From Nitrosopumilus sp. (lineage in GTDB: Archaea; Thermoproteota; Nitrososphaeria; Nitrososphaerales; Nitrosopumilaceae), in contig CBDBLO010000002.1 of assembly GCA_965207075.1 (NCBI GenBank), forward strand, positions 1,760,001 through 1,824,000: a stretch of DNA of 64,000 nucleotides, written 5' to 3'. Both the position numbers and the translations under genes were made by a program. Numbering within the stretch: position 1 is the first letter of the stretch; each line of letters starts with the position of its first letter. Shown here piece by piece: positions 1-64,000 of this stretch. The notes below the pieces were generated by a model. The model was not told the DNA's origin, did no database searches, and saw only the letters and a list, made by a program, of their open reading frames with translations.

Positions 1-1
1 A

Positions 2-814
2 AAGGAGACGGCCTCGCTTGTCAAGTATGACAAGGAGATCACCACGTTGGAATCGGCCATCGCAAGCGCGCCAGCAGACGACGAGATCGGGCCGCTCGTT
101 TCAAGGGTGGCAGAACTGAACTCGCAGCGGGGAGCGTTGCAGGAGGAGATGAACCACATGGAAGAGAAGATATCCAGCAACAGGGCCCTGCTGCAACATA
201 TCGACACGAAGATGCGCGACCTAGTATCAAGGGCGTACAAGGGCAAGAAGACAAAGGAGCAGATACGCCTCACGCACGAGGTGCAAGAGGTGTTGGAGGA
301 GTTCACAGACAGGCTGAGAGTCAAAAAGATACGACTCCTTGAGCAATATCTGCTTGACGCGACCGGAATCCTGCTGCACAAGAAGAACCTGATTCACCGG
401 ATAGGCATAGACTCAAAGTCGTTTGAGATTACCATATACGACCGGGACGGCAAGATCAAGCCAAAGGACATGCTCTCCGAGGGTGAAAAGCAGATGTTTG
501 CGACGTCCGTTTTGTGGGCTCTTGCAAAGACGTCCGGCAGGCCGCTGCCGTTTATGATCGACACGCCGCTTGCGAGGCTGGATGCCGAACACAGGGCAAG
601 TATTGTCGGGAGGTTCCTGCCTGCGGCATCACACCAGACCCTAGTGTTCTCCACAGACACAGAGATCGAGAAACCAGAGTACGATGCGATGTCTGCCCAC
701 ATGACAAAGTCATACCTGCTTGCGTTTGACGAGGATGCCGGCTCCACGTCGCCGCGCAACGGATACTTTTGGGACCTGAATACGAAGGAGGATGACAAAA
801 TTGCCGCGGTTTAG
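2..814 (+). CDS. dndD: DNA sulfur modification ATPase DndD (5'-truncated by window edge)
   Basis: Coiled coil followed by SMC/ABC signature LSEGEKQ and Walker B/D-loop FMIDTPLARLD..HR; overlaps dndE. Confidence 0.9.
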   Translation, partial: KETASLVKYDKEITTLESAIASAPADDEIGPLVSRVAELNSQRGALQEEMNHMEEKISSNRALLQHIDTKMRDLVSRAYKGKKTKEQIRLTHEVQEVLEEFTDRLRVKKIRLLEQYLLDATGILLHKKNLIHRIGIDSKSFEITIYDRDGKIKPKDMLSEGEKQMFATSVLWALAKTSGRPLPFMIDTPLARLDAEHRASIVGRFLPAASHQTLVFSTDTEIEKPEYDAMSAHMTKSYLLAFDEDAGSTSPRNGYFWDLNTKEDDKIAAV

Positions 815-1184
815 CAGACTGCGCATGAGCTACCGCTCGCAGAACCTGCTTGCGCAGCTAAAGTCTAGAACGGGCCTGACTCCAAACATTACCGGCAGGT
901 TTGCTATATGCATGTCCTTGAACAACCCGTCCGTGCCAAACCCCGACGAGTTTGACGAAAAGGGATCGGAGATACACCCCTCCGTGTTGTTTGGCGAGTA
1001 CGAGGACGTGTTCATGGCCCTGATGATACAGAGGCTCAACCGCGACAGACTGGACCACAAGACATACCTGAACCGCATGACGCGCGCCCACTTTAACAGG
1101 GGTGCGATAGCGCTGTTTGCCCGCATACACGACCTGGCAGATATTGAGAGGATCATAGACGAGGAGCGAAATGCCGCTGACTGA
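792..1184 (+). CDS. dndE: DNA sulfur modification protein DndE
   Basis: 130 aa; LKSRTGLTPNITGRFAICMSL and RAHFNRG match the DndE pattern; lies between dndD and a cysteine desulfurase. Confidence 0.9.
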   Translation: MTKLPRFSRLRMSYRSQNLLAQLKSRTGLTPNITGRFAICMSLNNPSVPNPDEFDEKGSEIHPSVLFGEYEDVFMALMIQRLNRDRLDHKTYLNRMTRAHFNRGAIALFARIHDLADIERIIDEERNAAD

Positions 1185-2352
1185 TGTCGCCCACCCGATA
1201 TACATGGATTACCACGCTACGACGCCGCTTGACCGACGCGTACTAGACGAGATGATGCCGTACTTTGCAGAAAAGTTTGGCAACGCGTCGAGCCTGGACC
1301 ATCCGTACGGACACGATGCATCTGTGGTGGTGGAGACTGCAAGGGAGCGGCTTGCCAGCCTGATAGGCGCTAGGCAGGGCCACGAGATCGTGTTTACGAG
1401 CGGCGCCACGGAATCTGACAATCTGGCATTAACAGGTGTTATGGAGGCGTATGCGGACAGGGGGAACCACATGATTACGTGCGTGACGGAGCACAAGGCG
1501 GTCCTTGACACCGCCAAGCATCTCGAATCTAGGGGGAAGAAGGTTACGTATCTGCCGGTCGACCGACACGGGCATGTCTCCACATCGGACATCAGGGACG
1601 CCATTACCGACAAGACCGTGCTGATATCCATAATGACGGCAAACAACGAGATCGGAACCATAGCAGACATCAAGACGATTGGAGATGTGGCGCATGATCA
1701 CAACGTGCTGTTCCATACGGACGCGGCCCAGGCAGTGGGGCACATTCCAGTCAACGTCCAAGACATGAACATCGACCTGATGTCGTTCTCATCGCACAAG
1801 ATGTGCGGACCAAAGGGGATAGGGGCCCTCTATATCAGGGCCATAAAGCCGAGGGTGCGGATCCTGCCGTCAATGTATGGAGGAGGCCAGGAACGTAGCA
1901 TGCGCCCCGGAACCCTAAACGTGCCAGGCATAGTCGGGTTTGGAAAGGCGGCCGAGATAGCGCAAAAAGAGATGCCAGATGAAAACAAGCGATTCCAGAA
2001 GTGGTCGGCCAAGATTATCGACGCCCTCTCAAAGACGGCCGGGGCGGTGCACAACGGCGACCCGGACAAAAGACTTCCTCACAACATCAGCCTCACGTTT
2101 CCGGGAATAGACGGCAAGGCCATCATCAATTCCATATCAGAACGTATCGCAATATCCGCAGGATCCGCATGCACCACCCAGACAGTCAAACCATCACACG
2201 TGCTGCTGGCGTTGGGCATGGGCACAGAAGACGCGCATTCGTCCATACGGATCGGACTTGGAAGATTCAACACCGAAGCAGAGGTGGGACATGTCATAGA
2301 CGCAATCTCGGGAGCGGTAAAGGATCTGAGGAGAATAAGCACACCTACATGA
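1171..2352 (+). CDS. dndA: Cysteine desulfurase DndA/IscS
   Basis: YMDYHATTP, FTSGATESDN, HTDAAQ, SSHK (PLP lysine), SAGSACT (catalytic Cys); overlaps dndE. Confidence 0.9.
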   Translation: MPLTDVAHPIYMDYHATTPLDRRVLDEMMPYFAEKFGNASSLDHPYGHDASVVVETARERLASLIGARQGHEIVFTSGATESDNLALTGVMEAYADRGNHMITCVTEHKAVLDTAKHLESRGKKVTYLPVDRHGHVSTSDIRDAITDKTVLISIMTANNEIGTIADIKTIGDVAHDHNVLFHTDAAQAVGHIPVNVQDMNIDLMSFSSHKMCGPKGIGALYIRAIKPRVRILPSMYGGGQERSMRPGTLNVPGIVGFGKAAEIAQKEMPDENKRFQKWSAKIIDALSKTAGAVHNGDPDKRLPHNISLTFPGIDGKAIINSISERIAISAGSACTTQTVKPSHVLLALGMGTEDAHSSIRIGLGRFNTEAEVGHVIDAISGAVKDLRRISTPT

Positions 2353-2562
2353 CGCGATCCAAGGATGTAAGGATGTCTTGAAATACGAATAGGCTGTTAC
2401 GTAAGTCACGTCACAATCCGGTCGTGTGTTTGGTCACAAGAGGCTCGCACGATACCGCTGTGATCCTTCACTGTATGATCTTGTTATTGCTGTGCCTTTG
2501 GGAGACTGAAATGAGAGAAAAATAGTAAAAAACAACGACCCATAGAACAAATTGATCGACAT

Positions 2563-3945
2563 ATGTCGCACACAAATGACCCCGCAAGCAGGTTCAACCA
2601 GCTTGTTGAAGAGGCGCTTGACCTGGTAAAGTCCCACCCAGACGGCATCTACATGAAGGATCTGAAGTCCCTGCTGAACGCCTCTGCTGTGAAGATGGAC
2701 GGCATTGCCACAAGATTCAGAAGAATGACCAACATGACCGTAACAGAGGTTCGGCGTGACGGACAGCGACCTGATCTTTTGTTCAAATACGCGAGGCTTC
2801 CAACTGAGGACACTTTCAAACCCTCTCCACATACAGACACCACTTCAGCGAGCAGGTTCAACCAGCTTGTTGAAGAGGCGCTTGACCTGGTAAAGTCCCA
2901 CCCAGACGGCATCTACATGAAGGATCTGAAGTCCCTGCTGAACGCCTCTGCTGTGAAGATGGACGGCATTGCCACAAGATTCAGAAGAATGACCAACATG
3001 ACCGTAACAGAGGTTCGGCGTGACGGACAGCGACCTGATCTTTTGTTCAAGTACGCGAAGCATCAAGCTGAGTGCATACCCGAAAGCCGTCCTGAGGTTG
3101 AACTTGCTGAAAACGCCATAGGCAAAGACATTCCGAGCACGCAAGTCAAAAATTCCTTAGAAGAGTTGGCACAACAGATGTTAGACGAGTATTATGCAAG
3201 TCAAAAAACCATAGACAAAGATCTGCAAAAGAAGCTTACTGTGGAATTTCTTCGCGTTGGCTCGGTTAATGCTATGGTAAAGAAATATCCAAACATACCA
3301 AAAGAGACGATCAAGATCCACATACGAACCCCCCTCCGTCTGCCAAAGAAACTGCGAGCGCTCAACGAAGACGGACTTCACACAGACCCGCAGATCTCAC
3401 TTCAGATTGCGCTTTTTGCTGTGAATCGGCATGACTGGGACAGCGATGATGGGGACACAGAAGATGTATTGCAAACCGCCGAAGGGATTTCAAGACATCT
3501 GAGTGTTGCCTCCCGTGACGGTGGAGATACACTACGAAGCCATACGCATCAAAAAGACATTGCGCCGCCAACAGCACCCATATCTACGCCCAAGGCGGTA
3601 TGGATTGCGGTTGCAACTCTGCATAAGGAACGTGGACTGAAGATGACGTTTTCAACCAACCAGATAATAGAAAGGATCAGGGAACAAAATCTGTGCAATG
3701 TATCTGATTCTACTATTGTGACACATGTTTCGTCTCACTGTGTTGCAAACAGTCCTGCCGCAATCGAATACCCACATCGAAAGACATACCGCGTTGGGCA
3801 CGGCATGTACAGACTCTACAAGAAAGGAGATCCTTGTCACCCTACAAGGGAATCAGGTTCAATCGCTCCTCTTCCGTTTCAGCTCCCACGCAAGTACAAG
3901 GATCTCAGGCGGTGGTACGACGAGGAATACTGTGCTCAAGCGTGA
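2563..3945 (+). CDS. Multi-domain putative DNA-binding protein (two tandem N-terminal wHTH-like repeats, C-terminal wHTH-like domain)
   Basis: 460-aa ORF; duplicated ~70-aa module; C-terminal 'FSTNQIIERI...STIVTHVSSHCVANSP...YRVGHGMYRLY' resembles a winged helix. Confidence 0.6.
   Translation: MSHTNDPASRFNQLVEEALDLVKSHPDGIYMKDLKSLLNASAVKMDGIATRFRRMTNMTVTEVRRDGQRPDLLFKYARLPTEDTFKPSPHTDTTSASRFNQLVEEALDLVKSHPDGIYMKDLKSLLNASAVKMDGIATRFRRMTNMTVTEVRRDGQRPDLLFKYAKHQAECIPESRPEVELAENAIGKDIPSTQVKNSLEELAQQMLDEYYASQKTIDKDLQKKLTVEFLRVGSVNAMVKKYPNIPKETIKIHIRTPLRLPKKLRALNEDGLHTDPQISLQIALFAVNRHDWDSDDGDTEDVLQTAEGISRHLSVASRDGGDTLRSHTHQKDIAPPTAPISTPKAVWIAVATLHKERGLKMTFSTNQIIERIREQNLCNVSDSTIVTHVSSHCVANSPAAIEYPHRKTYRVGHGMYRLYKKGDPCHPTRESGSIAPLPFQLPRKYKDLRRWYDEEYCAQA
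2587..3050 (+). repeat. Exact 200-bp direct repeat inside the ORF (2587-2786 = 2851-3050, 264-bp offset)
   Basis: Read directly from the sequence. Confidence 0.95.
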
Positions 3946-4994
3946 ACATTGTAAGGAGGCCTGTACTCGGTTTTGATGTTTGGAAACTTCTGTTCAATCA
4001 GCTTGGCAAGCTGCTTGGCATACGAGCTCCTGGAATAATCGGTGACTACGCATTTCGGGTTTACCGACTCAATGTACTGGTATATTTTGTTTATTGATGC
4101 GTGAGCCGCCAAGTTGAACCTGCACCCGCCTTCAAACGGGATTATCGGCGCATCGGACTTTGTAAATCTGTACTGGTCGACAATTATTTTGTGCAACGAA
4201 CGTAACTGTTCGTCAAGTATGCTGGAGGTGGAAAATATTACGCATTTTTTGCTGTTGTTTATCAGAGCCCAATAGTCGTGTGATCCGTATTCCACGATGT
4301 CACGGAACCTGTCCTTCTCGGCACGGTAGATACTAAGCAGTACTTTTTTTTGTCGCTCTTCCATGACAAATGCGATGTTACTGTCCATCTTCTTGCCGTA
4401 GCCAACCTCAAAGTGACGCACGATCTCTTGGAGTGTCCCAGAGTGCCCCTGGACGACTATCTGCGGGCGCGACTCCAAGTACTCCTCGACATACTCGAAC
4501 ATGCGATTCTTGACAGAATGCCTGTCTGTCTTTCCGTCATACCACGGATCCCCGTGGCTTGAGTCGATTACCAAGTGATCCGCCTGCCTGATCTGCACGT
4601 CCGGGTACCCGAAGTCTCCAGAGTACAGCATGGTTTTCCCGTCCGACTCGACGTATATCTGAGAAGAACCGGGTATGTGGTTTGCTTTTAGCAGCCTCAG
4701 AGTTCCGGCATCAAACTTGTACTCCGTGTCATAGTCCTGTGGAACCCACTGCTCCCTGTACCTCATCCCGGGATGTAGCGCGTTTATGCCTTCGAAGGTT
4801 ATTGGGTGTATTATGAGCACGTTGTATGATGCTATGCATGACGGGATACTTCTTATGTGATCGTCGTGAAAGTGAGAAAACGCGCCAATCAGCATTCCCT
4901 CCATGTATCCGTCGCACGATACTCCGTCAAGCCGGATGGTACAGTTTCTTGCAGAGTTGTCGTTGCAGACAACATCTATGACCCGCTCATTCAA
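3936..4994 (-). CDS. MBL-fold beta-CASP family nuclease
   Basis: SHFHDDH (HxHxDH), ANHIPGS, YSGDF and C-terminal AAHAS motifs; probable TTG start overlaps the upstream stop. Confidence 0.8.
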   Translation of the reverse strand: MNERVIDVVCNDNSARNCTIRLDGVSCDGYMEGMLIGAFSHFHDDHIRSIPSCIASYNVLIIHPITFEGINALHPGMRYREQWVPQDYDTEYKFDAGTLRLLKANHIPGSSQIYVESDGKTMLYSGDFGYPDVQIRQADHLVIDSSHGDPWYDGKTDRHSVKNRMFEYVEEYLESRPQIVVQGHSGTLQEIVRHFEVGYGKKMDSNIAFVMEERQKKVLLSIYRAEKDRFRDIVEYGSHDYWALINNSKKCVIFSTSSILDEQLRSLHKIIVDQYRFTKSDAPIIPFEGGCRFNLAAHASINKIYQYIESVNPKCVVTDYSRSSYAKQLAKLIEQKFPNIKTEYRPPYNVHA

Positions 4995-5772
4995 TCCTGC
5001 TCTCCAAAAACCCATCCAGAAACTTTGTGTATGACGAACCCTTTTTGTATTGGTGCTCGTAGAACGGTCCATATGCATCCTCGTCCATGGATATTGCCAT
5101 GACGGACTTGCCAACGTTGATGTCGTAGAATTCACCTCCCAAACCGCTCCGCAGCATGGCAAGTAGCTTTTCCCCATAGTCTGGGTTTGACTCTATGAAT
5201 CGGCGCAGTCTGTCATGGACCTCGACTACAATCATGTGGGTCACTACGGTCACCGGTTTTAGCTGGAGAACCTTCTCTATACACTCCCTTATGGATAGAT
5301 CCGGATTTTCCTTGCGCCATTTCTTTATTCGTTTAATGTCCTCCTTGCCGAGGATCCGTCTTTTGTTCTTGGAACTCAGTATGGACTGTATGATTAAGTC
5401 TTGATCCTCCGGAGTCATGGTTGAGAGCTGTGATATTGTCGAGAAGGGAATGAGCGGATACTCGTCAGTTGACCACCCCGCCATCTCTCTGCTTTTTGGT
5501 GACACCTTGAGCAGGTTTAGAAACGAGGTTATCTGAGACGTGTCACGTGGCTTGTACATATTTGACATGTCCTTCTGCTTGCCTAGGTTCAACCTCTCGG
5601 CAACCTTGTCTAGACTCTCGCCTTCCTCATCTATGAGGCGCTGGATGTACTCTGCACATTGAACTGGTGACAGTGGGCGCGTTCTGCCAGAACCCAACCC
5701 CTGCTGCCCCACACTGTTTAAGAGCTTGGAGTATGTTTGTACATCCATCACAAGCTTGCTTAATTCAATCAC
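4987..5772 (-). CDS. ParB-like HTH protein lacking the N-terminal CTPase domain
   Basis: LSPVQCAEYIQRLIDEEGESLDKVAERLNL..SQITSFLNLLKV parallels the ParB/Spo0J HTH region. Confidence 0.55.
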   Translation of the reverse strand: MIELSKLVMDVQTYSKLLNSVGQQGLGSGRTRPLSPVQCAEYIQRLIDEEGESLDKVAERLNLGKQKDMSNMYKPRDTSQITSFLNLLKVSPKSREMAGWSTDEYPLIPFSTISQLSTMTPEDQDLIIQSILSSKNKRRILGKEDIKRIKKWRKENPDLSIRECIEKVLQLKPVTVVTHMIVVEVHDRLRRFIESNPDYGEKLLAMLRSGLGGEFYDINVGKSVMAISMDEDAYGPFYEHQYKKGSSYTKFLDGFLESRIE

Positions 5773-6619
5773 CTATCTGGGTATAATCCCTTTCCACGCC
5801 TTCTACAACGTACTGGGTCGCGCGCGCCTTTTCGGTGTCGCCGCTGGACTCTGAGACCTTTTGGAGCTTTTCGGCAGTCTCTGTGGACAGATCAATATTC
5901 ATCTTTGTCTTGAGTTTCTGTCTCTTTGCTGCGCGCGCCTCCATGTCGCCTATGCTGCCTCCGCGCGCGGCTTCTGCGGCAAGGTCTGCAGGTTCAATCT
6001 CAGGTCTTGCCATCGCCTTTGCCATCTCCAACACGCGGTCTTCAGGGACCGAACCGTTTTTTGTATACTGTAGCGCGTCAACTGCACGAAGGGCGGCATT
6101 CTCTGCTTTCTTTGGGTTGTGGTGAATCTCGCCCTCCTGGATTGCCGTCTTTAGTGTTTCGGGAAGTCTTGCGAGCCGGACGTACTTGTCTACCATCCGC
6201 TTGCTGATGCCAAACTCCTGCCGCACCATCTCATAGTCGCCGTATACGTTGTAAAGATCCGTTACCGCCTTTATCAGATCCGGGTTGGTCATGGGAAGCT
6301 GCGTGATGTTCTCTGCGAGGGAGAGCGCCTTCTTTTTCTCATCGGTCTCTGGTTCTGGTATTACCTTGCACTGGATCTTGTCAAATCCTTCCTCGGGATA
6401 CTTGTCGTTGAGGTAGTGGTGCGCGTTCAGTCTTCTCTGTCCAGTAAGGATCACATAGCAGGATTGTCCCGAATCATAATACGCGGCAATTGGCTGCAAC
6501 AATCCGTTTGCCCTGATGTTTTCTGCCAAGTCTTCTATTCCCTGATCGATGTCGTGAATGCGCACGTTGTGCTTTTGAACCTTGATGTTATCTAACGAGA
6601 TATCCTTGAATTCGGCCAT
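5765..6619 (-). CDS. ParB/Srx N-terminal domain protein with HTH and possible C-terminal RHH
   Basis: IEDLAENIRANGLLQPI, ILTGQRRLNA, SLAENITQLPM; start estimated at MAEFKDI. Confidence 0.85.
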   Translation of the reverse strand: MAEFKDISLDNIKVQKHNVRIHDIDQGIEDLAENIRANGLLQPIAAYYDSGQSCYVILTGQRRLNAHHYLNDKYPEEGFDKIQCKVIPEPETDEKKKALSLAENITQLPMTNPDLIKAVTDLYNVYGDYEMVRQEFGISKRMVDKYVRLARLPETLKTAIQEGEIHHNPKKAENAALRAVDALQYTKNGSVPEDRVLEMAKAMARPEIEPADLAAEAARGGSIGDMEARAAKRQKLKTKMNIDLSTETAEKLQKVSESSGDTEKARATQYVVEGVERDYTQIGD

Positions 6620-6931
6620 TGTAAACGAACGGGGGTTTACAAATAAAAGCATTTTCTTGAAGATTGCGTAACCGTTCGATTCCTCCCAAAGTTTAGGCAC
6701 GAATTTCATAATCTGGCTTCTCTCAGGCATAAGGGTTGAGTGGTTACCAGATTGCCATGTCTGGATTGCAACAATTCCCCCTCCGCGCCTCACTCCCTTG
6801 TTGACACGTGGGCTCCTACTGTACCATTGTCCCCCTAGATGCAAATGGGGCAGAAAGGAAGTAGTTGCTCACGTACGTGAGTCTCCAGTCTGACTCCCGT
6901 ATGAACTACCGCGTTCACCATGGATTAAGGT

Positions 6932-7708
6932 TTAGCCCAAGATTATCTCGCATGCTACGAGTCCATACGATAGAACCACCTTGTGCTTTTTTTGTATGGT
7001 GCCGATCAGGCTCTTTTTTTCTTCTTCAAGGGCATCCATCTCGTCTGCCACTTGAAAGCGGAATTCGCGCGCCTTGTCAGAGTCGACGGATCCCCTGTCT
7101 TTGCGGTTTATGGATTCGTCGAGCTCACGTACGCGAAGATCATACTTTTCTGTAAACAATCGTACATCGTCGCCGAATCTCTGGTTTGCATCGCGTAGGA
7201 ATGCAAGGGACGCACCATCATGTCGTGTTTGCAATTCCTTTATGGCTGCACTATACGTTCTTGTGACTTCATCCGGACTCATCCAATCCAGCGAATGCGA
7301 GGCGCCATCATGATCTGAGATGCCTGCATCGGATCTTGTAGCCAACTCCACATCCACATGATCCAATGCGAGCATGTCTGACCGGCCCGAGAAGCGGATA
7401 AAGAAATGGTAGCGTATTGTGGCATTACTGTTACCGTTGGCCAAATTTCTTACTTTCACCGGGCCCTTGCCTGTGCAGATCTCGATAATCTGTGACAGAA
7501 TTCTGTTGCCCGGTGCCACTAACTCATAATCATGCCTTGATGCCGCATCACGATCGAACACGATACACAGCTCCCATGCTCTAAATGTGTGTCGATAGGA
7601 TTCTGGGACGCGTATCACGTAGGCCTCGTCGTCCGTGTTTACAATGTCCGCGTTGACTCCATTAAAGAACCCTAGGACAAGATCTCGTATGTCTTCTTGC
7701 ATGTTCAT
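6932..7708 (-). CDS. Hypothetical protein, YqhG-like partner of the SNF2 helicase
   Basis: ATGA overlap with the helicase; 'CIVFDRD..YELVAPGNRILSQI' and a C-terminal coiled coil; the pairing recalls Bacillus yqhH-yqhG. Confidence 0.5.
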   Translation of the reverse strand: MNMQEDIRDLVLGFFNGVNADIVNTDDEAYVIRVPESYRHTFRAWELCIVFDRDAASRHDYELVAPGNRILSQIIEICTGKGPVKVRNLANGNSNATIRYHFFIRFSGRSDMLALDHVDVELATRSDAGISDHDGASHSLDWMSPDEVTRTYSAAIKELQTRHDGASLAFLRDANQRFGDDVRLFTEKYDLRVRELDESINRKDRGSVDSDKAREFRFQVADEMDALEEEKKSLIGTIQKKHKVVLSYGLVACEIILG

Positions 7709-9471
7709 GACGCTTTCTCCTTTAGTACGGACAGGTCAAAGTTTCTAAACACGCCGGCGTTAAAATCCTGTATTGCATCGGCCGCTCTTTCTTTTTGGGC
7801 GTTCCAGTCGTCTCCTAGCGCAGAGAATCTGTTTCTCTGTTCCTGTTCGTTTGCCACGTCCATGTATTCTGTGAACCACGTACGCGGAGAGCCCCCCGCC
7901 CACGAGTCCTCAAACATGAGATCCATGTCGCCAAGCGCCATCCTGAATAGGTTGATCTTCATGTATAGCAGTTCAAGTATGTACGCCTCAATCGTGCCCG
8001 AGAGCGCGAGGTTGAATATGTGGACGTTGTCTTTCTGGCCTATCCTGTGAACTCGCCCTATCCTCTGTTCCACACGCATCGGGTTCCACGGCAGGTCGTA
8101 GTTTACGATATTGTGACAGAACTGAAAGTTCTGGCCTTCCCCACCCGCGCTTGTAGAGACCATGACACATGCGTCGTTCTTGAAGCTGGTTACAGATTCC
8201 CGCTTCTCTTCCGGGCTCATCCTACCGTTGAACAGCGTCACGGAATGTCCATTTTTTTGCAAATGCTCGGCGATATAATCTTGCGTAGCGTAAAACTCTG
8301 TGAATATCAGAAACTTTGATCTGCTGTTACCGATTATTCCCTGCAGTTCGGACAGCTTGGAGTCTTCCCGGATTGCAGACGCAGTTGACATGAGCTTCCG
8401 GTATATCTCCTCGGAGATCAGTCCGTTGCCTTTCATCTTGTAGAGAGCTCTCTTTGATGCCGCCGTGCTGCTTGATGCCAGTCTCTGATAAATCATCAGA
8501 GCAAGCGTATCGCCGCCAGCCTTGTACTGCGTCCTGACAATGTCTGTTATTGCATTATACAGACTGGATTCGTAATGGCGGGGAATGAGAATCCTTGTGT
8601 GAGGGATCCTGTCGGTGAATTTTATGTATCTTCTTGCTTCGTTGCGGGTTGTGCGTATGACGAATTTAGACAGGATTCTCTGCAGCTCGTCTCGCATTAA
8701 AGGCCGAATCTTTCTTGCTGCCGTGTCTGCGACATATTTGCTGCGAAACTGCGCCCACGTCCCAAGACATCCTGGGCGCAACAGCTCGATCAGATTGTAC
8801 ATCTCCTCGAGGTTGTTCTGAATGGGAGTGGCGGTGAGCAACAGTAGATTGCGCTTTGGAAGGCCTCGTACCAGCCTGTGCTTGTTCGTCGCTGCGTTTT
8901 TCATACTGTGGGCTTCGTCGACTATTACCATATCCCAGTACGTGGAGTGTAGCGGCACCGACTGTCTTGGATATATTGCAGAAGAATGAGACATCAGCAA
9001 AAGGTTATGGGATTGTATGTCTTGGGATTTGGAATCGTCGCGGTGTATAACAAAGTCCAGGTCAAACTTGCTTGACATCTCGTCCCGCCACTGGGGCAGA
9101 AGTGACGGGGGCGCAAGAATGAGTATGTTCTTGGCAAGTCCGGTGACTAGGAATTCCTTGATCAGTATGCCGGCTTCGACCGTTTTTCCCAGTCCTACCT
9201 CGTCCGCAAGTATGCCGGATCCACCAAGCTCGTTTTTGACCTTCTGTGCTGCTAGGATCTGGTGATCAAAGACGCTCACGTTTTCGCTTGTTTTGATTGA
9301 CTCTGCAATGGACAGCTCCTGCTCTCGCAGGTGGAGATGCAGATCGTACGCCTTTAGCGTGAGTGTTAAGAATTCTGGGTTTTGTGTCATACTGGTGCGT
9401 AGCCTGTCCTTTATGCCAAACTTGTCTGGAAATATAGTTCTGACATCTTCAATGTGCGGCGTTTCATTCAT
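7705..9471 (-). CDS. SNF2-family helicase (YqhH-like)
   Basis: LADEVGLGKT, DEAH, LTATPIQN, GGEGQNFQ, YDLPWNPMRVEQRIGRVHRIGQ. Confidence 0.92.
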   Translation of the reverse strand: MNETPHIEDVRTIFPDKFGIKDRLRTSMTQNPEFLTLTLKAYDLHLHLREQELSIAESIKTSENVSVFDHQILAAQKVKNELGGSGILADEVGLGKTVEAGILIKEFLVTGLAKNILILAPPSLLPQWRDEMSSKFDLDFVIHRDDSKSQDIQSHNLLLMSHSSAIYPRQSVPLHSTYWDMVIVDEAHSMKNAATNKHRLVRGLPKRNLLLLTATPIQNNLEEMYNLIELLRPGCLGTWAQFRSKYVADTAARKIRPLMRDELQRILSKFVIRTTRNEARRYIKFTDRIPHTRILIPRHYESSLYNAITDIVRTQYKAGGDTLALMIYQRLASSSTAASKRALYKMKGNGLISEEIYRKLMSTASAIREDSKLSELQGIIGNSRSKFLIFTEFYATQDYIAEHLQKNGHSVTLFNGRMSPEEKRESVTSFKNDACVMVSTSAGGEGQNFQFCHNIVNYDLPWNPMRVEQRIGRVHRIGQKDNVHIFNLALSGTIEAYILELLYMKINLFRMALGDMDLMFEDSWAGGSPRTWFTEYMDVANEQEQRNRFSALGDDWNAQKERAADAIQDFNAGVFRNFDLSVLKEKAS

Positions 9472-9928
9472 TAATTATACATCACAAACGTGCTATCTTA
9501 TACATTTGGGTAACGACATAGTATGGACCCAAGCCGTCTCAAACTCACATCTAGAAGCAAACACGGCCCTGTTGTTTCGCGCCCAAGACAACAGACGCCT
9601 GAATTCGTACCAAAAATAATACACTCACAATCACTCCACGTGATGTGATGCTCGTTGGGTAACAGAAAGAAGTACATAAAATATCCGGAATGCAATAGTC
9701 TTGGAGAAATCATACTAAAAATATATCGAAACAGAAGGCAAGACAATTACGCAAATGTTTGAGAACAAAAGAAACGACATACATCTAGGCCGCGCCTACG
9801 TGTACCTCCTGCGGACGAAGACCACTGTCTTGTGAGAACGACAATTGATAGGCATTCGGTCACCAACTGTTAACACAGAATAATCAAAGGTTCAAAGAAT
9901 TTATTACAAACTAATCGAAAAGTGATAT

Positions 9929-10627
9929 ATGTTAAGTGACACTGAAGCAATATCTTTGTCAAAATCACTATACACCATATTAAAAGTTGAAAAGTGTTTT
10001 ACAAAAAATGATTTTATAGAACGTTATGGAAATCAACTAATACGGATTGAGAAGCAATTCAACAATTTAAATCGTAAACTTGCAATTGTACGTTGCCACA
10101 TAGAAGAATACCGACAGCTACATAATGAAAAGACTCCGAATGAGCCTCAAATGACTCAATCGGACGTTTTTATTGAATTGACTACATTGTATTGTAGTTT
10201 TGGTTTAGCACACTATGAACTCTTGAAACGGTTTTTCATTGCAACATTAGATTTAGAACATTTGAGCGCAATAGCAAAAACTAAGATAAGAAAACCTCCC
10301 ACATTTGGTGGGATTATTAATACATTCAAAGGTTTGCCAAATTATAATGATAAAATGGCCGAAATGTTAGATAAGGATTTTCGTAATGCTTTGGCGCATG
10401 ATAGCTGGTACTTGGGAAGCAACGAAATGAAATATCTCGTAAATGATAAATTAGTTCAAATTCCATTCCTGAAAATCCCACAAAAAATCAAAATCATAGG
10501 AAGAGCATATACAACAATTTCAGAGTGTTATACTATGGATTTTTTCCCTGAGATAGTGGACGCATATAATAAGGGATTGAAAAATGAAATTCAGAAAATT
10601 ACCCCATTATTTGGAATGAACGATTAA
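9929..10627 (+). CDS. AT-rich hypothetical protein with HEPN-like Rx4H motif
   Basis: FRNALAH near the C-terminus, preceded by PTFGGII; markedly low GC. Confidence 0.55.
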   Translation: MLSDTEAISLSKSLYTILKVEKCFTKNDFIERYGNQLIRIEKQFNNLNRKLAIVRCHIEEYRQLHNEKTPNEPQMTQSDVFIELTTLYCSFGLAHYELLKRFFIATLDLEHLSAIAKTKIRKPPTFGGIINTFKGLPNYNDKMAEMLDKDFRNALAHDSWYLGSNEMKYLVNDKLVQIPFLKIPQKIKIIGRAYTTISECYTMDFFPEIVDAYNKGLKNEIQKITPLFGMND

Positions 10628-10735
10628 TAATTTTTGCAATCGATTTGCGGGGTTTATTTATGGTATTACATACCTCGTTCAGTAACTGCGTTAAAACAAA
10701 AACAATGGATGTCTTAACACTAAGTCCTCTTTCTA

Positions 10736-13700
10736 TTAGTACTTTTTTGTCAGCTTTTTGTATGCTGCATGTGAGAGCGCCAACAAGATCGTTGCAATTC
10801 CTATAACCTGCCACTGCGGTTCATCGGCCCGCGATGCGTTAGACGTATGTAGCGTGCCAACTGCGCCGCGAGCCGCCCCACCCCACTCGTTGTACAGTGT
10901 GATCTCCAAGGCAGTGTCGGGTTGAAACAACACAGTGCATCCTATGGGACATGGTTGTTCCAAACGCGTGCCGTTTATCTCCACATGTTTGACTATACCA
11001 AAGTTTTCAGGTTGTTCTATGATTATCCTACCGGACTCCCTTGTGACGTCTACTGGGTTGTCTTTTTGGGCGTTAATGCGGATCGTTTCATTCCCTCCAA
11101 ACGAGTAGTACTTGTGGTGAATGACGTGCTCGTCGGAGCCGTTTATTGTGATGTACAGAGACATCGGAGCCAGTACACTTAGCCCCAGATCGTACGGAGC
11201 GGTGAGGCGGAGCGCCTCGGGATGCTCTGCCAGCTCGTGGATGTCCGTCAGCCTGCCGCTGAACGGCAGACCTGTGGCGTTCTGGATGGCAATATCATCA
11301 AAGTGTACTGACGTACGCAGTATTGTGACGTTGATTACGCCGTCGGATGTGCGCCACTCCTGTGTCATTGGGTGCGTATCGTTCAGGATAGTCTGTGCTA
11401 TAGTCGAATCACCTGTATCCCACGTTATCTTGTCGCGTATGTAGTCCGCCAAGTATTCGGCCCCGAGCTCCGCATATGGCATCACCCGCAACGTGATGTC
11501 ATCCGTAGTCTGGACGGCGCCTGTGTGGTCGACTGACTGTACCGTGACATGTTTTGTAAACGGCATTTCCGGATAGCGCATCGTCGTCTCGTACAGCAGA
11601 GTGTTCCTGCTTGCAAAGTCGTGGCTGTAGACCTGCAGGTGCGAGGTGACGTTCTCGTTGACTGCCGCCTTCGCAACCGTAGCGGCACTTGCTGACTCCC
11701 CCGTTGCAGTCTGATTATACACAGAGAACACCCACTCGGACACGGGCCACTCAAACAGAACTGTGCCGTGCCCGTTCTGCACAAACATGGCAGTCTGCGT
11801 GTCCTGCACGTGCTCCAGCGCGGTGTGGCCGGGCGAGGAATTGCGGCCCGTGCCGAGCACATGGTCCTGTCCAAAGTGGTTGTAGGTGGATGGGTCGTGT
11901 CCCCCTCCCGTTCCGTTCCACCCGTTGATGAACGAGCGGCGCATCGGGTGCAGTACATCGTCCTGCCAGCTCCCGCCGTACCTCATGGCGATCCCGTGCC
12001 GATCGTCAAATGCGTACTCGCGGGCGTCCGCAAGCACGGGATACGAATACACCGTTTCGTAGGACGGCTCGTACGGCACGACCTCGGCCTCGGTGGAGTT
12101 CACCGCGCCTGCGACCTGTTTGCCGAGGTTGTAGGCGGTCATGTTGTAGACGAATTCATAGGTGTCGAAACCGTGCGACATGCCGGTAGCCCGGACAGTC
12201 AGTCCGTCGCCGTTGCCAAACCACAGACTTTCGGCCAACCACGGCGGCGAGTCTACTTTGACCACATGTTCGCACGGCGGTACTGCCGCATGCGGGGTGG
12301 GCGTGGCAGTGCCGTTCCCGTCAGCTGGCGGCGGCGGTGGTGACGGAGGGCAATCAAACTCGTCAATCACCGGGAGTGTAACGGGGGGCAGGCGGTGCGT
12401 CTCGAAGCTGACGTGCGCGCTGCGCTCGTCCTTCCACTTCCACGACGGCTCGTGCCGCACATATATCGGATCCTCATAGTAGTAGGTGCCGTCCAGATTC
12501 TTGGCGTCATATCCCTCTACATGGTGCAGCGGTGGCTTTGTCAGTATGATTAGCAGCTCGCCGTCCTGCAGCGGCGGTCCCGCGTCCCTACTCACCTCCT
12601 CCAGCCCCCTCACCGGTATGTCGTTCGCGTAATGGTGCGGCGTCCAGTAGTGGCCGGACGCCGTAAGTTCCAGTTTCGCGCCGTCCGTCGCGGGCCCTGC
12701 GCACGCGTCGCCGCCGGCCGGCGCCTCGTACGCCTCTGGGTGCATGCCGGGCGGCGCCGTGTCTATGGTAAACGCATACGAGCGGTTTGACAGCAGGTGC
12801 GCCCAGGAACCCGCCGGATACCCGGGTGGTGGCGGTGGCCCCGCGCGGCCTCTGTCCCCATCCCGTATATCGTACGGCGGCAGCCGCTTGTGCCACGCGT
12901 CCAGCACGGCGCCGTACGCGCCGACTACATCCGAGACGCACACGCCTCGTTCGGGCCGCACCTCGGCCGTCCCGTACACGCAGCCGGATCTCGCGCCCAG
13001 CCCGTCGCACGCCTCCCGCACGCGCTCCTCGAACCACTCCGCACTCCCGGGGTCGGCCGGCGTCCTGGTGAGGTGGGCATGCGGCGCGTCCGCGCCGGTA
13101 GTGATCCCCCAGCCGTGCGTCGTGGTGTAGAATATGCCGCCGCCGTAGGGCCTCATGTGCGGAGGGGCACTGGGCAGGCCGGCCGTGGTGTCGTTCAGCT
13201 TCTGGTCCTCCGGGATGATGCCGCCCTTGATGTTGCCTCCCTTGTATTTGGCCCACGGGCAGTACGGCAGGTCCTGCGCGTGCTTCGACCTTGCGTCAAT
13301 CCTGTCGGTCCACCACCCCCAGGCCGGCTCGCCCCCGTACCCCTTGGACTTGAGCGTCTTTTCAAACTCCGTCAGCCTGTCCGTATCCTTTGTGAGGAAT
13401 ATCCTGTCGTACACGACCCACTTGTCATACCTCCACGTACGGGACTCGCCGGGCTTTGCGAACATCTCCTTGCACGAGGCCACCGCCCTGCCCGCGTAAA
13501 AGTCCGTGCTGGCCAAGAACGCCACGGACGGGTCGAGGTCCCTGTGCTCGAGGGGCGCGCGGCGGTCCTCGCGGCCGTTGGAGTCGACCCACACTGCGCG
13601 GTGGTCCAGCTGCAGGCGGCTCGTCTCGAGGAGCGGGGCGCGGACGGAGCAGCCGGCGGGGTCGTCTGACCGCTCGGACCACCGGAACACGTAGTAGAAC

Positions 13701-13873
13701 GCGTCCCCCGGGTAGTACGTGTTATCTGGGTTCTGCCGCGGCTCTCCCAGATATGTAACTGGATACGTCGAGCCGCTCACGTGAAATATACAGTCGGTGG
13801 CGGAGTGGTCCGCCCAGACGACTGCATCCTGTGCGGCGCACGATGCCGCGATGACTGCGGCCACCATTATCAT
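10736..13873 (-). CDS. Large secreted/membrane-anchored protein
   Basis: >1000-aa ORF; hydrophobic N-terminal signal, C-terminal TM segment followed by KKLTKKY; YYPGD / YYYED repeat motifs; start estimated. Confidence 0.7.
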   Translation of the reverse strand: MIMVAAVIAASCAAQDAVVWADHSATDCIFHVSGSTYPVTYLGEPRQNPDNTYYPGDAFYYVFRWSERSDDPAGCSVRAPLLETSRLQLDHRAVWVDSNGREDRRAPLEHRDLDPSVAFLASTDFYAGRAVASCKEMFAKPGESRTWRYDKWVVYDRIFLTKDTDRLTEFEKTLKSKGYGGEPAWGWWTDRIDARSKHAQDLPYCPWAKYKGGNIKGGIIPEDQKLNDTTAGLPSAPPHMRPYGGGIFYTTTHGWGITTGADAPHAHLTRTPADPGSAEWFEERVREACDGLGARSGCVYGTAEVRPERGVCVSDVVGAYGAVLDAWHKRLPPYDIRDGDRGRAGPPPPPGYPAGSWAHLLSNRSYAFTIDTAPPGMHPEAYEAPAGGDACAGPATDGAKLELTASGHYWTPHHYANDIPVRGLEEVSRDAGPPLQDGELLIILTKPPLHHVEGYDAKNLDGTYYYEDPIYVRHEPSWKWKDERSAHVSFETHRLPPVTLPVIDEFDCPPSPPPPPADGNGTATPTPHAAVPPCEHVVKVDSPPWLAESLWFGNGDGLTVRATGMSHGFDTYEFVYNMTAYNLGKQVAGAVNSTEAEVVPYEPSYETVYSYPVLADAREYAFDDRHGIAMRYGGSWQDDVLHPMRRSFINGWNGTGGGHDPSTYNHFGQDHVLGTGRNSSPGHTALEHVQDTQTAMFVQNGHGTVLFEWPVSEWVFSVYNQTATGESASAATVAKAAVNENVTSHLQVYSHDFASRNTLLYETTMRYPEMPFTKHVTVQSVDHTGAVQTTDDITLRVMPYAELGAEYLADYIRDKITWDTGDSTIAQTILNDTHPMTQEWRTSDGVINVTILRTSVHFDDIAIQNATGLPFSGRLTDIHELAEHPEALRLTAPYDLGLSVLAPMSLYITINGSDEHVIHHKYYSFGGNETIRINAQKDNPVDVTRESGRIIIEQPENFGIVKHVEINGTRLEQPCPIGCTVLFQPDTALEITLYNEWGGAARGAVGTLHTSNASRADEPQWQVIGIATILLALSHAAYKKLTKKY

Positions 13874-14133
13874 GATGACGGCATGGCGCAGGCCGCGCGG
13901 CGCGCGCTGTGCGGCATGCCCCGCCCCGCCGGTGCGCGGCATGCCCGTCACCACCGGCCCCGCTTCCCGGCAAGGAAGGACAGGCGCAGCCGTCCGGCCC
14001 GGCCGCCGTCTGCCGCCACCGATGCACCTGCGCGGACCGCGTCCATATCTGCCGTTTTTTCGCACCCCCATCATCGCCACCACCACCGGCAACCGCTTTT
14101 AAGCAGGATGCGCGCCCTGCCCCCAGGTGCGCG

Positions 14134-14304
14134 CTACCGGCGCCTGGCCCGGCGGCGCAGCCGCAGGCCGCAGCACGGGCACGCGGGCTCGTCCCTGACC
14201 ATCCAGACGCCACACTGCTGACAGCGCACCTGGCCCGCCGCGTACCGCTTCAGCCTGCCCGGCTTGCTCACCCGGTGTCGGTCGCACGTCCCGCGGCAGG
14301 GCAT
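14134..14304 (-). CDS. Small zinc-finger protein
   Basis: CRGTC...RCQQC...CPCCGLRLR pattern, typical of small thaumarchaeal Zn-ribbon proteins. Confidence 0.6.
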   Translation of the reverse strand: MPCRGTCDRHRVSKPGRLKRYAAGQVRCQQCGVWMVRDEPACPCCGLRLRRRARRR

Positions 14305-15123
14305 TATCGGATGCACGCCTCCCCGACGCGTGCGTCGGCGTAAAAAAACTGCATCCCGTGACAACGACTATCCCGCATCGCCAGTATCATGACAATCGTC
14401 CCGTCCTCACGGTGTCCCCCCATGACGCGCTCGTACCCGAGCGCGTCCTCCGGCCCGATCCCGGCCGCCGCTGCCGTATCAACTGGCATTCCCTGCCGCC
14501 TCCCCGCGGTTGTTGCCGTCCCGCCGCCGGACCGCCGTCCTTGGCGAACCGTGGCCGCCGTTGTAAGAGTACATGGCCCCCGGCGGGGCGGGTGTCGCGT
14601 CGCGGCCGCGCATCTCCCTTCGCGCCGCGCACGCCAGCATGATGTGGTGTCCGCAATAGCTTGGTTCGTGCGGCCGCCGCATCGCCCCGGCAGCAGGGCC
14701 GGCGGCCCCGGCATCATCCCGATCGCGGCCCGCACCGCGTCTTTCCGATTTGCCGTCGTTGCCATTATCATCATCATCTCTGCCAAAACCCCTCTTCCGG
14801 TTCCCCCTTCGTGCGCACTCTGGCCTCCCGCGGAGCTCCGGGTCCACGAACTGTGCCGTGCATGTCATCGCGGGCTCCGTCCCGCTGTCCGGGCGGCAGG
14901 CGATCCCCCCACGAACCTCAGTCCCGGCCAGGACCGTCCCCCATTTCTCCATGCAACAGCATTACCGTCAATTTTGTATTTATCCTTTATGATAAATATG
15001 TTGTAAGAGGGAGTTGGCAGGCGCCGTCCAGGGCGGCGCGGCCGGCATGCGGCAGGAGTCCCGCTGTAAATGTATCATAAGTATAACATAAACAATAAAA
15101 ACAACATATGCTTGTGGTACAAC

Positions 15124-15510
15124 ATGGGAAAGGAAGACTGGAAGACGGTCAACGTGAAGAAGGCCATGATGGACGAGGTCGAGAGGATGCTGCGGACAGA
15201 CGCGGTAAGGAAGGACGGGATAACGAACATGTCCCAGTTCGTGGACCTGGCGCTCCGCGAAAAGATCGAGAGGCTCGAGCGCACGCGGTTTGAGCACATC
15301 AACATGTACGAGGACCACGTGAAGATACTGGACAACAAGCTTGGGCGAGCGGGCAGGATCCTGTCCGTGTATTTTCGAGACACGCGGGCGTGGTGCGAGT
15401 ACTGCGACGAGCATATGTGCGTCCACATACAGTACGCGTGGGAGATCCCGGACGTCAGGGAGGTCCTGGCCGCGCGCAAGATTGCACCGCCCCCCTCCAG
15501 GGCGGGCTGA
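15124..15510 (+). CDS. RHH-like regulator with C-terminal Zn-binding (CxxC-x4-CxH) domain
   Basis: WKTVNVKKAMMDEV...NMSQFVDLALREKI, then WCEYCDEHMCVH; AT-rich promoter upstream. Confidence 0.65.
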   Translation: MGKEDWKTVNVKKAMMDEVERMLRTDAVRKDGITNMSQFVDLALREKIERLERTRFEHINMYEDHVKILDNKLGRAGRILSVYFRDTRAWCEYCDEHMCVHIQYAWEIPDVREVLAARKIAPPPSRAG

Positions 15511-15711
15511 CGGGCCGCCGCGAGAAGGATGGGCGAGTTGGCTGCCGGCTGCAGTCTGGCAAGTGGGAACGGCACGGGGCATGGACAAAACTCGGGCCTG
15601 CCTCCGGCGCGCCGCAGCATGTGTTTGCAGAGGGGGATGTGTCCGCGCCGCGGGCCAAGCCGGCGCACGGATATTGATATATCGCCTGCCGTGCACGTGT
15701 ATTTGGCGGCA

Positions 15712-16620
15712 ATGGACATAGCATACCTGACGGCGCACCAGTACCGGAAGCACCCCGAGTTTCATGGCATCGGCGAGTTGGTCATGAGATATCTGAACCG
15801 GCCGGGCGACCGGATTCCCGACGCCCGCCGCGGCGTGGATCCGCGGAACCTCGATTTCCTCGACAAGCCGGTCTGGCACAACAAGACGGATCTCGACGTA
15901 TTTGTCGCAAAGGAACTGGGGCTGAACATCGAGGACTATTCGTATGATCAGAGCGGCGGCAAGCACGGGAACTCGTTTTACAACGCGACCGTGGGCGTGA
16001 TCCGGGATCTGCGCGTGAACGGCGTCATAGTTGACCTGCTGACGGACGTGCCGAACACGCAGAAGGGTGTCTGGCGGCTGAACACCGTGAGCGCCGTCAG
16101 GTTTGAAGAGGAGATGGCGAGCCGGGAGATGAAGGCTGGGAATTTTCACTGCCGCGGAAAGGAGGGTACCACGTTTGTCAGGAGCAAGCAGGGGATGTTC
16201 AAAAGAATACTGCTGGAGCAATACGGGTACTGCCTGTTCTGCCGGTTCGACCTGCAGAGGTGGATGACCGGCGCCCACATCGTGCCGTTTAAGGTAATGA
16301 GAATCAAGGATCCCGATAACTCGATGAACCCCGCGAACGGCCTGCTGCTTTGCAAATTATGCGATGTGGCGTTCGAGGACGGCTACATACTGGTGGAGGG
16401 GGATTACGGCGTTACTGTTACGGACCTGCTGCGGGAGAACAGAAACCCGGCGGTCCGGGGGTGGGTGGAGCGCATAGTTCCCGAGATGCGCATAGACGAT
16501 GGTGTCAAGTACCGGCCCGGTGCAGAATATCTGAAGAGGAAGAAGAGGATCGTACTGGGGGGCGGACACCGATACAATGTCTTCGGTTATCGTGGGCGCG
16601 GAGGAGGACGCCTCGGGTGA
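15712..16620 (+). CDS. HNH endonuclease with N-terminal wHTH (Mrr_N-like) domain
   Basis: RSKQGMFKR..CLFC..GAHIVPF..NGLLLCKLCDVAFEDG (HNH_2 type); N-terminal ...KGVWRL. Confidence 0.8.
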   Translation: MDIAYLTAHQYRKHPEFHGIGELVMRYLNRPGDRIPDARRGVDPRNLDFLDKPVWHNKTDLDVFVAKELGLNIEDYSYDQSGGKHGNSFYNATVGVIRDLRVNGVIVDLLTDVPNTQKGVWRLNTVSAVRFEEEMASREMKAGNFHCRGKEGTTFVRSKQGMFKRILLEQYGYCLFCRFDLQRWMTGAHIVPFKVMRIKDPDNSMNPANGLLLCKLCDVAFEDGYILVEGDYGVTVTDLLRENRNPAVRGWVERIVPEMRIDDGVKYRPGAEYLKRKKRIVLGGGHRYNVFGYRGRGGGRLG

Positions 16621-16828
16621 GGATAATGGCGCAAACGCGCCGCCGGCGGCGGTGGACGCGCGGCCCGCGACCGTTTCCGAACTCGCGGCCGGCCAGGCGT
16701 CCTTGCCGGAGTGGGTAAAGATCAGCGCTGGGTGGTGGGCCGAGGGCGCCATTGACGACGACACGTTTGTGCGGTCCATACAGTTCCTCGTACAGAGCGG
16801 GGTCATAGTTGTCACTGAGTCCGAATGA
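16577..16828 (+). pseudogene. Fragment of a surface protein carrying the thaumarchaeal 'PEWVK.SAGWWAEG' module
   Basis: Same module as in 52060-53028 and 59239-60756, but with no signal peptide or main body; overlaps the HNH 3' end. Confidence 0.55.
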
Positions 16829-16945
16829 CGGTGACGGGCGCGCTGTTCCAGGCCTGTTGATGTACTGTTTGAGCGGCTTGATCTCCCATTGACGTACAAT
16901 CAGGGAATAATACTCGGCCGTGGAAAAACCAACCCTGGTGGATTC

Positions 16946-16981
16946 AAGTCGACAAAGTCGACAAAGTCGACAAAGTCGACA
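16946..16981 (+). repeat. 4 x 9-bp tandem repeat AAGTCGACA
   Basis: Read directly. Confidence 0.95.
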
Positions 16982-16997
16982 ACATTGTGGACTCTTG

Positions 16998-17041
<44 letters not shown>

Positions 17042-17044
17042 AAG

Positions 17045-17364
17045 TCAGCAAAGTCGTCATACCGACGACTTTGCTGAGCCTGTGCCTAGAGCCCCCCTAG
17101 GGTCGGCGGAGCCGACTGAGCCGATAAGATGGACAAGTGCCCGCCCTGGGCGGAGCCCAGGGCGGGCCTCTGGACATGCCCAACCCGGGTAGCTGGCGCG
17201 CGAGAACATTGAATGACAACCGCGCGCCTGAAAGAGTGGAGGCTGTGAGATACCTGAGAGATTGACAGCTGAATGCGGGCGCCTGCTGGCTGAGGGAGAC
17301 AATGGAGCGACCTCGGAGGGAACCGACGAGGGCGCTGAGCCCCCTCGGAGGGAACCGACGAGGG
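17045..17364. other. Cluster of perfect hairpins and a 22-bp direct repeat (candidate oriT/origin)
   Basis: 14-bp stem 17045-17077; 6-bp stem 17102-17116 and 13-bp stem 17139-17167, both with GGA loops; direct repeat 17311-17332 / 17343-17364. Confidence 0.55.
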
Positions 17365-17571
17365 GGCGAGAAATGCCCCAATCTCCACAACGCGCAACAT
17401 TGCGCCGACGGGCCGGTTCCGCGGCGCGCCCACGATGAATGCCAGCTTGGAGGGCGGGAGCGCGGCGCTTCGAGGTGACCCCCCATGTGGAATGTGTCGT
17501 GAGAGGAGCTGGCCGTCGTTCAGGGGTTGTGTTATGTGCGAGGGGGACAGCAGATAAATGCCATCAGCCCA

Positions 17572-17837
17572 CGAGCGCGCTTCACATGCTTAGCGCGCGT
17601 GCCGCGAGCGCGCTTCACATGCTTAGCGCGCGTGCCGCGAGCGCGCTTCACATGCTTAGCGCGCGTGCCGCGAGCGCGCTTCACATGCTTAGCGCGCGTG
17701 CCGCGAGCGCGCTTCACATGCTTAGCGCGCGTGCCGCGAGCGCGCTTCACATGCTTAGCGCGCCACAACGGGCCGCGAGCGCGCTTCACATGCTTAGCGC
17801 GCGTGCCGCGAGCGCGCTTCACATGCTTAGCGCGCGT
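17572..17837. repeat. 8-copy 33-bp tandem array with an internally palindromic unit
   Basis: Core CGAGCGCGCTTCACATGCTTAGCGCGC starts at 17572, 17605, 17638, 17671, 17704, 17737, 17776 and 17809. Confidence 0.95.
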
Positions 17838-17870
17838 TTTCCCCTTAAGTGGATCCGGGGCATTGAGTCC

Positions 17871-18182
17871 ATGGAAAAAGACGTAATCGAGCGCAGGGTG
17901 CACATGAGGAGAAGCTCCTTCATACTGACGATCCCGCAGGACATAGTAAGAAAGGCGGGGATCAGCAACGGCCAGAGTGTCAGGTTCGAGATCAGGGACG
18001 GGAAGATTGTAATCAGCCCCACGGACGTCGTGGGTAGCGGCGGCGCTGCGGACCCAGAGGGCCTCGACCCGTACAAGAAGGCCATAACCGACATGATGGC
18101 AAAGGGCGCCAAGTCCGAAGGATCCGCGGGCCCGAGGAGAGCGTCAGGGAAAAGCAAGCTGGAACGCCTCAGGCTCAAGTGA
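17871..18182 (+). CDS. AbrB/MazE/SpoVT-family DNA-binding protein
   Basis: SSFILTIPQDIVRKAGISNGQSVRFEIRDGKIVISP is the classic AbrB pattern. Confidence 0.85.
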   Translation: MEKDVIERRVHMRRSSFILTIPQDIVRKAGISNGQSVRFEIRDGKIVISPTDVVGSGGAADPEGLDPYKKAITDMMAKGAKSEGSAGPRRASGKSKLERLRLK

Positions 18183-20091
18183 CCGTAACCAGAACCCCGC
18201 GCTTCTCCTCGTCTGAGAGGTGGTCGTAGATCTGCTGCACCTTCGGGCTCTTGGACCACACGTGGCACTGCCCGAACCCCATGTCCCGCCACTTTACCAT
18301 GTTGTACCGGACGTGCTCGGGGTGGCTCTGCACCTCGACCACCGACTCGATCTCCACGCTTATGGGCGTGCCATTGCCATAGTCGTACGCCACCAGGTCG
18401 GTCCTGTCGCGGCCCTTTGTCACCTTTTGGGACGCCACCGCCACGAACATCCCCAGCTCAAGGTAGCTGTAAAACACGCGCCGCGTCAGGTCGTCGATCT
18501 CGGCGGCGGAGCCGACCTCGTCGAACCGGGGCTCAAAGTATGCGGACCTGGCCTCCGGCGTCAGCTCGTACCTTGAGAGGCGGTTTCCGGGATCGGTCTT
18601 TCTGACGAGCCTGTCTGCCTGCATCTTTTTGAGGACGTCGAGCACCTCGGATCTGTTTGACACCGGCAGTTGCGACACCATCTCCACCTGCTGCAGCGGC
18701 TTGTCTAGAAGCATGACCATTATCCTCCACTCCATGTGCGTCGGGAACCGCACCGTTATGCTCTCAAGCCACTTGTTGCGGGCCGCGATCGTCTGCCTGA
18801 CCATGGTATCCTCCACCGTGCCGCGGCCGTACTTTGCAAGCTGGGCGGCCAGGAACTCGTCATACGCGGCGGCAGACACCAGCAGCTCGGGCGGCGCACC
18901 CAGCCAGAACTGGACGGGCAGCGGCTGCTCCTTTCCGGGCGGAGCCTTTTCCCGTATGGACCAGTGAAAGTACTCCTGGCTTGCAAGCAGCCTGGTCAGC
19001 TCCCCCTTGAACTGGGGATCCCAGATCTGGGCCATCCTGGTGGCGTCCTTGCCGTTGACCTTGCCCACGAGCTGCGTCCCCGAGTTCCCGGTGATCAGTC
19101 CGAGCTGCGTGTCGCTTATCTGCTCTGTGGTCTGGTGGGACAGCACCAGCCCCAGCCCCAGCGACCTGGCCTGCTCAAGCATCAGCTGGAGCACCTGCAG
19201 ATCCTTTACGATCTGGAACTCGTCGAGGGCCAGCACCACCTGCGTCCTCTCCTCGCCGGACACGCGGTTTGCGCGCTCCTGGATGGCAAACCACAGCTTT
19301 AGTATGAACGCCTGCATCGCTAGGGGCTGCACGTGGTGGGGCATGTTCAGGGGCGATATGCGCACCACGGTGTACGTGCCTGGCCTGATCAGCTCCCTAA
19401 AGTCGACTGTGCCCCTCCGGACCGAGAACATCCTCTTGAGCACGGGGTCGGTCGCGAACTGCTCTATCCGGTTGAGCAGCGGGACGAACGCGTCGCCCTT
19501 GAGCGCCGCTATGCTCAGGAGCGCCTGCTCCATCTCCCGGTTCGGGGTCCCGAACGTGCTTGCTATCTGCGGCAGGGCGTCGTGCCCGCTCTCCTGCATC
19601 TTCAGTATCATGTCGTGTATGTCAAGGAAGGTGGGCGAGTCGTGCTCCATGTACACGTAGAACAGCAGGGCGCGGAATATGCGCTCCATCTGGACAAACG
19701 TGGCGGACTGCTGGTACCACTCCTCTATGGTCTTCATGAAGTATCCGACGTACCTGGACACCAGCTCCTCGCGCTCGTCATCCCGGTATGCGGGCAGCTC
19801 AAGCGGGTTGATCGAGAACCTGGTCTTCTGGGGGTCCAGGAAATGCACGAGGCCGCGCCCGACCGTGCCGGGGTCGCACTGCCTGACGAACTTGTAGGAG
19901 TCGTCGCCCTTCGGGTCGACGTAGATGAACGCGTTCTGGAACGTGCCGTTGCGGTTCCACGCCTCCAGGTGCTTTGCAAGCAGGCGGATCAGCGAGGTCT
20001 TGCCGGATCCCGAGGCGCCCACCACGTACAGGTGGTTTGCAAAGTCGGTGGGGGATATGACCGCCGCGCCTACATCCTTGGATCTTGCCAT
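18175..20091 (-). CDS. VirD4/TraD/HerA-like ATPase with C-terminal wHTH and PD-(D/E)xK-like domain
   Basis: HLYVVGASGSGKT, YVDPKGD, SINPLE, LALDEFQ, EQARSLGL..SHQ; C-terminal RTDLVAY..SVEIES. Confidence 0.85.
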   Translation of the reverse strand: MARSKDVGAAVISPTDFANHLYVVGASGSGKTSLIRLLAKHLEAWNRNGTFQNAFIYVDPKGDDSYKFVRQCDPGTVGRGLVHFLDPQKTRFSINPLELPAYRDDEREELVSRYVGYFMKTIEEWYQQSATFVQMERIFRALLFYVYMEHDSPTFLDIHDMILKMQESGHDALPQIASTFGTPNREMEQALLSIAALKGDAFVPLLNRIEQFATDPVLKRMFSVRRGTVDFRELIRPGTYTVVRISPLNMPHHVQPLAMQAFILKLWFAIQERANRVSGEERTQVVLALDEFQIVKDLQVLQLMLEQARSLGLGLVLSHQTTEQISDTQLGLITGNSGTQLVGKVNGKDATRMAQIWDPQFKGELTRLLASQEYFHWSIREKAPPGKEQPLPVQFWLGAPPELLVSAAAYDEFLAAQLAKYGRGTVEDTMVRQTIAARNKWLESITVRFPTHMEWRIMVMLLDKPLQQVEMVSQLPVSNRSEVLDVLKKMQADRLVRKTDPGNRLSRYELTPEARSAYFEPRFDEVGSAAEIDDLTRRVFYSYLELGMFVAVASQKVTKGRDRTDLVAYDYGNGTPISVEIESVVEVQSHPEHVRYNMVKWRDMGFGQCHVWSKSPKVQQIYDHLSDEEKRGVLVTVT

Positions 20092-20145
20092 CTCGCCCCA
20101 CTGGCGCCCCCTGCCCCTCTTCCGGCCTGCGGCCAAGCGCCACCA

Positions 20146-21399
20146 TCATCCCGTTGCGATTCCCGCCCCCGCGTCCCCGGGCGCAGGGCCGGGCTGCGGG
20201 CCGGGATCGTCCAGCGAGTCGAAAAAGCCGATGCCGGCGCCCTCCTTTTCAGACGGCTTTGAGGGGAGGCGCACGCCGCGCGTGGTCTCCACGTTGGGCG
20301 TGGACGGGTCGGGCAAATGCACGAACAGCGGCATTTCCACCGGGTTCAGGATCAGGAAAGGCATCGGCCTCCTGGTCCTGTACCCGCGGAGCCCCCACCA
20401 CCCCCTGTCAAAATACTCTGATACGGCGCGGCCGAAAAACTGGTCCGGGTCTGGCAGGTGCCGCGACTCGAACATGCACACCCGGTGGTCGCGCGAACCG
20501 CGCAACCCGGGCACCATGATCTGGGACTTTTTTGCGTCGGAGCAGAACCTGTCATATCTGTAGCGGAACTTTGCCAAATGCTCGTACGTGGAATCGATGC
20601 CGTCCACCGACAGCGCCGAGATCTTGTCAAACGGCAGGTCGATGTCTTTGCCGCCGTTGCTGCTGTTGCCCTGCACCAGCCCCCTTATGCTCATTACCAG
20701 GTGCGCGCCCTGCATCTTTGCCATGACGTGCTTCTTGAGGCCCTTGTAGTTGCTTGTAAGGTCGTACCCGAGTTCCGGGTGCTTGCGCGGCTTTTTCCCC
20801 GTGATCTCGTCCCCCCACGACGTGTAGTCGCCGCGGTTTATCTCCATGAACCGCGCGTCCAGCCGCGACATGTGCGTGCGGAGAAAAGGCGTGCAGTCAA
20901 GCCGCGCAAACACGAACTGGATCCACGCGCGGCTGGCCGACTGTACGGCGCTCGCCATCCTGGTGATGAGGCTGTGCCCCCCACTACCGCCGCCACCCGG
21001 CTCGTCAAAGACCGTCGCGTAGTGGCCGTGCCGCGTCCCCACGTCAAACACGCGGCATGCGGACCCGCGGTCAAACCACGAGGGGACGGTCTCGCTCATG
21101 TCACCGAACGCCGCGTTGGGATACATGACCTGGAACGCCCGCTCGAAGTCGCCCGCGTCCCTCTCGTCTGATATGATGACAAACCGGAGCCTCGACTCTG
21201 CCGCGTCCCACCACATCTCAAAGCTCCGTACCTGCTCGCCTGCCAGGCCCCCGGCGACGTTTGCCGCCCTCTGCGGGTCCGACTCCAGTGGTACAGTTAC
21301 TGAACGGGCGGACGGCCTCTCTGGACCGCGTATGATCTTTCTGACGTCTGCCAGCTGCCCTCTGGGCATCTTTTTGTTTGAGATTCGCCACCTCGGCAT
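20146..21399 (-). CDS. Hypothetical protein upstream of the coupling ATPase
   Basis: 417-aa ORF; SFEMWWD..LRFVI..YPNA and FLILNPVEMPLFVHLP resemble the N-terminal region of long VirD4-like proteins. Confidence 0.55.
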   Translation of the reverse strand: MPRWRISNKKMPRGQLADVRKIIRGPERPSARSVTVPLESDPQRAANVAGGLAGEQVRSFEMWWDAAESRLRFVIISDERDAGDFERAFQVMYPNAAFGDMSETVPSWFDRGSACRVFDVGTRHGHYATVFDEPGGGGSGGHSLITRMASAVQSASRAWIQFVFARLDCTPFLRTHMSRLDARFMEINRGDYTSWGDEITGKKPRKHPELGYDLTSNYKGLKKHVMAKMQGAHLVMSIRGLVQGNSSNGGKDIDLPFDKISALSVDGIDSTYEHLAKFRYRYDRFCSDAKKSQIMVPGLRGSRDHRVCMFESRHLPDPDQFFGRAVSEYFDRGWWGLRGYRTRRPMPFLILNPVEMPLFVHLPDPSTPNVETTRGVRLPSKPSEKEGAGIGFFDSLDDPGPQPGPAPGDAGAGIATG

Positions 21400-21561
21400 G
21401 CAGTCAGGACGGCGGTTTCCTTTTAAGCCCGCAAACGCGCAGTCTCATCCGCATTCCCTATTTGCATCCAGATCAGGATGGTGGAAGCAGACGGGATGGA
21501 GGGGGATGCAGAATTGATTCACTATGGATAGTCTTAAAAACAATTTGAAATACCGTAATGC

Positions 21562-21720
21562 ATGTCAGAGACAAAGCAGGCATCAGATGACAGCCTGTGG
21601 CCAAACGAAGAGTATGCGATAGAACAGTATGAATCCGGAAAGGACACGACGAAGTTGTTTGAAACCCCCGAGGCACTGATAGAGGATCTTCACAGGGCCG
21701 AACGACTTTGTGGCGCATAG
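21562..21720 (+). CDS. Putative small acidic antitoxin
   Basis: 52 aa MSETKQ..EEYAIEQYESGK..FETPEALIEDLH; overlaps the RelE gene; conserved in the second copy. Confidence 0.7.
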   Translation: MSETKQASDDSLWPNEEYAIEQYESGKDTTKLFETPEALIEDLHRAERLCGA

Positions 21721-21977
21721 AGCGGACAAGCCGGTTTGTCCGTTGCTACGTGAGACTTCCATCCCAGATGAGAAGGAGGGTAGACGAGGCCGTATTGCAA
21801 CTTGCAGAATCTGAAAATCCCGCAGACGCAGGCGTCCCAAAAAGAGGCAGATTCAAGGGATACTTTGCGTATGAGATTGGGCGCTCGTACCGTCTGATCT
21901 ACAGGGTCGTCGACCGGCAGAAGATAGTCCTGCTGGTGGTAGTGGGAGACCACAAGTCTGTCTACGGCAAGGACTGA
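21708..21977 (+). CDS. RelE/ParE-family toxin
   Basis: WRIERTSRFVRCY.RLP..YEIGRSYRLIYRV..LVVGDHKSVY. Confidence 0.85.
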   Translation: MWRIERTSRFVRCYVRLPSQMRRRVDEAVLQLAESENPADAGVPKRGRFKGYFAYEIGRSYRLIYRVVDRQKIVLLVVVGDHKSVYGKD

Positions 21978-22133
21978 CTCTTCTATGATATTCTTTGGAC
22001 TGTCCTCTTTCCAAGACCCGGGGGCGCGACGCGCCGCCGGGCATTCCACTGTCCGCGAGGGACTGCGCCGGCATCCATGCGACTGGCTGCCCGGTGACAC
22101 CTGCATAAGCGGCGCACGCCCTGCGGCGGCAGG

Positions 22134-22979
22134 CTATTCCGCCAGCTTGTAGAGCCCGTTTGCGTTGCTCATCACGGGATCGTCTGGAACCACCACCTTG
22201 AACTCCTTTAGCTTGGCGGCCAGCCTCTCCCGCATGCCGGGGATCAGCAGCCCCCCTCCCGAGAGCGCTACGGTGTACCGGTTGCCGTACTGCCCGGACA
22301 CGTCGTGTATCTCGCGGGCCAGGTTCTCGGCCATTATCCTCGCGTACCTGTGGCACACGTCGTGGTTCCTGTGGAGCAGGTCCGTGTCGAGGTGGGCATA
22401 CCTGCCTATCTTTCGGGTTACAAAGTCCGACGCCCACCTGGAGCTCTCCCCGTCTATGATCTCCATGTCGTCTATCACCACGATCTCGGTTGTGCCCTGC
22501 CCGATGGACACCACGATGGCGCTCTCAAGGTCGAGGTCCACCAGCGTCCCCGAGGCCTGGGCGACCACGGTGCACGCCTCCGTATTGAGCGCCTTTTGTA
22601 TCACCCTTGTCATGGACTCGCGGTAGCCAAACGCGTGGTACGGCAGGCCGACCACGATGCGGAGCTTTGCGTCCGTGTCGGCCGGGGCCTTTGCCAGCCC
22701 GCGGACCTGGCGCATCGTCTCGGCCAGCAGCATGTCCACCTGCTTGTAGTACCTGGAGTCCGGCTTGCCCCTGACAATCGGGCTTATGGCAGTGGCGCCC
22801 ATGGTGTCAAGCAGCGAGCCTGCCTTGTCGCCCACCGCCTCCGTAGCCTTTTCCGTCCACAGCCCGTGGATGCGCCTCACGTATATCGACGGAAAGCGCA
22901 CCGCCCCGTAGTCGGAGACGCACTTTACAAAGCCGGTTCCGATGTCGAGGCCGATCTTCATCATTACGTCTGACATCAA
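22134..22979 (-). CDS. Actin-like ParM/StbA-family protein
   Basis: GLDIGTGFVK, RFPS, VVGLP, VSIGQGTTE, LSGGG, DPVMSNANG. Confidence 0.85.
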   Translation of the reverse strand: MMSDVMMKIGLDIGTGFVKCVSDYGAVRFPSIYVRRIHGLWTEKATEAVGDKAGSLLDTMGATAISPIVRGKPDSRYYKQVDMLLAETMRQVRGLAKAPADTDAKLRIVVGLPYHAFGYRESMTRVIQKALNTEACTVVAQASGTLVDLDLESAIVVSIGQGTTEIVVIDDMEIIDGESSRWASDFVTRKIGRYAHLDTDLLHRNHDVCHRYARIMAENLAREIHDVSGQYGNRYTVALSGGGLLIPGMRERLAAKLKEFKVVVPDDPVMSNANGLYKLAE

Positions 22980-23045
22980 TTGCGTTTAAGCGGGGTTTCG
23001 GCAGCCGGCCGACGGGCTGCCCGCGGCACCCGGACGCCGCGACAA

Positions 23046-23477
23046 TTACGTCCTGATCAAGTCCTGTCCCCGGCCGGCAGGCTCCGCGCCCGCGCGGCGC
23101 ACAAACGAACGGCTCTCGGCAAGCCCGGACAGGTGCACAACGCCCGCCAGAACGGCCGCCACGCAGAGGAACTCCGTATCCCACGTATGCGTGACCAGAA
23201 ACGGCGAGAAGACGACGAGCGCCGCCTCGGCCGCAAGCGCTGCCGGCACGGCCATCCGGAGTCGGAGGCGTCCGGCCAGAATGCGGAGCACCAAACTCTG
23301 CTCATATTTGAATAAAAATTGGCGGTGCCTTACGGTGTGCGCCATGTCCAGGCAGCAGGCCGCAAGCCAGAACGAGACGGGGCCCCAGGCCCATCCGGCC
23401 GGAACCGTCCACCCGGAGGCGTACGCAGTCCCGAGCAGCGCGCCCGCAAGGCACGCAAGGACGGTCGACGCCCTCAA
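23046..23477 (-). CDS. Integral membrane protein
   Basis: 3-4 hydrophobic segments; start overlaps the pilin stop. Confidence 0.6.
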   Translation of the reverse strand: MRASTVLACLAGALLGTAYASGWTVPAGWAWGPVSFWLAACCLDMAHTVRHRQFLFKYEQSLVLRILAGRLRLRMAVPAALAAEAALVVFSPFLVTHTWDTEFLCVAAVLAGVVHLSGLAESRSFVRRAGAEPAGRGQDLIRT

Positions 23478-23758
23478 TACTTGACGCCCACTATGACGAA
23501 CCCGACGAACCCGACAATGGCGATGATGATCGACACGTAGCCGAGGCCCTCAAGGACGGTCGCCTTTATGTCGCCCTCCTCCAGGCATTCGGCGTCGGCG
23601 CCGTCCTGGCCCTGTTCGCACAGCGTCTCCAGGTTGACGTTGGTGAACTCCTCTATTATAAGGGGCGAGAGCGATCCCAGCACGAGGAGCACCACCACCC
23701 CGATCACACCGTTCTTCATCTTCTGCTTGTCTTCCGGGTCCTTTTCTGAAAGTACCAT
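23474..23758 (-). CDS. VirB2/TrbC-like pilin, apparently circularly permuted
   Basis: Two TM helices; begins with VLSEKDPEDKQKMK and ends with GVKY, the two halves of the usual inter-helix loop. Confidence 0.55.
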   Translation of the reverse strand: MVLSEKDPEDKQKMKNGVIGVVVLLVLGSLSPLIIEEFTNVNLETLCEQGQDGADAECLEEGDIKATVLEGLGYVSIIIAIVGFVGFVIVGVKY

Positions 23759-23934
23759 GCATGGCATGTGCCCGATATCATAAAAGGCGGTTTTTCTCCG
23801 TACGCGGTTCGGCGGGTGGAGTGGAGAGAGGAATGGAGGCGCTGCCCCCTCTGTCGGGCGCCGTCCTCCGTCTGCCGCACCAGTCCCGGCGGCCGGACTG
23901 CGGGCGGGCCATGAGCGGACGGCGGCAAATGCGC

Positions 23935-23964
23935 GATGGTAACAAAGATTTCTTTGTTACCATC
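23935..23964. promoter_or_regulatory. Perfect 14-bp inverted repeat GATGGTAACAAAGA-TT-TCTTTGTTACCATC
   Basis: Read directly; lies upstream of the pilin operon at the island edge. Confidence 0.6.
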
Positions 23965-24196
23965 TAACAGATACGCCTGTCACCGGGGGGCTTGCTACGC
24001 GCCCACGAGTCCGTGACGGGGCGTTCCGGATGCCTCCGGCACACTTTTTTACATGCCTGGAAAACGTCAATGCGTCGTGGACGGCGGGCCTGGCCGCGTT
24101 GCAGGAACCTGTGCCGACCGGCGGCCGTGCGATCTATAATATGATGGGAATGTACGGTTTTCCCTACATGTACACTTTAGATCCCACTCTCTGCAT

Positions 24197-24331
24197 CTAT
24201 TGTGAAGCGGGCGTAGCCTGCACGCGGACCCTCGTAGTCGAATGGTTCATGATCTCTCTGTGGATCGCGGCAAGGCTCTCGTCCCTGAATATTAGGTTGC
24301 ACCTAAAGCACTTGGAGACAACCTCGGTCAT
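24197..24331 (-). CDS. Small C2H2-type zinc-finger protein
   Basis: KCFRCNLIFRDESLAAIHREIMNH. Confidence 0.65.
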   Translation of the reverse strand: MTEVVSKCFRCNLIFRDESLAAIHREIMNHSTTRVRVQATPASQ

Positions 24332-24594
24332 GTGCAAAAAGCAGGCGTGATTGCTTATAAAAGTATTGGATATTTTGTTCATTTTTTATGACATATGACG
24401 CCATATATTGAAAAGATGAAATTATTTCCGAATTTTGTACAATGTAATGCAATATCTTGCGGGCGGTTGGCGGCAAGCGGGGCGGGGCCGGACGGTCACG
24501 CGCAAATCCCACAAACCCACGCCGGCGCCGTACGCCGGCAACCCACGACAAAAAGGGATTTACGGCAAGGGACTCCTCGAATAATGACTGTAAG

Positions 24595-25221
24595 ATGGAG
24601 GCAGATCCCCTGTTTGATGCGGTGGGGGGACTCTCGTATGCCGGGATATTCCTGCTGCTAGTCGGCGTCAACGCGTCGCCCATACTGATGCCGCCAAGCT
24701 GGGTGATACTGGCCTCGTTCCACCTGCTTGACCCGACCCTGGACGTCATACTGCTTGCGGCCGTGGGGGCCACGGGGGCCACCGCAGGCAGGTTTCTCCT
24801 AAAGCGCGTCAGCATACGCTTCAGGCGGTTTGTGGGGCCCGAGCAGCGTGAAAACCTTGACACGGTAGGCAGGTACCTCAACGGCAAGAGGTACGGGTAC
24901 GTGCTTGCGTCGTTTCTGTTTGGCGCGACCCCGCTGCCAAGCAACATGCTGTTCATCGCATACGGGCTCATGCATGCAAAGAGCGCAGGGATATACGCCG
25001 GCTTCTGGGCCGGCAGGATGATATCGTATGTGATAATGATACACCTGGGGGACATAGTGCTGCGCCCCTTTGTCGGGATATTTGAGGACAGGCTGGTGGG
25101 GATACTGGTAGTCGACGGCATCGGACTCTGCGTGGTAGCTGTGTTCGCGTTCATAGACTGGACGCTCTTGATCACGAAAAAGAGGCTGAGGTTTACGAGG
25201 CCCAGAATCTGGAGGATCTGA
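24595..25221 (+). CDS. DedA/VTT-like membrane protein
   Basis: Hydrophobic; GATAGR, FGATPLPSN, FWAGRMI. Confidence 0.7.
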   Translation: MEADPLFDAVGGLSYAGIFLLLVGVNASPILMPPSWVILASFHLLDPTLDVILLAAVGATGATAGRFLLKRVSIRFRRFVGPEQRENLDTVGRYLNGKRYGYVLASFLFGATPLPSNMLFIAYGLMHAKSAGIYAGFWAGRMISYVIMIHLGDIVLRPFVGIFEDRLVGILVVDGIGLCVVAVFAFIDWTLLITKKRLRFTRPRIWRI

Positions 25222-25259
25222 CGAGCCCGCGGTCCCCAGAGGCATGCGAGGCGCCGCTG

Positions 25260-25571
25260 CTACCCGTAGTCGATGTAGCGATCGTACCTCTTCTCTATCT
25301 CGTTGTTGCGGCCAGACACTATCCTCTCATACTCCCGGTCGCGGCGCGCCGCAATGTACCGGCGTATGTCGGCAAACTCCGGCGTGTCCGGGAAGGAATC
25401 AAAGAGCGGCTCGGCCATCCTCAGGTACTCCAGCGCCTTGGCGCGGTACTCGGCGCGTGTGGGGTTGCGCTCGCGCCTCATCCTGAACCACACGGCAGCC
25501 CAGCTGGAGCCAAGCACGTGCGGCACCAAGTCAAACGCCCTCTCAATCTCAAACCGCTCGTCGTTTCTCAT
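25260..25571 (-). CDS. Conserved hypothetical protein
   Basis: ATGA overlap with hemB; ends with IEKRYDRYIDYG. Confidence 0.7.
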   Translation of the reverse strand: MRNDERFEIERAFDLVPHVLGSSWAAVWFRMRRERNPTRAEYRAKALEYLRMAEPLFDSFPDTPEFADIRRYIAARRDREYERIVSGRNNEIEKRYDRYIDYG

Positions 25572-26581
25572 TCTGCCAGAAGCGATCCTGCCACGTCCTT
25601 TGCAAAGTATGTGACTATTATGTCGGCGCCCGCCCTCTTTATGGAACTGAGCATCTCGAGGGCAATCTGCGTACCGTCCACGTATCCGGCGGCGGCCGCC
25701 GCCCTGACAAGCGCGTACTCGCCGGAGGTGCTGTATGCGGCGACCGGCAGATCAAGGCGCCTGCGCGCCTCGGCCACCAAGTCAAGGTACGCAAGGGCCG
25801 GCTTGATCATTACAATGTCCGCGCCCTCCTCCGCATCGGCCTCTACCTCCATCATGGCCTCGCGGGCGTTGGTGTATGGCATCTGGTACGTCGACCTGTC
25901 GCCAAACTGCGGGGCGCACTCGGCCGCGTCACGGAACGGCGAGTAGAATCCGGAGCGGTGCTTTGCAGAGTGCGACATGATCAGCACGTCAGAGAACCCC
26001 GAGTCGTCAAGGGCCGTCCGGATTGCAGACACCTGCCCGTCCATCATTGCCGACGGCGCGGCGACGTCGACGCCGGATTCCGCCTGGCTGACGGCGATCT
26101 TGGCAAGCACCTCCAGGCTCGAATCGTTGTCTATGACGGGGCTGCCTCCTTCTCCCCCATCTCCGCCGTGGCCCTCACGTATGACACCGCAGTGTCCAGA
26201 CAAGGTATACTGGCACAGGCAGACGTCGGACATTATCACGATGTCATCTCCAAAGGCCTGGCGCACCTCAGAGGCGGCCCGCTGCACGATCCCGTCCCTG
26301 GCAAACGCGGAGCTTCCCGCATCGTCCTTTGACGAGGGGAGGCCAAACAGCATGATGGCGGGGATGCCGGTGCTTTTGATTGACTCGACCTCCCCGGTTA
26401 CGTCCGACAGCGGCAGGCGCTGCATGCCGGGCATCGATTTCACCGTTACACGCTCGTTAATCCCCTCCTGGACGAACACGGGGCATACCAGGTCAGACGG
26501 CAGGAGCGTGGTCTCCCTGACCAAGCTGCGCATCTTTGCGGTTTTTCGCAACCTGCGCAACCGCCGTGTTGGAAACTGCAT
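25568..26581 (-). CDS. hemB: Porphobilinogen synthase
   Basis: RRLRRLR, DVCLCQYTLSGHCG, APSAMMDG, MIKPALAYLD. Confidence 0.97.
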   Translation of the reverse strand: MQFPTRRLRRLRKTAKMRSLVRETTLLPSDLVCPVFVQEGINERVTVKSMPGMQRLPLSDVTGEVESIKSTGIPAIMLFGLPSSKDDAGSSAFARDGIVQRAASEVRQAFGDDIVIMSDVCLCQYTLSGHCGVIREGHGGDGGEGGSPVIDNDSSLEVLAKIAVSQAESGVDVAAPSAMMDGQVSAIRTALDDSGFSDVLIMSHSAKHRSGFYSPFRDAAECAPQFGDRSTYQMPYTNAREAMMEVEADAEEGADIVMIKPALAYLDLVAEARRRLDLPVAAYSTSGEYALVRAAAAAGYVDGTQIALEMLSSIKRAGADIIVTYFAKDVAGSLLAE

Positions 26582-26802
26582 TATGCATTATGGTGTGATC
26601 GACAAGATATAATCCTAGTGAGAATCGAGGGCGGCGAGAGGGTATGCCTTGACGACTCCCGCATGTCGTGCAGGGCAGCGGGCAGGCCGCGCCCATGCTG
26701 CAAGCGCATGATCACATTTGTGCGCCGTCCGCCCTTGGGGCTGCCAGGTGCGGCAGGATTCTACTATGGGGGTTCGTGCCGCGCATATCGGAGGTATCCG
26801 CG

Positions 26803-28194
26803 TCAGTTTTTCGGGGCGGGGTCTTCTGAGGCGGGGGCGCGGGCATCGGCTGAAGGGGCGGTACCGGCATCGGCCGCACCGTCACTGTCACCCCCATAGT
26901 CAAACAGCCTGCCTGCAAGCGCAATCACGCCAGAGTCGCCGCGCTCGGAGGCCTTGCGCAGGTTGTTGATCGGGGGTGATACGATGCTCTCCACTATCTC
27001 GCGCGTCAGGCTGTCGATTATGCCTATGCGCCTAGCATCTGTCTCGTCGAGCGCGCGTACCGCCTTTTGGAGTTCCTTCTCTCGCAGGGCATCGATCTTC
27101 TTGAACACGTGTTCGGCTATGGGCTCCGCTGCAAGGCGCCTCACAGACGCCTCCAGTACGCCGACCTCCTCCTTTATTGCATCCTCGATGGCCCTGGCCT
27201 TGCCGGCCCTGGCCGTCAGGTTCTTTTCCACCATCTCAGATATCTGGTCCAGGTTCATCAGCTTGACGCCGGGCAGCGTCGCGACCCGCTCGTCGACCGT
27301 GCGCGGGTTTGAGAGGTCGAGGATCATCATGCCACGGCGGTGGCCGCCGTCCGGTTCGCCACTGCCACCGACGTGACCGCTGTTACCTCCGGCACGTCCG
27401 GCCGAGACCGCCTGCGATATCTTCTCAAACGTCACAAGCGAGTACGGGGCGGTGGTGGCGACAAACATCGCGTCGTACCCGGTAAACTTGGACAGAACCT
27501 CCTCAAAGCGCACCGGGGAGCCCCCCAGCGACTCGCAGAACGCCCTTGCACGGCCCAGGGTCCTGCTCGTGACGTCAAACGCGTACCCCCTGCGCAGGAG
27601 CGACTTTGCAACGAGGGTCGAGACCTCGCCCGTTCCGATAAGCAGTATCCTTTTTGACTTCATGTCGTCGATATTCTCCTCGGCAAGCCGGACCGCCATA
27701 GAGCCGACGGAGACGCCCCCCCTGCCGATCCCCGTGCTGCCGCGTATCCGGGTGCCGATCCGTATCGCCTTGTCAAATATCGTGTTCAGGTAGCGGCCCG
27801 ACGAACGCGTCTTGCGCGCCTCGGCAATGGAGCTCTTTATCTGGCCCAGTATCTGCTCCTCCCCTAGCACCATCGAGTCCAGTCCCGACGTGAGCTTGAG
27901 AAGGTGACGCAGCGCCTCGTCGTCCTCGGACATCTCGAGGTTCTCATCAAACGCAACCTCGTCGAGCCCCGTAAGGGAGGCCCACGTCCGCTTCAGCCGC
28001 TCGGTTCCCCCGGGGCCCGTACGCGCAAAGAGCTCCACCCTGTTGCACGTCTGTATTATCACGCACTCGTCCAGACCAGAGTGCCGCCGGAACTGCTCGT
28101 ACGCGTCGTCCACGTCCCGTATGGCGAACCGCTCAAGCACGTGTATGGGCGAGTTGTGGAACGTGACGCGCGCGTTGATGATCTTCTGCCTCAT
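26803..28194 (-). CDS. hemA: Glutamyl-tRNA reductase
   Basis: QTCNRVE, SGLDSMVLGEEQILGQ, DLSNPR. Confidence 0.97.
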   Translation of the reverse strand: MRQKIINARVTFHNSPIHVLERFAIRDVDDAYEQFRRHSGLDECVIIQTCNRVELFARTGPGGTERLKRTWASLTGLDEVAFDENLEMSEDDEALRHLLKLTSGLDSMVLGEEQILGQIKSSIAEARKTRSSGRYLNTIFDKAIRIGTRIRGSTGIGRGGVSVGSMAVRLAEENIDDMKSKRILLIGTGEVSTLVAKSLLRRGYAFDVTSRTLGRARAFCESLGGSPVRFEEVLSKFTGYDAMFVATTAPYSLVTFEKISQAVSAGRAGGNSGHVGGSGEPDGGHRRGMMILDLSNPRTVDERVATLPGVKLMNLDQISEMVEKNLTARAGKARAIEDAIKEEVGVLEASVRRLAAEPIAEHVFKKIDALREKELQKAVRALDETDARRIGIIDSLTREIVESIVSPPINNLRKASERGDSGVIALAGRLFDYGGDSDGAADAGTAPSADARAPASEDPAPKN

Positions 28195-28853
28195 GTTTTT
28201 TTGTCACCCCGCAGCATGGACATGGCGCGCTCTTCGGCCTCACCAAACCGCCCGTCTCTTATTAACCGATCAACTGTACTGTCGGCCATCACGGCCTCCA
28301 GCAGGCGTCTGCGCTCGGCCTGCGTCTTTATGGCAGTCTTGGCGGCGCGCCGCACCGCGTCCTGTATGCGCATGTGCGCCACCTCGCGGGAAGTGATCAC
28401 GCCGCGGAGCACGGACTCGGCCTTCTGGCATATCTGCTTTGAGACGGCAGGGCTCCGGCCCCCCGTGGACACTGCAACGGTTATCCCCCCCTCAATCCGC
28501 ATGACCGACGGGTGGGAAAAGTCGCTCAGGGCAGAGTCATCGGACCTGTATCCGAGGATGCCCCTCGAGCGGGCAGCGGAGACCGCCATGCCGTTGACTT
28601 TTGGATCATCCGTTGCGGCGACCACGACGGACGGCCCGTACCGGTCAAGAAACGAGCTGTCCGCCACGTCGCTCTCCTCCAGGGTGACGGCGTCGTCAGC
28701 TGACCATTTCCTGATCGCGTCTGACGCGGAGGCCGACAGCACCACGATGCGGCGGCAGCCCTCCTGCAAGAGCGCGTTGACCCGCCGCTCTGCCTGGGCC
28801 CCGCCTCCTATCACCACCACCGTCCTGTCCGTCACGTCAAGATCTATTATCAC
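28191..28853 (-). CDS. sirC: Precorrin-2 dehydrogenase / sirohydrochlorin ferrochelatase
   Basis: VVIGGG, AATDD, AVSTGGRSPA. Confidence 0.9.
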   Translation of the reverse strand: MIIDLDVTDRTVVVIGGGAQAERRVNALLQEGCRRIVVLSASASDAIRKWSADDAVTLEESDVADSSFLDRYGPSVVVAATDDPKVNGMAVSAARSRGILGYRSDDSALSDFSHPSVMRIEGGITVAVSTGGRSPAVSKQICQKAESVLRGVITSREVAHMRIQDAVRRAAKTAIKTQAERRRLLEAVMADSTVDRLIRDGRFGEAEERAMSMLRGDKKT

Positions 28854-29169
28854 GCGTATGATGATGCGCCAGAGTTATTTATTTACAGCCGGACGGCGTG
28901 CCGGTACGGCCTGTGCGCCGCCGGCATGCGCACTGCGCCGTGTTTGCCATCCGTTGCCTGTGCGCGCGGCGGCGACGCGGCCGGTTGCAAGCCAGCGGCT
29001 CGTACGAGGTGGGCGTGGGTAGGGGCGGACGAGCGGGCGGAGCGTAACGCAGCAAGGCGGAGTAGAGCACAGGGCGCGCAGCCACAGCCGTCCGCGTGCA
29101 GTCAGGGCATGCGGCATGGCTACACTTTTAATCAATATCATGCAACGGCGCCCGTTGACAGGCAACGAG

Positions 29170-30219
29170 ATGGACAACCTCGACATGGAGCTGCTAAACG
29201 AGATCCAGTGGACGTTCCCGCTTGTGAGCCGCCCGTTTGACGCCATGGCAGAAAAGTTTGGCGTCACCCCCGACGCCATAAAGGACAGGCTCACCGGCCT
29301 CAAAAAGTCCGGCGTACTGAGGCAGCTGAGCGCCATATTTGACACCCGCCGGCTCGGATACACAAGCTCGCTTGTGGCCATGGAGATAGAGCCCGGGCGC
29401 CTCGAGCATGTGGCGCGGCAGATAAACCGCCACCCGGGCGTGAGCCACAACTACGAGCGGGACCACGAGTTCAACCTGTGGTTTACGCTGGCAGTCCCCC
29501 CCGGCTCGAGCCTCAAGGACGAGCTAGACAAGTTTGCGGGCCTCGACGGCATCCGCAGGGTCAGGATGCTGCCCACCCTGCAGCTCTTCAAGATCGGCGT
29601 AAAGCTCGACATGGTAGACGACAAAAAGCACGAGGTCGCCCCCACCGAGAAAAAGAAGGAGATCAGAAGCGTCGAATTTGAGCCGACTGAGCGCGACAAG
29701 GAGTTTGTCAGAGAGCTTCAAAAGGACATGGACATAATCGACGAGCCGTTTGCCAGGGCCGCGGAAAACCTAGGCGTGACGGAGAACGAGCTGTTCGAGA
29801 AGATGAAATGGTACGAGGAGATCGGCGTGATGAGGAGGTTTGCGGCCATACTCAGGCACAGGCAGGCGGGGTTCTCGGCAAACGGCATGATCGTGTGGAA
29901 GGTTCCAGAGGGACGCATAGAAGAGGTCGGCGCAAAGCTGGGCGCGTTTCCGCAGGTCAGCCACTGCTATGAGAGGCCCACCTACAAGGACTGGCCCTAC
30001 AACGTGTTTTCCATGATACACTGCAAGACAGAGTCCGAGGCGCGCGACATGGCGCGGCAGATACAGGGCCAGGTAGGGGTCGACGAGTACACCATACTGT
30101 TCAGCTCAAGGGAGTTCAAAAAGACGCGCGTAGAGTACTTTGTAGAGCACGAGTTCAGGCCGGATGCGGCGCGTGCAGGAGAGCGGAAAGAAGAGATGCT
30201 CAGCGCCCCGCGGCCCTGA
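29170..30219 (+). CDS. Siroheme decarboxylase, fused AhbA/AhbB (Lrp/AsnC-like)
   Basis: Two Lrp-like halves with VSHNYER and VSHCYER..WPYNVFSMIH. Confidence 0.9.
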   Translation: MDNLDMELLNEIQWTFPLVSRPFDAMAEKFGVTPDAIKDRLTGLKKSGVLRQLSAIFDTRRLGYTSSLVAMEIEPGRLEHVARQINRHPGVSHNYERDHEFNLWFTLAVPPGSSLKDELDKFAGLDGIRRVRMLPTLQLFKIGVKLDMVDDKKHEVAPTEKKKEIRSVEFEPTERDKEFVRELQKDMDIIDEPFARAAENLGVTENELFEKMKWYEEIGVMRRFAAILRHRQAGFSANGMIVWKVPEGRIEEVGAKLGAFPQVSHCYERPTYKDWPYNVFSMIHCKTESEARDMARQIQGQVGVDEYTILFSSREFKKTRVEYFVEHEFRPDAARAGERKEEMLSAPRP

Positions 30220-30247
30220 GGGCTGCCGGCGGCCATCCACTCCAGGA

Positions 30248-30679
30248 TTACTCGTTTGGGTCGTGCCCCACCACGTGCACACGGCACAGGTACTGGTCGT
30301 TCATGTGGCAGTAAAAGTCAGAAGGGTCACTGCATGCGGCGCACCGGGGCCTCTGATCCGCGCCCGACAGCGCGGTATGGTAGCTCTTGCGCGGCGCACC
30401 GGTCGCGGGCCGCCTGTATATGCGCGTCAGCCTTGCATAATACTCGGCCTCCGCGGCGCTGAGCGGCTCGTCTGCGCGCACCTTTCTTGAAATCTTGTCC
30501 CATTTTTTTGGGCGGCCTATGCGGGCGCCGTCCAGCTGCCTTATGGCGCCAAGCATTGCATCGCGCCTAGGCGTGGATGGGGATGACGGTACAGATGACG
30601 ATGGCGGCGGCCTCTGTTGCTGCGGCCCACGTCCCTGCTGCGGCTGCCGCTGTCGTCGCCGCCGCATCCGGTCAGCCAT
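30248..30679 (-). CDS. Hypothetical protein with C-terminal Cys/His cluster
   Basis: CAAC..YCHMNDQYLCRVHVVGHD. Confidence 0.6.
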   Translation of the reverse strand: MADRMRRRRQRQPQQGRGPQQQRPPPSSSVPSSPSTPRRDAMLGAIRQLDGARIGRPKKWDKISRKVRADEPLSAAEAEYYARLTRIYRRPATGAPRKSYHTALSGADQRPRCAACSDPSDFYCHMNDQYLCRVHVVGHDPNE

Positions 30680-30685
30680 GCCCCC

Positions 30686-31693
30686 TCATTCCGCGCCTGC
30701 CGCAGGTATGGTTGCCTTTAGCTCGTACTCTGGCCACGTGTCGTACAGCGCGCCGATTGCGCGCATGTCGGATTCCGGGATGTACCTGCCGTCGGCCATG
30801 CCCGCGTACGCGTCAATCTCGTCAAGCTCGGTCATCGTGGGCAGGACGGACGCAAACCCGCGCTTGCTCATTATGAACTTCATTGCAAGCTCCGTGATTG
30901 TCAGACCGTTACGGTCTGCAATGGGCCTGAGCTGCTCTACCTTCCGGAGCGACGCCTTTATCCACTGGCCCTTGCGCACCGAACGGTGATCCTTTTCGTC
31001 TATCTTGGTGTCCGCATTTACCTTGCCTGTCAGTATGCCGGAGGCCTCGGGCACCCTCACCAGGACGCCCATGTCCGCCTCCTCTGCGCGCCGCATCAGT
31101 TCGTTTCCAGGAGTCTGCTCCAGCACGTTGTATACGGTCTGGACCGCAGATACGCACGGGCGCCCCATGGCCTCCAACCCCTCGGCAGTCCAGCCTATGG
31201 CGGGCCCCAGAGCCACTTGGCACGTCCTGGCCAGGCCGTCGGACACCATGGACTCGAGCGTCTCAAAGACGGAGTCGTCGCGGATGTGGTGCAGCTTCGG
31301 GTTGTGCAGACCGTATACGTCCACGTGGTCCGTCTGCAGCCTCTCCAGGCTCGCCCTCAGCGCGCGCCTGGCAAAGTCCGCGTCAAAGCACTGCGGCAGC
31401 TCGGAGTGCCCGATCTGCTCTACGCCTGCAAAGTCATAGCCGAACTTTGTGGATATTACGACCTCGTCCCGCATCCCGGCAAACGCTTGTCCGATCAGCC
31501 TCTCGCTCTTGCCCTTGCCGTACATGTCGCCGGTCTCAAAGAAGTTGATCCCCACGTCGTACGCCTTTTTGAGCATCCTCAGGGCCTCGTCCTCCTCTAT
31601 CTTCTTGCCCCACCAGTCGAGCGCAATTGCCCACGCGCCGAACCCCAGCTCGGAGACCTTGATGTCTGACCTGCCGAGCCTGTTGTATCTCAT
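30686..31693 (-). CDS. Aldo/keto reductase
   Basis: LGRSDIKVSELGFG, GINFFETGDMYG, ISTKFG, SLERLQTD. Confidence 0.93.
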   Translation of the reverse strand: MRYNRLGRSDIKVSELGFGAWAIALDWWGKKIEEDEALRMLKKAYDVGINFFETGDMYGKGKSERLIGQAFAGMRDEVVISTKFGYDFAGVEQIGHSELPQCFDADFARRALRASLERLQTDHVDVYGLHNPKLHHIRDDSVFETLESMVSDGLARTCQVALGPAIGWTAEGLEAMGRPCVSAVQTVYNVLEQTPGNELMRRAEEADMGVLVRVPEASGILTGKVNADTKIDEKDHRSVRKGQWIKASLRKVEQLRPIADRNGLTITELAMKFIMSKRGFASVLPTMTELDEIDAYAGMADGRYIPESDMRAIGALYDTWPEYELKATIPAAGAE

Positions 31694-31840
31694 GATGGTG
31701 GACGGGCGGGCTAGAAAATTTATGTCTAACCCGCCGCCGTCTTTGCTGCCGTCGCCGCCCCGGCGTGTGACCGCGCATGCCAGAGGCCTGGCACGTGCAG
31801 GCAGACCTGCCCATAAGCGCAAAAGGTGCGCGAAGCCGCG

Positions 31841-32563
31841 TCATCCCAGGCTGGAGATCAGCGGAATAATCTCCTTTCTGACGCACACTATCATGGGAAC
31901 ATCGTTCTTTACGTACGAGGAGACCTGCGTCTCACGCAGGTCCATTATCAGGTCCTGAAAGTCCCGTACGTCGTCCACCTCAAAGGCCAGCATAAAGTCA
32001 TGGTCGTGGATTCCAAACGAGTACGTGGTGTTCAGCACGATCTGCGGATACCTGCGGCTGACTGCAATGTGCTCGTCCATTATCTCCTGGCGCTTTGCCT
32101 GCGGCAGCAGGTACCACTCGCGGGTCTTTGTAAACGGGTACACGACAACGTACTTTTTGGGGGGGTCGCCGGCCACAAAGCCTTGCGGCCCTGCGCCTGG
32201 CGCGTACACGGAGGGCCGGGTGCACGACAGATACGTCCGAGACGGTATAATGTACTTGCCAAAGACCGTGCCGTACAGGCGCTCTGTCGCCGTCTGGATC
32301 TCGTCTACCGTGCGGGCGGCAAACCATAGTAGGAAGTCCGCGTCGTCGCGGAGCCCGACGGTCGAGTACGAGCGGTAGGACACGCCCGTATAGTCCAGTA
32401 TGTTCTTGACCTCCTTTGCGGACTCCTCCTTTGCTAGGTCCGCCATCCACCGCCACTTGGCATCAAGCTTGTAAAACGAGAATCCGAAATAGTACTGGTC
32501 GGCTGCCGGCTGCGAGGGGTCGGGCGCGGCGTTGTCGTGGTTGCCATGGTTGCTGTCAGACAC
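31841..32563 (-). CDS. Chlorite dismutase / coproheme decarboxylase family protein
   Basis: VYPFTKTREWYLLP..MDEH, YSFGIHDHDF; start estimated from a TATA-like box near 32588. Confidence 0.88.
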   Translation of the reverse strand: MSDSNHGNHDNAAPDPSQPAADQYYFGFSFYKLDAKWRWMADLAKEESAKEVKNILDYTGVSYRSYSTVGLRDDADFLLWFAARTVDEIQTATERLYGTVFGKYIIPSRTYLSCTRPSVYAPGAGPQGFVAGDPPKKYVVVYPFTKTREWYLLPQAKRQEIMDEHIAVSRRYPQIVLNTTYSFGIHDHDFMLAFEVDDVRDFQDLIMDLRETQVSSYVKNDVPMIVCVRKEIIPLISSLG

Positions 32564-32655
32564 AAGCTGTGTCCCAAGTGTCCGTTTAAAAAGTCTGACA
32601 TCCTGCGCCCCGGATGCTGGTTCCATGCGCATGCAGTGGATTCGGCGGCACCGGG

Positions 32656-32727
32656 GGACAGGCGGCGTCCGGACAGGCGGCGTCCGGACAGGCGGCGTCC
32701 GGACAGGCGGCGTCCGGACAGGCGGCG
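32656..32727 (+). repeat. 15-bp tandem repeat GGACAGGCGGCGTCC (4 full copies plus a partial one)
   Basis: Read directly; intergenic. Confidence 0.95.
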
Positions 32728-32735
32728 CGCCGAGA

Positions 32736-33377
32736 TCAGCGGCCGGACGACCAGTCGTCAAACTTGTTGATTCTCTGCTGCCGCCTCATGTCTATAAGAA
32801 AGATGACGATTCCCGCAACCATTACGATCAGTCCCGCTATTAGTGCCGCGCCCGCTATAACGAGCGGAAAGATCAGCTTGTTCAGCGGCGAGTCGGGATC
32901 CATAAACATCTCTGAATTCTCCGGATCCTCGGAGAACATTACGATTACCGTAACCGGCTCGGGGCCGGTGTTTGTTATCTCAACGTCCATGGGGCCTGCA
33001 CTGGCCTGCTCCACGGCCTCAAACGCCATCTCGTCAACCTGGGCGGACCGGCCGTACGCGTTCCCCGAGGGGCCGTACGCCGCGATTGACAGGGAGTCGC
33101 CGGGCTCATAGTCTGTCACATGGACCGCCCATATGACGGGAACGCCGTCTGACTCCACCGCAAAGGACACGCGCTCTGTGGCGCCCGGTATGACCGTCAT
33201 CTCGTCTGTAATCGTGCTGAACATGCCATCGAAGATGGACGACACGTCAAACCCCGCAGGGCCCATAAAGGAGGATTCGGCAACCGAGTTTGCGGCCAGG
33301 AGCGACACGCCGAACAGTACCGTCCCCGCGCAGGCCGCATAGAGTCCACGCTTTTTCATCGTTGCATACATCGCCAA
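32736..33377 (-). CDS. Hypothetical membrane protein
   Basis: N- and C-terminal TM segments. Confidence 0.7.
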   Translation of the reverse strand: MAMYATMKKRGLYAACAGTVLFGVSLLAANSVAESSFMGPAGFDVSSIFDGMFSTITDEMTVIPGATERVSFAVESDGVPVIWAVHVTDYEPGDSLSIAAYGPSGNAYGRSAQVDEMAFEAVEQASAGPMDVEITNTGPEPVTVIVMFSEDPENSEMFMDPDSPLNKLIFPLVIAGAALIAGLIVMVAGIVIFLIDMRRQQRINKFDDWSSGR

Positions 33378-33478
33378 TCTTACATTAATGTCTAGGGTTC
33401 CTCATGCGGGGCAGCACGGGGCGGGAAAAATGCTTGCGCCGGCCCGCGACTGGGCGGCCACCGGCGGCGTCGGCGGCG

Positions 33479-33766
33479 TCAGTCGGCCACCACCCTGACG
33501 CCCTTCCAGAACGCAACCATGCCGCGTATGTGCGCGGCATCAGGGCTCGGGTCCGCATAGCACCAGGCGCAGTCCTCGTTGGTGCGGTCACCCGCCACCG
33601 CCGTATAGTAGCTTGCCGTCCCCTTCCAGCCGCAAAAGCTCGTGGTGTCGCTGGGCCGCATCATGTCCATCCTGACCGACTCCGCCGGAAAGTAGTGGTT
33701 GCCCTCGACTATGACCGTATCGTCGCTCTCGGCCAGTACGGTGTCGTTCCAGACTGCCCTGACCAT
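33479..33766 (-). CDS. DUF427-family protein
   Basis: VEGNHYFP, CGWKGTASYY, AWCYADP, VAFW. Confidence 0.9.
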   Translation of the reverse strand: MVRAVWNDTVLAESDDTVIVEGNHYFPAESVRMDMMRPSDTTSFCGWKGTASYYTAVAGDRTNEDCAWCYADPSPDAAHIRGMVAFWKGVRVVAD

Positions 33767-33770
33767 GGAA

Positions 33771-35336
33771 TCACGCGCCGCCGGGCCCCTTTTCTTCCTT
33801 TTCCTCTTCCTTCTCCTCTTCTGCCATCCCGTGCATCTCCCCCTTCATCTCCCTCCTGGAGCGGAACTGCGGGGTCACACCCAGCGCCTCGTAGTTTCCA
33901 GTGGAGCACGCAAAGCACATGGAGTCTGCCGGCATTCCTACTGCCTCGGCCAGGTTCTCCGCGTCGTTGTACCCCAGAAAGTCGGCGCCTATGTCGCGGC
34001 GGACCTTCTCGGTCATCTCCTCCCTGGTCATGTCCGGCCTTGCGCCCCCCGAATTGGTTGCAAGCTCCTCCTGTGACGGAAAGTCGATGCCGGCATAGCA
34101 GGGATGCGTGACGGGCGGGTACGTTATCAGCATGCTGATCTTCCGCGCGCCGGCGCGCCGGAGGGCCTTTACTATCGACTTGGAGCTGGTGCCCCGGACC
34201 AGGCTGTCGTCGACTACGACCACGTGCCTTCCCTGTATGATCTCCCTTATGGGCATTATCCACCTGTTTATCTCGACGCGCTCCGTCTGGTGCGGCTCGA
34301 TAAAGCTCCGCAGCGGCCCCTTCTTGCTGTAGCGGTCCTTGAGCAGCCCCTCGTCAAACGAGAGTCCGAGCTGCTGGGCGTATCCCAGCGCCGCGGGCCT
34401 TGCAGAGTCAGGGACCGGCACGACGAGGTCCGCGTCCCGTATGGGAAACTTGCGCGCCAAGAGCCGCCCGATGTTCTTTCTTGCGACGTAGATGTTGGCG
34501 CCCTCCATGTTGCTTGAGGGGTGCGCAAAGTATGTGAATTCAAAGGAGCAGTGCGCCCTTGACGCGTCGTCAGAGAACCGCTCGGACTCGAGGCCGTCCC
34601 CGCTTATGCGCAAGAGCTCGCCAGGCTCCACGTTCCGGAGCAGCTCGGCGCCCACGGCGGAGAGCGCCGAGGACTCGGATGCCACGATGTACACGTCGTC
34701 GTCCTCTTTGTGGCCCAGCACCATGGGCCTGAAGCCCTTCGGGTCCCGCGCCGCGTACACGGAGCCGTCGTCGGATATGAAGGTAAAGCAGAACGAGCCG
34801 ACCATCTCGTTCTTCAGGACGGAGAGGGCCTGCCCGAGCCCGCTGTTGTCGGACATCAGGGAGACCAGCCTGTGGGCCGCCACCAGGGTGTCAGTCGCGC
34901 TCTGCGGCGTGAACGTGCACCCGCCGACCATGTTTGAGATCTCCTGGGCGTTTGCTATCGTGCCGTTGTGGGCCACGCACATGTCCCCCACCTTGAGGGG
35001 CTGGGCGTGCTCGAGCCCGCCCCCTCCCACGGTAGAGTAGCGGACGTGCCCTATTACGGCGGGGGACGCGTACTCGTGCGCAAGCCTCCTGAAATCAGAC
35101 GACGAGCCGGAGACCAGCCCCATCCTCTTGAGGGGCGCCTTGCCGGGGACCGCGATGCCCCACGCCTCCTGCCCCCGGTGCTGGAGGGCCCTCAGCGTGT
35201 CTATGCACATGGGGACGACGTTGGCCCCCCGTACGCTAAATATGGCCACAACCCCGCAGTTCTCATGGGGCCTGTCGTCAAGCTCCGTGCACCATCCCCC
35301 CCAACACACCTGACCACTCCCCGCGAGTCTTATCAA
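33771..35336 (-). CDS. purF: Amidophosphoribosyltransferase (start uncertain)
   Basis: ENCGVV, QHRGQE, GHVRYST, VVDDSLVRGTS. Confidence 0.96.
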   Translation of the reverse strand: MIRLAGSGQVCWGGWCTELDDRPHENCGVVAIFSVRGANVVPMCIDTLRALQHRGQEAWGIAVPGKAPLKRMGLVSGSSSDFRRLAHEYASPAVIGHVRYSTVGGGGLEHAQPLKVGDMCVAHNGTIANAQEISNMVGGCTFTPQSATDTLVAAHRLVSLMSDNSGLGQALSVLKNEMVGSFCFTFISDDGSVYAARDPKGFRPMVLGHKEDDDVYIVASESSALSAVGAELLRNVEPGELLRISGDGLESERFSDDASRAHCSFEFTYFAHPSSNMEGANIYVARKNIGRLLARKFPIRDADLVVPVPDSARPAALGYAQQLGLSFDEGLLKDRYSKKGPLRSFIEPHQTERVEINRWIMPIREIIQGRHVVVVDDSLVRGTSSKSIVKALRRAGARKISMLITYPPVTHPCYAGIDFPSQEELATNSGGARPDMTREEMTEKVRRDIGADFLGYNDAENLAEAVGMPADSMCFACSTGNYEALGVTPQFRSRREMKGEMHGMAEEEKEEEKEEKGPGGA

Positions 35337-37605
35337 CGCTTAGGTCTGCAACGATTCTGCCGCCGCCACTGCGAAATATGATGCGTCCGTCCTGTGCGCC
35401 CCGCGTGGCGCGCCCTATGCGCGCGTGCGCGGCGCCAGAGCGGGCCAGCAGATCCTCCACTTCCTGCAGGGACCCGTCGGGGACCAGCACTACATACCGG
35501 GAGTGGCTTTCGGAGAACAGTGTCACGTCATCTGGCATTTCGCGCGATTGCGCACCGGCGGTGCCGTCAGCCGCGGTGCCGGCATCGTGCGCGCGTGGAA
35601 CCCTTGCAATGTCCACGTCGCAGCCCAGTCCCGCACCGAGGCACACCTCGGATACCGCGGCGGCCAGCCCGCCCTTTGAGCAGTCGTGCACCATGTGGGA
35701 GAGCCCCACCCTCCTCGTGATGTCCAGTATGGCGCCAGAGTTGCGCCGAGACTCCGCGGCGCTCACGGCGGGGCACCTGCCGCCCACCACGCCCCGGATG
35801 TACTCGTAGTATTCGGATCCCCCCATCTCGTCCTTGGTCGACCCCACCACAATGATGTGGTCGCCGTCCGCGGGTCTCGCGCGCATGCGCTGCATTGCAG
35901 AATCATCGGCGCGCCCGCCGCCGTCTTTGCTGCCGTCGCCCGACACCAGTCCCAAGACTGCTATCACCGGCGTGGGCTTTATCGGCCCCGACGGCGTCTC
36001 ATTGTACAGGCTGACCTTGCCCCCCACGCACGGGATGCCCATCTCCCTTGCAAAGTCCGAGATGCCCCGAACAGACTCGACGAACGTCCAGAACACGCCG
36101 GGATTCGTGGGATCCCCGAACTGCAGGTGGTCAAGCATTCCTATCGGGGCGGCGCCCGTGCACACCACGTTGCGGCAGGCCTCCTCAAAGCATCCGATGG
36201 CGCCCTGCCGCGGGTTGACGTAGCAGTGCTTTGGGTTTCCGTCCATGGATACGGCCAGGTACCTGCCGTTGTCAAGCCGCAGGACCGACGCGTCGGCCCC
36301 CGGCCGCACCACCGTGCGTATGCCGACCTCGTGATCGTACTGGGAGTACACCCAGCTGCGGCTGGCAATGTTGGGCGACGTCATAAGCCTGCGCAGTATA
36401 TCGGTATAGTCCGCGGCACCCCCGCCCCCCTGCGCGTGCGGCGCGCACGACACGTCCTCTATCCCGTCAAGGTATGCGGGCCTCTGGCGCGGCAGGTCAA
36501 GGAGGCGCGCGTTTGCAACCACCTCGGCGGGCATCTCTGCTGCCACGTCTTCTTCTTCTTCTTCTCCGCCTTCTGTTCTTCTCCCCCCCGACGTCACGCG
36601 CATCATGCCGTCGCGTTTTACCACCCCTATGACGGAGTGTGACACGCCAAACTTGGAGCAGATCTCCCTTATGGCCTGCAGGCCCCGGACGCCGTCCGTA
36701 ATTATCAGCATGCGCTCCTGGGACTCGGATGTCATTATCTCCTCGACGGACATGCCGCCCTCCCGGGCATGCACGGCGTCCGCATTTATGGTGATTCCGA
36801 CCCCGAGCGCGTCGGCAGTCTCAGATACGGCGCACGACAGGCCTCCGCCGCCCAGATCCTTCATGGCGTGTATCGCGCCGGCGCTGCGGGCCTCGAGCAC
36901 CGCCTCTATCAGCAGCTTTTCAATGAACGGATCCGGTATCTGGACCGCGGACCTGTCCTCGGTCTCCAGCGAGTCCGATGCGAACTGCGAGCCGCCGATG
37001 CCGTCGCGGCCCGTGGGGCCCCCGAGCAGCACGACCACGTCGCCCGGCTCGGCGTGGTTTCTCACCAGCCTGTCCCTCTTGCCAAACCCGATCGCCGCGA
37101 CGTCGACCATGGCGTATCCGGCATACGAGTCGTCAAATTCCAGCTCGCCGCCGACCGTGGGAATTCCAATGCAGTTTCCATAGTCCGCGATCCCGGACAC
37201 GGCGTTCTTGAAGAGCCACAGTGACTTGGGATCCGTGCGGGGGTTGCCAAAGCGCAGCCCGTCCAGTATGGCGATCGGCCTGGTGCCGGCCGAGAGTATG
37301 TCGCGTATCACCCCGCCCACGCCGGTGGCGGCCCCGCCGTACGGCTCGACTGCCGACGGGTGGTTGTGGCTCTCTATGTGGGCCGTCACCACGTAGCCGC
37401 CCCCCACGTCAAGCACGCCCGAGTCGTATCCCTTCTCCGAGATGACCAGCGGCCCGTCGGTGGGAAGTATGCGCAGGTGCCTCTTGGAGGACTTGTACGA
37501 GCAGTGCTCCGACCACTCGGCGGCCACTATGTGGAGCTCCGCCGGGCGCGGGATCCGGCCCAGCCGGGACGTCAGATAGTCCAGCTCGGACTGCTCGAGG
37601 CTCAA
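35278..37605 (-). CDS. purL: Phosphoribosylformylglycinamidine synthase large subunit
   Basis: WSEHCSYKSS, ESHNHPS, SESQERM, GGKVSLYN. Confidence 0.97.
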   Translation of the reverse strand: MSLEQSELDYLTSRLGRIPRPAELHIVAAEWSEHCSYKSSKRHLRILPTDGPLVISEKGYDSGVLDVGGGYVVTAHIESHNHPSAVEPYGGAATGVGGVIRDILSAGTRPIAILDGLRFGNPRTDPKSLWLFKNAVSGIADYGNCIGIPTVGGELEFDDSYAGYAMVDVAAIGFGKRDRLVRNHAEPGDVVVLLGGPTGRDGIGGSQFASDSLETEDRSAVQIPDPFIEKLLIEAVLEARSAGAIHAMKDLGGGGLSCAVSETADALGVGITINADAVHAREGGMSVEEIMTSESQERMLIITDGVRGLQAIREICSKFGVSHSVIGVVKRDGMMRVTSGGRRTEGGEEEEEDVAAEMPAEVVANARLLDLPRQRPAYLDGIEDVSCAPHAQGGGGAADYTDILRRLMTSPNIASRSWVYSQYDHEVGIRTVVRPGADASVLRLDNGRYLAVSMDGNPKHCYVNPRQGAIGCFEEACRNVVCTGAAPIGMLDHLQFGDPTNPGVFWTFVESVRGISDFAREMGIPCVGGKVSLYNETPSGPIKPTPVIAVLGLVSGDGSKDGGGRADDSAMQRMRARPADGDHIIVVGSTKDEMGGSEYYEYIRGVVGGRCPAVSAAESRRNSGAILDITRRVGLSHMVHDCSKGGLAAAVSEVCLGAGLGCDVDIARVPRAHDAGTAADGTAGAQSREMPDDVTLFSESHSRYVVLVPDGSLQEVEDLLARSGAAHARIGRATRGAQDGRIIFRSGGGRIVADLSVDKTRGEWSGVLGGMVHGA

Positions 37606-37675
37606 CGCCGGAACGCATCCTCCGGCATGGCTGCAGGCGTGGCCCCACTGGCGGCCGCGGCGTCCAGGGTATCCC

Positions 37676-38416
37676 TCATTGCGATCTTGCCTCCTCCTCT
37701 TCCATTCCCCTGCCTACGTACCCGGCGTGATCGATCTGCTGCGCGTGTATGCAGCCTGCAAGCGACTCGAATATCATGCGCGCGGGCCCGCAGTCCACGG
37801 GGTTCGTCTCGTACTCTGCGGCCCGCTCCGGGTGCGGCATCATCCCCACCACGTTGCCGTCGTCGCTGCATATGCCCGCTATTCCGCCTACGGAGCCGTT
37901 TACGGAACCGTCGGCATACCGGAATACGACGCGGCCGCCCTTCTGCAGGTCCCTCACGGTGTCCTCGTCCGCATAGTACCGGCCCTCGCCGTTTGCAATC
38001 GGTATCGGGATTCGCTGCCCCATATACAGCATCGACGTAAACGGGGTCGATGCATTCTCCACAACCAGGTCGGTCCACTGGCACATGAACCCAAGCGACT
38101 CGTTTACCAGGAGGGCTCCGGGCAGTATGCCGCACTCTGTCAGGATCTGAAAGCCGTTGCATACGCCCAGTACCGGGGTGCCTTCGGATGCCAGCCTCCG
38201 GACGTCAGACATTACGGGGCTGTGCGCCGCAATCGCCCCCGCGCGCAGGCGGTCGCCGTACGAGAATCCTCCGGGCAGTACCACGGCATCCGTCCCGGCA
38301 GGAACGGTCTTTGTGTGCCAGATGTACTGCACGTCGAACCCGAACACGTCGCGCAGTACGTGATGCATGTCGCGATCGCAGTTGCTGCCAGGGAATACCA
38401 CGATTCCGACCTTCAC
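37676..38416 (-). CDS. purQ: FGAM synthase glutaminase subunit
   Basis: FPGSNCDRD, PGGFSYGD, GVCNGFQIL, MMPHPER. Confidence 0.97.
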   Translation of the reverse strand: MKVGIVVFPGSNCDRDMHHVLRDVFGFDVQYIWHTKTVPAGTDAVVLPGGFSYGDRLRAGAIAAHSPVMSDVRRLASEGTPVLGVCNGFQILTECGILPGALLVNESLGFMCQWTDLVVENASTPFTSMLYMGQRIPIPIANGEGRYYADEDTVRDLQKGGRVVFRYADGSVNGSVGGIAGICSDDGNVVGMMPHPERAAEYETNPVDCGPARMIFESLAGCIHAQQIDHAGYVGRGMEEEEARSQ

Positions 38417-38497
38417 GAGGCGCAAACGTCAGAGTCGTATTTATTCTGTCGCAGGCGCGTGCAGAGGATCGTCGCACATGGCGGCGGCCCGGCCTAC

Positions 38498-38821
38498 TCA
38501 CGGGATTGGCTCGGCCGTTATGTCCACCATACTGACAATGGGGTTGTACAGGTGCAGCGCGTCGCACACCTTGCGAACGTCCCGTACGGCAGACTCGGCA
38601 TCCTGGGAATCAACTGTCATGCGCAGCATCTTCGCGGTCTTGATTTCGGATATGCGGCAGCCGTTGTTTCCGCTTTCGTTGTTGCCGTTACTGCCGGCGC
38701 CGCCTCCGCTCGCTTCGTCCCGCCCCTCCTTGAGTACCAGATCTCGGAGTATGGTCTCGCCTTCCGGGTCGCTGAGGCCCTGCTTGTTCTCAATTACGAC
38801 CGTAACGGTGAACCTCCGCAT
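38498..38821 (-). CDS. purS: FGAM synthase PurS subunit
   Basis: K.GLSDPEGETI..LYNPIV; adjacent to purQ. Confidence 0.9.
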   Translation of the reverse strand: MRRFTVTVVIENKQGLSDPEGETILRDLVLKEGRDEASGGGAGSNGNNESGNNGCRISEIKTAKMLRMTVDSQDAESAVRDVRKVCDALHLYNPIVSMVDITAEPIP

Positions 38822-39409
38822 GGCACGGCGCGGAACTTGTCTATTATCTACCTATCGAGGCGACGCGCGGCGGCCAGGCCAGTGTGACGACAGCGTGCAA
38901 CGGAAAACTTCGAGAAAATGCTGCCGCATCCAGGCCCCGCAGCGCAAAACTGGAAGGCGCCGCGCAAGCACAGCATGACGGCACACCGGGGATGTTCACC
39001 AACCGGCCGTCTAGCATCCTGCGCCCGCTTGCGTGCGCGTAACGGGCAACACTCTTCCCCCTCTCCCCCCACCCCCGTAACATACAGATCCTACGACCGT
39101 AGATGGCACCCAGCCTAGCCGGGCATGATTGTCTTGTAGGCCTTTCTGTCAGATTGTGCCCCCAGCCGTCCTAGGCCAGCAGGCGTGCCATGAATATGTC
39201 GCAGGCCTTCATACCCGCGTCGATAAGGGGGTTTTGGCAGACTATTGAACCCGGTGCCATCCCGGGGTAGTGACCCTGATTGAAAGGCACGAGTTCAGAT
39301 GCCCTGTGTACAATGCCATGGGTAGAATCAACGCCGGACTTTAGGATAACGTGAACTCATGCACTGAAAGCGCAGACAGTTTTAAAAACAATTGGAGGTA
39401 TCACAATGC

Positions 39410-39553
39410 ATGTCAGAGACAAAACAGGCATCAGACGACAGCTTGTGGCCAAACGAAGAATATGCAATAGAACAGTACGAATCCGGGAAGGACCGGCCAA
39501 AGTCATTTGAAACGGCCGAAGCGCTGATCAAAGATCTTCACAGGCCTGAATGA
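39410..39553 (+). CDS. Putative antitoxin, second copy
   Basis: 47 aa, near-identical to 21562-21720. Confidence 0.7.
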   Translation: MSETKQASDDSLWPNEEYAIEQYESGKDRPKSFETAEALIKDLHRPE

Positions 39554-39555
39554 CA

Positions 39556-39826
39556 TTGTGGCGCATAGAGCGAACTGGCCTGTTTGTCAGTAGCTACAGA
39601 AGACTGCCGTCCCAGCTACAAAGCAGGGTAGACGAGGCCATATTGCACCTTGCAGAATCTGAAAATCCCGCAGAGGCAGGCATTCAAAAAAAAAGGCAGA
39701 TTCAAGGGATACCTTGCATATGAGATTGGGCGCTCGTACCGGCTGATCTACAAGGTCATCAACTGGCAAAAGATAATCCTGCTGGTGGTAGTAGGAGATC
39801 ACAAGTCAGTCTACGGCAAAGGCTGA
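39556..39826 (+). pseudogene. RelE-family toxin copy with a +1 frameshift in an A9 run
   Basis: 271 bp against 270 bp for the intact copy; the extra base maps to the A-run at 39686-39694. Confidence 0.8.
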
Positions 39827-40057
39827 TCCTTCTATATGATATCCGTGGAACCACGGCAACAGTCCACCGGGACGGGCATGTAGGAGCACGGAAGAGGCAT
39901 GTTCACGAATGGGAATGCCGACGTATGACACCCCCTACCAGAATCGTGTACGTCTGAATAAGAAGCCTGCTAGGCGAGGCGCGTGTCGGGAGGGGAGTGG
40001 GTAACTTACGCACGCCCATCAAGTTGGAATTTATACGGGCACCGCGCCCCCACGGCA

Positions 40058-40525
40058 ATGGCAAGGAACAGGTCAAGGTACTGGAAGCTCGAGGCAGGCG
40101 AGATGTCCGAGTTCAAGTACGACGAGTCCAAGCTGCTCAACTGGGAGATCAAGTGCGTGAGGCAGCCAGAAGACGAGGCCAGGTTCATCGGCGTCTTTCA
40201 GTACAGGAACGGGACGCCGTATGACTACGAGTCCATAAAGGGGGTCTGCTATTACCACAACAACATAGGGAGGGACGAGCTGCAGTCCATCACGTCGTTC
40301 CTGCAAAAGAGGTTCGGCGGCAAGCCCATGGAGAAGAGCGAGAGGATATTCCTGTCGGGCTCAGACGAGGTGTACGCGCCGTCAGAGATTGGGCGGCTGG
40401 CATCCGACATGGAGTCGGAGTTTAATGCAAAGGCAGTCATATCGCTCGAGTTTGAGGGGCCCAGCCAGGAGGAGCTGAAGGACGCGGGTCTGCCAGAGGC
40501 AAAGCTGCTGCCGGTTCCCACATAA
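40058..40525 (+). CDS. Conserved hypothetical protein
   Basis: Host-like codon usage; TATA-like TTTATA upstream. Confidence 0.7.
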   Translation: MARNRSRYWKLEAGEMSEFKYDESKLLNWEIKCVRQPEDEARFIGVFQYRNGTPYDYESIKGVCYYHNNIGRDELQSITSFLQKRFGGKPMEKSERIFLSGSDEVYAPSEIGRLASDMESEFNAKAVISLEFEGPSQEELKDAGLPEAKLLPVPT

Positions 40526-40559
40526 TCATTATTACTCTGGTGCGAGTATAGTCACGATC

Positions 40560-41384
40560 ATGTCAGGCCTTGAGGGGTTCGGGGAACACGCAGAGGAGCT
40601 GCGCAAGCGCGCCGTCCGCGCCGTGCTGGCGGTGGCGATAATCACGACGTTCATACTCACGTTTCACATAGAGCCGTACCAGGCCGCCGTCGGCGCGGAC
40701 GGCGGCACGATAACCCTGTACTACCCCGCGCCGCAGCCGCTTGACAACATCGCGGCCCAGATTACCGGGCACCTGAGGGACGCCCTGGTACCCGATACGG
40801 TCCAGCTCATACAGACCGCCCCGGGCGAGGCGTTCTTTGCCCAGATATACATAGCGGCGCTCGTCGGGGTCGCGGCCTCCATGCCCCTCATAGTGCGCGA
40901 GGCGGCCGCGTTCATAAGACCCGCCCTGGAGGAGAGGGAGATACACGTCAGCAGGGCAATATCGCTTCCCGCAATAGGGCTGTTTGCGACGGGCTGCATA
41001 TTCTCATACTATATGGTGGTGCCGTACATACTGGACTTTCTGTACAGGTACGGCGAGTCGGCCGGGCTGGTCACGTTCCTGAACGTGATAGACTTTGTGA
41101 CGTTTGTGCTGCAGTTCCTGATCGCCTTTGGCATATCGTTCCAGCTCCCGCTTGCGATGTACGCGGCCACAATGTCGGGGATGGTCTCACCGGACTTTTG
41201 GAAGCGCAATGCAAGGTATGCCATAGTGGCCATCGTCGTATTCGGGGCCGTAATCACGCCCGACGGCAGCGGCGTTACGATGTGGTTCATCGCGGCCCCG
41301 ATGATAGCGCTGTACGCGGCCGGAACCGCGTTCATCATGCGCAGGGCAAGGACGCAGAGCGCCAGCCCAGACGCGGCGGTATGA
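40560..41384 (+). CDS. tatC: Twin-arginine translocase TatC
   Basis: EHAEELRKR, FIRPAL, GISFQLP, ITPDGS. Confidence 0.95.
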   Translation: MSGLEGFGEHAEELRKRAVRAVLAVAIITTFILTFHIEPYQAAVGADGGTITLYYPAPQPLDNIAAQITGHLRDALVPDTVQLIQTAPGEAFFAQIYIAALVGVAASMPLIVREAAAFIRPALEEREIHVSRAISLPAIGLFATGCIFSYYMVVPYILDFLYRYGESAGLVTFLNVIDFVTFVLQFLIAFGISFQLPLAMYAATMSGMVSPDFWKRNARYAIVAIVVFGAVITPDGSGVTMWFIAAPMIALYAAGTAFIMRRARTQSASPDAAV

Positions 41385-41547
41385 CCGCACGTGCGCGTGC
41401 AGCGGCTCCGGTGAGGGACGAGCTTACGTAGGCCTGTCTGCCCCGGCCGCGCGGCGGCCGGAGGCTCCGTGCCGCGCCTGCCGCGCCCGCACTGCAGGCA
41501 CGGCCCCCCGGACCCAAAAATCGAACACTTAAATCCAAAAACTGCCA

Positions 41548-41763
41548 ATGTATTGCATGTCAGTACTGGCAGGCCTCGCCGGGTTCATAGCAGGACAAGA
41601 GTGGATAATACTGGTCATCGTCGTGGTGGTGCTCATCTTTGGAGCAAAGAAGATACCAGAGCTTGCAAAGACTATGGGCAAGGCCAAGGGCGAGTTTGAA
41701 AAGGGCAAGATAGAGGGCGAAAAGGAGCTAAACGACTTCAAGGACAAGGAGCAAAAGCAGTAA
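41548..41763 (+). CDS. tatA: Twin-arginine translocase TatA/E
   Basis: EWII..LIFGAKKIPELAKTMGKAKGEF. Confidence 0.95.
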   Translation: MYCMSVLAGLAGFIAGQEWIILVIVVVVLIFGAKKIPELAKTMGKAKGEFEKGKIEGEKELNDFKDKEQKQ

Positions 41764-41952
41764 CCCTGCCGCCAGCGTCACATGCTACTCCACCGTTATC
41801 GCTTCAGTATCGAATCGCCATAGTCGGCCGCAGGCGCCCCCCCCCCCCCAGGCCATGGACGGCGCCGGATCAAACTGGAATTATACCTCACGCGGGCATC
41901 CCAAAAGACTGCGCGGCATGGCACCCACGGACAGAGTGTGAGCAGGCAGGGA

Positions 41953-42477
41953 TCATGAGCCATCACTGCTGCTGCTGCCGTCACTGCTGCTGTCCTCTTC
42001 CTCCTCTGCGGCCCGCGCGAGTTCCGCCATTATCTGCGCAAAGGATTCCTCAAGTGAGTCACGGCCGCCTCCCAGCCACGAGGGCATGCCGAGGCGGCCC
42101 GTCCTCAGTTCGACTGCGGTGGTGATTACAGTGCGGGGCCTCGGGGGATGCGCGGCCGATGCGCCCGGGTCGGGCTTTGCGTGCCCTGCCGCGCCCGCAA
42201 GCTCGTGTACGACGTGCGAGCCCTTGGCGTCGCCCCCGATCACGAACGTCTCGTGTCTGTACGGCGGCGTCGCCACGTGCTTTGCCATCAGCACCAGCTC
42301 ACGCCCTCCCAGCACGACGTGCTCCTCGGCGACCGAGGTGTCGCCCCGAACCGACATTATACGGACCGACGGGTAGTGATGCGGTATCAGGTCCTGGTAC
42401 GACCCCGGGTTGCAGACCGTCGCATACGTGGACTCGAGCCCGGCACTTGCAACGGTGGTCAGCGAGAACCGCGGCAT
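41953..42477 (-). CDS. SRPBCC/polyketide cyclase-like protein
   Basis: Fold-typical pattern, e.g. FVIGGDAKGS. Confidence 0.6.
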   Translation of the reverse strand: MPRFSLTTVASAGLESTYATVCNPGSYQDLIPHHYPSVRIMSVRGDTSVAEEHVVLGGRELVLMAKHVATPPYRHETFVIGGDAKGSHVVHELAGAAGHAKPDPGASAAHPPRPRTVITTAVELRTGRLGMPSWLGGGRDSLEESFAQIMAELARAAEEEEDSSSDGSSSSDGS

Positions 42478-42481
42478 GCCG

Positions 42482-43057
42482 TCACACCCGCGGTGGCGCC
42501 CCCCACCGGACATACAGCTCGTGCTCTATCCCGAACTGGTCCAAGCACTTGCCGACCGTATGGTCTATCATGTCCTGAATGGTGCCGGGCTTGGTGTAGA
42601 ACTCCGTGACGGGCGGGAGAATCACAACCCCGAGCCGCGCCAGCCCTAGCAGGTTATCAAGGTGGATGGCCGACAGTGGCGCCTCCCTTGCAACCAGTAC
42701 CAGCTTCCGGCACTCCTTTATCGTGACGCCGGCAGCCCTTGCAATCAGGGTGTCGTCATACCCGTGCGCGACTGCAGACGCGGTCTTCATGCTACACGGG
42801 GCCACAACCATGCCGTCTGTAATGTGCGTCCCGCTAGATATCGCAGATGCCATGTTGGCGTCATCGGACGTGGCGGTGGCAAGGGCCTTTACATCAGACG
42901 GCGAATAATCAGTCTCCATCGAGACGCACTTGGAGGCCCACTCGGACATTACGAGGTGCGTCTCAACCCCAAGGTCCCTGAGCACCTCCAACAGCCTGAT
43001 TCCGTATATGGCGCCCGTGCTTCCGGTCATGCCGACTGTAAGCCTGCGGGGCCGCAT
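42482..43057 (-). CDS. ubiX: Flavin prenyltransferase
   Basis: GMTGSTGAIYG, APCSMKT, RAAGVTIKE, REAPL. Confidence 0.93.
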   Translation of the reverse strand: MRPRRLTVGMTGSTGAIYGIRLLEVLRDLGVETHLVMSEWASKCVSMETDYSPSDVKALATATSDDANMASAISSGTHITDGMVVAPCSMKTASAVAHGYDDTLIARAAGVTIKECRKLVLVAREAPLSAIHLDNLLGLARLGVVILPPVTEFYTKPGTIQDMIDHTVGKCLDQFGIEHELYVRWGAPPRV

Positions 43058-43120
43058 GCCACCCATGGGTATGATAGGGATGCATGCTATTTTAGGCATT
43101 GCAAGCGGCCGCGCGGCCGG

Positions 43121-44167
43121 TCACCGGGGGACTATGCGCCCCGAGCCGGCAATGCGGATAGGCTCGGCCTCCGGCCTGAGGATGACGGCCGTGTCGCCGT
43201 GGTGGTATGTGACCGGTTTTGCAAGGCTCAGGGAGATCCTGCAGGGGCCCGGGAGATTGTGGTCGCCGCCGTCACCTGCACTGCCGCCAGAATCACCATC
43301 ACGCGATACGCCCGAGACCGTCGCGGCCCTTGCCTGCAGGCCCACCGACACGATGCACCCCTGCCTCTCGGACAGTCCGGCCTTGTAGAACCGGTTCGGC
43401 GTGTAGTCCAGCACCAGATCCGTAGAGTCTACAATCGCGTCGTTGCCGGCCGCCGACAGGATGTCGCCGCGCCGCACGTCCTCGGGCTTTGGGCCCTTTA
43501 CTGCCAGCCCCACGCGTGCGGGGCATGACGCAGTGCCGACGGGATCATCGTGCATCTGTATGGACTTTACCAGCGCCTCGGAGCCAGACGGATGCAGCGT
43601 CAGCGTGTCATACTGGCTTACGGAGCCGGACGTCACCCTGCCGAGTATTACCGCCCCCACCCCCTTTACGTCAAACGAGTGGTCTACCTCAACCTCGGCG
43701 GGCCGCCCGTGCGCCCCCTCTGAGCCTGCTGAAATGTCCCCGGCCAGTGGAGGCAGCGCGTCTACTGCCTGCGCCAGCTCCGACGCGTCCACCCTCCTGT
43801 AGTTCTCAACTACGGTCCCCCTTATCATGGAGTCCAGCCTGCCCTCGTCGACATCGTACGTGTGGCACAGTATGCCGTCCTTTCTGCCGAGGGTGTCCAG
43901 GGCGACGATCTGCTCTCCCGTAAAGCGGTCCAGCGCATCGACATGAAAGATCACGTACTCTGACATCAAGATGGCCTGGAACAAGGGGGGGATCTTTTCT
44001 GGAAACCCCGTTGCCACCACCCACGTCCTTACGATGTCGCGCGCCTTTTTGTCGTGGATGGTGATGTCAGAGGACGTGCCCGCCTTGCCGAACTCTAGCG
44101 CGGTCTCCTTGCGGCCCAGGACGCAAAAGTTGACCGACGCCGGCCCCTCCCGTTTGCCAGAAGCCAT
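43121..44167 (-). CDS. EF-Tu/SelB-like domain 2 protein (degenerate G domain)
   Basis: GKAGTSSDIT, VDHSFDVKGVGAVILG, VKSIQMHD. Confidence 0.8.
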   Translation of the reverse strand: MASGKREGPASVNFCVLGRKETALEFGKAGTSSDITIHDKKARDIVRTWVVATGFPEKIPPLFQAILMSEYVIFHVDALDRFTGEQIVALDTLGRKDGILCHTYDVDEGRLDSMIRGTVVENYRRVDASELAQAVDALPPLAGDISAGSEGAHGRPAEVEVDHSFDVKGVGAVILGRVTSGSVSQYDTLTLHPSGSEALVKSIQMHDDPVGTASCPARVGLAVKGPKPEDVRRGDILSAAGNDAIVDSTDLVLDYTPNRFYKAGLSERQGCIVSVGLQARAATVSGVSRDGDSGGSAGDGGDHNLPGPCRISLSLAKPVTYHHGDTAVILRPEAEPIRIAGSGRIVPR

Positions 44168-44207
44168 GCAGGGCCGGCGCGACGTGCCCTTAAGAGTCAG
44201 CCGATCG

Positions 44208-45173
44208 TTACGGGAACGACTGCAGGGCGTCGGCGTAGCTTGCAAACCGGTGGTTTGCAGGGCGCAGCAGCCTCTGTCGGTACTTGGAGGCCGTAACCGG
44301 CACCCCCTTCTTGCGGCCGCGCTGCGGGCCGCGGCGGGCCCCGGCGCGGGAGGCGGCGCCGCGCAGGCCCAGCGGCCCGACGCCGCCGGGGAAGAACTCT
44401 TCTGATTCGGCCTGGAGCAGGACGTCGTCGGACGGGGCGTAGCAGTTTACCAGCCTGCCGCGTACGGTGTGGTCTATCGCGCTCCGCGCCGCCGCACCAT
44501 CCTGCACGTCCGCAGGCAGGGACGAGCCGAAGAGGTGCACGCTCTCTATGATTCCGCGCGATGAGGGGCGCAGTCCGGCGGCAACAGAAGCGGCAGCGGC
44601 CGCTGCCCCGTCAGGCGCGGCAGGTGGGCCTCCCAGCGAGCCGTAGGCCAGGTGCATCATGCAATGGAATACCACCTCCGAGCCAAGCGAGTGCCCGAGG
44701 AGCCGCACCCTTGTGTCCAAGTTTGCCCGGTCCCGCTTGAAGTCAGTTACAAACCTGGCAAGATGCCTGCCGTTTGCCCTTGCAATGCGCCTGCCGGCCT
44801 CAAGGGCCCTGCGCTGGTGCCTCCTGACGTGCGCGCCCAGCGTGTTCGAGTCATAGCTGAACCCCGCCACGGGCGGCAGCTGCTTGCCTTTCCGGGCGCC
44901 GCGGCCCCCGCGGCCCAGCCGGGCGAGCATGTCCCTTGCAATTACCACCTTCTCCAAGGCGCCCCGGTCGTCGTTGCGAAGCCCGTGTACCATTACGACG
45001 AGTTCGGGCGAGCCGCGGATTACGTCCTCAAAGTAGCGGCGCGGGTACAGCCGGTACGTCACGCCCGGGCGCAGGGCCCTGCCGTCAACCAGATTGTAAC
45101 AGCCGCGCGTGGTGATTCGCGGCACGCGGTTCGCGCGCACGGCGTTTTGCAGGGGTTCATGTCCGGGAATCAT
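44208..45173 (-). CDS. Alpha/beta hydrolase family protein
   Basis: MVHGL, LGHSLG nucleophile elbow. Confidence 0.75.
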   Translation of the reverse strand: MIPGHEPLQNAVRANRVPRITTRGCYNLVDGRALRPGVTYRLYPRRYFEDVIRGSPELVVMVHGLRNDDRGALEKVVIARDMLARLGRGGRGARKGKQLPPVAGFSYDSNTLGAHVRRHQRRALEAGRRIARANGRHLARFVTDFKRDRANLDTRVRLLGHSLGSEVVFHCMMHLAYGSLGGPPAAPDGAAAAAASVAAGLRPSSRGIIESVHLFGSSLPADVQDGAAARSAIDHTVRGRLVNCYAPSDDVLLQAESEEFFPGGVGPLGLRGAASRAGARRGPQRGRKKGVPVTASKYRQRLLRPANHRFASYADALQSFP

Positions 45174-47125
45174 TGCGGTTCGCGCGAGTGGTTGCCGTCT
45201 TTGCTGCCGCGGTTACCCCCGGAGTCGGTGGCGGGGTCGGTTGTAGAACTATTATCATCATCACCACCATCACCATCACCATCACCATCACCACCACCAT
45301 CACCACCACCATCATCAAAGCGCCCAAGCTGCTCCTTGTGCCTCTTGATCTCGTCGTCCTCGACGCGCGCAAAGAGGGGGGAGACGGAGCCGAGTCGGTG
45401 GCCCGGCTTTATGAGGATGTCCGACGCGCCGCCCCACGCAGAGTCCTCGGGGCTGCCGTCCAGCCCAAGCTGGCCCCATATGCGCACGGCCGACTCCGGG
45501 AGGAACGGGCACACCGTCACTGCAATCGATCTCACCGCGTTGATTGACAGGTACATGCACGTCTGGGCAGACTGCATATTGCCTGCTGCCGTTGCCGCCG
45601 CCCCCTCGGACCCCTGCTTGGGGACGGCCTTCCACGGTTCCTTGTGCTGAAAGTACTGGTTGAAGTGTGACGAGAACGCCATTATCTTCTTGAGCGCCCT
45701 GTCAAGGTGGTTCTGGTCCATCAGCGCGCCGGTCTCGGCCGCAAGCCCGGCGATCCGGGACGCGGCCTCCTCGTCCATGTCGTCGAACGGGCCGGGCTCC
45801 GGCACCACGCCGTCGAACTTCTTGGCGGTGAACCCAAGCGCCCTGTTGACCAGGTTGCCCAGATTTCCTATGAGCTCGGCGTTTATCCTGGCCGCAAACT
45901 CGTCCCAGTCGAAATTCAGGTCGTCCTGCGAGTACGGGTTTATGGCCACCAGATAGTACCGGAGATAGTCGGCCCGGAAATGCTGGAGAAACTCGCGCAG
46001 CCCGATGTACCAGTTGCGGCTCTTTGAGATCTTTCTCGACTGCAGCGTCAGGTGCCCGCGCGTCGGGACATAGTCGGGCAGCTTGAACTCGGAGTTTATG
46101 CCCAGCCTCATCGCGGGGAGGAACAGGTAGTGGTGGTATACTATGTCCTTGCCGATGAAATGATAAATGTCGGCCGAGTTCCAGAACTCTTTTCCGTTCA
46201 TTCCCTTCGACTCGAGGAACTCCATCGCGGACGATATGTACGCAAGGTGGTTGTCAAACCAGCCGTAAAAGACCCGGGGAGCCCCGTCGCCGTCACGCCG
46301 CGGCGGCACCGGCACCCCCCACGGTATGTCGCGGGTGATGTCCCAGTCCGAGAGCCCGGAGGTTATCCAGTTCTGCACGTACCGCTTGACGTCGGCCTGG
46401 AGGTTCTCGTTGCCCTCAAGCCAGGACGAGAGCGGGCCGGCAAAGCTGCTCAGGCGGAAGAACGCGTGGGAGGAGCGCCTCTTTGTCGGGGCGGCCCCGC
46501 ATATGGAGCACTTTGGGTCGGATATCTCCTCAGGGACGCGGCCGCAGGCCTCGCAGAGGTCAGAGTACTGGTCGGGCGCCCCGCAGTAGGGGCACGTGCC
46601 CCTGACGTAGCGGTCGGGCAGGAACTTTGAGTCGTATTCGCAGTAAAACTGCACCACGTCCTGCTCGAATATGTGCCCGGCCTCGTCAAGCTTTGCAAAC
46701 ACGTCCTGGACGAACTCCACGTTGCGCTCCGAACTGGTCTGCGAAAAGTAGTCAAACCGGATGCCAAACGCCTCAAAGTCCTCCCTGTCCCTCCTGTTCC
46801 ACCTGCTCACGTACTCCCGCGGCGTTACGCCCTCCTTTTCGGACTGTATCAGGATGGGCGTGCCAAAGTCGTCGGACGCGCATACATAGTACGCCTCCGT
46901 CCCCGCCATCCTCAGGTAGCGGCACGTGACATCGGCCGGAAGGTACGTGGACGCGACGTGTCCCAGGTGTATCTCGCCGTTTGCGTACGGGAGGGCGCTC
47001 GTTATTATGGCCCTGCGGCGCGGCGTGCCGGATGCGGGCTGCGCGCGTCCGGGCCCTGCCGTGGGCGGACGGGCGGATCCCGGCGTGCCGCCTGTCGTCG
47101 ATTTCATGAACTGGATGTGCGGCAC
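45170..47125 (-). CDS. metG: Methionine--tRNA ligase
   Basis: SALPYANGEIHLGH, Zn knuckles, FIGKDI, KISKS. Confidence 0.97.
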   Translation of the reverse strand: MPHIQFMKSTTGGTPGSARPPTAGPGRAQPASGTPRRRAIITSALPYANGEIHLGHVASTYLPADVTCRYLRMAGTEAYYVCASDDFGTPILIQSEKEGVTPREYVSRWNRRDREDFEAFGIRFDYFSQTSSERNVEFVQDVFAKLDEAGHIFEQDVVQFYCEYDSKFLPDRYVRGTCPYCGAPDQYSDLCEACGRVPEEISDPKCSICGAAPTKRRSSHAFFRLSSFAGPLSSWLEGNENLQADVKRYVQNWITSGLSDWDITRDIPWGVPVPPRRDGDGAPRVFYGWFDNHLAYISSAMEFLESKGMNGKEFWNSADIYHFIGKDIVYHHYLFLPAMRLGINSEFKLPDYVPTRGHLTLQSRKISKSRNWYIGLREFLQHFRADYLRYYLVAINPYSQDDLNFDWDEFAARINAELIGNLGNLVNRALGFTAKKFDGVVPEPGPFDDMDEEAASRIAGLAAETGALMDQNHLDRALKKIMAFSSHFNQYFQHKEPWKAVPKQGSEGAAATAAGNMQSAQTCMYLSINAVRSIAVTVCPFLPESAVRIWGQLGLDGSPEDSAWGGASDILIKPGHRLGSVSPLFARVEDDEIKRHKEQLGRFDDGGGDGGGDGDGDGDGGDDDNSSTTDPATDSGGNRGSKDGNHSREPQ

Positions 47126-47138
47126 ATTGGTTAAAAGC

Positions 47139-48407
47139 CTACCAACTCTCCGCGTACTGGGACTGCTCCTTGGTGAGCCTGTCTATCCTGACCCCCAGGG
47201 CGCCGAGCGCGTCGACGGCCACCTGCCTGTCTATCGACTCGGGCACGTTTAGTATCTCGTTTTTCATGTTCTGGTGGTTCTCCAGTATGTACATTACGGA
47301 GCTCAGCTGGTTTGAGAACGACTGGGCCATCACCTCCGGCGGGTGCCCCTCTGCCGCGACCAGGTTTGCAAGGCGCCCCTTGCCCACAAGGTAGACCTTT
47401 TTGCCGTTCTTCAGGACGCACTCGTCGAGGCTGGGCCTGACCTGCCGGACCGACCGGGAGCGGTTCAGCAGGTAGTCGCTGTCAATCTCCACGTCAAAGT
47501 GCCCCACGTTTCCCATAACGGCAGAGTCCGGCATCCGGTCTATGTGCTCCCTTGTGATGACGTCGCGCATGCCCGTGCAGGTTATGAACACCTGGCCCGT
47601 CCTGCACGCCTTTGACATGGGCTCGACGTCGAACCCGTCCATGAACGCCTCGAGGGCCCTTACCGGGTCGACCTCCGTCACCACCACGCGCGAGCCCATG
47701 CCGCGGCACCGGGCGGCCACGCCCTTGCCGACCCAGCCGTACCCGGCAACCACCACGCGCTTGGATGCCATCAGCAGGTTCATGGCCCGCAGGTAGCCGT
47801 CAATGGTCGACTGTCCCGTCCCGTAGCGGTTGTCAAAGAGGTGCTTTGTGTGGGCCTCGTTTACCAGTATCACCGGATAGCGCAGCTTGCCCTGCTTCTG
47901 CACGGCGCGTATGCGGTTGACGCCCGCGGTGGTCTCCTCCGTGGCCCCCTTTATGTCAAGTTTGGAAAAGCGCGGATCAAAGTGCGCCATTATGTTCATG
48001 TCGGCCCCGTCGTCCACCAGTATGGAGGGCTTGTGCCCCAGCACCTTTGAGATGCACCAGTCGTACTCCTTCTGGGTCTCGGTGCTCCACGCGTAGGTGT
48101 GTATGCCCTGCGACGCCAGAAACGTGGCAATGTCGTCCTGGGTGGTGAGCGGGTTGCCCCCGCAGCAGGCCACCTCGGCCCCCAGGCCCTTGAGGCCCAT
48201 CAGCAGGACGGAGGTCTCCTTTGTGATGTGCAGGCACAGCCCGACCGTAACGCCCCTGAGGGGCTTGCCGTCGCCCCTCTTCTTGAGGCGGGATATGGTA
48301 TTGTCGAGTATCTGCATGTGGGACCTGGCCCACTCGTACGAGGTCCTGCCCTGCCGCTCAAGTTTGGCCCCTCCCTTTACCTTGCTCAATGCTGGCCCCG
48401 CCGGCAC
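47139..48407 (-). CDS. ahcY: Adenosylhomocysteinase
   Basis: NPLTTQD, EETTAG, FDNRYGTGQS, GHFDVEI, AEGHP. Confidence 0.97.
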   Translation of the reverse strand: MPAGPALSKVKGGAKLERQGRTSYEWARSHMQILDNTISRLKKRGDGKPLRGVTVGLCLHITKETSVLLMGLKGLGAEVACCGGNPLTTQDDIATFLASQGIHTYAWSTETQKEYDWCISKVLGHKPSILVDDGADMNIMAHFDPRFSKLDIKGATEETTAGVNRIRAVQKQGKLRYPVILVNEAHTKHLFDNRYGTGQSTIDGYLRAMNLLMASKRVVVAGYGWVGKGVAARCRGMGSRVVVTEVDPVRALEAFMDGFDVEPMSKACRTGQVFITCTGMRDVITREHIDRMPDSAVMGNVGHFDVEIDSDYLLNRSRSVRQVRPSLDECVLKNGKKVYLVGKGRLANLVAAEGHPPEVMAQSFSNQLSSVMYILENHQNMKNEILNVPESIDRQVAVDALGALGVRIDRLTKEQSQYAESW

Positions 48408-48688
48408 ATGCTATAAAATCCTATACGGCGCCGCGGCGCCGCAGCCGCCACCCCGGCGGGATCCGGCAAAACTGCCGGGCGGCGGGAGACTCCGTGGGAG
48501 GGACAGTGCGGTGACGCGCAGTACCGGGGTTTTTCCGCCGGGCTTCGGATTCTCCTATTCCTACTATGCCAACCGTGACATTGACGCGTATGTGCGCCGA
48601 TCACAGGCCTCCCCATTTGCACCGGCCGGCTCACAGCTTCCGGCCCCGGGCCAAACAGTCTAAATACGCGCCCTGCGCGCGCACACTC

Positions 48689-48991
48689 ATGGCATGGAGG
48701 AAGATCGCCCAGAAGGGAGACGTGCAGCCGGGCAAGGGCAGGTCCTTTGAGGTGGACGGCAGGCAGATTGCGCTCTTCAACCAGGATGGATACCACGCCA
48801 TGGACGACTTGTGCGTGCATCAGGACGGATCCATCGCGCCGGGCAAGCTTGAGGGAGACATCGTAGAGTGCCCTCTGCATTTCTGGCACTACAACATCAG
48901 GACCGGCGAGCTCAAGGATTACATGAAGGACGTAAAGCTGCAGACGTACGCGGTGGACGTAAGGGACGACGGCATATACGTCGACGTGTAG
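48689..48991 (+). CDS. Rieske [2Fe-2S] ferredoxin
   Basis: CVH...CPLH. Confidence 0.92.
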   Translation: MAWRKIAQKGDVQPGKGRSFEVDGRQIALFNQDGYHAMDDLCVHQDGSIAPGKLEGDIVECPLHFWHYNIRTGELKDYMKDVKLQTYAVDVRDDGIYVDV

Positions 48992-49096
48992 TGCGCGCGG
49001 CCCGAGTGATAAATGCCGGCGTCCCCCGGTGCGGCGGCGACAGCAACAGCTACAGCAACATAACCTTTATTCTGATACGGGGCGCCCGGTGTCACG

Positions 49097-49909
49097 TTGG
49101 GCGCGGACATCACATCGGAGATCACGGGGCAGGACTATGGCCGCATAGCGGGCCGCATACGCGGCTACATCCGGCAACGGATCTCAGAGGCGCGCGCAGA
49201 CGGGCTCGTGCTGGGCCTCAGCGGGGGGATCGACTCGGCGGTGCTGGCGTACCTGTGCAGGGCCGATGGGCTACTTGAGAAGACCCTCGCGATAATGATG
49301 CCGGACACGACGGTAACCCCCGAGTCGGAGACGGCCGACGCCCAGAGGATAATATCGATACTGGGCATGCAGCACAAGCTCGTGGACATAGCCCCCATAC
49401 TGCGCGAGTACAGCATGTACCTGGAGCCCAACGCGGACGCCAGGGCCAACCTCGCCGCAAGGGTCAGGTCAAACATACTGTACTATTACGCAAACGCAAA
49501 GAACCTGCTGGTCCTGGGCTCAAGCGACAGGAGCGAGCACCTGATCGGATACTTTACCAAGTACGGCGACGGCGCGTCCGACGTGGCCCCGATAGTCTCG
49601 CTCTACAAGCTGCAGGTAAGGGGGCTGGCAGAGCACCTGGGCGTGCCGGACGCCATAATACGGAAGAAGAGCAGCCCGTTCCTGCGAAGGGGGGATGGGG
49701 CGGAGGCCGAGATTGGCGCCACGTACGAGGAGATCGACTCCGTGCTGTGGTGCGCCATCGAGAAGGGGATGCCTGTAGAGGCGGCCGCGGAGGCGGCCCG
49801 GGTCGACGTTTCAAGGGCGCAGAACATACTGGAGATGAACCGCTCAAGTGGGCACAAGAGGGGGCCGCCGGCCAAAGAGAACCTCGGGCAGACGTACGAC
49901 GTCAGGTAA
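49097..49909 (+). CDS. nadE: NAD+ synthetase
   Basis: GLSGGIDSA, GYFTKYGDG. Confidence 0.95.
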   Translation: MGADITSEITGQDYGRIAGRIRGYIRQRISEARADGLVLGLSGGIDSAVLAYLCRADGLLEKTLAIMMPDTTVTPESETADAQRIISILGMQHKLVDIAPILREYSMYLEPNADARANLAARVRSNILYYYANAKNLLVLGSSDRSEHLIGYFTKYGDGASDVAPIVSLYKLQVRGLAEHLGVPDAIIRKKSSPFLRRGDGAEAEIGATYEEIDSVLWCAIEKGMPVEAAAEAARVDVSRAQNILEMNRSSGHKRGPPAKENLGQTYDVR

Positions 49910-49929
49910 CAGGGTGGAGGAGCAGAGGC

Positions 49930-51396
49930 ATGGCGGCAGGCGACGGCAACAGCAGTGGCGCAGGCGGCATCACGATACACGACACGCTCTCCGGGAAGAG
50001 GTCAAGCCTGTCAGAACAGGGCGCCAATGCCGTGTCGATATACCTGTGCGGCGTGACGGTATACGACGACGCGCACATAGGCCACGCAAGGACCATCATA
50101 ACGTTCGACGTCCTGAGGCGCCACCTCGAGGACAGGGGGATACAGGCCACGATGGTGCAGAACTTTACGGACGTCGACGACAAGATAATAGCGCGGGCGC
50201 GAGACGAGGGGGTACAGGCCTCGGAGCTTGGCGAGAGGTACATCAGGAGGTACCACGAGGAGTTTGAGAGGCTGAACGTGCTCAAAGCCGACTCGTACCC
50301 GAGGGCCACGGAGCACATACCGGACATCATAGGGTTCATCGAGGATCTTATCGGGGGGGGTGCTGCATACGTGGCAAAAAACGGCGTCTATTTTGCAGTG
50401 TCGGAGTTTGCGCAGTACGGCAAGCTTTCCGGGAAAAAAACGGACCAGCTGAGGGCCGGCGCCCGCATCGAGGTAGACGAGGCAAAGCGCGATCCGCTCG
50501 ACTTTGCCCTGTGGAAGTTCGACTCCGGGCATCCGTCGTGGGACAGCCCGTGGGGGGCGGGGCGCCCCGGCTGGCACATAGAGTGCTCCGCGATGAGTAC
50601 GAAATACCTGGGCGACTGCATAGACATACACGGAGGGGGGCGCGACCTGATATTCCCCCACCACGAGAACGAGATAGCCCAGTCCGAGACCCGGACGGGC
50701 GGCATGTTTGCCAGGATATGGATGCACGTGGGAATGGTGACGATCGGCGGCGAGAAGATGTCAAAGTCGCTTGGCAACATCAGGTCGGTGAGGCGCGCGC
50801 TGGAGGACTGGGGCCCAAACGTGATCAGGCTGTTCTGCCTGTCAGGCCACTATTCAAAGCCGGTGGACTATTCGGATGAAAACCTACGCGAGAGCCTTGC
50901 AAAGTGGCGCCAGATAGAGGCGTGCCACTACGAGCTGATGCACGCGGCGGGAGATGCCGGCGGCAAAGGCGGGGGCGGCCCCGGGGATGCCGACGCCGCA
51001 GGCAGGCTGGCCGACGCGGGGGGCAGGTTTGACGCCGCGCTAGACGACGATCTCAACACGCACCTGGCAGTGTCGGCGGTGATGGACGTGGTGTCTGACG
51101 CAAACGCCATGGCCGCGGGCTGCGCGCTGGACCCGGGGTGGGCGGCCGGCGCGGAAGCGGAGCTCTCAAGGATGTCCCGGATTCTCGGCCTGAGGGTGCC
51201 CGACATGGATCCTGCCGAGGCCGCGGCAATCAACTCCGAGGTAGAGGCGCGCAACGGCCTGAGAAGGCAGGGTCGATACGAGGAGGCCGACGCGGCAAGG
51301 GACGGGCTCAGGGCGCGACACGTGGAGCTCTTTGATCGCGGGGACAAGACTGTGTGGGTCAAGCGGGAGAAAATAGGGGCAGACGGCAGAAGCTAG
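49930..51396 (+). CDS. cysS: Cysteine--tRNA ligase
   Basis: CGVTVYD..HIGH, GRPGWHIECS, FPHHENE, KMSKS. Confidence 0.97.
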   Translation: MAAGDGNSSGAGGITIHDTLSGKRSSLSEQGANAVSIYLCGVTVYDDAHIGHARTIITFDVLRRHLEDRGIQATMVQNFTDVDDKIIARARDEGVQASELGERYIRRYHEEFERLNVLKADSYPRATEHIPDIIGFIEDLIGGGAAYVAKNGVYFAVSEFAQYGKLSGKKTDQLRAGARIEVDEAKRDPLDFALWKFDSGHPSWDSPWGAGRPGWHIECSAMSTKYLGDCIDIHGGGRDLIFPHHENEIAQSETRTGGMFARIWMHVGMVTIGGEKMSKSLGNIRSVRRALEDWGPNVIRLFCLSGHYSKPVDYSDENLRESLAKWRQIEACHYELMHAAGDAGGKGGGGPGDADAAGRLADAGGRFDAALDDDLNTHLAVSAVMDVVSDANAMAAGCALDPGWAAGAEAELSRMSRILGLRVPDMDPAEAAAINSEVEARNGLRRQGRYEEADAARDGLRARHVELFDRGDKTVWVKREKIGADGRS

Positions 51397-51578
51397 CGCC
51401 CGGCGCATTTGGCGGAGCGGTATGCGAAGTGGCGGCAGCCGAGCATAGCTGCGTTCTTACTTGGCGGAAAGACAACTGCGCGACGGCCGCAGACGCGCGC
51501 AGCAGCGGCGCCGGGTTTGCAGGACAGTTTAATTTTTTCTTGCCGGAAAAGTAAATGCGTCAAATAATTAATGTTTTT

Positions 51579-51694
51579 AATTAGCGCATCCTAATTAGCG
51601 CATCCTAATTAGCGCATCCTAATTAGCGCATCCTAATTAGCGCATCCTAATTAGCGCATCCTAATTAGCGCATCCTAATTAGACTAGTCTAATT
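51579..51694. repeat. 7 x 14-bp tandem repeat AATTAGCGCATCCT followed by the 18-bp palindrome AATTAGACTAGTCTAATT
   Basis: Read directly. Confidence 0.95.
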
Positions 51695-51732
51695 TTCAAT
51701 CTGCTTATTATGCGGTACAGTCAAGTATTTCC

Positions 51733-52029
51733 ATGAATGTATGGAACAAATTCTGGAACTGGTACGAGGACAAGATACTGGGAAGCGTGATAATAATCGC
51801 GGTAATACAGTTCATCCAGATTCCCCACATGGTGTGGAACGCAGACATGATGCTTGAGGCCGGATACGTCTCAAGGGTCCACCCCGTGCTCGACTGGCTG
51901 TTGTACGGAGTCGACCTGGTCGAGATAGTCTCAATAATTAACGTCGGGATGATCATGTACAGCCTCATAAAAAAGAAAAGGGGAGTAAAAAAGAGCGCAG
52001 GGCGCCAGCTCCGCGGGACGGCCGGCTAG
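51733..52029 (+). CDS. Small membrane protein
   Basis: Two TM segments; QIPHMVW. Confidence 0.7.
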   Translation: MNVWNKFWNWYEDKILGSVIIIAVIQFIQIPHMVWNADMMLEAGYVSRVHPVLDWLLYGVDLVEIVSIINVGMIMYSLIKKKRGVKKSAGRQLRGTAG

Positions 52030-52059
52030 GACCTGCTCTTACGCCGCGCCGATCCGGGC

Positions 52060-53028
52060 TCAGTTTTGGCCAAGGTCAAGTGGCACCATCATGCTTCCAA
52101 ACGACTCGTTTATTCGGAAGTGGTACTCTTTTGACTCGTCGTACAGGAACTGCGAGCCGCCGTACCCGACGTTGGGGCCGAACAGCATGTTAAACTCCCT
52201 TGCGTCCCCGGGGTTCAGCACTATCTGCCCGCTCGTAAAGTCGGTGCCTGCGTACCTGAACGCAGTGGAACCGTCCCAGACGTCGTAGTTGCACAGGGAC
52301 GGGCTCGTGCAGTCAAGTGACTCTATCTCGTCGCTCGTGTTCTCCGCGAGCATCCGTAGGGAGAGCAGGGCCTGGCCCGACGGGCTTATCTCAAAGCTGT
52401 TCCCCTCGCTTCCCATCCCGAACCAGTAGTAGTTTATCGGGCCCACGGAGAACAGCTCCGCGTTGGTCCTATAGTCGTGCAGCAGGATGGCCTGCTTGAC
52501 TGGTTTTTCGCAGTCGATCCTCTTGTACGCCTTTGTTATCTTGGCGCATTCTGCAAGCTGGGCCTCGAGCTCGGCCAGTATGGAGTCGTTTTCCGTCTCC
52601 GAAGACGCGGGGTCGGCGGTGCCAGTCTCCTCAGCGCTCCCGGATTCCGCGGGGACGGACACGGCAATCAGGCCGGCCCTTACCAGATACTGTATCCCGT
52701 TTAGGAAGTCGTCGTCGGAGATCAGATCGTCGGCCCACCACGCGGCGTTGTTCTTGACCCATTCGGGGACGCCGCCCTCCTGCGCGCCGGCCGCGCCGTC
52801 CGGGCCGCCGTCTGGCGCAGGGTCGACGGGCACGGTTATGGTTCCCGACGATATCAGGTACGCGATTCCTGCAAGAAACTCGGCCTCCGATATCTGCCCC
52901 TCGGCCCACCATGCGGCGTTGTTCTTTATCCACGGCGGGACCTCCGCAAATGCGGGGGCGGCCGACGCGGACACCAGCGATGCAAGGATTGCAGCAAAAA
53001 GGACCAGTATCGTCGTCTTTGTCTTCAT
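52060..53028 (-). CDS. Secreted protein with two thaumarchaeal PxWIKNNAxWW modules
   Basis: Signal peptide plus repeated module. Confidence 0.8.
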   Translation of the reverse strand: MKTKTTILVLFAAILASLVSASAAPAFAEVPPWIKNNAAWWAEGQISEAEFLAGIAYLISSGTITVPVDPAPDGGPDGAAGAQEGGVPEWVKNNAAWWADDLISDDDFLNGIQYLVRAGLIAVSVPAESGSAEETGTADPASSETENDSILAELEAQLAECAKITKAYKRIDCEKPVKQAILLHDYRTNAELFSVGPINYYWFGMGSEGNSFEISPSGQALLSLRMLAENTSDEIESLDCTSPSLCNYDVWDGSTAFRYAGTDFTSGQIVLNPGDAREFNMLFGPNVGYGGSQFLYDESKEYHFRINESFGSMMVPLDLGQN

Positions 53029-53238
53029 TGCATGTAGTAGCGGTTCGAACCATATAAGACATACCGGGAAGTTTTTTATCAGCTACAAGTTTGGCTGCAC
53101 GTACCAAGCGGCGCTGTGCGGCAGATCGCGGCGCTGCGCGAGGACTGACGGACGCCGCCGCGGGCGCGGCGCCGACGGAGGCAGGCCAGGTCGTATCACG
53201 GCGCTGCGCAGAGCCGCGGGCAAGTCGTTTTTTACAAA

Positions 53239-53313
53239 AGCCAATGATGGGATCCGAACCCACGACCTTTCGCTTACAAGGCGAATGCTCTAACCAGACT
53301 GAGCTACATTGGC
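53239..53313 (-). tRNA. tRNA-Thr(UGU)
   Basis: Reverse complement GCCAATGTAGCTCAGTCTGGTTAGAGCA-TTCGC-CTTGTAA-GCGAA-AGGTCGTGGGTTCGGATCCCATCATTGGC folds as a cloverleaf; no encoded CCA. Confidence 0.95.
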
Positions 53314-53599
53314 ACGGCATGCGGCGGCGGCGTTTAAATTTAAAATGTTGCGAATCGCCGCGGGCGTCATCGGTGCAGGAGTGCGCAAAACGCGCCGCCG
53401 GGCGCAGGAGTGCGGACAGCCGGCGGGCGTAGGCACGGATAGCCGGCGCCCCGCCCCCCAATAACCGAGCAAGCTGCGTCCGCATTCTCGGCTGCCACGT
53501 GGTGGCCGCATGCGCGCGACGGCGGCAATCGCGGCAGTGGCGGCGATGGTGCCGACGGCAAAGCACTTGCTTTATAATCATGCAGGAGGCACCTTGCTC

Positions 53600-53857
53600 A
53601 TGCGCTACATCTCACCTGTCAAGGCCAAGATTCTTGCGATGCTCTTCTTTGGAACAGGCACGATGGGAATTGCAATAGGGCTCGGGGTCGCGCCGCCGGC
53701 GGTGACGATGATAATCACGTTCATGGCAGTAGTCAACATCGGCCTGGGCGCGTTTTTCACATACGTGTTTCTGACGCAGGAGGAGAGGTCGCCGGACAAG
53801 CGCAAGCGCAAGAAAAGACGGGAAAACGACAGGGACGAATCAGGTGGCAGAAAATAG
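53600..53857 (+). CDS. Small membrane protein
   Basis: Two TM segments and a basic tail. Confidence 0.7.
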   Translation: MRYISPVKAKILAMLFFGTGTMGIAIGLGVAPPAVTMIITFMAVVNIGLGAFFTYVFLTQEERSPDKRKRKKRRENDRDESGGRK

Positions 53858-53967
53858 GCCGCAGTTAGTCCACTGGACTGCCCAGCAGTCGTGAGGGGTT
53901 TGGGTCACTGGCGCGGGTGCTGCCATGCGCGGCCAAATTTTAAATAACAATTCCCAAAGGGCGTGAC

Positions 53968-54519
53968 ATGCTGGATCTGGTCGCGAAGAAACTCTTCATG
54001 ACAAAGGGCAAGGGGGTGCACGAGGACAGGCTCACGAGCTTTGAGTACGCGCTCAGGGACGCCGGAATTGCCGGGACCAACATTGTTTTGATATCAAGCA
54101 TATTCCCGCCGGGCGCCAAGATGGTGTCAAGGAGGGAGGGGCTCAAGCAGATCAAGCCCGGGCAGATACTGTTTACGATATACTCGAAGAACCAGACAAA
54201 CGAGCCGCACCGCATGTGCGCCGCGTCCGTCGGACTTGCAAGGCCAAAGGACACCGGCCGGTACGGATACCTCTCAGAGTACGACTCGTTTGGGCAAAAC
54301 GAGGAGCAGGCAGGGGACTATGCGGAGGACATAGCGGCCCAGATGCTTGCGTCGTCGCTTGGAATACCCTTTGACGTGGACAAGAACTGGGACGAGAAGA
54401 GGCAGCAGTGGTCAATATCGGGGCAGATATACAACACGCACAACATCACGCAGGCCGCGCGGGGCGACAAGGACGGCAAGTGGACCACGGTGTTTGCAGC
54501 GGCCGTACTGCTGCTGTGA
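53968..54519 (+). CDS. pdaD: Pyruvoyl-dependent arginine decarboxylase
   Basis: SFEYALRDAGI..NIVLISSIFPP, YGYLSE. Confidence 0.9.
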   Translation: MLDLVAKKLFMTKGKGVHEDRLTSFEYALRDAGIAGTNIVLISSIFPPGAKMVSRREGLKQIKPGQILFTIYSKNQTNEPHRMCAASVGLARPKDTGRYGYLSEYDSFGQNEEQAGDYAEDIAAQMLASSLGIPFDVDKNWDEKRQQWSISGQIYNTHNITQAARGDKDGKWTTVFAAAVLLL

Positions 54520-54606
54520 CGCGCCCCCGACCCGCACAATGCGGCGAGGACAGGCGGACGAACAGATAGAACAGGGCGCCGCGGATGGCTGCCGACACAT
54601 CTGAGA

Positions 54607-55866
54607 TTATGATGCAGGCTGCCTGCGCCTTGCCCCGCCATAGCCGCGCAGGTAGAATATGGCGACGGCGGCCGCGATCGCGACCACCGTAATCACGACC
54701 ATCAGCTGCTCGTCGGTCTGAGTACCTGTAATATCCACGCCGTCTATGCCGTCTGCAGCGCCGCCATCGCCGCTACCGCCGACGGCCAGCACAATCTCAA
54801 GGTCCCCCGGTTCAAGCGCAGTCTTCTGCTGCCCAAAGATGTACTTTGCATGTATCAGCTTGCCGCGGTCCGGGTCAAATATCCAGCCGTCCCCCGTCAC
54901 GTCAGTCGGTATCTTCTCCCCGTCCACGACCCGGGTGGGAAGTTCTGCCTGCGCCGAGCCGCGTACGGAGGCTTCCGCGTCTGCAGAGGAGATGGCCACC
55001 TGGACTACCGAGTTGAGCGGGTAGAACCCGGACGAAAAGTATTCGGAGCGCTCTAGCGTCTCAAGTCCCATCATTTCAAGCGGCCTGATGACGTCTGCTG
55101 CCGACGCGTTTACGGGCCTGGCAGACGCCACCTTTAGCTGCAAAAGTGAGCCGGAGTCAGACGGGATTATCGCAAAGAGCATCTTTGAGTTGTCCTGGGA
55201 CGCAAGGGTTCCTGCCGCGTCATAGAATCCGCCGGATTCCCTTATCGTTCCCGGAAGCAGTATTGCGGACATCTTTTGATACATCCAGTCGGTGTCCGCC
55301 ATCGGCATCACGTACACCACCGACACGGTGGCCCTACCCGAGGCAATGCCGGGCAGTCCCGCCGACACGCCGGACCTGTCGCCACCCGAGTGCACGAACA
55401 CAGAATGGTACGAGGCGTCTGTGTCGAGCGCCTCGTTTATTGCCCCGATGTACGCGTCGGCCCTCTCTCGCGAGGAGTCTTGCAGCGATATGATTCCGGC
55501 CGCCTCGGGATCGCGCTCCATGTTTACCAGTATGCACGATTCGTCGTCGCTCACGCCTAGGACGCAGCGCCCCTGGTTTGTCACGACGACGGCCGTAATC
55601 AGAGCGTCGTCCCTCAGCTGCTTCTCAAGGGGCTGCGGGACCCGCATCTCAAGTATGCTGGTGCTCTGCAGCGTGACGGATGCGGAGACGTTGTGCGAGC
55701 CCGTCCTGTCCACGAGCACGGTGGCGCCCTCATGGAACGTTGCAAGTCCCACCTCGACCTGAGAGTACGCGGGGGCAAGGGACGCGTACGGCAGCGCGAC
55801 AAGACAGGCCGCGACGGCTGCCGCCGCGCACATTGCTGCCGCCGCCATCATCATCATGCGCTGCAC
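54607..55866 (-). CDS. Secreted, membrane-anchored hypothetical protein
   Basis: Signal peptide and C-terminal TM segment. Confidence 0.75.
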   Translation of the reverse strand: MQRMMMMAAAAMCAAAAVAACLVALPYASLAPAYSQVEVGLATFHEGATVLVDRTGSHNVSASVTLQSTSILEMRVPQPLEKQLRDDALITAVVVTNQGRCVLGVSDDESCILVNMERDPEAAGIISLQDSSRERADAYIGAINEALDTDASYHSVFVHSGGDRSGVSAGLPGIASGRATVSVVYVMPMADTDWMYQKMSAILLPGTIRESGGFYDAAGTLASQDNSKMLFAIIPSDSGSLLQLKVASARPVNASAADVIRPLEMMGLETLERSEYFSSGFYPLNSVVQVAISSADAEASVRGSAQAELPTRVVDGEKIPTDVTGDGWIFDPDRGKLIHAKYIFGQQKTALEPGDLEIVLAVGGSGDGGAADGIDGVDITGTQTDEQLMVVITVVAIAAAVAIFYLRGYGGARRRQPAS

Positions 55867-56066
55867 GTCCCGTGCAAGAAGTATAAAGTTTAAGGTTTAA
55901 ATCGCACCCCGCCGCACGCACGGCGACATCGAACTCAAACCGTTCGGGGAACAGGCCGGCAGTTCGTGCGTTGGACTGCCGGCCCCTTTATCATTACACA
56001 GACAGCAGCAGCTGCGCCGCCGTCACAGCCACCACAACCATCATCATCATACGGGCATGACCGCAA

Positions 56067-57920
56067 TCAGGCAAGCTTGCCGAGCGCCCGGACCTGCTCG
56101 GATACGTACTCGAATCCCTCCTGCCAGAACGACTCGGACGTAATGTCAAACCCGTGTGACGCCAGCAGATCCTCGGGCTTTTGCGAGCCGCCGGCCGCCA
56201 GTATATCCACATACGAGGGCGCAAAGTCGGCGCCCTCCCTCTTGTACCTCTGAAAGAGCGAGAGGGACAGCAGGTTGCCAAACGAGTACGCATAGCAGTA
56301 GAACGGGGAGTGGTAAAAGTGAGGTATGCAGCTCCACTCGACAGCAAAGTCATCTGACACGTCGACGGACCTGCCAAACTGGTCCCTCAGGTTGCGCAGG
56401 TATGCCTGCGAGAGCGCGTCTATGGTGGCCCCGCCGTCTGCAGATATCATCCTGTGCGCCTCTACCTCAAAGAGCGTAAAGTACGCCTGCCGCATTATGG
56501 TCGCGTACATGTCGTCTATCTTCTCAGACAGGACCCCGAGGCGCTCCCCGTCTGACAGCCCCTTGTCCATGCTGTCATACAGCAAAAGCTCCGAGAACGT
56601 GGACGCGGTCTCCGCAAGCGGCAGGGGCGCGTGCTGCACCAGGATGGAGCGGGAGGCGGCCGCCATGCTGTGCACGGCGTGCCCCATCTCGTGGGCAAGC
56701 GTGAAGACGTCCCGGATGCGCCCGGTATAGTTCAGCAGGATGTACGGGGTGACCCCGGGCGATATCGTGCTGCAGAACGCCCCGTCGCGCTTGCCGCGGC
56801 GCGTGGCAGAGTCCACGTGACGCTCGGATATGACGCTCCTTGCAAACCCCCCGAGGGCGGGGCTAAACGAGCCAAGCGTGTCAAGGACCATGCGCACTGC
56901 CGTGTCGTACGCGTACCTCCTCTCCCCCGCGCCGCCCTTGCGCCGGGCCCCGGCCGCCGCGGCCGGCGCATAGAGGTCGTAGCGCCGCAGCCTCTTCGGC
57001 CTCTCCTTGAGCAGCCGCGACTTTGTCCTGAAGAATTTTTGGAACAGGGGTGCGTTCTTCCTGCACGAGGCAAGAAGCGAGTCGACCGTGCGGTCATCCA
57101 GGTTGTTTCCCACGTTGCGGGCCGATATTGCGGACCTGTATCCCCTCATCTTTACGGTCTCGTCGGCCCAGTTCTGTACTATGTTCTGGTATATCTGCCC
57201 TATGACGCCCTTCTCAGAGTCGTACTTTGAGAGCAGCTCGGCGTACGCGGCCCTGCGGAGCCGCGGGCTCGCGCTGCGCACGTAGTTGGATATCTCCTCG
57301 CGGGCCATGGTGCGCGTCCTCTTGCCCACGCGCATCCTGTACTGGTACGCGTTGGTTATCTTGTCGTACAGGTTTACGAGCGCCGAGGCTCCGGTCACGT
57401 CAAGCGTGTTGATCATCTTCTCCTCCTTCTCGCTTAGCGAGTACTTGGCAAGCCGCCTCTTGTGACGCAGGTAGTCGGCAAGCTCGCCCGAGCCGGACAC
57501 GAGCCTCTCGGCGCTCCTGTCGTCGATGTGGCGCTTCCACCACAAGCTGAAGAACAGGATGCTGTTTGACACCTCGGAGTCGAGCTTTGACATGCGCATC
57601 AGAAGCGAGGTGGCCTCGTCGGACTGCGTGTCGGCGGCATGCAGCAGGGACGCATACCCCTCGGTGCGGCTGCTCAGGTCTACTATGTCCTCAAGCATGC
57701 GGAGGACCCTACCAAAGCTCCGGGCAGGCATTTCAGGCGACAGCGTCTTGCGCTTTTTTCCGAATGCCGCGGCCTTTTTGCGCAAGAGCTCCGCCTGGCG
57801 TGACAGCCGCACGTCGCGGGGCCCCGACGCGAGTTCTGCCAGGCTCCACGGCCCCGTCTTGTGCCGGCCTCCGGCCGGCGGCAAGGATGATTGCAATGAG
57901 CCCAACACGTGGGCGCCCAT
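56067..57920 (-). CDS. pepF: Oligoendopeptidase F (M3 family)
   Basis: GKRDGAFC, TLAHEMGHAVH, LAETASTFSE, PHFY..FYCYAY. Confidence 0.93.
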   Translation of the reverse strand: MGAHVLGSLQSSLPPAGGRHKTGPWSLAELASGPRDVRLSRQAELLRKKAAAFGKKRKTLSPEMPARSFGRVLRMLEDIVDLSSRTEGYASLLHAADTQSDEATSLLMRMSKLDSEVSNSILFFSLWWKRHIDDRSAERLVSGSGELADYLRHKRRLAKYSLSEKEEKMINTLDVTGASALVNLYDKITNAYQYRMRVGKRTRTMAREEISNYVRSASPRLRRAAYAELLSKYDSEKGVIGQIYQNIVQNWADETVKMRGYRSAISARNVGNNLDDRTVDSLLASCRKNAPLFQKFFRTKSRLLKERPKRLRRYDLYAPAAAAGARRKGGAGERRYAYDTAVRMVLDTLGSFSPALGGFARSVISERHVDSATRRGKRDGAFCSTISPGVTPYILLNYTGRIRDVFTLAHEMGHAVHSMAAASRSILVQHAPLPLAETASTFSELLLYDSMDKGLSDGERLGVLSEKIDDMYATIMRQAYFTLFEVEAHRMISADGGATIDALSQAYLRNLRDQFGRSVDVSDDFAVEWSCIPHFYHSPFYCYAYSFGNLLSLSLFQRYKREGADFAPSYVDILAAGGSQKPEDLLASHGFDITSESFWQEGFEYVSEQVRALGKLA

Positions 57921-58045
57921 GCAGCCATTAAAAAACCAAACACAAGGGGGGTGCAGGCGGCATCGCGCCCGCAAGAAGGGAAGGGGAAGGAGCCCAGGCG
58001 AAAAACAGGTGCGAAAAAAGGATGCAAAAAACTGCAAAGAATTGT

Positions 58046-58498
58046 CTAGACGGCTCCGGCAATCGGAACCGGCGGCGCCGCTGTCGGAACCACCTTGAAT
58101 ATAGACACCAGATAGTCGCCCTCAAAGATGTGCGTCGTGTGCCCCGTCTCGAGGTCCACTGACAGTACCCTGAACTGGTACTCGTAGGAACCGTCCTCGT
58201 TAACGTCGACCTGCGCCATGTGCACGGGCTCGCCGTCCTGGTAGAACTGTATGACTACGGGATAGTCCGCCACGTGCTCAGAGGCCTGGCCTGTCACAAA
58301 CCCCCACGGGAGCGCGTTGTCGGAAGGCACGCGGAGTACCACGTCGGTCTTTTGTATGCTGATCTCATCGTTGATCGGCGTGGTTGTCACGCCCTGATGA
58401 TACGGGTGCGCCATGGCGTCGCCCGGGGCCGTCACAGACACGGCGCCGACTGCGGCAATGGAAGCCACAATTGCAAATAGCATAATGCTTCTGCCCAT
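58046..58498 (-). CDS. Secreted hypothetical protein
   Basis: Signal peptide; beta-rich domain. Confidence 0.7.
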   Translation of the reverse strand: MGRSIMLFAIVASIAAVGAVSVTAPGDAMAHPYHQGVTTTPINDEISIQKTDVVLRVPSDNALPWGFVTGQASEHVADYPVVIQFYQDGEPVHMAQVDVNEDGSYEYQFRVLSVDLETGHTTHIFEGDYLVSIFKVVPTAAPPVPIAGAV

Positions 58499-58676
58499 GC
58501 CGGTAGGTTGGAAGCCTCACTTAAATAACTTGTTCAGAATGTCCGGGCGGCCCGCCGCGCATAACACGCGCCGCGTCCGTACCACGGGACGCGCCAAGCA
58601 TGCACGCCGCGTGCAATAACCCGTTCTACAGGTGCGGCGGTGGCAGCAGAACAGTACCGCGCACGCGCGACCGGGG

Positions 58677-58808
58677 TCAGGGAAGCTCGTCTTCAACGTC
58701 AGAGCATGCCTTGTGGACCCACTTGTCCTCGGAGTTCTTTGTTATCTCCTTGCCCACCTTTATGGCGTCATTGCACGCCGGGCACGTACTTGCAAACCTT
58801 GCCTTCAT
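58677..58808 (-). CDS. Small Zn-binding protein
   Basis: MKARF...CPAC..I.VG..I....WVHKAC. Confidence 0.65.
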   Translation of the reverse strand: MKARFASTCPACNDAIKVGKEITKNSEDKWVHKACSDVEDELP

Positions 58809-58887
58809 GACAACGATCCGAACATGCGGCTTTAAAGGATGTCGATATGCCGAATCGGGCATTGCGACGGCACGACGCGGCCGCGGC

Positions 58888-59052
58888 TTACTCTTCGACT
58901 TCCATGCCCCAGGACTTTACCAGTGCCTTTTGGAACTTTTCTGCCTGCTTTTCGTCAAGCGCGAACCCGCAATTCTTGTGCGTGGGTACGACTACCAGGC
59001 CGTCCAGCTTGAACTCGACCTCGAAGAGGTGCACCTTTGAGCATTCGCACAT
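58888..59052 (-). CDS. Small conserved hypothetical protein
   Basis: 54 aa MCECSKVHLFEVEFKLDG..THKNCG; too short for the ORF track. Confidence 0.65.
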   Translation of the reverse strand: MCECSKVHLFEVEFKLDGLVVVPTHKNCGFALDEKQAEKFQKALVKSWGMEVEE

Positions 59053-59238
59053 ATGATCGGGTGTATGGTACTGCTATATTTGCCTATACGAAGACGACAA
59101 GTGTGGACTCGGGCCCATTGAAAATCAGGGAGGCCAAAAAAGGTTTAACTAATCGGTCGAACAAAACAAATTAGCTTGAAGTTTTGCAGTCTGGCCGGTG
59201 CGGCAGTCAGGGGATCGGCTGCCACGACATACGCCGCT

Positions 59239-60756
59239 ATGGCGGCCGCATCAATACTGCTCGTAGTGGCGGCAGGCGCGGGCGGCTTTGCGCCCGAGGC
59301 CCACGCCCAGTTCCAGACGGGCGGCGTGGACAAGGAGGGCACGTGGTATGCAGGCGAGGGCCTCAAGCAGGGAGACTATTTCTCGTATTCTATGTGCTAC
59401 GTGGACTACAAGGAGTGCGCCAAGTTCAGTCTTGAGATGTGGATAGAGGGCGACATTCAGGTCGGCAGCGAGACAAAATGGCTCGCGCAGGTAGTCGTAT
59501 ACGACGGAAACCGCATAACAAAGGGAAACATGGAGCTGGGCAAGATCGCGCCAGAGCCGACGGGCGGTACGGAAGAACTGGGGGTGTACCGCGGCGCGTT
59601 CAAGTCCTCCGTGGTATGGCTGTCCGCATTCGCGACTGCCGACAGCGACCAGGGCGGCAAGGGGCCAAAGGCGTTCAGCGACACCTCGTGGGGCAAGATA
59701 GGCAACATAGGAGGCGAGCAGGTGCTGCCCCTGGCAATAGAGGAGGTGAGGGCCGCGGGAGAGACCTGGGAGACAGTACGCATAGGGTGGAAGACCGGCG
59801 GCGCGTCAAGCAACGTCTGGATAGTCGACGGGTTCCCGTTCCCAATAAAAGCAAAGACGTACACGCACGTGTCGGAGGGAATCCCCCCCACCGAGTACGA
59901 GTTCATACTGCTGGATTACAAGGAGGGCGTGACGGAGAACCCGTTTACGGACGTAATACCGACGTCGGAGCTCATGGCGGCCCAGGGATGCGGGACGGGC
60001 TTTGACAAGGACACCGTGGTCAAGAAATCCACGGTGGGTGCGATGTACCAGATACACGTGGCGTACGGCCCCGAGGATCCAAAGCAGGGGTGCAGCATGG
60101 AGTGGCTGATAAAGTTCATCAGCAAGTACGACGAGACCGAGTTCCTAAACCAGGTGCAGTTTGACGTATGGACGGTAGACGAGAACCTAAAGCCCACAAG
60201 ATCGCTTGCCTCAGAGGAGGGGAGGCAGTTCCTGTACTCGGCGTCGGGGCAGTACCTGATAGAGATTCCCATAGACGAGGGGCCCGGCACGACGAACTAC
60301 GTGATATGGGTGTACGGCAAGTCGCCGGAGAACATAGTCCCGACCGATCCGCCCGACTATGTGGAGATTCCAATTGTAATATATGAGAATTCAATGATTG
60401 GCGTCCAGGATCCCGACGATGAAGGTGCGGGCGGCAGCAGCGGCCAGCCAGAGCCTGGACAGGCGGCGGCGGAGATACCCGGCTGGATAAAGACCAACGC
60501 GGGGTGGTGGGCAGAAGGCCTCATAGACGACGGCTCGTTTGTCCAGGGGATGCAGTACCTGATCAAGCAGGGAATAATAGAGATACCGGCTACGGAGTCA
60601 GGGGGCGGCGACAACGGCGCCGATGCGGCATCTGCGGAGATACCCGGCTGGATAAAGACCAACGCGGGGTGGTGGGCAGAAGGCCTCATAGACGACGGCT
60701 CGTTTGTCCAGGGGATACAGTACCTCATACAGAACGGGATAATGACGGTATCCTGA
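59239..60756 (+). CDS. Secreted protein with two C-terminal PxWIKTNAGWW modules
   Basis: Signal peptide; near-identical duplicated C-terminal module. Confidence 0.8.
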   Translation: MAAASILLVVAAGAGGFAPEAHAQFQTGGVDKEGTWYAGEGLKQGDYFSYSMCYVDYKECAKFSLEMWIEGDIQVGSETKWLAQVVVYDGNRITKGNMELGKIAPEPTGGTEELGVYRGAFKSSVVWLSAFATADSDQGGKGPKAFSDTSWGKIGNIGGEQVLPLAIEEVRAAGETWETVRIGWKTGGASSNVWIVDGFPFPIKAKTYTHVSEGIPPTEYEFILLDYKEGVTENPFTDVIPTSELMAAQGCGTGFDKDTVVKKSTVGAMYQIHVAYGPEDPKQGCSMEWLIKFISKYDETEFLNQVQFDVWTVDENLKPTRSLASEEGRQFLYSASGQYLIEIPIDEGPGTTNYVIWVYGKSPENIVPTDPPDYVEIPIVIYENSMIGVQDPDDEGAGGSSGQPEPGQAAAEIPGWIKTNAGWWAEGLIDDGSFVQGMQYLIKQGIIEIPATESGGGDNGADAASAEIPGWIKTNAGWWAEGLIDDGSFVQGIQYLIQNGIMTVS

Positions 60757-60805
60757 CCGGCGGCCGGATGCGACGACGACAAATAATGCAGGAGGCTGGA
60801 CGGAC

Positions 60806-61153
60806 ATGCTATACCCCAAGAGAAGGATGAGAAAGATGATTGCCGACGGGGAGTACCGCGAGGCCATCGCTCTTGGCAGGCAGCTGGAACCCAAGTACGA
60901 GAGGGATCACGACTTTATGTTCATCATGGGGAGCGCGTACTTTATCGTGGAGGACGCGAAGAATGCCATAACGTACTTTGAGAAGGCCCTGGATCTCAAG
61001 GCCGACGACGCGGAGGCGCTAAAGCTAAAGACGAACGCCCACCTGTCGCTGGGCCAAAAGGAGGAGGCCCTGACGATGATCAGCCGCATCCTAGAGGCAG
61101 ACCCCGACGACGCGGAGGCGCAGGCGCTCCTCGACGAGCTGCAGGGCGTATAG
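60806..61153 (+). CDS. Tetratricopeptide repeat protein
   Basis: AITYFEKALDLKADDAEAL and similar repeats. Confidence 0.85.
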   Translation: MLYPKRRMRKMIADGEYREAIALGRQLEPKYERDHDFMFIMGSAYFIVEDAKNAITYFEKALDLKADDAEALKLKTNAHLSLGQKEEALTMISRILEADPDDAEAQALLDELQGV

Positions 61154-61177
61154 CGGGCTCCGCCGGCGGGCGGCGCC

Positions 61178-61657
61178 CTAGGCCTTGACCATGTACACCT
61201 CGTCAAGCAGCCAGTCGCACAGGGCCGTCACGCGCTCGTCGAACACGGTCCACACGTGCAGCGAGTGGGGCAGGATGTCTATCTTCCACCCCTCCGTATA
61301 CACCCGCACACCCTCCTTGTCCTCGTACATGTACGCGTCCTGTATCTTTACAGAGTCCCCGAATATCTCGCGGGCCCTCGACTTTATCACGTCCCGGTCT
61401 ATCGGAAATCGTTTGCGCTCGTAGTCTATTATCATGCTGAGGTCGCGCTTGCCGTACATGTCGTACTCGTTTATGCGCCCCTCCTTTGGAAAGTTCACCA
61501 CCAGGTTCATGTTGTACTTGCGGCCCACCTTTTTTCCGATCTCCACTATGCGCGCGTATCCCAGCGCGGGGTTGCGCCTCAGCAGCAGCATTATCTGGGC
61601 CAGATCGCGCTTGAGCTGGCCTTGCAGATCGGCGGTAATCTGCGAGAATGCAGCCAT
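61178..61657 (-). CDS. Conserved hypothetical protein
   Basis: Host-like codon usage; start estimated. Confidence 0.7.
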   Translation of the reverse strand: MAAFSQITADLQGQLKRDLAQIMLLLRRNPALGYARIVEIGKKVGRKYNMNLVVNFPKEGRINEYDMYGKRDLSMIIDYERKRFPIDRDVIKSRAREIFGDSVKIQDAYMYEDKEGVRVYTEGWKIDILPHSLHVWTVFDERVTALCDWLLDEVYMVKA

Positions 61658-62047
61658 CACACGGGGCCGGCGGCCTCGGTTGATATACCTACCTAGCGGT
61701 GGCGGGCGCGGTGCGGGTAAGCAGTCGGCGGGCGCGCAACTGGTTTTAATGATCTGCAGAAGAGTGGACCGGACGGCGGAAAGCAAGTGACCGCCCTGCA
61801 ACCGGCTTGCCGAAGGATCAGGGGTTTTCCATCCGCGGCCTCCCTGCCTCCACGCCTGCGCGTTCTATAACACCCACGCATGCACCACATCGAACCCGCC
61901 TGCCGTTATCTCTCCCTTGGCAACAGGCCGTCTGGAATACGCCTGCGCGTACAAGTCAGTTTGGTTCTGGCCGATCAGGCAGCGCCAGAGGGCGATGCTC
62001 GTTGCAGCCTGCAGGTTTGGTCATCGGAGGCTGGCTGTTCAGACACG

Positions 62048-64000
62048 TCATCCGTAGCCGATCGTAAGTGTCCAGCTGTTCAGGGTGCCCTCGTCTCCGT
62101 CGTAATTGTCGTGAAGGCGTAGCATCCATGTTCCGCTGATCTCGGTTCCGCCAAAGTCTACCTCATAGGTCTCGGTTATGTCGTCGGAGGATCGGCCGGC
62201 GCGGTCGTGCAGCGTCATGGTGGTGCCGTCGGGCGCCACGAGCTGCACCAGAAGGTCGCCGATGTGTTCGTGCTCGATGTCCACGGACACGGACACGGAC
62301 GAGGCGGTGCCTGAGTCGGTGACGGTAATCGTGTCAGTCGTGTACGCGTCGTACGGCACGTGCAGGGACGGCGAGCTGGTACGCGTGAACGTTTTGGATC
62401 CAGACGGGGCGGTGACAGTGTAGGACTGGTCGTCGCCTGTCGGGGCAAGGCCCGACAGCGCTTGGCCGGAACCGTCCACGATGTCGTTGTCCTGCGCGAC
62501 GTCCAGGTTGTACGCGCCCGCCTGCGGCGACGCGACGGTGACATAGTACTGGCTGCCCGAGCCGGTCACGGAAATCTCAGGGTCGACACCCACCCCGAGC
62601 GTCAGGTTCCAGCTGTTCAGGGTGCCCTCGTCTCCGTCGTAGTTGTCGTGGAGGCGCATAGTCCAGTTCCCGCTGATCTCGGTTCCGCCAAAGTCTACCT
62701 CGTAGGTCTCGGTTATGTCGTCGGAGGATCGGCCGGCGCGGTCGTGCAGCGTCATGGTGGTGCCGTCGGGCGCCACGAGCTGCACCAGAAGGTCGCCGAT
62801 GTGTTCGTGCTCGATGTCCACGGACACGGACACGGACGAGGCGGTGCCTGAGTCGGTGACGGTAATCGTGTCAGTCGTGTACGCGTCGTACGGCACGTGC
62901 AGGGACGGCGAGCTGGAGTATGCGTGAACTAGATGATTGGCGCCCGGACTGCCCGGGGCAAGCTCAAAGTCGCCCGCGTCCACGCCTGTCACGGCCTCGC
63001 TGAACGTCACGTTGAACACGAGCATGCCGCTGTCGGTGGTGGCGACGGTGGGGTCGTGCCTCGTGATGGATTCCACATATGGCGGCGGATCCGACACGAT
63101 GACCGTCCGGGTCACCTGGGCGGCGGATCTGTTGGAGGCAGACGAGCAGTCGTACGTTATGGTGTACGTGTCGGCGACATCCGTGTCTACGGGGTTTGCC
63201 GTGACCAGCCTGGACGAGATGTCGTTGCCGTTGCCGTCATCGCACGTGGCGCCGTCGTCTGCGTACGCGGAACCGGTTGGCACGTGTACAGTCGGCGGCC
63301 CGGTCAGCGTGACAACCGGCAGGACCGAGGTGGTGACAGTATAGGACTGGTCGTCGCCTGTCGGGGCAAGGCCCGACAGCGCTTGGCCGGAACCGTCCAC
63401 GATGTCGTTGTCCTGCGCGACGTCCAGGTTGTACGCGCCTGCCTGCGGCGACGCGACGGTGACATAGTACTGGCTGCCCGAGCCGGTCACGGAAATCTCC
63501 GGATCTGCGTCCACCCCGAGCGTCAGGTTCCAGCTGTTCAGGGTGCCTTCGTCCGCGTCGTAGTTGTCGTGGAGGCGCATCGTCCAGTTCCCGCTGATCT
63601 CGGCGCCATCAAAGTCAACCTCGTAGGTCTCGGTTATGTCGTCGTCGCTGCCGCCGGTGTGGTCGTGCAGCGTCCGGGCGGTGCCGTCGGGCGCCACGAG
63701 CTGCACCAAGAGGTCGCCGATGTATTCGTGCTCGATGTCCACGGACACGGACACGGACGAGGCCGCGCCGGAGTCGGTGACGGTAATCGTGTCATTCCTG
63801 TATACGTCGTACGGCACGTACAGGGACGGCGAGCTGGAGTATTCGTATCTCAGGATGTTTGGACTGCCGGGGTCAAGCTCAAAGTCGCCCGCGTCCACGC
63901 CGGTCACGGCCTTGCTGAACGTCACGTTGAACACGAGCGTGCCGCTGTCGGTGGTGACGACGACGGGGTCATGTCTGGTGATGGATACCACGGAGGGCGG
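62048..64000 (-). CDS. Surface protein with three proprotein-convertase P-domains and Ig-like domains (5'-truncated)
   Basis: 3x VSVDIEHE.IGDLLVQLVAPDGT...GNWTMRLHDN..DEGTLNSW.L; one PVVTLTG..Y.DDGATC.D Ig-like domain. Confidence 0.88.
   Translation of the reverse strand, partial: PPSVVSITRHDPVVVTTDSGTLVFNVTFSKAVTGVDAGDFELDPGSPNILRYEYSSSPSLYVPYDVYRNDTITVTDSGAASSVSVSVDIEHEYIGDLLVQLVAPDGTARTLHDHTGGSDDDITETYEVDFDGAEISGNWTMRLHDNYDADEGTLNSWNLTLGVDADPEISVTGSGSQYYVTVASPQAGAYNLDVAQDNDIVDGSGQALSGLAPTGDDQSYTVTTSVLPVVTLTGPPTVHVPTGSAYADDGATCDDGNGNDISSRLVTANPVDTDVADTYTITYDCSSASNRSAAQVTRTVIVSDPPPYVESITRHDPTVATTDSGMLVFNVTFSEAVTGVDAGDFELAPGSPGANHLVHAYSSSPSLHVPYDAYTTDTITVTDSGTASSVSVSVDIEHEHIGDLLVQLVAPDGTTMTLHDRAGRSSDDITETYEVDFGGTEISGNWTMRLHDNYDGDEGTLNSWNLTLGVGVDPEISVTGSGSQYYVTVASPQAGAYNLDVAQDNDIVDGSGQALSGLAPTGDDQSYTVTAPSGSKTFTRTSSPSLHVPYDAYTTDTITVTDSGTASSVSVSVDIEHEHIGDLLVQLVAPDGTTMTLHDRAGRSSDDITETYEVDFGGTEISGTWMLRLHDNYDGDEGTLNSWTLTIGYG

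Follow-up and report, generated by a model that had tools for sequence, protein, structure and literature searches.

A ParB and beta-CASP nuclease gene set adjoining DNA phosphorothioation genes in Nitrosopumilaceae

The left end of the window (the whole stretch of Nitrosopumilus sp. DNA that was analysed, 64,000 nucleotides) carries the end of a DNA phosphorothioation (PT) gene cluster, facing an operon of candidate effector genes (Table 1). The DNA just upstream of the window supplies dndB (DndB profile, 1.6e-122), dndC (DndC, 4.3e-178) and the remainder of dndD. The full DndD protein comprises about 681 amino acids, and the full-length ORF in L003 matches the PADLOC DndD profile at 7e-172. 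DndBCDEA is complete: all five proteins match their own profiles and the genes are contiguous on one strand. As part of the overall reading set out below, the host DNA is predicted to be PT-marked by these proteins. The cluster, on the plus strand, converges with a minus-strand operon in the order SNF2, p258, ParB, p261 and beta-CASP nuclease; a winged-helix gene is placed between the two. Operon neighbours overlap by 4-8 nt, and the winged-helix gene converges on the nuclease gene and shares 10 nt with it. ORFs and translations bear out this layout at the positions given in the initial annotation, which had been made from the letters of the window.

Table 1. Genes and sequence features at the left end of the window.
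Feature	Position	Strand	Evidence and remarks
dndD, C-terminal 270 codons	2..814	+	PADLOC DndD 2.7e-78; gene start upstream of window
dndE	792..1184	+	Pfam DndE 3.3e-22; PADLOC DndE 4.9e-41; TIGR03184 72.5 bits, above cut-off
dndA, cysteine desulfurase	1171..2352	+	Aminotran_5 2e-85; PADLOC DndA 5.1e-159, SspA 4.5e-159
Predicted DNA-binding (winged-helix) protein, 460 aa	2563..3945	+	Pfam DUF7669 4e-13
In-frame tandem duplication, 264 bp	2587..3072	+	TRF: period 264, 1.8 copies, 97% matches
Compact beta-CASP metallo-nuclease, 352 aa	3936..4994	-	Longest ORF to 5177; predicted effector
p261, ParB-HTH-like protein, 261 aa	4987..5772	-	Without N-terminal NTPase domain; overlaps both neighbours by 8 nt
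ParB/Noc-like predicted NTP-binding protein with HTH	5765..6619	-	Longest ORF to 6844; ParB_N 3.4e-07
p258, SNF2 partner, 258 aa	6932..7708	-	Overlaps SNF2 gene end by 4 nt
Swi2/Snf2 ATPase core, 588 aa	7705..9471	-	SNF2-rel_dom 1.7e-37; Helicase_C 1.1e-22

These genes had been described as a block of lower GC than the host genes, and the base composition agrees: GC is 0.48-0.56 at positions 1-9500 as against 0.60-0.70 from about 11500 onward, and the 20-kb island as a whole has a GC of 0.471 (genome mean 0.603, SD 0.042, 5-kb windows). Beyond dndB and dndC lie genes for a DUF262/GmrSD_N protein, a Schlafen/AlbA_2 protein and an Mrr nuclease, the setting of a defence island. The initial annotation had recognised neither a DndFGH nor a PbeABCD set and had named the upstream DNA as the place where this view could fail. 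The region upstream of the window holds neither dndFGH nor pbeABCD. In searches with PADLOC and NCBIfam, the five effector genes gave no match to the DndF, DndG, DndH or PbeA-D profiles, and no match to DndF, DndG or DndH was found among the 11 proteins scanned. A tblastn search of the whole genome (95% complete) with DndD returned dndD alone and no second DndD/PbeC homologue. TIGR03237 and TIGR03238, used to look for DndH or DndF elsewhere in the genome, gave no match in any of five genomes, a weak negative since 14 control genomes were equally silent. Going by published descriptions, the locus resembles DndFGH in being a multi-gene restriction partner that adjoins dndBCDE(A) and combines winged-helix binders, a motor and a nuclease; here, however, the motor is of the Swi2/Snf2 and not the HerA/FtsK type, and the nuclease is a beta-CASP protein and not a PD-(D/E)xK REase. 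PbeABCD, as it has been described, likewise adjoins dnd in archaea and includes an SF2 helicase, but its PbeA carries a PLD domain and its PbeC is paralogous to DndD, whereas this locus has no PLD domain and no second DndD; its ParBs and its beta-CASP nuclease are without a Pbe counterpart.

The likeliest start of the nuclease is the TTG at 4994, because the orthologous frame in L004 has an upstream stop. Its catalytic motifs are intact, HxHxDH and further His/Asp columns being invariant in 10 orthologues. Searches with the family profile retrieve beta-CASP structures, first 3af5 (3.9e-13), then CPSF73, INTS11, SNM1A and Apollo; archaeal CPSF/FttA and Artemis are matched as well. Since the N-terminal (41-254) and C-terminal (291-348) parts both match CPSF73, INTS11 and archaeal CPSF, we assign the protein to the beta-CASP nucleases. 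Metallo-beta-lactamase motifs are shared with SNM1A/Apollo/Artemis, CPSF73 and archaeal FttA, and so is the beta-CASP region towards the C-terminus, yet the protein is a minimal version that has neither a KH domain nor any other RNA-binding extension. Since RNases as well as DNA-repair nucleases are found among beta-CASP enzymes, its substrate could be either RNA or DNA. Lesser matches are to the ligase-associated repair exonuclease family (weak, NCBIfam) and to DrmC (marginal, PADLOC E 0.0011, 16.6 bits). The proteins make up a distinct family of at least 150 clusters at 90% identity, all with generic annotation only, and a search of 72,556 plasmids found no relatives.

For the ParB-like protein, ATG 6619 is the likeliest start, because the orthologues have the resulting length (284 aa). 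The protein matches TIGR00180 at 7.1e-15, its 55.2 bits lying slightly below the 58.45 cut-off, and positions 6-179 of the family profile find Noc (7ol9, 3.7e-17) and also ParB/Spo0J among solved structures. By sequence, it shares with the CTP clamps of the ParB/Noc type an HTH preceded by a ParB/Srx domain at the N-terminus, whose GxxRR box is rich in arginine (GQRR, invariant across 10 orthologues); it departs from them in its non-segregation context, in the lack of a ParA and in having a nuclease and a truncated paralogue as partners. Resemblance to DndB is limited to the GQxR stretch (hhalign probability 2%). Since the protein is close to canonical ParB/Noc and not to DUF262, and shares with DndB the GQxR alone, PT sensing by ParB would be a matter of pure analogy. 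Its neighbour p261 has no match in Pfam; a paralogue of p261 matches HTH_ParB at 7.8e-4, the nearest ESM Atlas clusters are HTH_ParB (0.92), and hhalign pairs p261 with the HTH and C-terminus of ParB at E 7.7e-4 with a probability of 25%. These matches suggest that p261 is a truncated ParB-HTH-like paralogue.

With Noc and ParB/Spo0J as its best solved relatives, and in a region of foreign base composition, the ParB protein might segregate a dnd-carrying mobile element, the locus being a partition or maintenance cassette and the nuclease an addiction function. This is very improbable: neither ParA nor integrase families were matched among the scanned ORFs in and beside the island (some small ORFs left out), no tRNA gene lies near the island, the nuclease is without plasmid relatives, and genes of this kind can sit inside an ssp operon (see below).

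The SNF2 protein contains GLGKT, DEAH and QRIGRVHRIGQ, which we take to be SNF2 motifs. The initial annotation had noted the lack of an N-terminal PLD domain; accordingly, the only Pfam matches in the 588-aa protein are SNF2-rel_dom, Helicase_C, ResIII and DEAD, with no PLD or nuclease domain. Residues 61-511 align with positions 148-625 of the RapA profile NF003426 (6.5e-57), at 193 bits against a cut-off of 576; as the core starts after only 60 residues, the N-terminal domains of RapA are not present. The nearest PADLOC profiles are BrxHI (5.8e-76) and DrmD (3.4e-72); in NCBIfam, DrmD reaches 243 of the 950 bits at its cut-off and DpdE also falls below its own. DrmD (DISARM), BrxHI (BREX) and DpdE (Dpd), the proteins nearest to the ATPase core, all accompany a DNA-modification module. 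The present protein differs from such RapA-like defence proteins in being spread over two genes, in lacking the RapA part before position 148 and in scoring far under the cut-offs. A DISARM system was rejected given the low DrmD score and the absence of DrmA, DrmB and methylase genes from the scanned neighbours, among which PglZ and DpdA were likewise missing and DrmC had its marginal match only.

The helicase "partner" of the initial annotation can be defined more closely. Foldseek matched the AF2 model of p258 (pLDDT 80.4) to RapA (8t0l_F, 4.4e-07, probability 1.00). In VIA, residues 1-250 of the model match RapA 709-961 over 187-196 residues with Z 8.2-9.3, a middling value for a helical protein, and with a high rmsd of about 12. 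Judged by its model, p258 corresponds to the C-terminal domain of RapA, here split off from the helicase as a separate protein; since its predicted fold is that domain, the helicase would be a split RapA-like motor.

The winged-helix protein consists of two N-terminal winged-helix units, a ParB-HTH-like helical middle and a C-terminal winged helix (DUF7669); no enzymatic domain was found in it. The AF2 model of residues 190-460 has a pLDDT of 88.4, its C-terminal domain resembling winged helices with Z 6-6.8, and the middle part cross-matches ParB in tblastn. The wHTH "repeat" noted initially is real and takes the form of the in-frame tandem duplication identified by TRF, which doubles the N-terminal unit. 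The L004 orthologue has 372 aa and is thus shorter by 88 aa, or one 264-bp unit. Across loci, the winged-helix gene co-varies with SNF2 and p258.

Distribution was surveyed in a sample of 401 genomes from the family of the host (Nitrosopumilaceae), of which 64 have DndC, 25 the nuclease family and nine a full-length p258. The initial annotation had proposed an undescribed PT-coupled module of five genes. Linkage supports the coupling, and our literature search found no paper describing the module; the five genes, though, do not form one unit. Two layers are distinguished, a core of ParB, p261 and nuclease (hereafter the trio) and an accessory layer of SNF2, p258 and the winged-helix gene, found in nine genomes. 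The co-occurrence check that had been proposed showed tight linkage of homologues to PT genes. At 20 of the 22 nuclease-family loci examined, dnd genes are immediate neighbours; convergent, divergent and collinear layouts all occur, and nuclease identity to the protein of the window runs from 87-90% down to about 25-30%. Many loci have the trio straight after dndA, on the same strand and with short gaps. The whole operon adjoins dndBCDEA in all nine genomes with full-length p258, and dndA lies upstream of SNF2 on the same strand in seven of the nine metagenome contigs reaching that far. A distant paralogous trio (24-29% identity) is embedded between sspC and sspD of an SspABCD cluster (SspB 2.2e-89, SspC 2.9e-296, SspD 8.4e-108). 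PT linkage of the nuclease family is strong, and it extends to two kinds of PT writer.

Some loci depart from this pattern. At G716, the nuclease is truncated and dnd is absent, and G504 has just a dndB fragment beside the trio. At L090, the 18 kb examined include a paralogous trio but no PT gene, and the trio neighbours genes for a PbeA-like helicase, Schlafen and HEPN proteins. A sister pair of SNF2 and a long partner accompanies Mrr nucleases without dnd. Together with the Mrr, Schlafen and GmrSD_N genes of the present island, the L090 locus and the sister pair speak for a defence system that is independent of dnd and only happens to share islands with it, needs no PT mark and recognises invaders in some other way. 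We consider this unlikely in view of the direct adjacency to dnd in several layouts and at deep divergence, the frequent position right behind dndA and the trio inside the ssp cluster; furthermore, Mrr, GmrSD and Schlafen genes are not conserved beside the trio across loci.

The same linkage to both Dnd and Ssp writers would also be expected of a maintenance or repair accessory of PT, with the ParBs loading at or regulating PT sites and an SNM1-like nuclease processing host DNA at nicks or oxidised PT lesions. The profile matches to SNM1A, Apollo and Artemis, and the weak one to the repair exonuclease family, are in keeping with such a role, as is the ParB-superfamily protein DndB, a PT regulator according to published accounts. 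On the other hand, no trio adjoins dnd in 44 of the 64 genomes with DndC, meaning that the writer does not need it. In G692, DndC is 94% identical to that of the window, the trio is only 30-34% identical and SNF2 is missing; by these identities, the module appears to have been exchanged independently of the writer. Given, in addition, that the closest matches of SNF2 are the defence helicases BrxHI, DrmD and DpdE, and that the locus lies in a defence island, a repair role seems rather unlikely.

The closest parallels in organisation are IscS-DndBCDE-DndI and SspABCD-SspE. As published descriptions have it, these likewise join a PT writer to a ParB-superfamily NTPase and a nuclease, and the PT-stimulated NTPase governs binding or cleavage; the trio is linked to writers of both kinds. 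DndI and SspE are described as single polypeptides with DUF262 (DGQQR) and HNH domains, whereas here a ParB/Noc-type protein (GQRR, HTH), a ParB-HTH paralogue and a beta-CASP nuclease are separate. No DUF262 or HNH match was found in ParB, p261 or the nuclease, ParB matching ParB_N instead. A DUF262 protein is, however, encoded nearby: the 584-aa protein adjoining dndB, divergently from it, matches GmrSD_N/DUF262 at 8.6e-18, and GmrSD-like genes also flank the G409, L047 and L048 loci. Since the reported DndI and SspE are DUF262 proteins, this neighbour could be the true PT-sensing effector, leaving the trio with another role. The 584-aa protein has no detected DUF1524/HNH, no PADLOC SspE match and no PDB relative by sequence, and of 19 related genomes in which dnd adjoins the trio, 17 show no GmrSD match in the examined stretches, which makes this quite improbable.

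We favour, with a probability of about 0.6, a PT-based self/non-self system in which the operon would be a PT-coupled restriction module resembling SspE/DndI in its working. The gene set probably destroys DNA without the sulfur mark. The mechanistic precedent is the DUF262 NTPase of DndI and SspE, of the ParB superfamily, which in the published accounts is PT-stimulated and controls the nuclease. By analogy, the supposed defence function, including PT sensing, protein contacts and order of events, might operate as follows. The ParB-superfamily NTPase would bind DNA, and its nucleotide cycle would respond to PT, causing it to leave marked self DNA or stay inactive there. On unmarked DNA it would persist and license the beta-CASP nuclease, a scheme that the initial annotation had put forward in outline with a clamp or translocase as scanner. 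The winged-helix protein could direct the SNF2 motor, which would translocate on or clear DNA and allow wider scanning.

ParB-type clamps have so far been known for their part in chromosome segregation and in nucleoid occlusion. For a marine thaumarchaeon, a paper of 2017 reportedly mentions a putative restriction operon as adjacent; the gene set itself is conserved and apparently undescribed. We suggest, tentatively and as a doubtful possibility, that a ParB-type nucleotide-switch clamp serves here as an immune scanner that reads Dnd- or Ssp-written sulfur marks and delivers unmarked DNA to a beta-CASP nuclease, the split RapA-like motor being an optional booster. If true, a ParB-clamp immune system would be common in marine ammonia-oxidising archaea, which are among the most abundant archaea of the ocean.

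The dnd and effector genes listed in the initial annotation are all present, as judged by open reading frames and their translations, at the left end of the window (see table). A minus-strand operon converges on the plus-strand dnd genes and on the gene for a 460-aa winged-helix protein. Within the operon, the end of the SNF2 gene overlaps p258 (encoding a 258-aa protein) by 4 nt, the ParB-like gene overlaps p261 (a 261-aa protein) by 8 nt, and p261 overlaps the nuclease gene by another 8 nt with the nuclease start corrected as described below. The gap between p258 and the ParB-like gene is approximately 90-310 nt, depending on which ParB start is taken. The nuclease and 460-aa genes meet tail to tail and share 10 nt.

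Genes of the phosphorothioation (PT) locus at the left end of the window
Feature	Position	Strand	Evidence
dndD, last 270 codons	first 9.5 kb of window	+	ORF, translation
dndE	first 9.5 kb of window	+	profile match
dndA	first 9.5 kb of window	+	profile match
460-aa protein, C-terminal DUF7669 domain	first 9.5 kb of window	+	profile match
Swi2/Snf2 ATPase, 588 aa, without PLD or nuclease domain	first 9.5 kb of window	-	profile match
p258, 258-aa protein	first 9.5 kb of window	-	ORF, translation
ParB-like protein	first 9.5 kb of window	-	profile match
p261, 261-aa protein	first 9.5 kb of window	-	ORF, translation
Metallo-beta-lactamase nuclease	first 9.5 kb of window	-	profile match

The window corresponds to G000:C2:1760001-1824000. 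Immediately upstream of it lie dndB, dndC and the 5′ part of dndD, which completes a dndBCDEA writer; neither dndFGH nor pbeABCD was found there. The organism is an archaeon (RF01959, 1459 bits) and, since its genome carries archaeal amoA and no mcrA, an ammonia oxidiser. The block of lower GC noted at the outset is real: values are 0.48-0.56 at the locus versus 0.60-0.70 in the flanking host genes (genome mean 0.603), and this island begins some 9 kb to the left of the window. No tRNA genes were found near the locus. The left part of the island (positions 9551-13698 of L003, the stretch fetched to the left; G000:C2:1751551-1755698) encodes an Mrr-type nuclease, a DUF2196 plus Schlafen/AlbA_2 protein and a DUF262/GmrSD_N protein. 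The last of these, 584 aa long and divergent from dndB, has no PDB match by sequence and could be a DndI-like PT sensor; an unlikely rival reading makes this neighbour, rather than the convergent operon, the real effector. Inside the island, beyond the Mrr gene, a fragment (G000:C2:1752642-1753008; about 10642-11008 of L003) matches the product of the flanking T2SSE-type ATPase gene over residues 26-125, and may be a partial target duplication from insertion. At the right edge, a 232-aa ORF of 36% GC (window 9929-10627) has no family match; the equivalent place in L004, a locus counted here as the same-genus genome G729 because it has the same genes, holds an unrelated 589-aa ORF. The host gene that follows (window 10736-14092) encodes an 1118-aa protein without a Pfam family and has paralogues at two other places in the genome (77% and 54% identity). 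The T2SSE-ATPase gene is present in three copies, two of them some 9-10 kb from a gene of this family, the third pair being about 57 kb apart.

Linkage of the operon to dnd was assessed in 401 genomes of the window's own archaeal family. The p258 profile matches 15 of them and is full-length in nine, and in all nine the SNF2-p258-ParB-p261-nuclease operon adjoins dndBCDEA. The layout is convergent in three (G000, G729, G673), divergent in two (G648, G714) and collinear, straight after dndA, in four (G293, G688, G644, G720). DndC occurs in 64 and the nuclease family in 25 of the 401. Twenty-two nuclease loci were examined, leaving out G419, G466 and G452 (short-contig fragments or weak matches), and dnd genes directly adjoin the ParB-p261-nuclease trio in 20 of them. 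In the other two, G504 has a dndB fragment only beside the trio, and in G716 the nuclease is truncated and dnd is missing. Among the 20 dnd-adjacent loci, 11 contain the trio without SNF2, p258 or the winged-helix gene; hence the core is the trio, to which the remaining three genes add an accessory layer that travels together. The proposal that five effector genes form a PT-coupled module is supported as regards the coupling to dnd and not for the five genes as one unit.

Beyond this sample p258 is rare, with 10 clusters in a word-indexed search and, at E ≤ 0.001, matches to 86 of 1.84 billion representatives; in the phylum sample it was found in 4/401 genomes, all of the window's own family, and in 0/344 elsewhere. 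A p258 scan of genome contigs gave one true locus, L004; a second candidate, L005, was dropped, its match covering just 40 residues. When metagenomes were scanned with the p258 alignment, none of 96 candidate stretches proved to hold p258. The nuclease profile yielded 29 metagenome loci or contigs, with GC of 0.28-0.37. Where contigs reach upstream of SNF2, dndA is found there in seven of nine and a GmrSD-like gene in the other two. Two metagenome contigs carry a short extra ParB-like ORF between dndA and SNF2 (L051 4918-5502, L059 4754-5554), which may be the remnant of a trio-only ancestor that received SNF2 and p258. In G644:C1 (L037 and L038) two dndBCDEA clusters are separated by 16 kb, the full module accompanying one and the trio alone the other; in G673:C1 (L031 and L032) a second dndCDEA lies close to the first.

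Not all trios adjoin dnd: two distant paralogous ones (24-29% identity) are found elsewhere. In genome G648 (stretch L089), one of them separates sspC from sspD within a full SspABCD cluster (SspB 2.2e-89, SspC 2.9e-296, SspD 8.4e-108, with an SspA-like desulfurase upstream). That the trio reads or uses PT is argued most strongly by its occurrence with two PT writers that are unrelated. The less likely rival view, an unlinked system that happens to neighbour dnd, must accommodate this and the 20 dnd-adjacent loci; in its favour, the second distant trio (L090) is flanked by a PbeA-like helicase, Schlafen and HEPN genes, and the 18 kb fetched contain no PT genes. Exchange between writer and effector modules also takes place, since in G692 DndC is 94% identical to that of the window and the trio only 30-34%. 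In this region (L089 2316-13322, G648:C1), the insert between the two ssp genes comprises the ParB-like, p261-like and beta-CASP genes and a 341-aa unknown; after the ssp cluster come genes for an HATPase_c_3 (MzaB-like) protein, for a PbeA-like helicase and for a protein of 323 aa that matches DrmC weakly (E 2.1e-4).

By sequence, the nuclease is a compact beta-CASP enzyme. Its profile matches archaeal CPSF/FttA, CPSF73, INTS11, SNM1A, Apollo and Artemis at both N- and C-terminal motifs, and HxHxDH and further His/Asp columns are kept in an alignment of 10 orthologues. Translation probably starts at TTG 4994, as the L004 orthologue has an upstream stop. A less likely rival reading, an accessory for PT repair or regulation, would also be at home beside two kinds of writer. 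In the ParB-like protein GQRR is invariant among orthologues, and the closest solved relatives by profile search are Noc and ParB/Spo0J. This kinship could suggest a partition cassette, an unlikely reading; relatives of the nuclease were absent from 72,556 plasmids searched by tblastn. Comparison with DndB (hhalign) aligned only the GQxR stretch (probability 2%). The window copy of p261 has no Pfam match. One paralogue touches HTH_ParB, and in the ESM Atlas the closest clusters are of HTH_ParB (0.92), which is no more than a lead. In hhalign, p261 aligns weakly to ParB, over its HTH and C-terminal part (E 7.7e-4, probability 25%); p261 is therefore probably a ParB without its N-terminal domain. 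Complex prediction for ParB and nuclease with p261 as partner scored 0.00, which carries no weight for or against binding.

SNF2 and p258 together look like one protein of the RapA/DrmD/BrxHI type split in two genes, to judge from the p258 model (AF2, pLDDT 80.4) and the SNF2 core, which matches RapA profile positions 148-625. Foldseek matched the p258 model strongly only to E. coli RapA, in four entries (E 4e-07 to 1e-06, probability 1.00). In VIA, model residues 1-250 align to RapA 709-961 (Z 8.2-9.3, 187-196 residues), with a high rmsd of about 12 because the domains hinge; helical hairpins filled the list of a wide VIA search, making it uninformative. As anticipated, the helicase has no PLD domain. 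Identity with DISARM, Dpd or BREX type 4 was rejected because their defining partners are missing among the neighbouring proteins scanned. A sister pair, SNF2 (48-49% identity) with a 578-638-aa protein having a p258-like N-terminus, occurs in seven family genomes (L043 7568-11941, L044 6630-11979, L012, L013, L041, L042, L045), with no dndB-E in the stretches fetched. An Mrr_cat nuclease lies directly downstream in L043 and past a 194-aa ORF in L044, and in L041 a divergent Mrr-like gene adjoins SNF2; the pair looks like a separate candidate defence system.

The winged-helix repeat of the 460-aa protein results from a recent 264-bp tandem duplication (window 2587-3072, 97% matches) that doubles its N-terminal unit. 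The L004 orthologue, at 372 aa, is shorter by 88 aa, that is, by one unit, and other relatives carry different N-terminal DNA binders, e.g., Mrr_N or PF18780. The model of residues 190-460 (AF2, pLDDT 88.4) shows a helical domain whose sequence cross-matches the ParB HTH region, and a C-terminus folded as a winged helix of generic kind, which matches ORC/Cdc6 and histone H5 at Z 6-6.8; Foldseek gave no match for the DUF7669 model at E ≤ 0.001, and no catalytic domain was seen. In most variants, and in most of the 11 trio-only loci, the nuclease is followed by p454, a protein of about 450 aa (L010 17484-18848; homologues in L036, L047-L072 and L076-L086) that the window's type lacks. No Pfam family covers p454, and the ESM Atlas offers unnamed clusters only, plus a weak HEPN_Apea lead at 0.88. 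A relation to the DUF7669 protein was discarded on hhalign comparison.

Four kinds of restriction partner are known in PT immunity, DndFGH, PbeABCD, SspE/DndI and SspFGH, and many dnd clusters still appear "solitary". The effector genes match neither DndFGH nor PbeABCD profiles, and no second DndD/PbeC homologue was found in the genome, in keeping with the suspicion that neither set is present. TIGR03237 and TIGR03238 had no match in any of five genomes, a weak negative since control genomes were likewise silent. PADLOC v2 has no models for p258, p261 or the 460-aa protein, and "DUF7669" does not occur in a full-text literature search. The abstract of the 2017 Nitrosomarinus catalina paper by Ahlgren et al. 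reportedly mentions an adjacent putative restriction operon. A prior listing of the module there or in the supplements of the Dnd reappraisal (PMC10853773) is possible. The main text of the latter gives HKD, HNH, REase, URI, HEPN and PIN as nucleases in dnd neighbourhoods, and neither MBL nor CASP is mentioned in it. No description of the module was found in the literature searched, including this reappraisal, the BREX survey, the Pbe paper and two sponge-thaumarchaeon papers; ARMADA and the BREX survey concern unrelated systems.

These data support the view that the locus is a new form of PT-based restriction-modification, with a mechanism drawn by analogy. Gene content, motif integrity and linkage are what the analysis shows, whereas PT sensing, contacts between the proteins and the substrate are inferred. 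Among working systems, DndI and SspE come closest: in them a ParB-superfamily DUF262 NTPase senses PT, is stimulated and controls DNA binding or an HNH nuclease. Here the same logic would be spread over separate proteins. The ParB-type NTPase would act as PT sensor or clamp, possibly contacting p261 as its non-catalytic partner, and the beta-CASP enzyme would be the effector acting on a presumed DNA substrate. The split RapA-like motor and the winged-helix protein would form an optional scanning or clearing device, comparable to DrmD or BrxH in modification-based systems. With a clear gene set and conserved motifs, the hypothesis is directly testable in a laboratory host, and the linkage to both Dnd and Ssp writers makes the module a natural test case for reading a backbone mark. 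If correct, it would be a further PT restriction partner, in which a canonical ParB-type NTPase is combined with a beta-CASP nuclease and a split RapA-like motor, parts not seen in such a role, and would explain how foreign DNA is restricted in some PT-modifying ammonia-oxidising archaea, about one third of the dnd-positive genomes sampled.

Follow-up and report, generated by a model that had tools for sequence, protein, structure and literature searches.

A phased repeat array, a tailed AbrB protein and an actin-fold ATPase: a candidate DNA-segregation system of Nitrosopumilaceae mobile elements

Repeat array, leader and promoter

The window, a 64,000-nucleotide stretch of a Nitrosopumilus sp. 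contig, carries a mobile element in which a long tandem repeat array precedes a gene of the AbrB family (abrB), and an actin-fold ATPase is encoded nearby (Table 1). The array (TRF: period 33, 7.9 copies, 94% matches, score 471) is built of eight units whose starts lie 33 bp apart, with a single 39-bp step from unit 6 to unit 7, and whose 24-nt core, GCGCGCTTCACATGCTTAGCGCGC, is identical in 8/8 units. Within each lie a pair of direct 9-bp subrepeats and an inverted repeat of 7 bp with CATG at its center. The pattern GCGCGCT-N10-AGCGCGC has eight matches in the window, where 0.00 are expected, and none in any of 100 dinucleotide shuffles. A gap of 33 bp separates the end of the array (17837) from the abrB start codon (17871), and these counts and coordinates bear out the original prediction of a 33-bp array of eight phased units ending ~33 bp 5′ of the AbrB gene. 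The palindrome with central CATG that the prediction also singled out is present in the window but is not the feature common to paralogous arrays, which instead share a direct 9-bp subrepeat pair, GCTTnCnCn / TTTnCnnGC in gene orientation.

Table 1. Features of the element, in window coordinates.
Feature	Coordinates	Strand	Basis or remark
RHH146, 146-aa RHH-type protein, second small DNA-binding protein of the element	15070..15510	+	CB_ParB_C E 0.0067, under cut-off
Non-coding leader of the array region	16830..17571	.	Additional repeats; ~35-nt conserved element
Array of eight 33-bp units, one 39-bp step	17572..17837	.	Proposed AbrB binding array, centromere-like site and operator
TATA-like box CTTAAGT	17844..17850	+	Sequence; ~24 nt 5′ of abrB ATG
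AbrB/MazE-fold protein, 103 aa (abrB)	17871..18182	+	Pfam PF04014, alignments
Codons for terminal peptide SKLERLRLK	18153..18179	+	Proposed partner-binding motif
653-aa P-loop ATPase, VirB4/VirD4/HerA-like	18175..20136	-	Pfam TrwB_AAD_bind 2.8e-6, AAA_22
p417, resembles VirB4 N-terminal domain	20146..21399	-	Model compared with TrwK
Inserted toxin-antitoxin pair: 52-aa ORF and 89-aa ParE-like toxin	21562..21977	+	Pfam ParE-like_toxin 2.1e-7
Actin-fold ATPase, 275-281 aa, proposed motor	22134..22979	-	Pfam MreB_Mbl, PHROG 691, model
p143 and p97, small membrane-protein genes upstream of the actin gene	23046..23767	-	Kept in copies B and E

The final unit abuts the BRE/TATA region of abrB, and a CCTTAAAT/CCTTTTAT TATA-like box lies 22-27 nt 5′ of the ATG in every homologous locus compared. 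We infer from its sequence that the CTTAAGT box acts as the promoter element, and its position suggests that the abrB transcript is leaderless. No copy of the array repeat was found near the actin operon or ahead of any element gene other than abrB. The leader upstream holds a 9-bp repeat in four copies (16946-16982), TGCC in eleven (16998-17041), two 31-nt copies (17305-17367) and, at about 17512-17547, a conserved ~35-nt element that is found upstream of the arrays in most elements.

The AbrB protein and its C-terminal peptide

The AbrB protein matches the SpoVT/AbrB/MazE domain PF04014 (E 8e-8, 32.6 bits, cut-off 24.7) and scores below the cut-off of NCBIfam TIGR01439 (17.9 against 28.3). 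[quoted passage not shown] Homologues form 61 clusters in a representative library at E<=1e-10, and the tail motif S-[RK]-L-E-[KR]-L-[RK]-[ILM]-K extends across 52 divergent protein clusters. Among their full-length representatives, L at position -7 is kept in 39/52, E at -6 in 36/52, L at -4 in 40/52 and K at -1 in 39/52, with conservation confined to the 7-9 terminal residues. Across the 15,773 ORFs of the genome, the motif occurs only in the six AbrB paralogs.

Neighboring genes

The 653-aa ATPase gene is convergent with abrB, their stops overlapping, and its product has a winged helix at the C-terminus and ends in a nuclease-like part; its match to the NCBIfam VirD4-like family (5.4e-7) is under the cut-off. 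The adjoining p417 has no family match. Its predicted structure (pLDDT 61) aligns with residues 15-401 of TrwK/VirB4 (7o42_A; VIA-align Z 10.7, 234 aligned, rmsd 3.9), the next match reaching Z 6.5. In copies C, D and E of the element the two are single fused ORFs of about 1045-1345 aa. The TIGR00929 VirB4 model gives only 18.8 bits, its cut-off being 643. As modeled, p417 and the ATPase resemble a split VirB4-like protein. The small protein p97 is weakly T4SS-pilin-like (T4SS_pilin E 0.007, under cut-off). The actin gene sits within an operon of the order VirB2/VirB3-like, actin, VirB4-like. By tblastn, the toxin-antitoxin pair is represented only by remnants in copy B, and in copies C and D nothing beside the actin gene matches it. 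Copy E, which has no actin gene, carries a homologue of RHH146 where AbrB would otherwise stand. Family searches of the element recognized no relaxase and no Rep, primase or MCM.

The actin-fold ATPase

The actin-fold protein matches Pfam MreB_Mbl (1.4e-10), and its predicted structure (pLDDT 92) has MreB, MamK and actin as best Foldseek matches, with TM about 0.7. Its phosphate-1, phosphate-2 and adenosine motifs (GLDIGTG, GQGTTE, GGG) are invariant in 27 homologues. The only match carrying a partition label is PHROG 691, ‘partition protein’ (2.6e-17). It scores below every curated actin-family cut-off, ParM included (NCBIfam ParM: 21.7 bits, cut-off 417), has no ParM/StbA Pfam match at E<=0.01, and in a PDB profile search matched pSK41 ParM with a value of just 7.5e-6, which Arp2 and MreB equal or surpass. 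The protein was originally described as ParM-like: the actin fold is upheld, but membership of the ParM/StbA family has to be rejected by curated thresholds.

The gene was also correctly placed ~4 kb from abrB (3.95 kb from the abrB stop, on the opposite strand) with no adjacent ParR, as no small same-strand ORF follows it. It is surrounded by p417, the two membrane-protein genes and, on the opposite strand, the ParE-type toxin pair.

The array is conserved and covaries with the AbrB DNA-binding domain

We compared the window with two loci of another genome (L013 and L014), which are 86.5% and 85.7% identical to it over 17173-23800. Their arrays consist of repeat units identical to those of the window, in 8.0 and 7.0 copies, and both keep the irregular spacer ahead of the last two units, with a similar but not identical sequence. 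The persistence of identical units in an element only about 86% identical indicates, at the level of sequence, that the array is conserved under selection, which disposes of the possibility that it is an unconserved VNTR.

Paralogous elements carry differing arrays, with periods of 22, 33, 44 or 55 bp, before divergent AbrB N-domains, while the C-terminal peptide is constant. Copies A and B have arrays that share a 33-bp period but no sequence similarity, and the AbrB N-domain is identical at 25/55 positions between them against 10/11 in the tail; the ATPase is 42-50/50 identical in every alignment segment, including 43-44/50 in its winged-helix (wHTH) region. The array thus varies together with the DNA-binding domain of AbrB rather than with the winged-helix ATPase. 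A tandem array lies within 160 bp upstream in 20/26 AbrB-family genes adjoining an actin gene, with periods of 22, 32-33, 43-44 or 53-55 bp (two of the 20 being three 9-bp subrepeats only), and four small elements of Mini-A type have a minimal operator and no array.

Tailed AbrB proteins travel with one actin clade

The 28 actin proteins that have a tailed AbrB linked to them all fall in one clade (SH-aLRT 100, branch 0.89), which also takes in five proteins with short flanks or a truncated element. The 21 actin proteins that instead have a translationally coupled ORF of ~95 aa, overlapping the actin stop in parMR-like order, all lie outside it. In the window's clade, abrB is 0.1-4 kb from the actin gene, usually on the other strand, and the actin stop is overlapped by no small ORF of the sister type, only by a few unrelated ones. 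Within a family sample of 151 genomes, an AbrB-family match lies at a distance of 3-6 kb from 11/12 clade-I actin genes, whereas 5/13 full-length tailed AbrB genes have no clade-I actin gene nearby. These five are array-AbrB relics carrying a 3′ fragment of the ATPase gene; such relics without an actin gene are common. In four small integrase/Mini-A elements (L023, L031, L033, L034), actin and tailed AbrB genes lie within 2.5 kb of each other with neither p417 nor the ATPase. Conversely, p417-ATPase is present in copy E, from which the actin gene and tailed AbrB are both absent, and in L077, which lacks tailed AbrB.

Co-occurrence of array, AbrB and actin, proposed as a check on the original prediction, holds in part: clade-I actin goes with tailed AbrB but not always the reverse, and the array accompanies most actin-linked AbrB genes but is replaced by a minimal operator in small elements. 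This co-occurrence goes back to a single origin and so represents one evolutionary event, not many.

Interpretation and alternatives

The pairing of actin and AbrB in mobile elements of ammonia-oxidizing archaea looks like a candidate for a new kind of DNA-segregation machine. Our preferred reading, held tentatively and at slightly less than an even chance, is that array and AbrB together make an autoregulated complex, at once centromere and adaptor, for the actin-like motor on an integrative, T4SS-bearing Nitrosopumilaceae element. Judging from the covariation, AbrB dimers or tetramers would occupy the two 9-bp subsites within each unit. With units that measure whole multiples of about 11 bp, all sites would share one helix face, which could allow a cooperative ParR/parC-like scaffold; the last unit would reach into the BRE/TATA region of the abrB promoter, so that its occupancy would bring autorepression, and abrB is likely autoregulated there. 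Flexible linkers would display many of the conserved amphipathic C-terminal peptides, and these, as co-occurrence hints, may capture the actin-like ATPase or a filament end while the element is episomal. If so, divergence of array and N-domain under a constant tail would let co-resident elements avoid centromere-based incompatibility while keeping the motor interface.

In favor of segregation we count the selection on the array, its covariation with AbrB, the prevalence of arrays ahead of actin-linked AbrB genes, the clade-level co-occurrence, the apparently adaptor-like architecture (folded N-domain, hypervariable linker, conserved terminal motif), the persistence of the actin/tailed-AbrB link without the VirB4-like ATPase, the intact actin motifs and the phage ‘partition protein’ match. 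We count against it that abrB is not transcribed together with the actin gene and the array touches the abrB promoter alone, as well as the failure of the actin protein to reach any curated actin-family cut-off, the relics without actin, the minimal operators of small elements and the single origin of the co-occurrence. Whole-contig loci show no terminal overlap that would mark an episomal form. Lying between VirB2/VirB3-like and VirB4-like genes, the actin gene may have its role in DNA transfer and not in partition.

AbrB could alternatively be the immunity or copy-control master repressor of the element, the array a long cooperative operator and the actin gene functionally unrelated; the tail would then link one dimer to the next across the phased repeats, or serve as a degron or anti-repressor site. 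An array abutting the TATA box of a monocistronic abrB fits such a role, as do relics that outlast the rest of the element like repressors in prophage remnants, the simple operators of small elements, and a specificity that diverges among co-resident elements, as expected of immunity determinants. We nevertheless regard it as unlikely: with the repeat ahead of no other element gene, control would extend to abrB alone; autoregulation needs far fewer than eight to twelve phased units; and the strict clade-level actin link and the complementary coupled ORF of the sister clade are left unexplained. A role in DNA transfer, with the array as an oriT-like or DNA-recruitment site that the AbrB tail delivers to the split VirB4/VirD4-like ATPase, would have an analogue in TraM of the F plasmid, which contacts TraD at oriT. 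It would account for the convergent, overlapping ends of abrB and the ATPase gene in most elements, for long arrays in VirB4-type but not Mini-A-type elements, for the resemblance of p417 to the VirB4 N-domain and for the 3′ end of the ATPase gene retained beside abrB in relics. It is rendered quite improbable by the homologous conserved tail of the four elements without p417 or ATPase, by the occurrence of p417-ATPase without tailed AbrB, and by the lack of a recognizable relaxase.

That the array constitutes iterons of the element's replication origin, with AbrB as a copy-number or handcuffing factor, would suit a 1-kb intergenic region with several repeat types and the conserved ~35-nt element. 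The only adjoining winged-helix protein, however, does not covary with the array (its wHTH is nearly unchanged where arrays are completely different), leaving no initiator of matching specificity; replication proteins were not recognized, and the AbrB fold is not known as an initiator fold. We give this very little credence. Least probable, to the point of being barely credible, is an orphan AbrB/MazE-type antitoxin whose disordered C-terminus neutralizes a toxin encoded elsewhere: no same-strand ORF follows abrB in the window or in any related locus, its stop overlapping the convergent ATPase gene where a cognate toxin gene would adjoin; conservation spans only the last residues of the tail; and the ParE toxin has its own 52-aa partner and no counterpart beside the actin genes of copies C and D.

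Comparison with known systems

The proposed segregation system is close in plan to the type II ParMRC systems of R1 and pSK41, in which a dimeric adaptor, its gene preceded by phased direct repeats overlapping the promoter, binds the motor through a short C-terminal peptide. Here too an actin-fold NTPase, with nucleotide-binding motifs intact by predicted structure and sequence, accompanies a small DNA-binding candidate adaptor. Unlike in ParMRC, this adaptor has the AbrB swapped-hairpin fold (by Pfam) rather than an RHH dimer; its gene, rather than lying directly downstream of the motor gene and being co-transcribed with it, is unlinked in the window's clade, here about 4 kb away on the opposite strand. 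The phased repeats abut the abrB promoter and not the actin operon, are reduced to a minimal operator in small elements, and have units of 22-55 bp, compared with 11 or 20 bp in ParMRC. This candidate motor falls outside the ParM/StbA family, and the host is archaeal. SrpMRC of SXT/R391 ICEs is an actin-type partition module on an integrative conjugative element, needed only while the element is excised; it is bacterial and forms a canonical operon with a ParR-like adaptor, unlike the present actin gene, which is embedded in a T4SS-like operon.

Among archaeal systems, pNOB8 AspA-ParB-ParA, SegAB and HpaAB place a site-specific centromere-binding protein upstream of their own cassette, HpaB being an RHH binder (PMC13722703). 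All three use Walker-type ParA ATPases with wHTH or RHH binders, and none is known to have an actin-fold motor or AbrB-fold binder. Salactin, a haloarchaeal actin homologue proposed for DNA partitioning (PMC10746226), is chromosomal, unlike the element-borne actin here, which scores 16.4 bits against the salactin model (cut-off 400); ‘adaptor’ appears nowhere in the main text of that article.

AbrB/SpoVT/MazE factors and antitoxins share the N-terminal domain and probable autoregulation at their own promoter, but differ from the window's protein in its long phased array, conserved 9-residue C-terminal motif, lack of a toxin partner and actin-linked mobile element. Finally, the sister clade, in Nitrosotalea, Nitrosotenuis and other Thaumarchaeota loci, has actins of the same family (34-40% identity) and no tailed AbrB. 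Its small gene, overlapping the actin stop, is not AbrB-like, yet the ~95-aa product repeats the layout of tailed AbrB, the N-terminus and a short C-terminal stretch being conserved and the linker between them variable, and may represent a ParR-like small ORF in its place.

Organization of the array and its mobile element

Repeat detection, a pattern count and the position of the gene all agree with the original prediction of eight phased units ending shortly upstream of an AbrB gene. A 24-nt core is identical in 8/8 units, successive units are 33 bp apart except for one step of 39 bp, and the array ends 33 bp before the abrB ATG, with a CTTAAGT box ~24 nt 5′ of the start codon. The pattern GCGCGCT-N10-AGCGCGC occurs eight times, compared with 0.00 expected from 100 shuffles. 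Contigs from four sequencing runs break where the array begins and ends and in paralogous stretches, and they offered no joint usable as a sign of excision or a circle.

Just 5′ of the array lies a conserved ~35-nt element (TTCGTTTT...GAGTAAATGCGA type). It was discerned by eye in the window and two paralogs, and a motif scan places it at the equivalent position in 16/23 loci, VirB4-type and Mini-A-type elements alike. Rfam contains nothing that matches it, and an Rfam search of window positions 16500-24600 returned nothing meaningful (top match a miRNA model, E 0.8). Also 5′ of the array is an 83-aa ORF whose C-terminal ~40 residues recur at >20 places in the genome (tblastn, 40-76% identity) and may represent a repeated domain or mobile motif. 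Further perfect or near-perfect tandem repeats occur elsewhere in the window (Table).

Table. Coordinates of the array, the element and related features (window positions, positions on contig C2 of the same genome, or, for the ~95-aa ORF, positions within other loci)
Feature	Location	Strand	Details
Defense island genes	window 1-10627		DndE (PF08870, 3.3e-22), class-V aminotransferase/cysteine desulfurase, SMC-like fragment, SNF2 helicase, ParB_N-domain protein, metallo-beta-lactamase-fold protein
Mobile element	window about 10.7-23.8 kb
83-aa ORF	window 16577-16828
~35-nt element	window about 17512-17547
Tandem array	window 17572-17837		TRF: period 33, 7.9 copies, score 471
abrB ATG	window 17871
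Actin-like gene	window 22134-22979	minus	3.95 kb from AbrB
Other tandem repeats	window 51578-51682; 32656-32727; 45256-45314		14 bp ×7.5; 15 bp ×4.8; 6 bp ×9.8
p417-ATPase single ORFs	C2:1147405-1151442; C2:1919690-1922827; C2:1941413-1944547		1044-1345 aa
33-bp-period arrays directly 5′ of AbrB paralogs	C2:717933-718087; C2:2063506-2063746		×4.7; ×6.8; sequences differ (genome TRF)
Third 33-bp-period array	C2:2136055-2136208		insertion between array and AbrB paralog (genome TRF)
IS-split array	C2:446714-449416
Low-GC 33-bp repeats	C2:29012-29106; C2:2175819-2175913		×2.9 each
~95-aa ORF of sister clade (MLTKSERRF...)	loci L037-L064, L071-L076, about 10.8 kb in each		overlaps actin stop codon

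The window, C2:1760001-1824000, is chromosomal and archaeal, with heme, purine and tRNA-synthetase genes from 25.5 kb on. The mobile element within it encodes, in order, a 1118-aa protein, an RHH protein and an HNH protein, followed by a 1-kb repeat-rich non-coding region that includes the array, abrB, a convergent gene for a 653-aa VirB4/VirD4/HerA-like ATPase, the protein p417, a ParE toxin pair that is an insertion, the actin-like gene and, last, two genes for small membrane proteins. The 1118-aa protein has no family match in Pfam, PHROGs or NCBIfam, and the ESM Atlas gave nothing usable. In its structural model (pLDDT 61), p417 is similar to the TrwK/VirB4 N-terminal domain (Z 10.7; next match 6.5). 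Because p417 and the ATPase, separate genes here, are fused as one ORF in three paralogous copies, we interpret the pair as a split VirB4-like protein, and the operon therefore reads pilin-like protein, membrane protein, actin and split VirB4, with abrB converging. We found no direct repeats able to mark att sites around the element, recognized no integrase within it, and saw terminal overlap, a sign of a circular contig, in 0/21 whole-contig loci. A low-GC (0.40-0.50) Dnd/SNF2 defense island adjoins the element.

An actin-like protein and an AbrB protein with a conserved C-terminal tail

The actin-like protein is modeled with an actin fold (pLDDT 92; top matches MreB, MamK and actin, TM about 0.7) and has intact nucleotide motifs. 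It nevertheless scores below every curated family cut-off (MreB, 39 bits vs 293; ParM, 21.7 vs 417; salactin, 16.4 vs 400), so that its earlier description as ParM-like holds for the fold but not for the family. Its sole partition-labelled match is PHROG 691 (2.6e-17). The gene does lie ~4 kb from abrB, as first noted, and no small same-strand ORF follows it that could represent an adjacent ParR. Homologs with a source name all come from Thaumarchaeota, mostly Nitrosopumilaceae, and a scan of viral contigs with the actin alignment gave one partial match.

The abrB ORF encodes 103 aa with a SpoVT/AbrB/MazE domain above the Pfam threshold (E 8e-8), and the C-terminal extension that had been reported is indeed present, ending in GKSKLERLRLK. 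In an alignment of 22 homologs, the AbrB domain is followed by a hypervariable charged linker and then by a conserved C-terminal end. A profile search of 1.84 billion representatives yielded 61 AbrB clusters at E ≤ 1e-10. Among 52 hits chosen because the profile match reached the final positions (98-100 of 100), the tail consensus is S-[RK]-L-E-[KR]-L-[RK]-[ILM]-K, with L at -7 in 39/52, E at -6 in 36/52, L at -4 in 40/52 and K at -1 in 39/52; a shorter class reads L-[DE]-G-L-[RK]-M. Such a short linear motif behind a free-running linker looks like a partner-binding peptide, for which it is a candidate. We rejected the possibility that the tail mimics the C-terminus of a host protein, as the motif is confined to six AbrB paralogs and absent from every other of the genome's 15,773 ORFs. 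A metagenome scan with the AbrB sub-alignment recovered one 2.8-kb contig, on which an ATPase fragment converges on a tailed AbrB.

Array sequence tracks the AbrB DNA-binding domain

Besides the window's element (copy A), the same genome has four more members of this element family, copies B-E, as well as relics. Copy B (C2:710-724 kb) is close to copy A in its ATPase (91%) and actin protein (88%), while AbrB is only about 50% identical. This AbrB divergence is uneven, with identities of 25/55 in the N-domain, 18/39 in the linker and 10/11 in the tail. The ATPase, by comparison, retains 42-50 identical residues in every 50-residue window, including the winged helix. Array sequence therefore tracks the DNA-binding domain of AbrB rather than the neighboring winged helix. 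What the 33-bp units have in common, read in gene orientation, is two direct 9-bp subrepeats (e.g. GCTTTCCAC GCTTTCCAC in copy B, GCTTCACAT GCTTAGCGC in the window), and hence the inverted repeat, present in all eight of the window's units as predicted, is not a family-wide feature. In copies C and D the repeated site is of the TGCATATCATGCA type, with irregular spacing and 22-bp repeats.

Elsewhere in the genome, a 1245-bp IS (three copies in the genome) interrupts an eight-unit copy of the window's array, leaving four units on each side. Beyond the split array come an abrB pseudogene, another 33-bp array (×6.7) whose sequence differs, and an integrase gene, which gives the region the look of an element graveyard at a single site. 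Identical low-GC 33-bp repeats at two distant positions on C2 have no sequence relationship to the AbrB arrays.

Scanning one genome per species with the actin alignment yielded 59 loci. Two of these, both in one other genome, match the window at 86.5% and 85.7% identity across 6.6 kb and have the same repeat units (×8.0 and ×7.0); much as in the window, an irregular spacer precedes their final two units. That the units are the same despite ~86% identity of the elements rules out an unconserved VNTR, one of the outcomes that would have undone the original proposal. Across the actin loci, 20/26 AbrB-family genes have a tandem array at most 160 bp 5′ of them, two of these 20 arrays being merely three 9-bp subrepeats. 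The periods (22, 32-33, 43-44 and 53-55 bp) all lie near multiples of 11, and a CCTTAAAT/CCTTTTAT box 22-27 nt 5′ of the ATG is common to all AbrB loci compared. Given this covariation and conservation, and the position of the array at abrB's own promoter, the array is very likely bound by its AbrB.

Tailed AbrB proteins accompany one clade of actin-like proteins

When 65 distinct actin-like proteins were placed in a quick maximum-likelihood tree, the 28 with a nearby tailed AbrB all fell in one clade (SH-aLRT 100, branch length 0.89), together with five others whose flanks are too short or whose element is truncated. This single origin means one evolutionary association, not many independent ones. 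All 21 proteins whose genes have a translationally coupled ~95-aa ORF fall outside this clade (clade I). The ~95-aa product has a ParR-like architecture, with a conserved N-terminus, variable linker and short conserved C-terminus, and no Pfam or NCBIfam match. In these sister-clade loci, the upstream genes include one encoding a zinc-ribbon, TFIIB-like protein. The two candidate adaptors, sitting on separate actin clades, are thus mutually exclusive, a pattern that fits replacement of a ParR-like partner by AbrB.

A 151-genome family sample contains 12 clade-I actin genes (≥400 bits) in four genomes. Seen from the actin side, 11/12 have an AbrB-family match 3-6 kb away (the exception has a truncated ATPase gene). 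Seen from the AbrB side, the sample has 13 full-length tailed genes: eight have a clade-I actin gene within 6 kb, and the remaining five are relics in which array and AbrB stand beside a 3′ stump of the ATPase gene. Each of four small elements (L023, L031, L033 and L034) has a tyrosine integrase and a Mini-A (Topo VI-A-like) gene alongside an actin gene and tailed AbrB within 2.5 kb; the Mini-A gene was identified in L034 by PHROG 6247 (1e-93) and in the others by phmmer to the L034 gene. Their operators are minimal, comprising two or three subrepeats or one palindrome, which indicates that long arrays go with VirB4-type elements.

Possible functions of the module

The three-part module of array, AbrB and actin-like gene is real, conserved and previously undescribed. 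Judged from sequence and gene context, its most probable overall function, in which our confidence stops just short of even, would be as a candidate centromere-adaptor complex for the actin-like motor during an episomal phase of the integrative element. The single origin of the actin-AbrB association, the array-AbrB relics, the split array beside an abrB pseudogene, the minimal operators of the small elements and the sub-threshold family scores of the actin-like protein all count against a firm assignment. The AbrB-array complex, located at abrB's own promoter, likely autoregulates abrB. AbrB could instead be a repressor for immunity or copy control, its tail acting in self-association; with the tail so regularly accompanying clade-I actins, we consider this unlikely. 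AbrB might otherwise be a DNA-transfer accessory factor feeding the VirB4-like ATPase. The four small elements have neither p417 nor the ATPase, and copy E has p417-ATPase and lacks both the actin gene and a tailed AbrB. In its distribution the tail thus goes with the actin gene and not with the ATPase; we regard a transfer role as rather improbable. It is more improbable again that the array consists of origin iterons, and that AbrB is an orphan antitoxin we find hard to credit.

With a centromere-adaptor role, this module could be the first DNA segregation machine of an actin-driven, type II-like kind in Archaea, and its AbrB the first centromere-binding protein with a swapped-hairpin (AbrB) fold; this reading, with the scenario that follows, we put somewhat below even. 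Many AbrB dimers would load on the phased array, and their conserved C-terminal peptide would capture filaments formed by a minimal, orphan actin of 275 aa. Acquired once, the module would have displaced a ParR-like coupled adaptor and would move between VirB4-type and Mini-A-type integrative elements in sponge-associated and other Nitrosopumilaceae, with diversification of the array and DNA-binding domain allowing escape from incompatibility. If true, this would add a third fold to centromere-binding proteins, explain the coexistence of several related elements in one 2.2-Mb genome, and offer three small expressible parts (266-bp DNA, 103-aa protein and 275-aa actin) for testing archaeal actin-based DNA transport.

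Full-text searches of the literature turned up neither a centromere-binding protein with an AbrB fold nor a partition system based on actin in Thaumarchaeota, and no cargo adaptor or centromere for archaeal actins. The archaeal segregation systems that they did find all have a Walker-type ParA, and HpaB of Haloferax is an RHH protein (PMC13722703). The word "adaptor" does not occur in the main text of the Salactin paper (PMC10746226). A 2019 survey of integrated elements in Thaumarchaeota, in its accessible portion, covers ICEs carrying VirB4/VirD4, TFIIB and ParB-like genes and nowhere mentions ParM, MreB or AbrB. The accessible portion of the Mini-A paper reports no actin association: its matches to "actin" are unrelated words, Actinobacteria for example, and ParM is absent from it. 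It is plausible to interpret the module as an archaeal partition system in which AbrB serves as adaptor to an actin. The proposed AbrB-array-actin complex would work in the manner of ParMRC, yet lies outside the ParMRC family.
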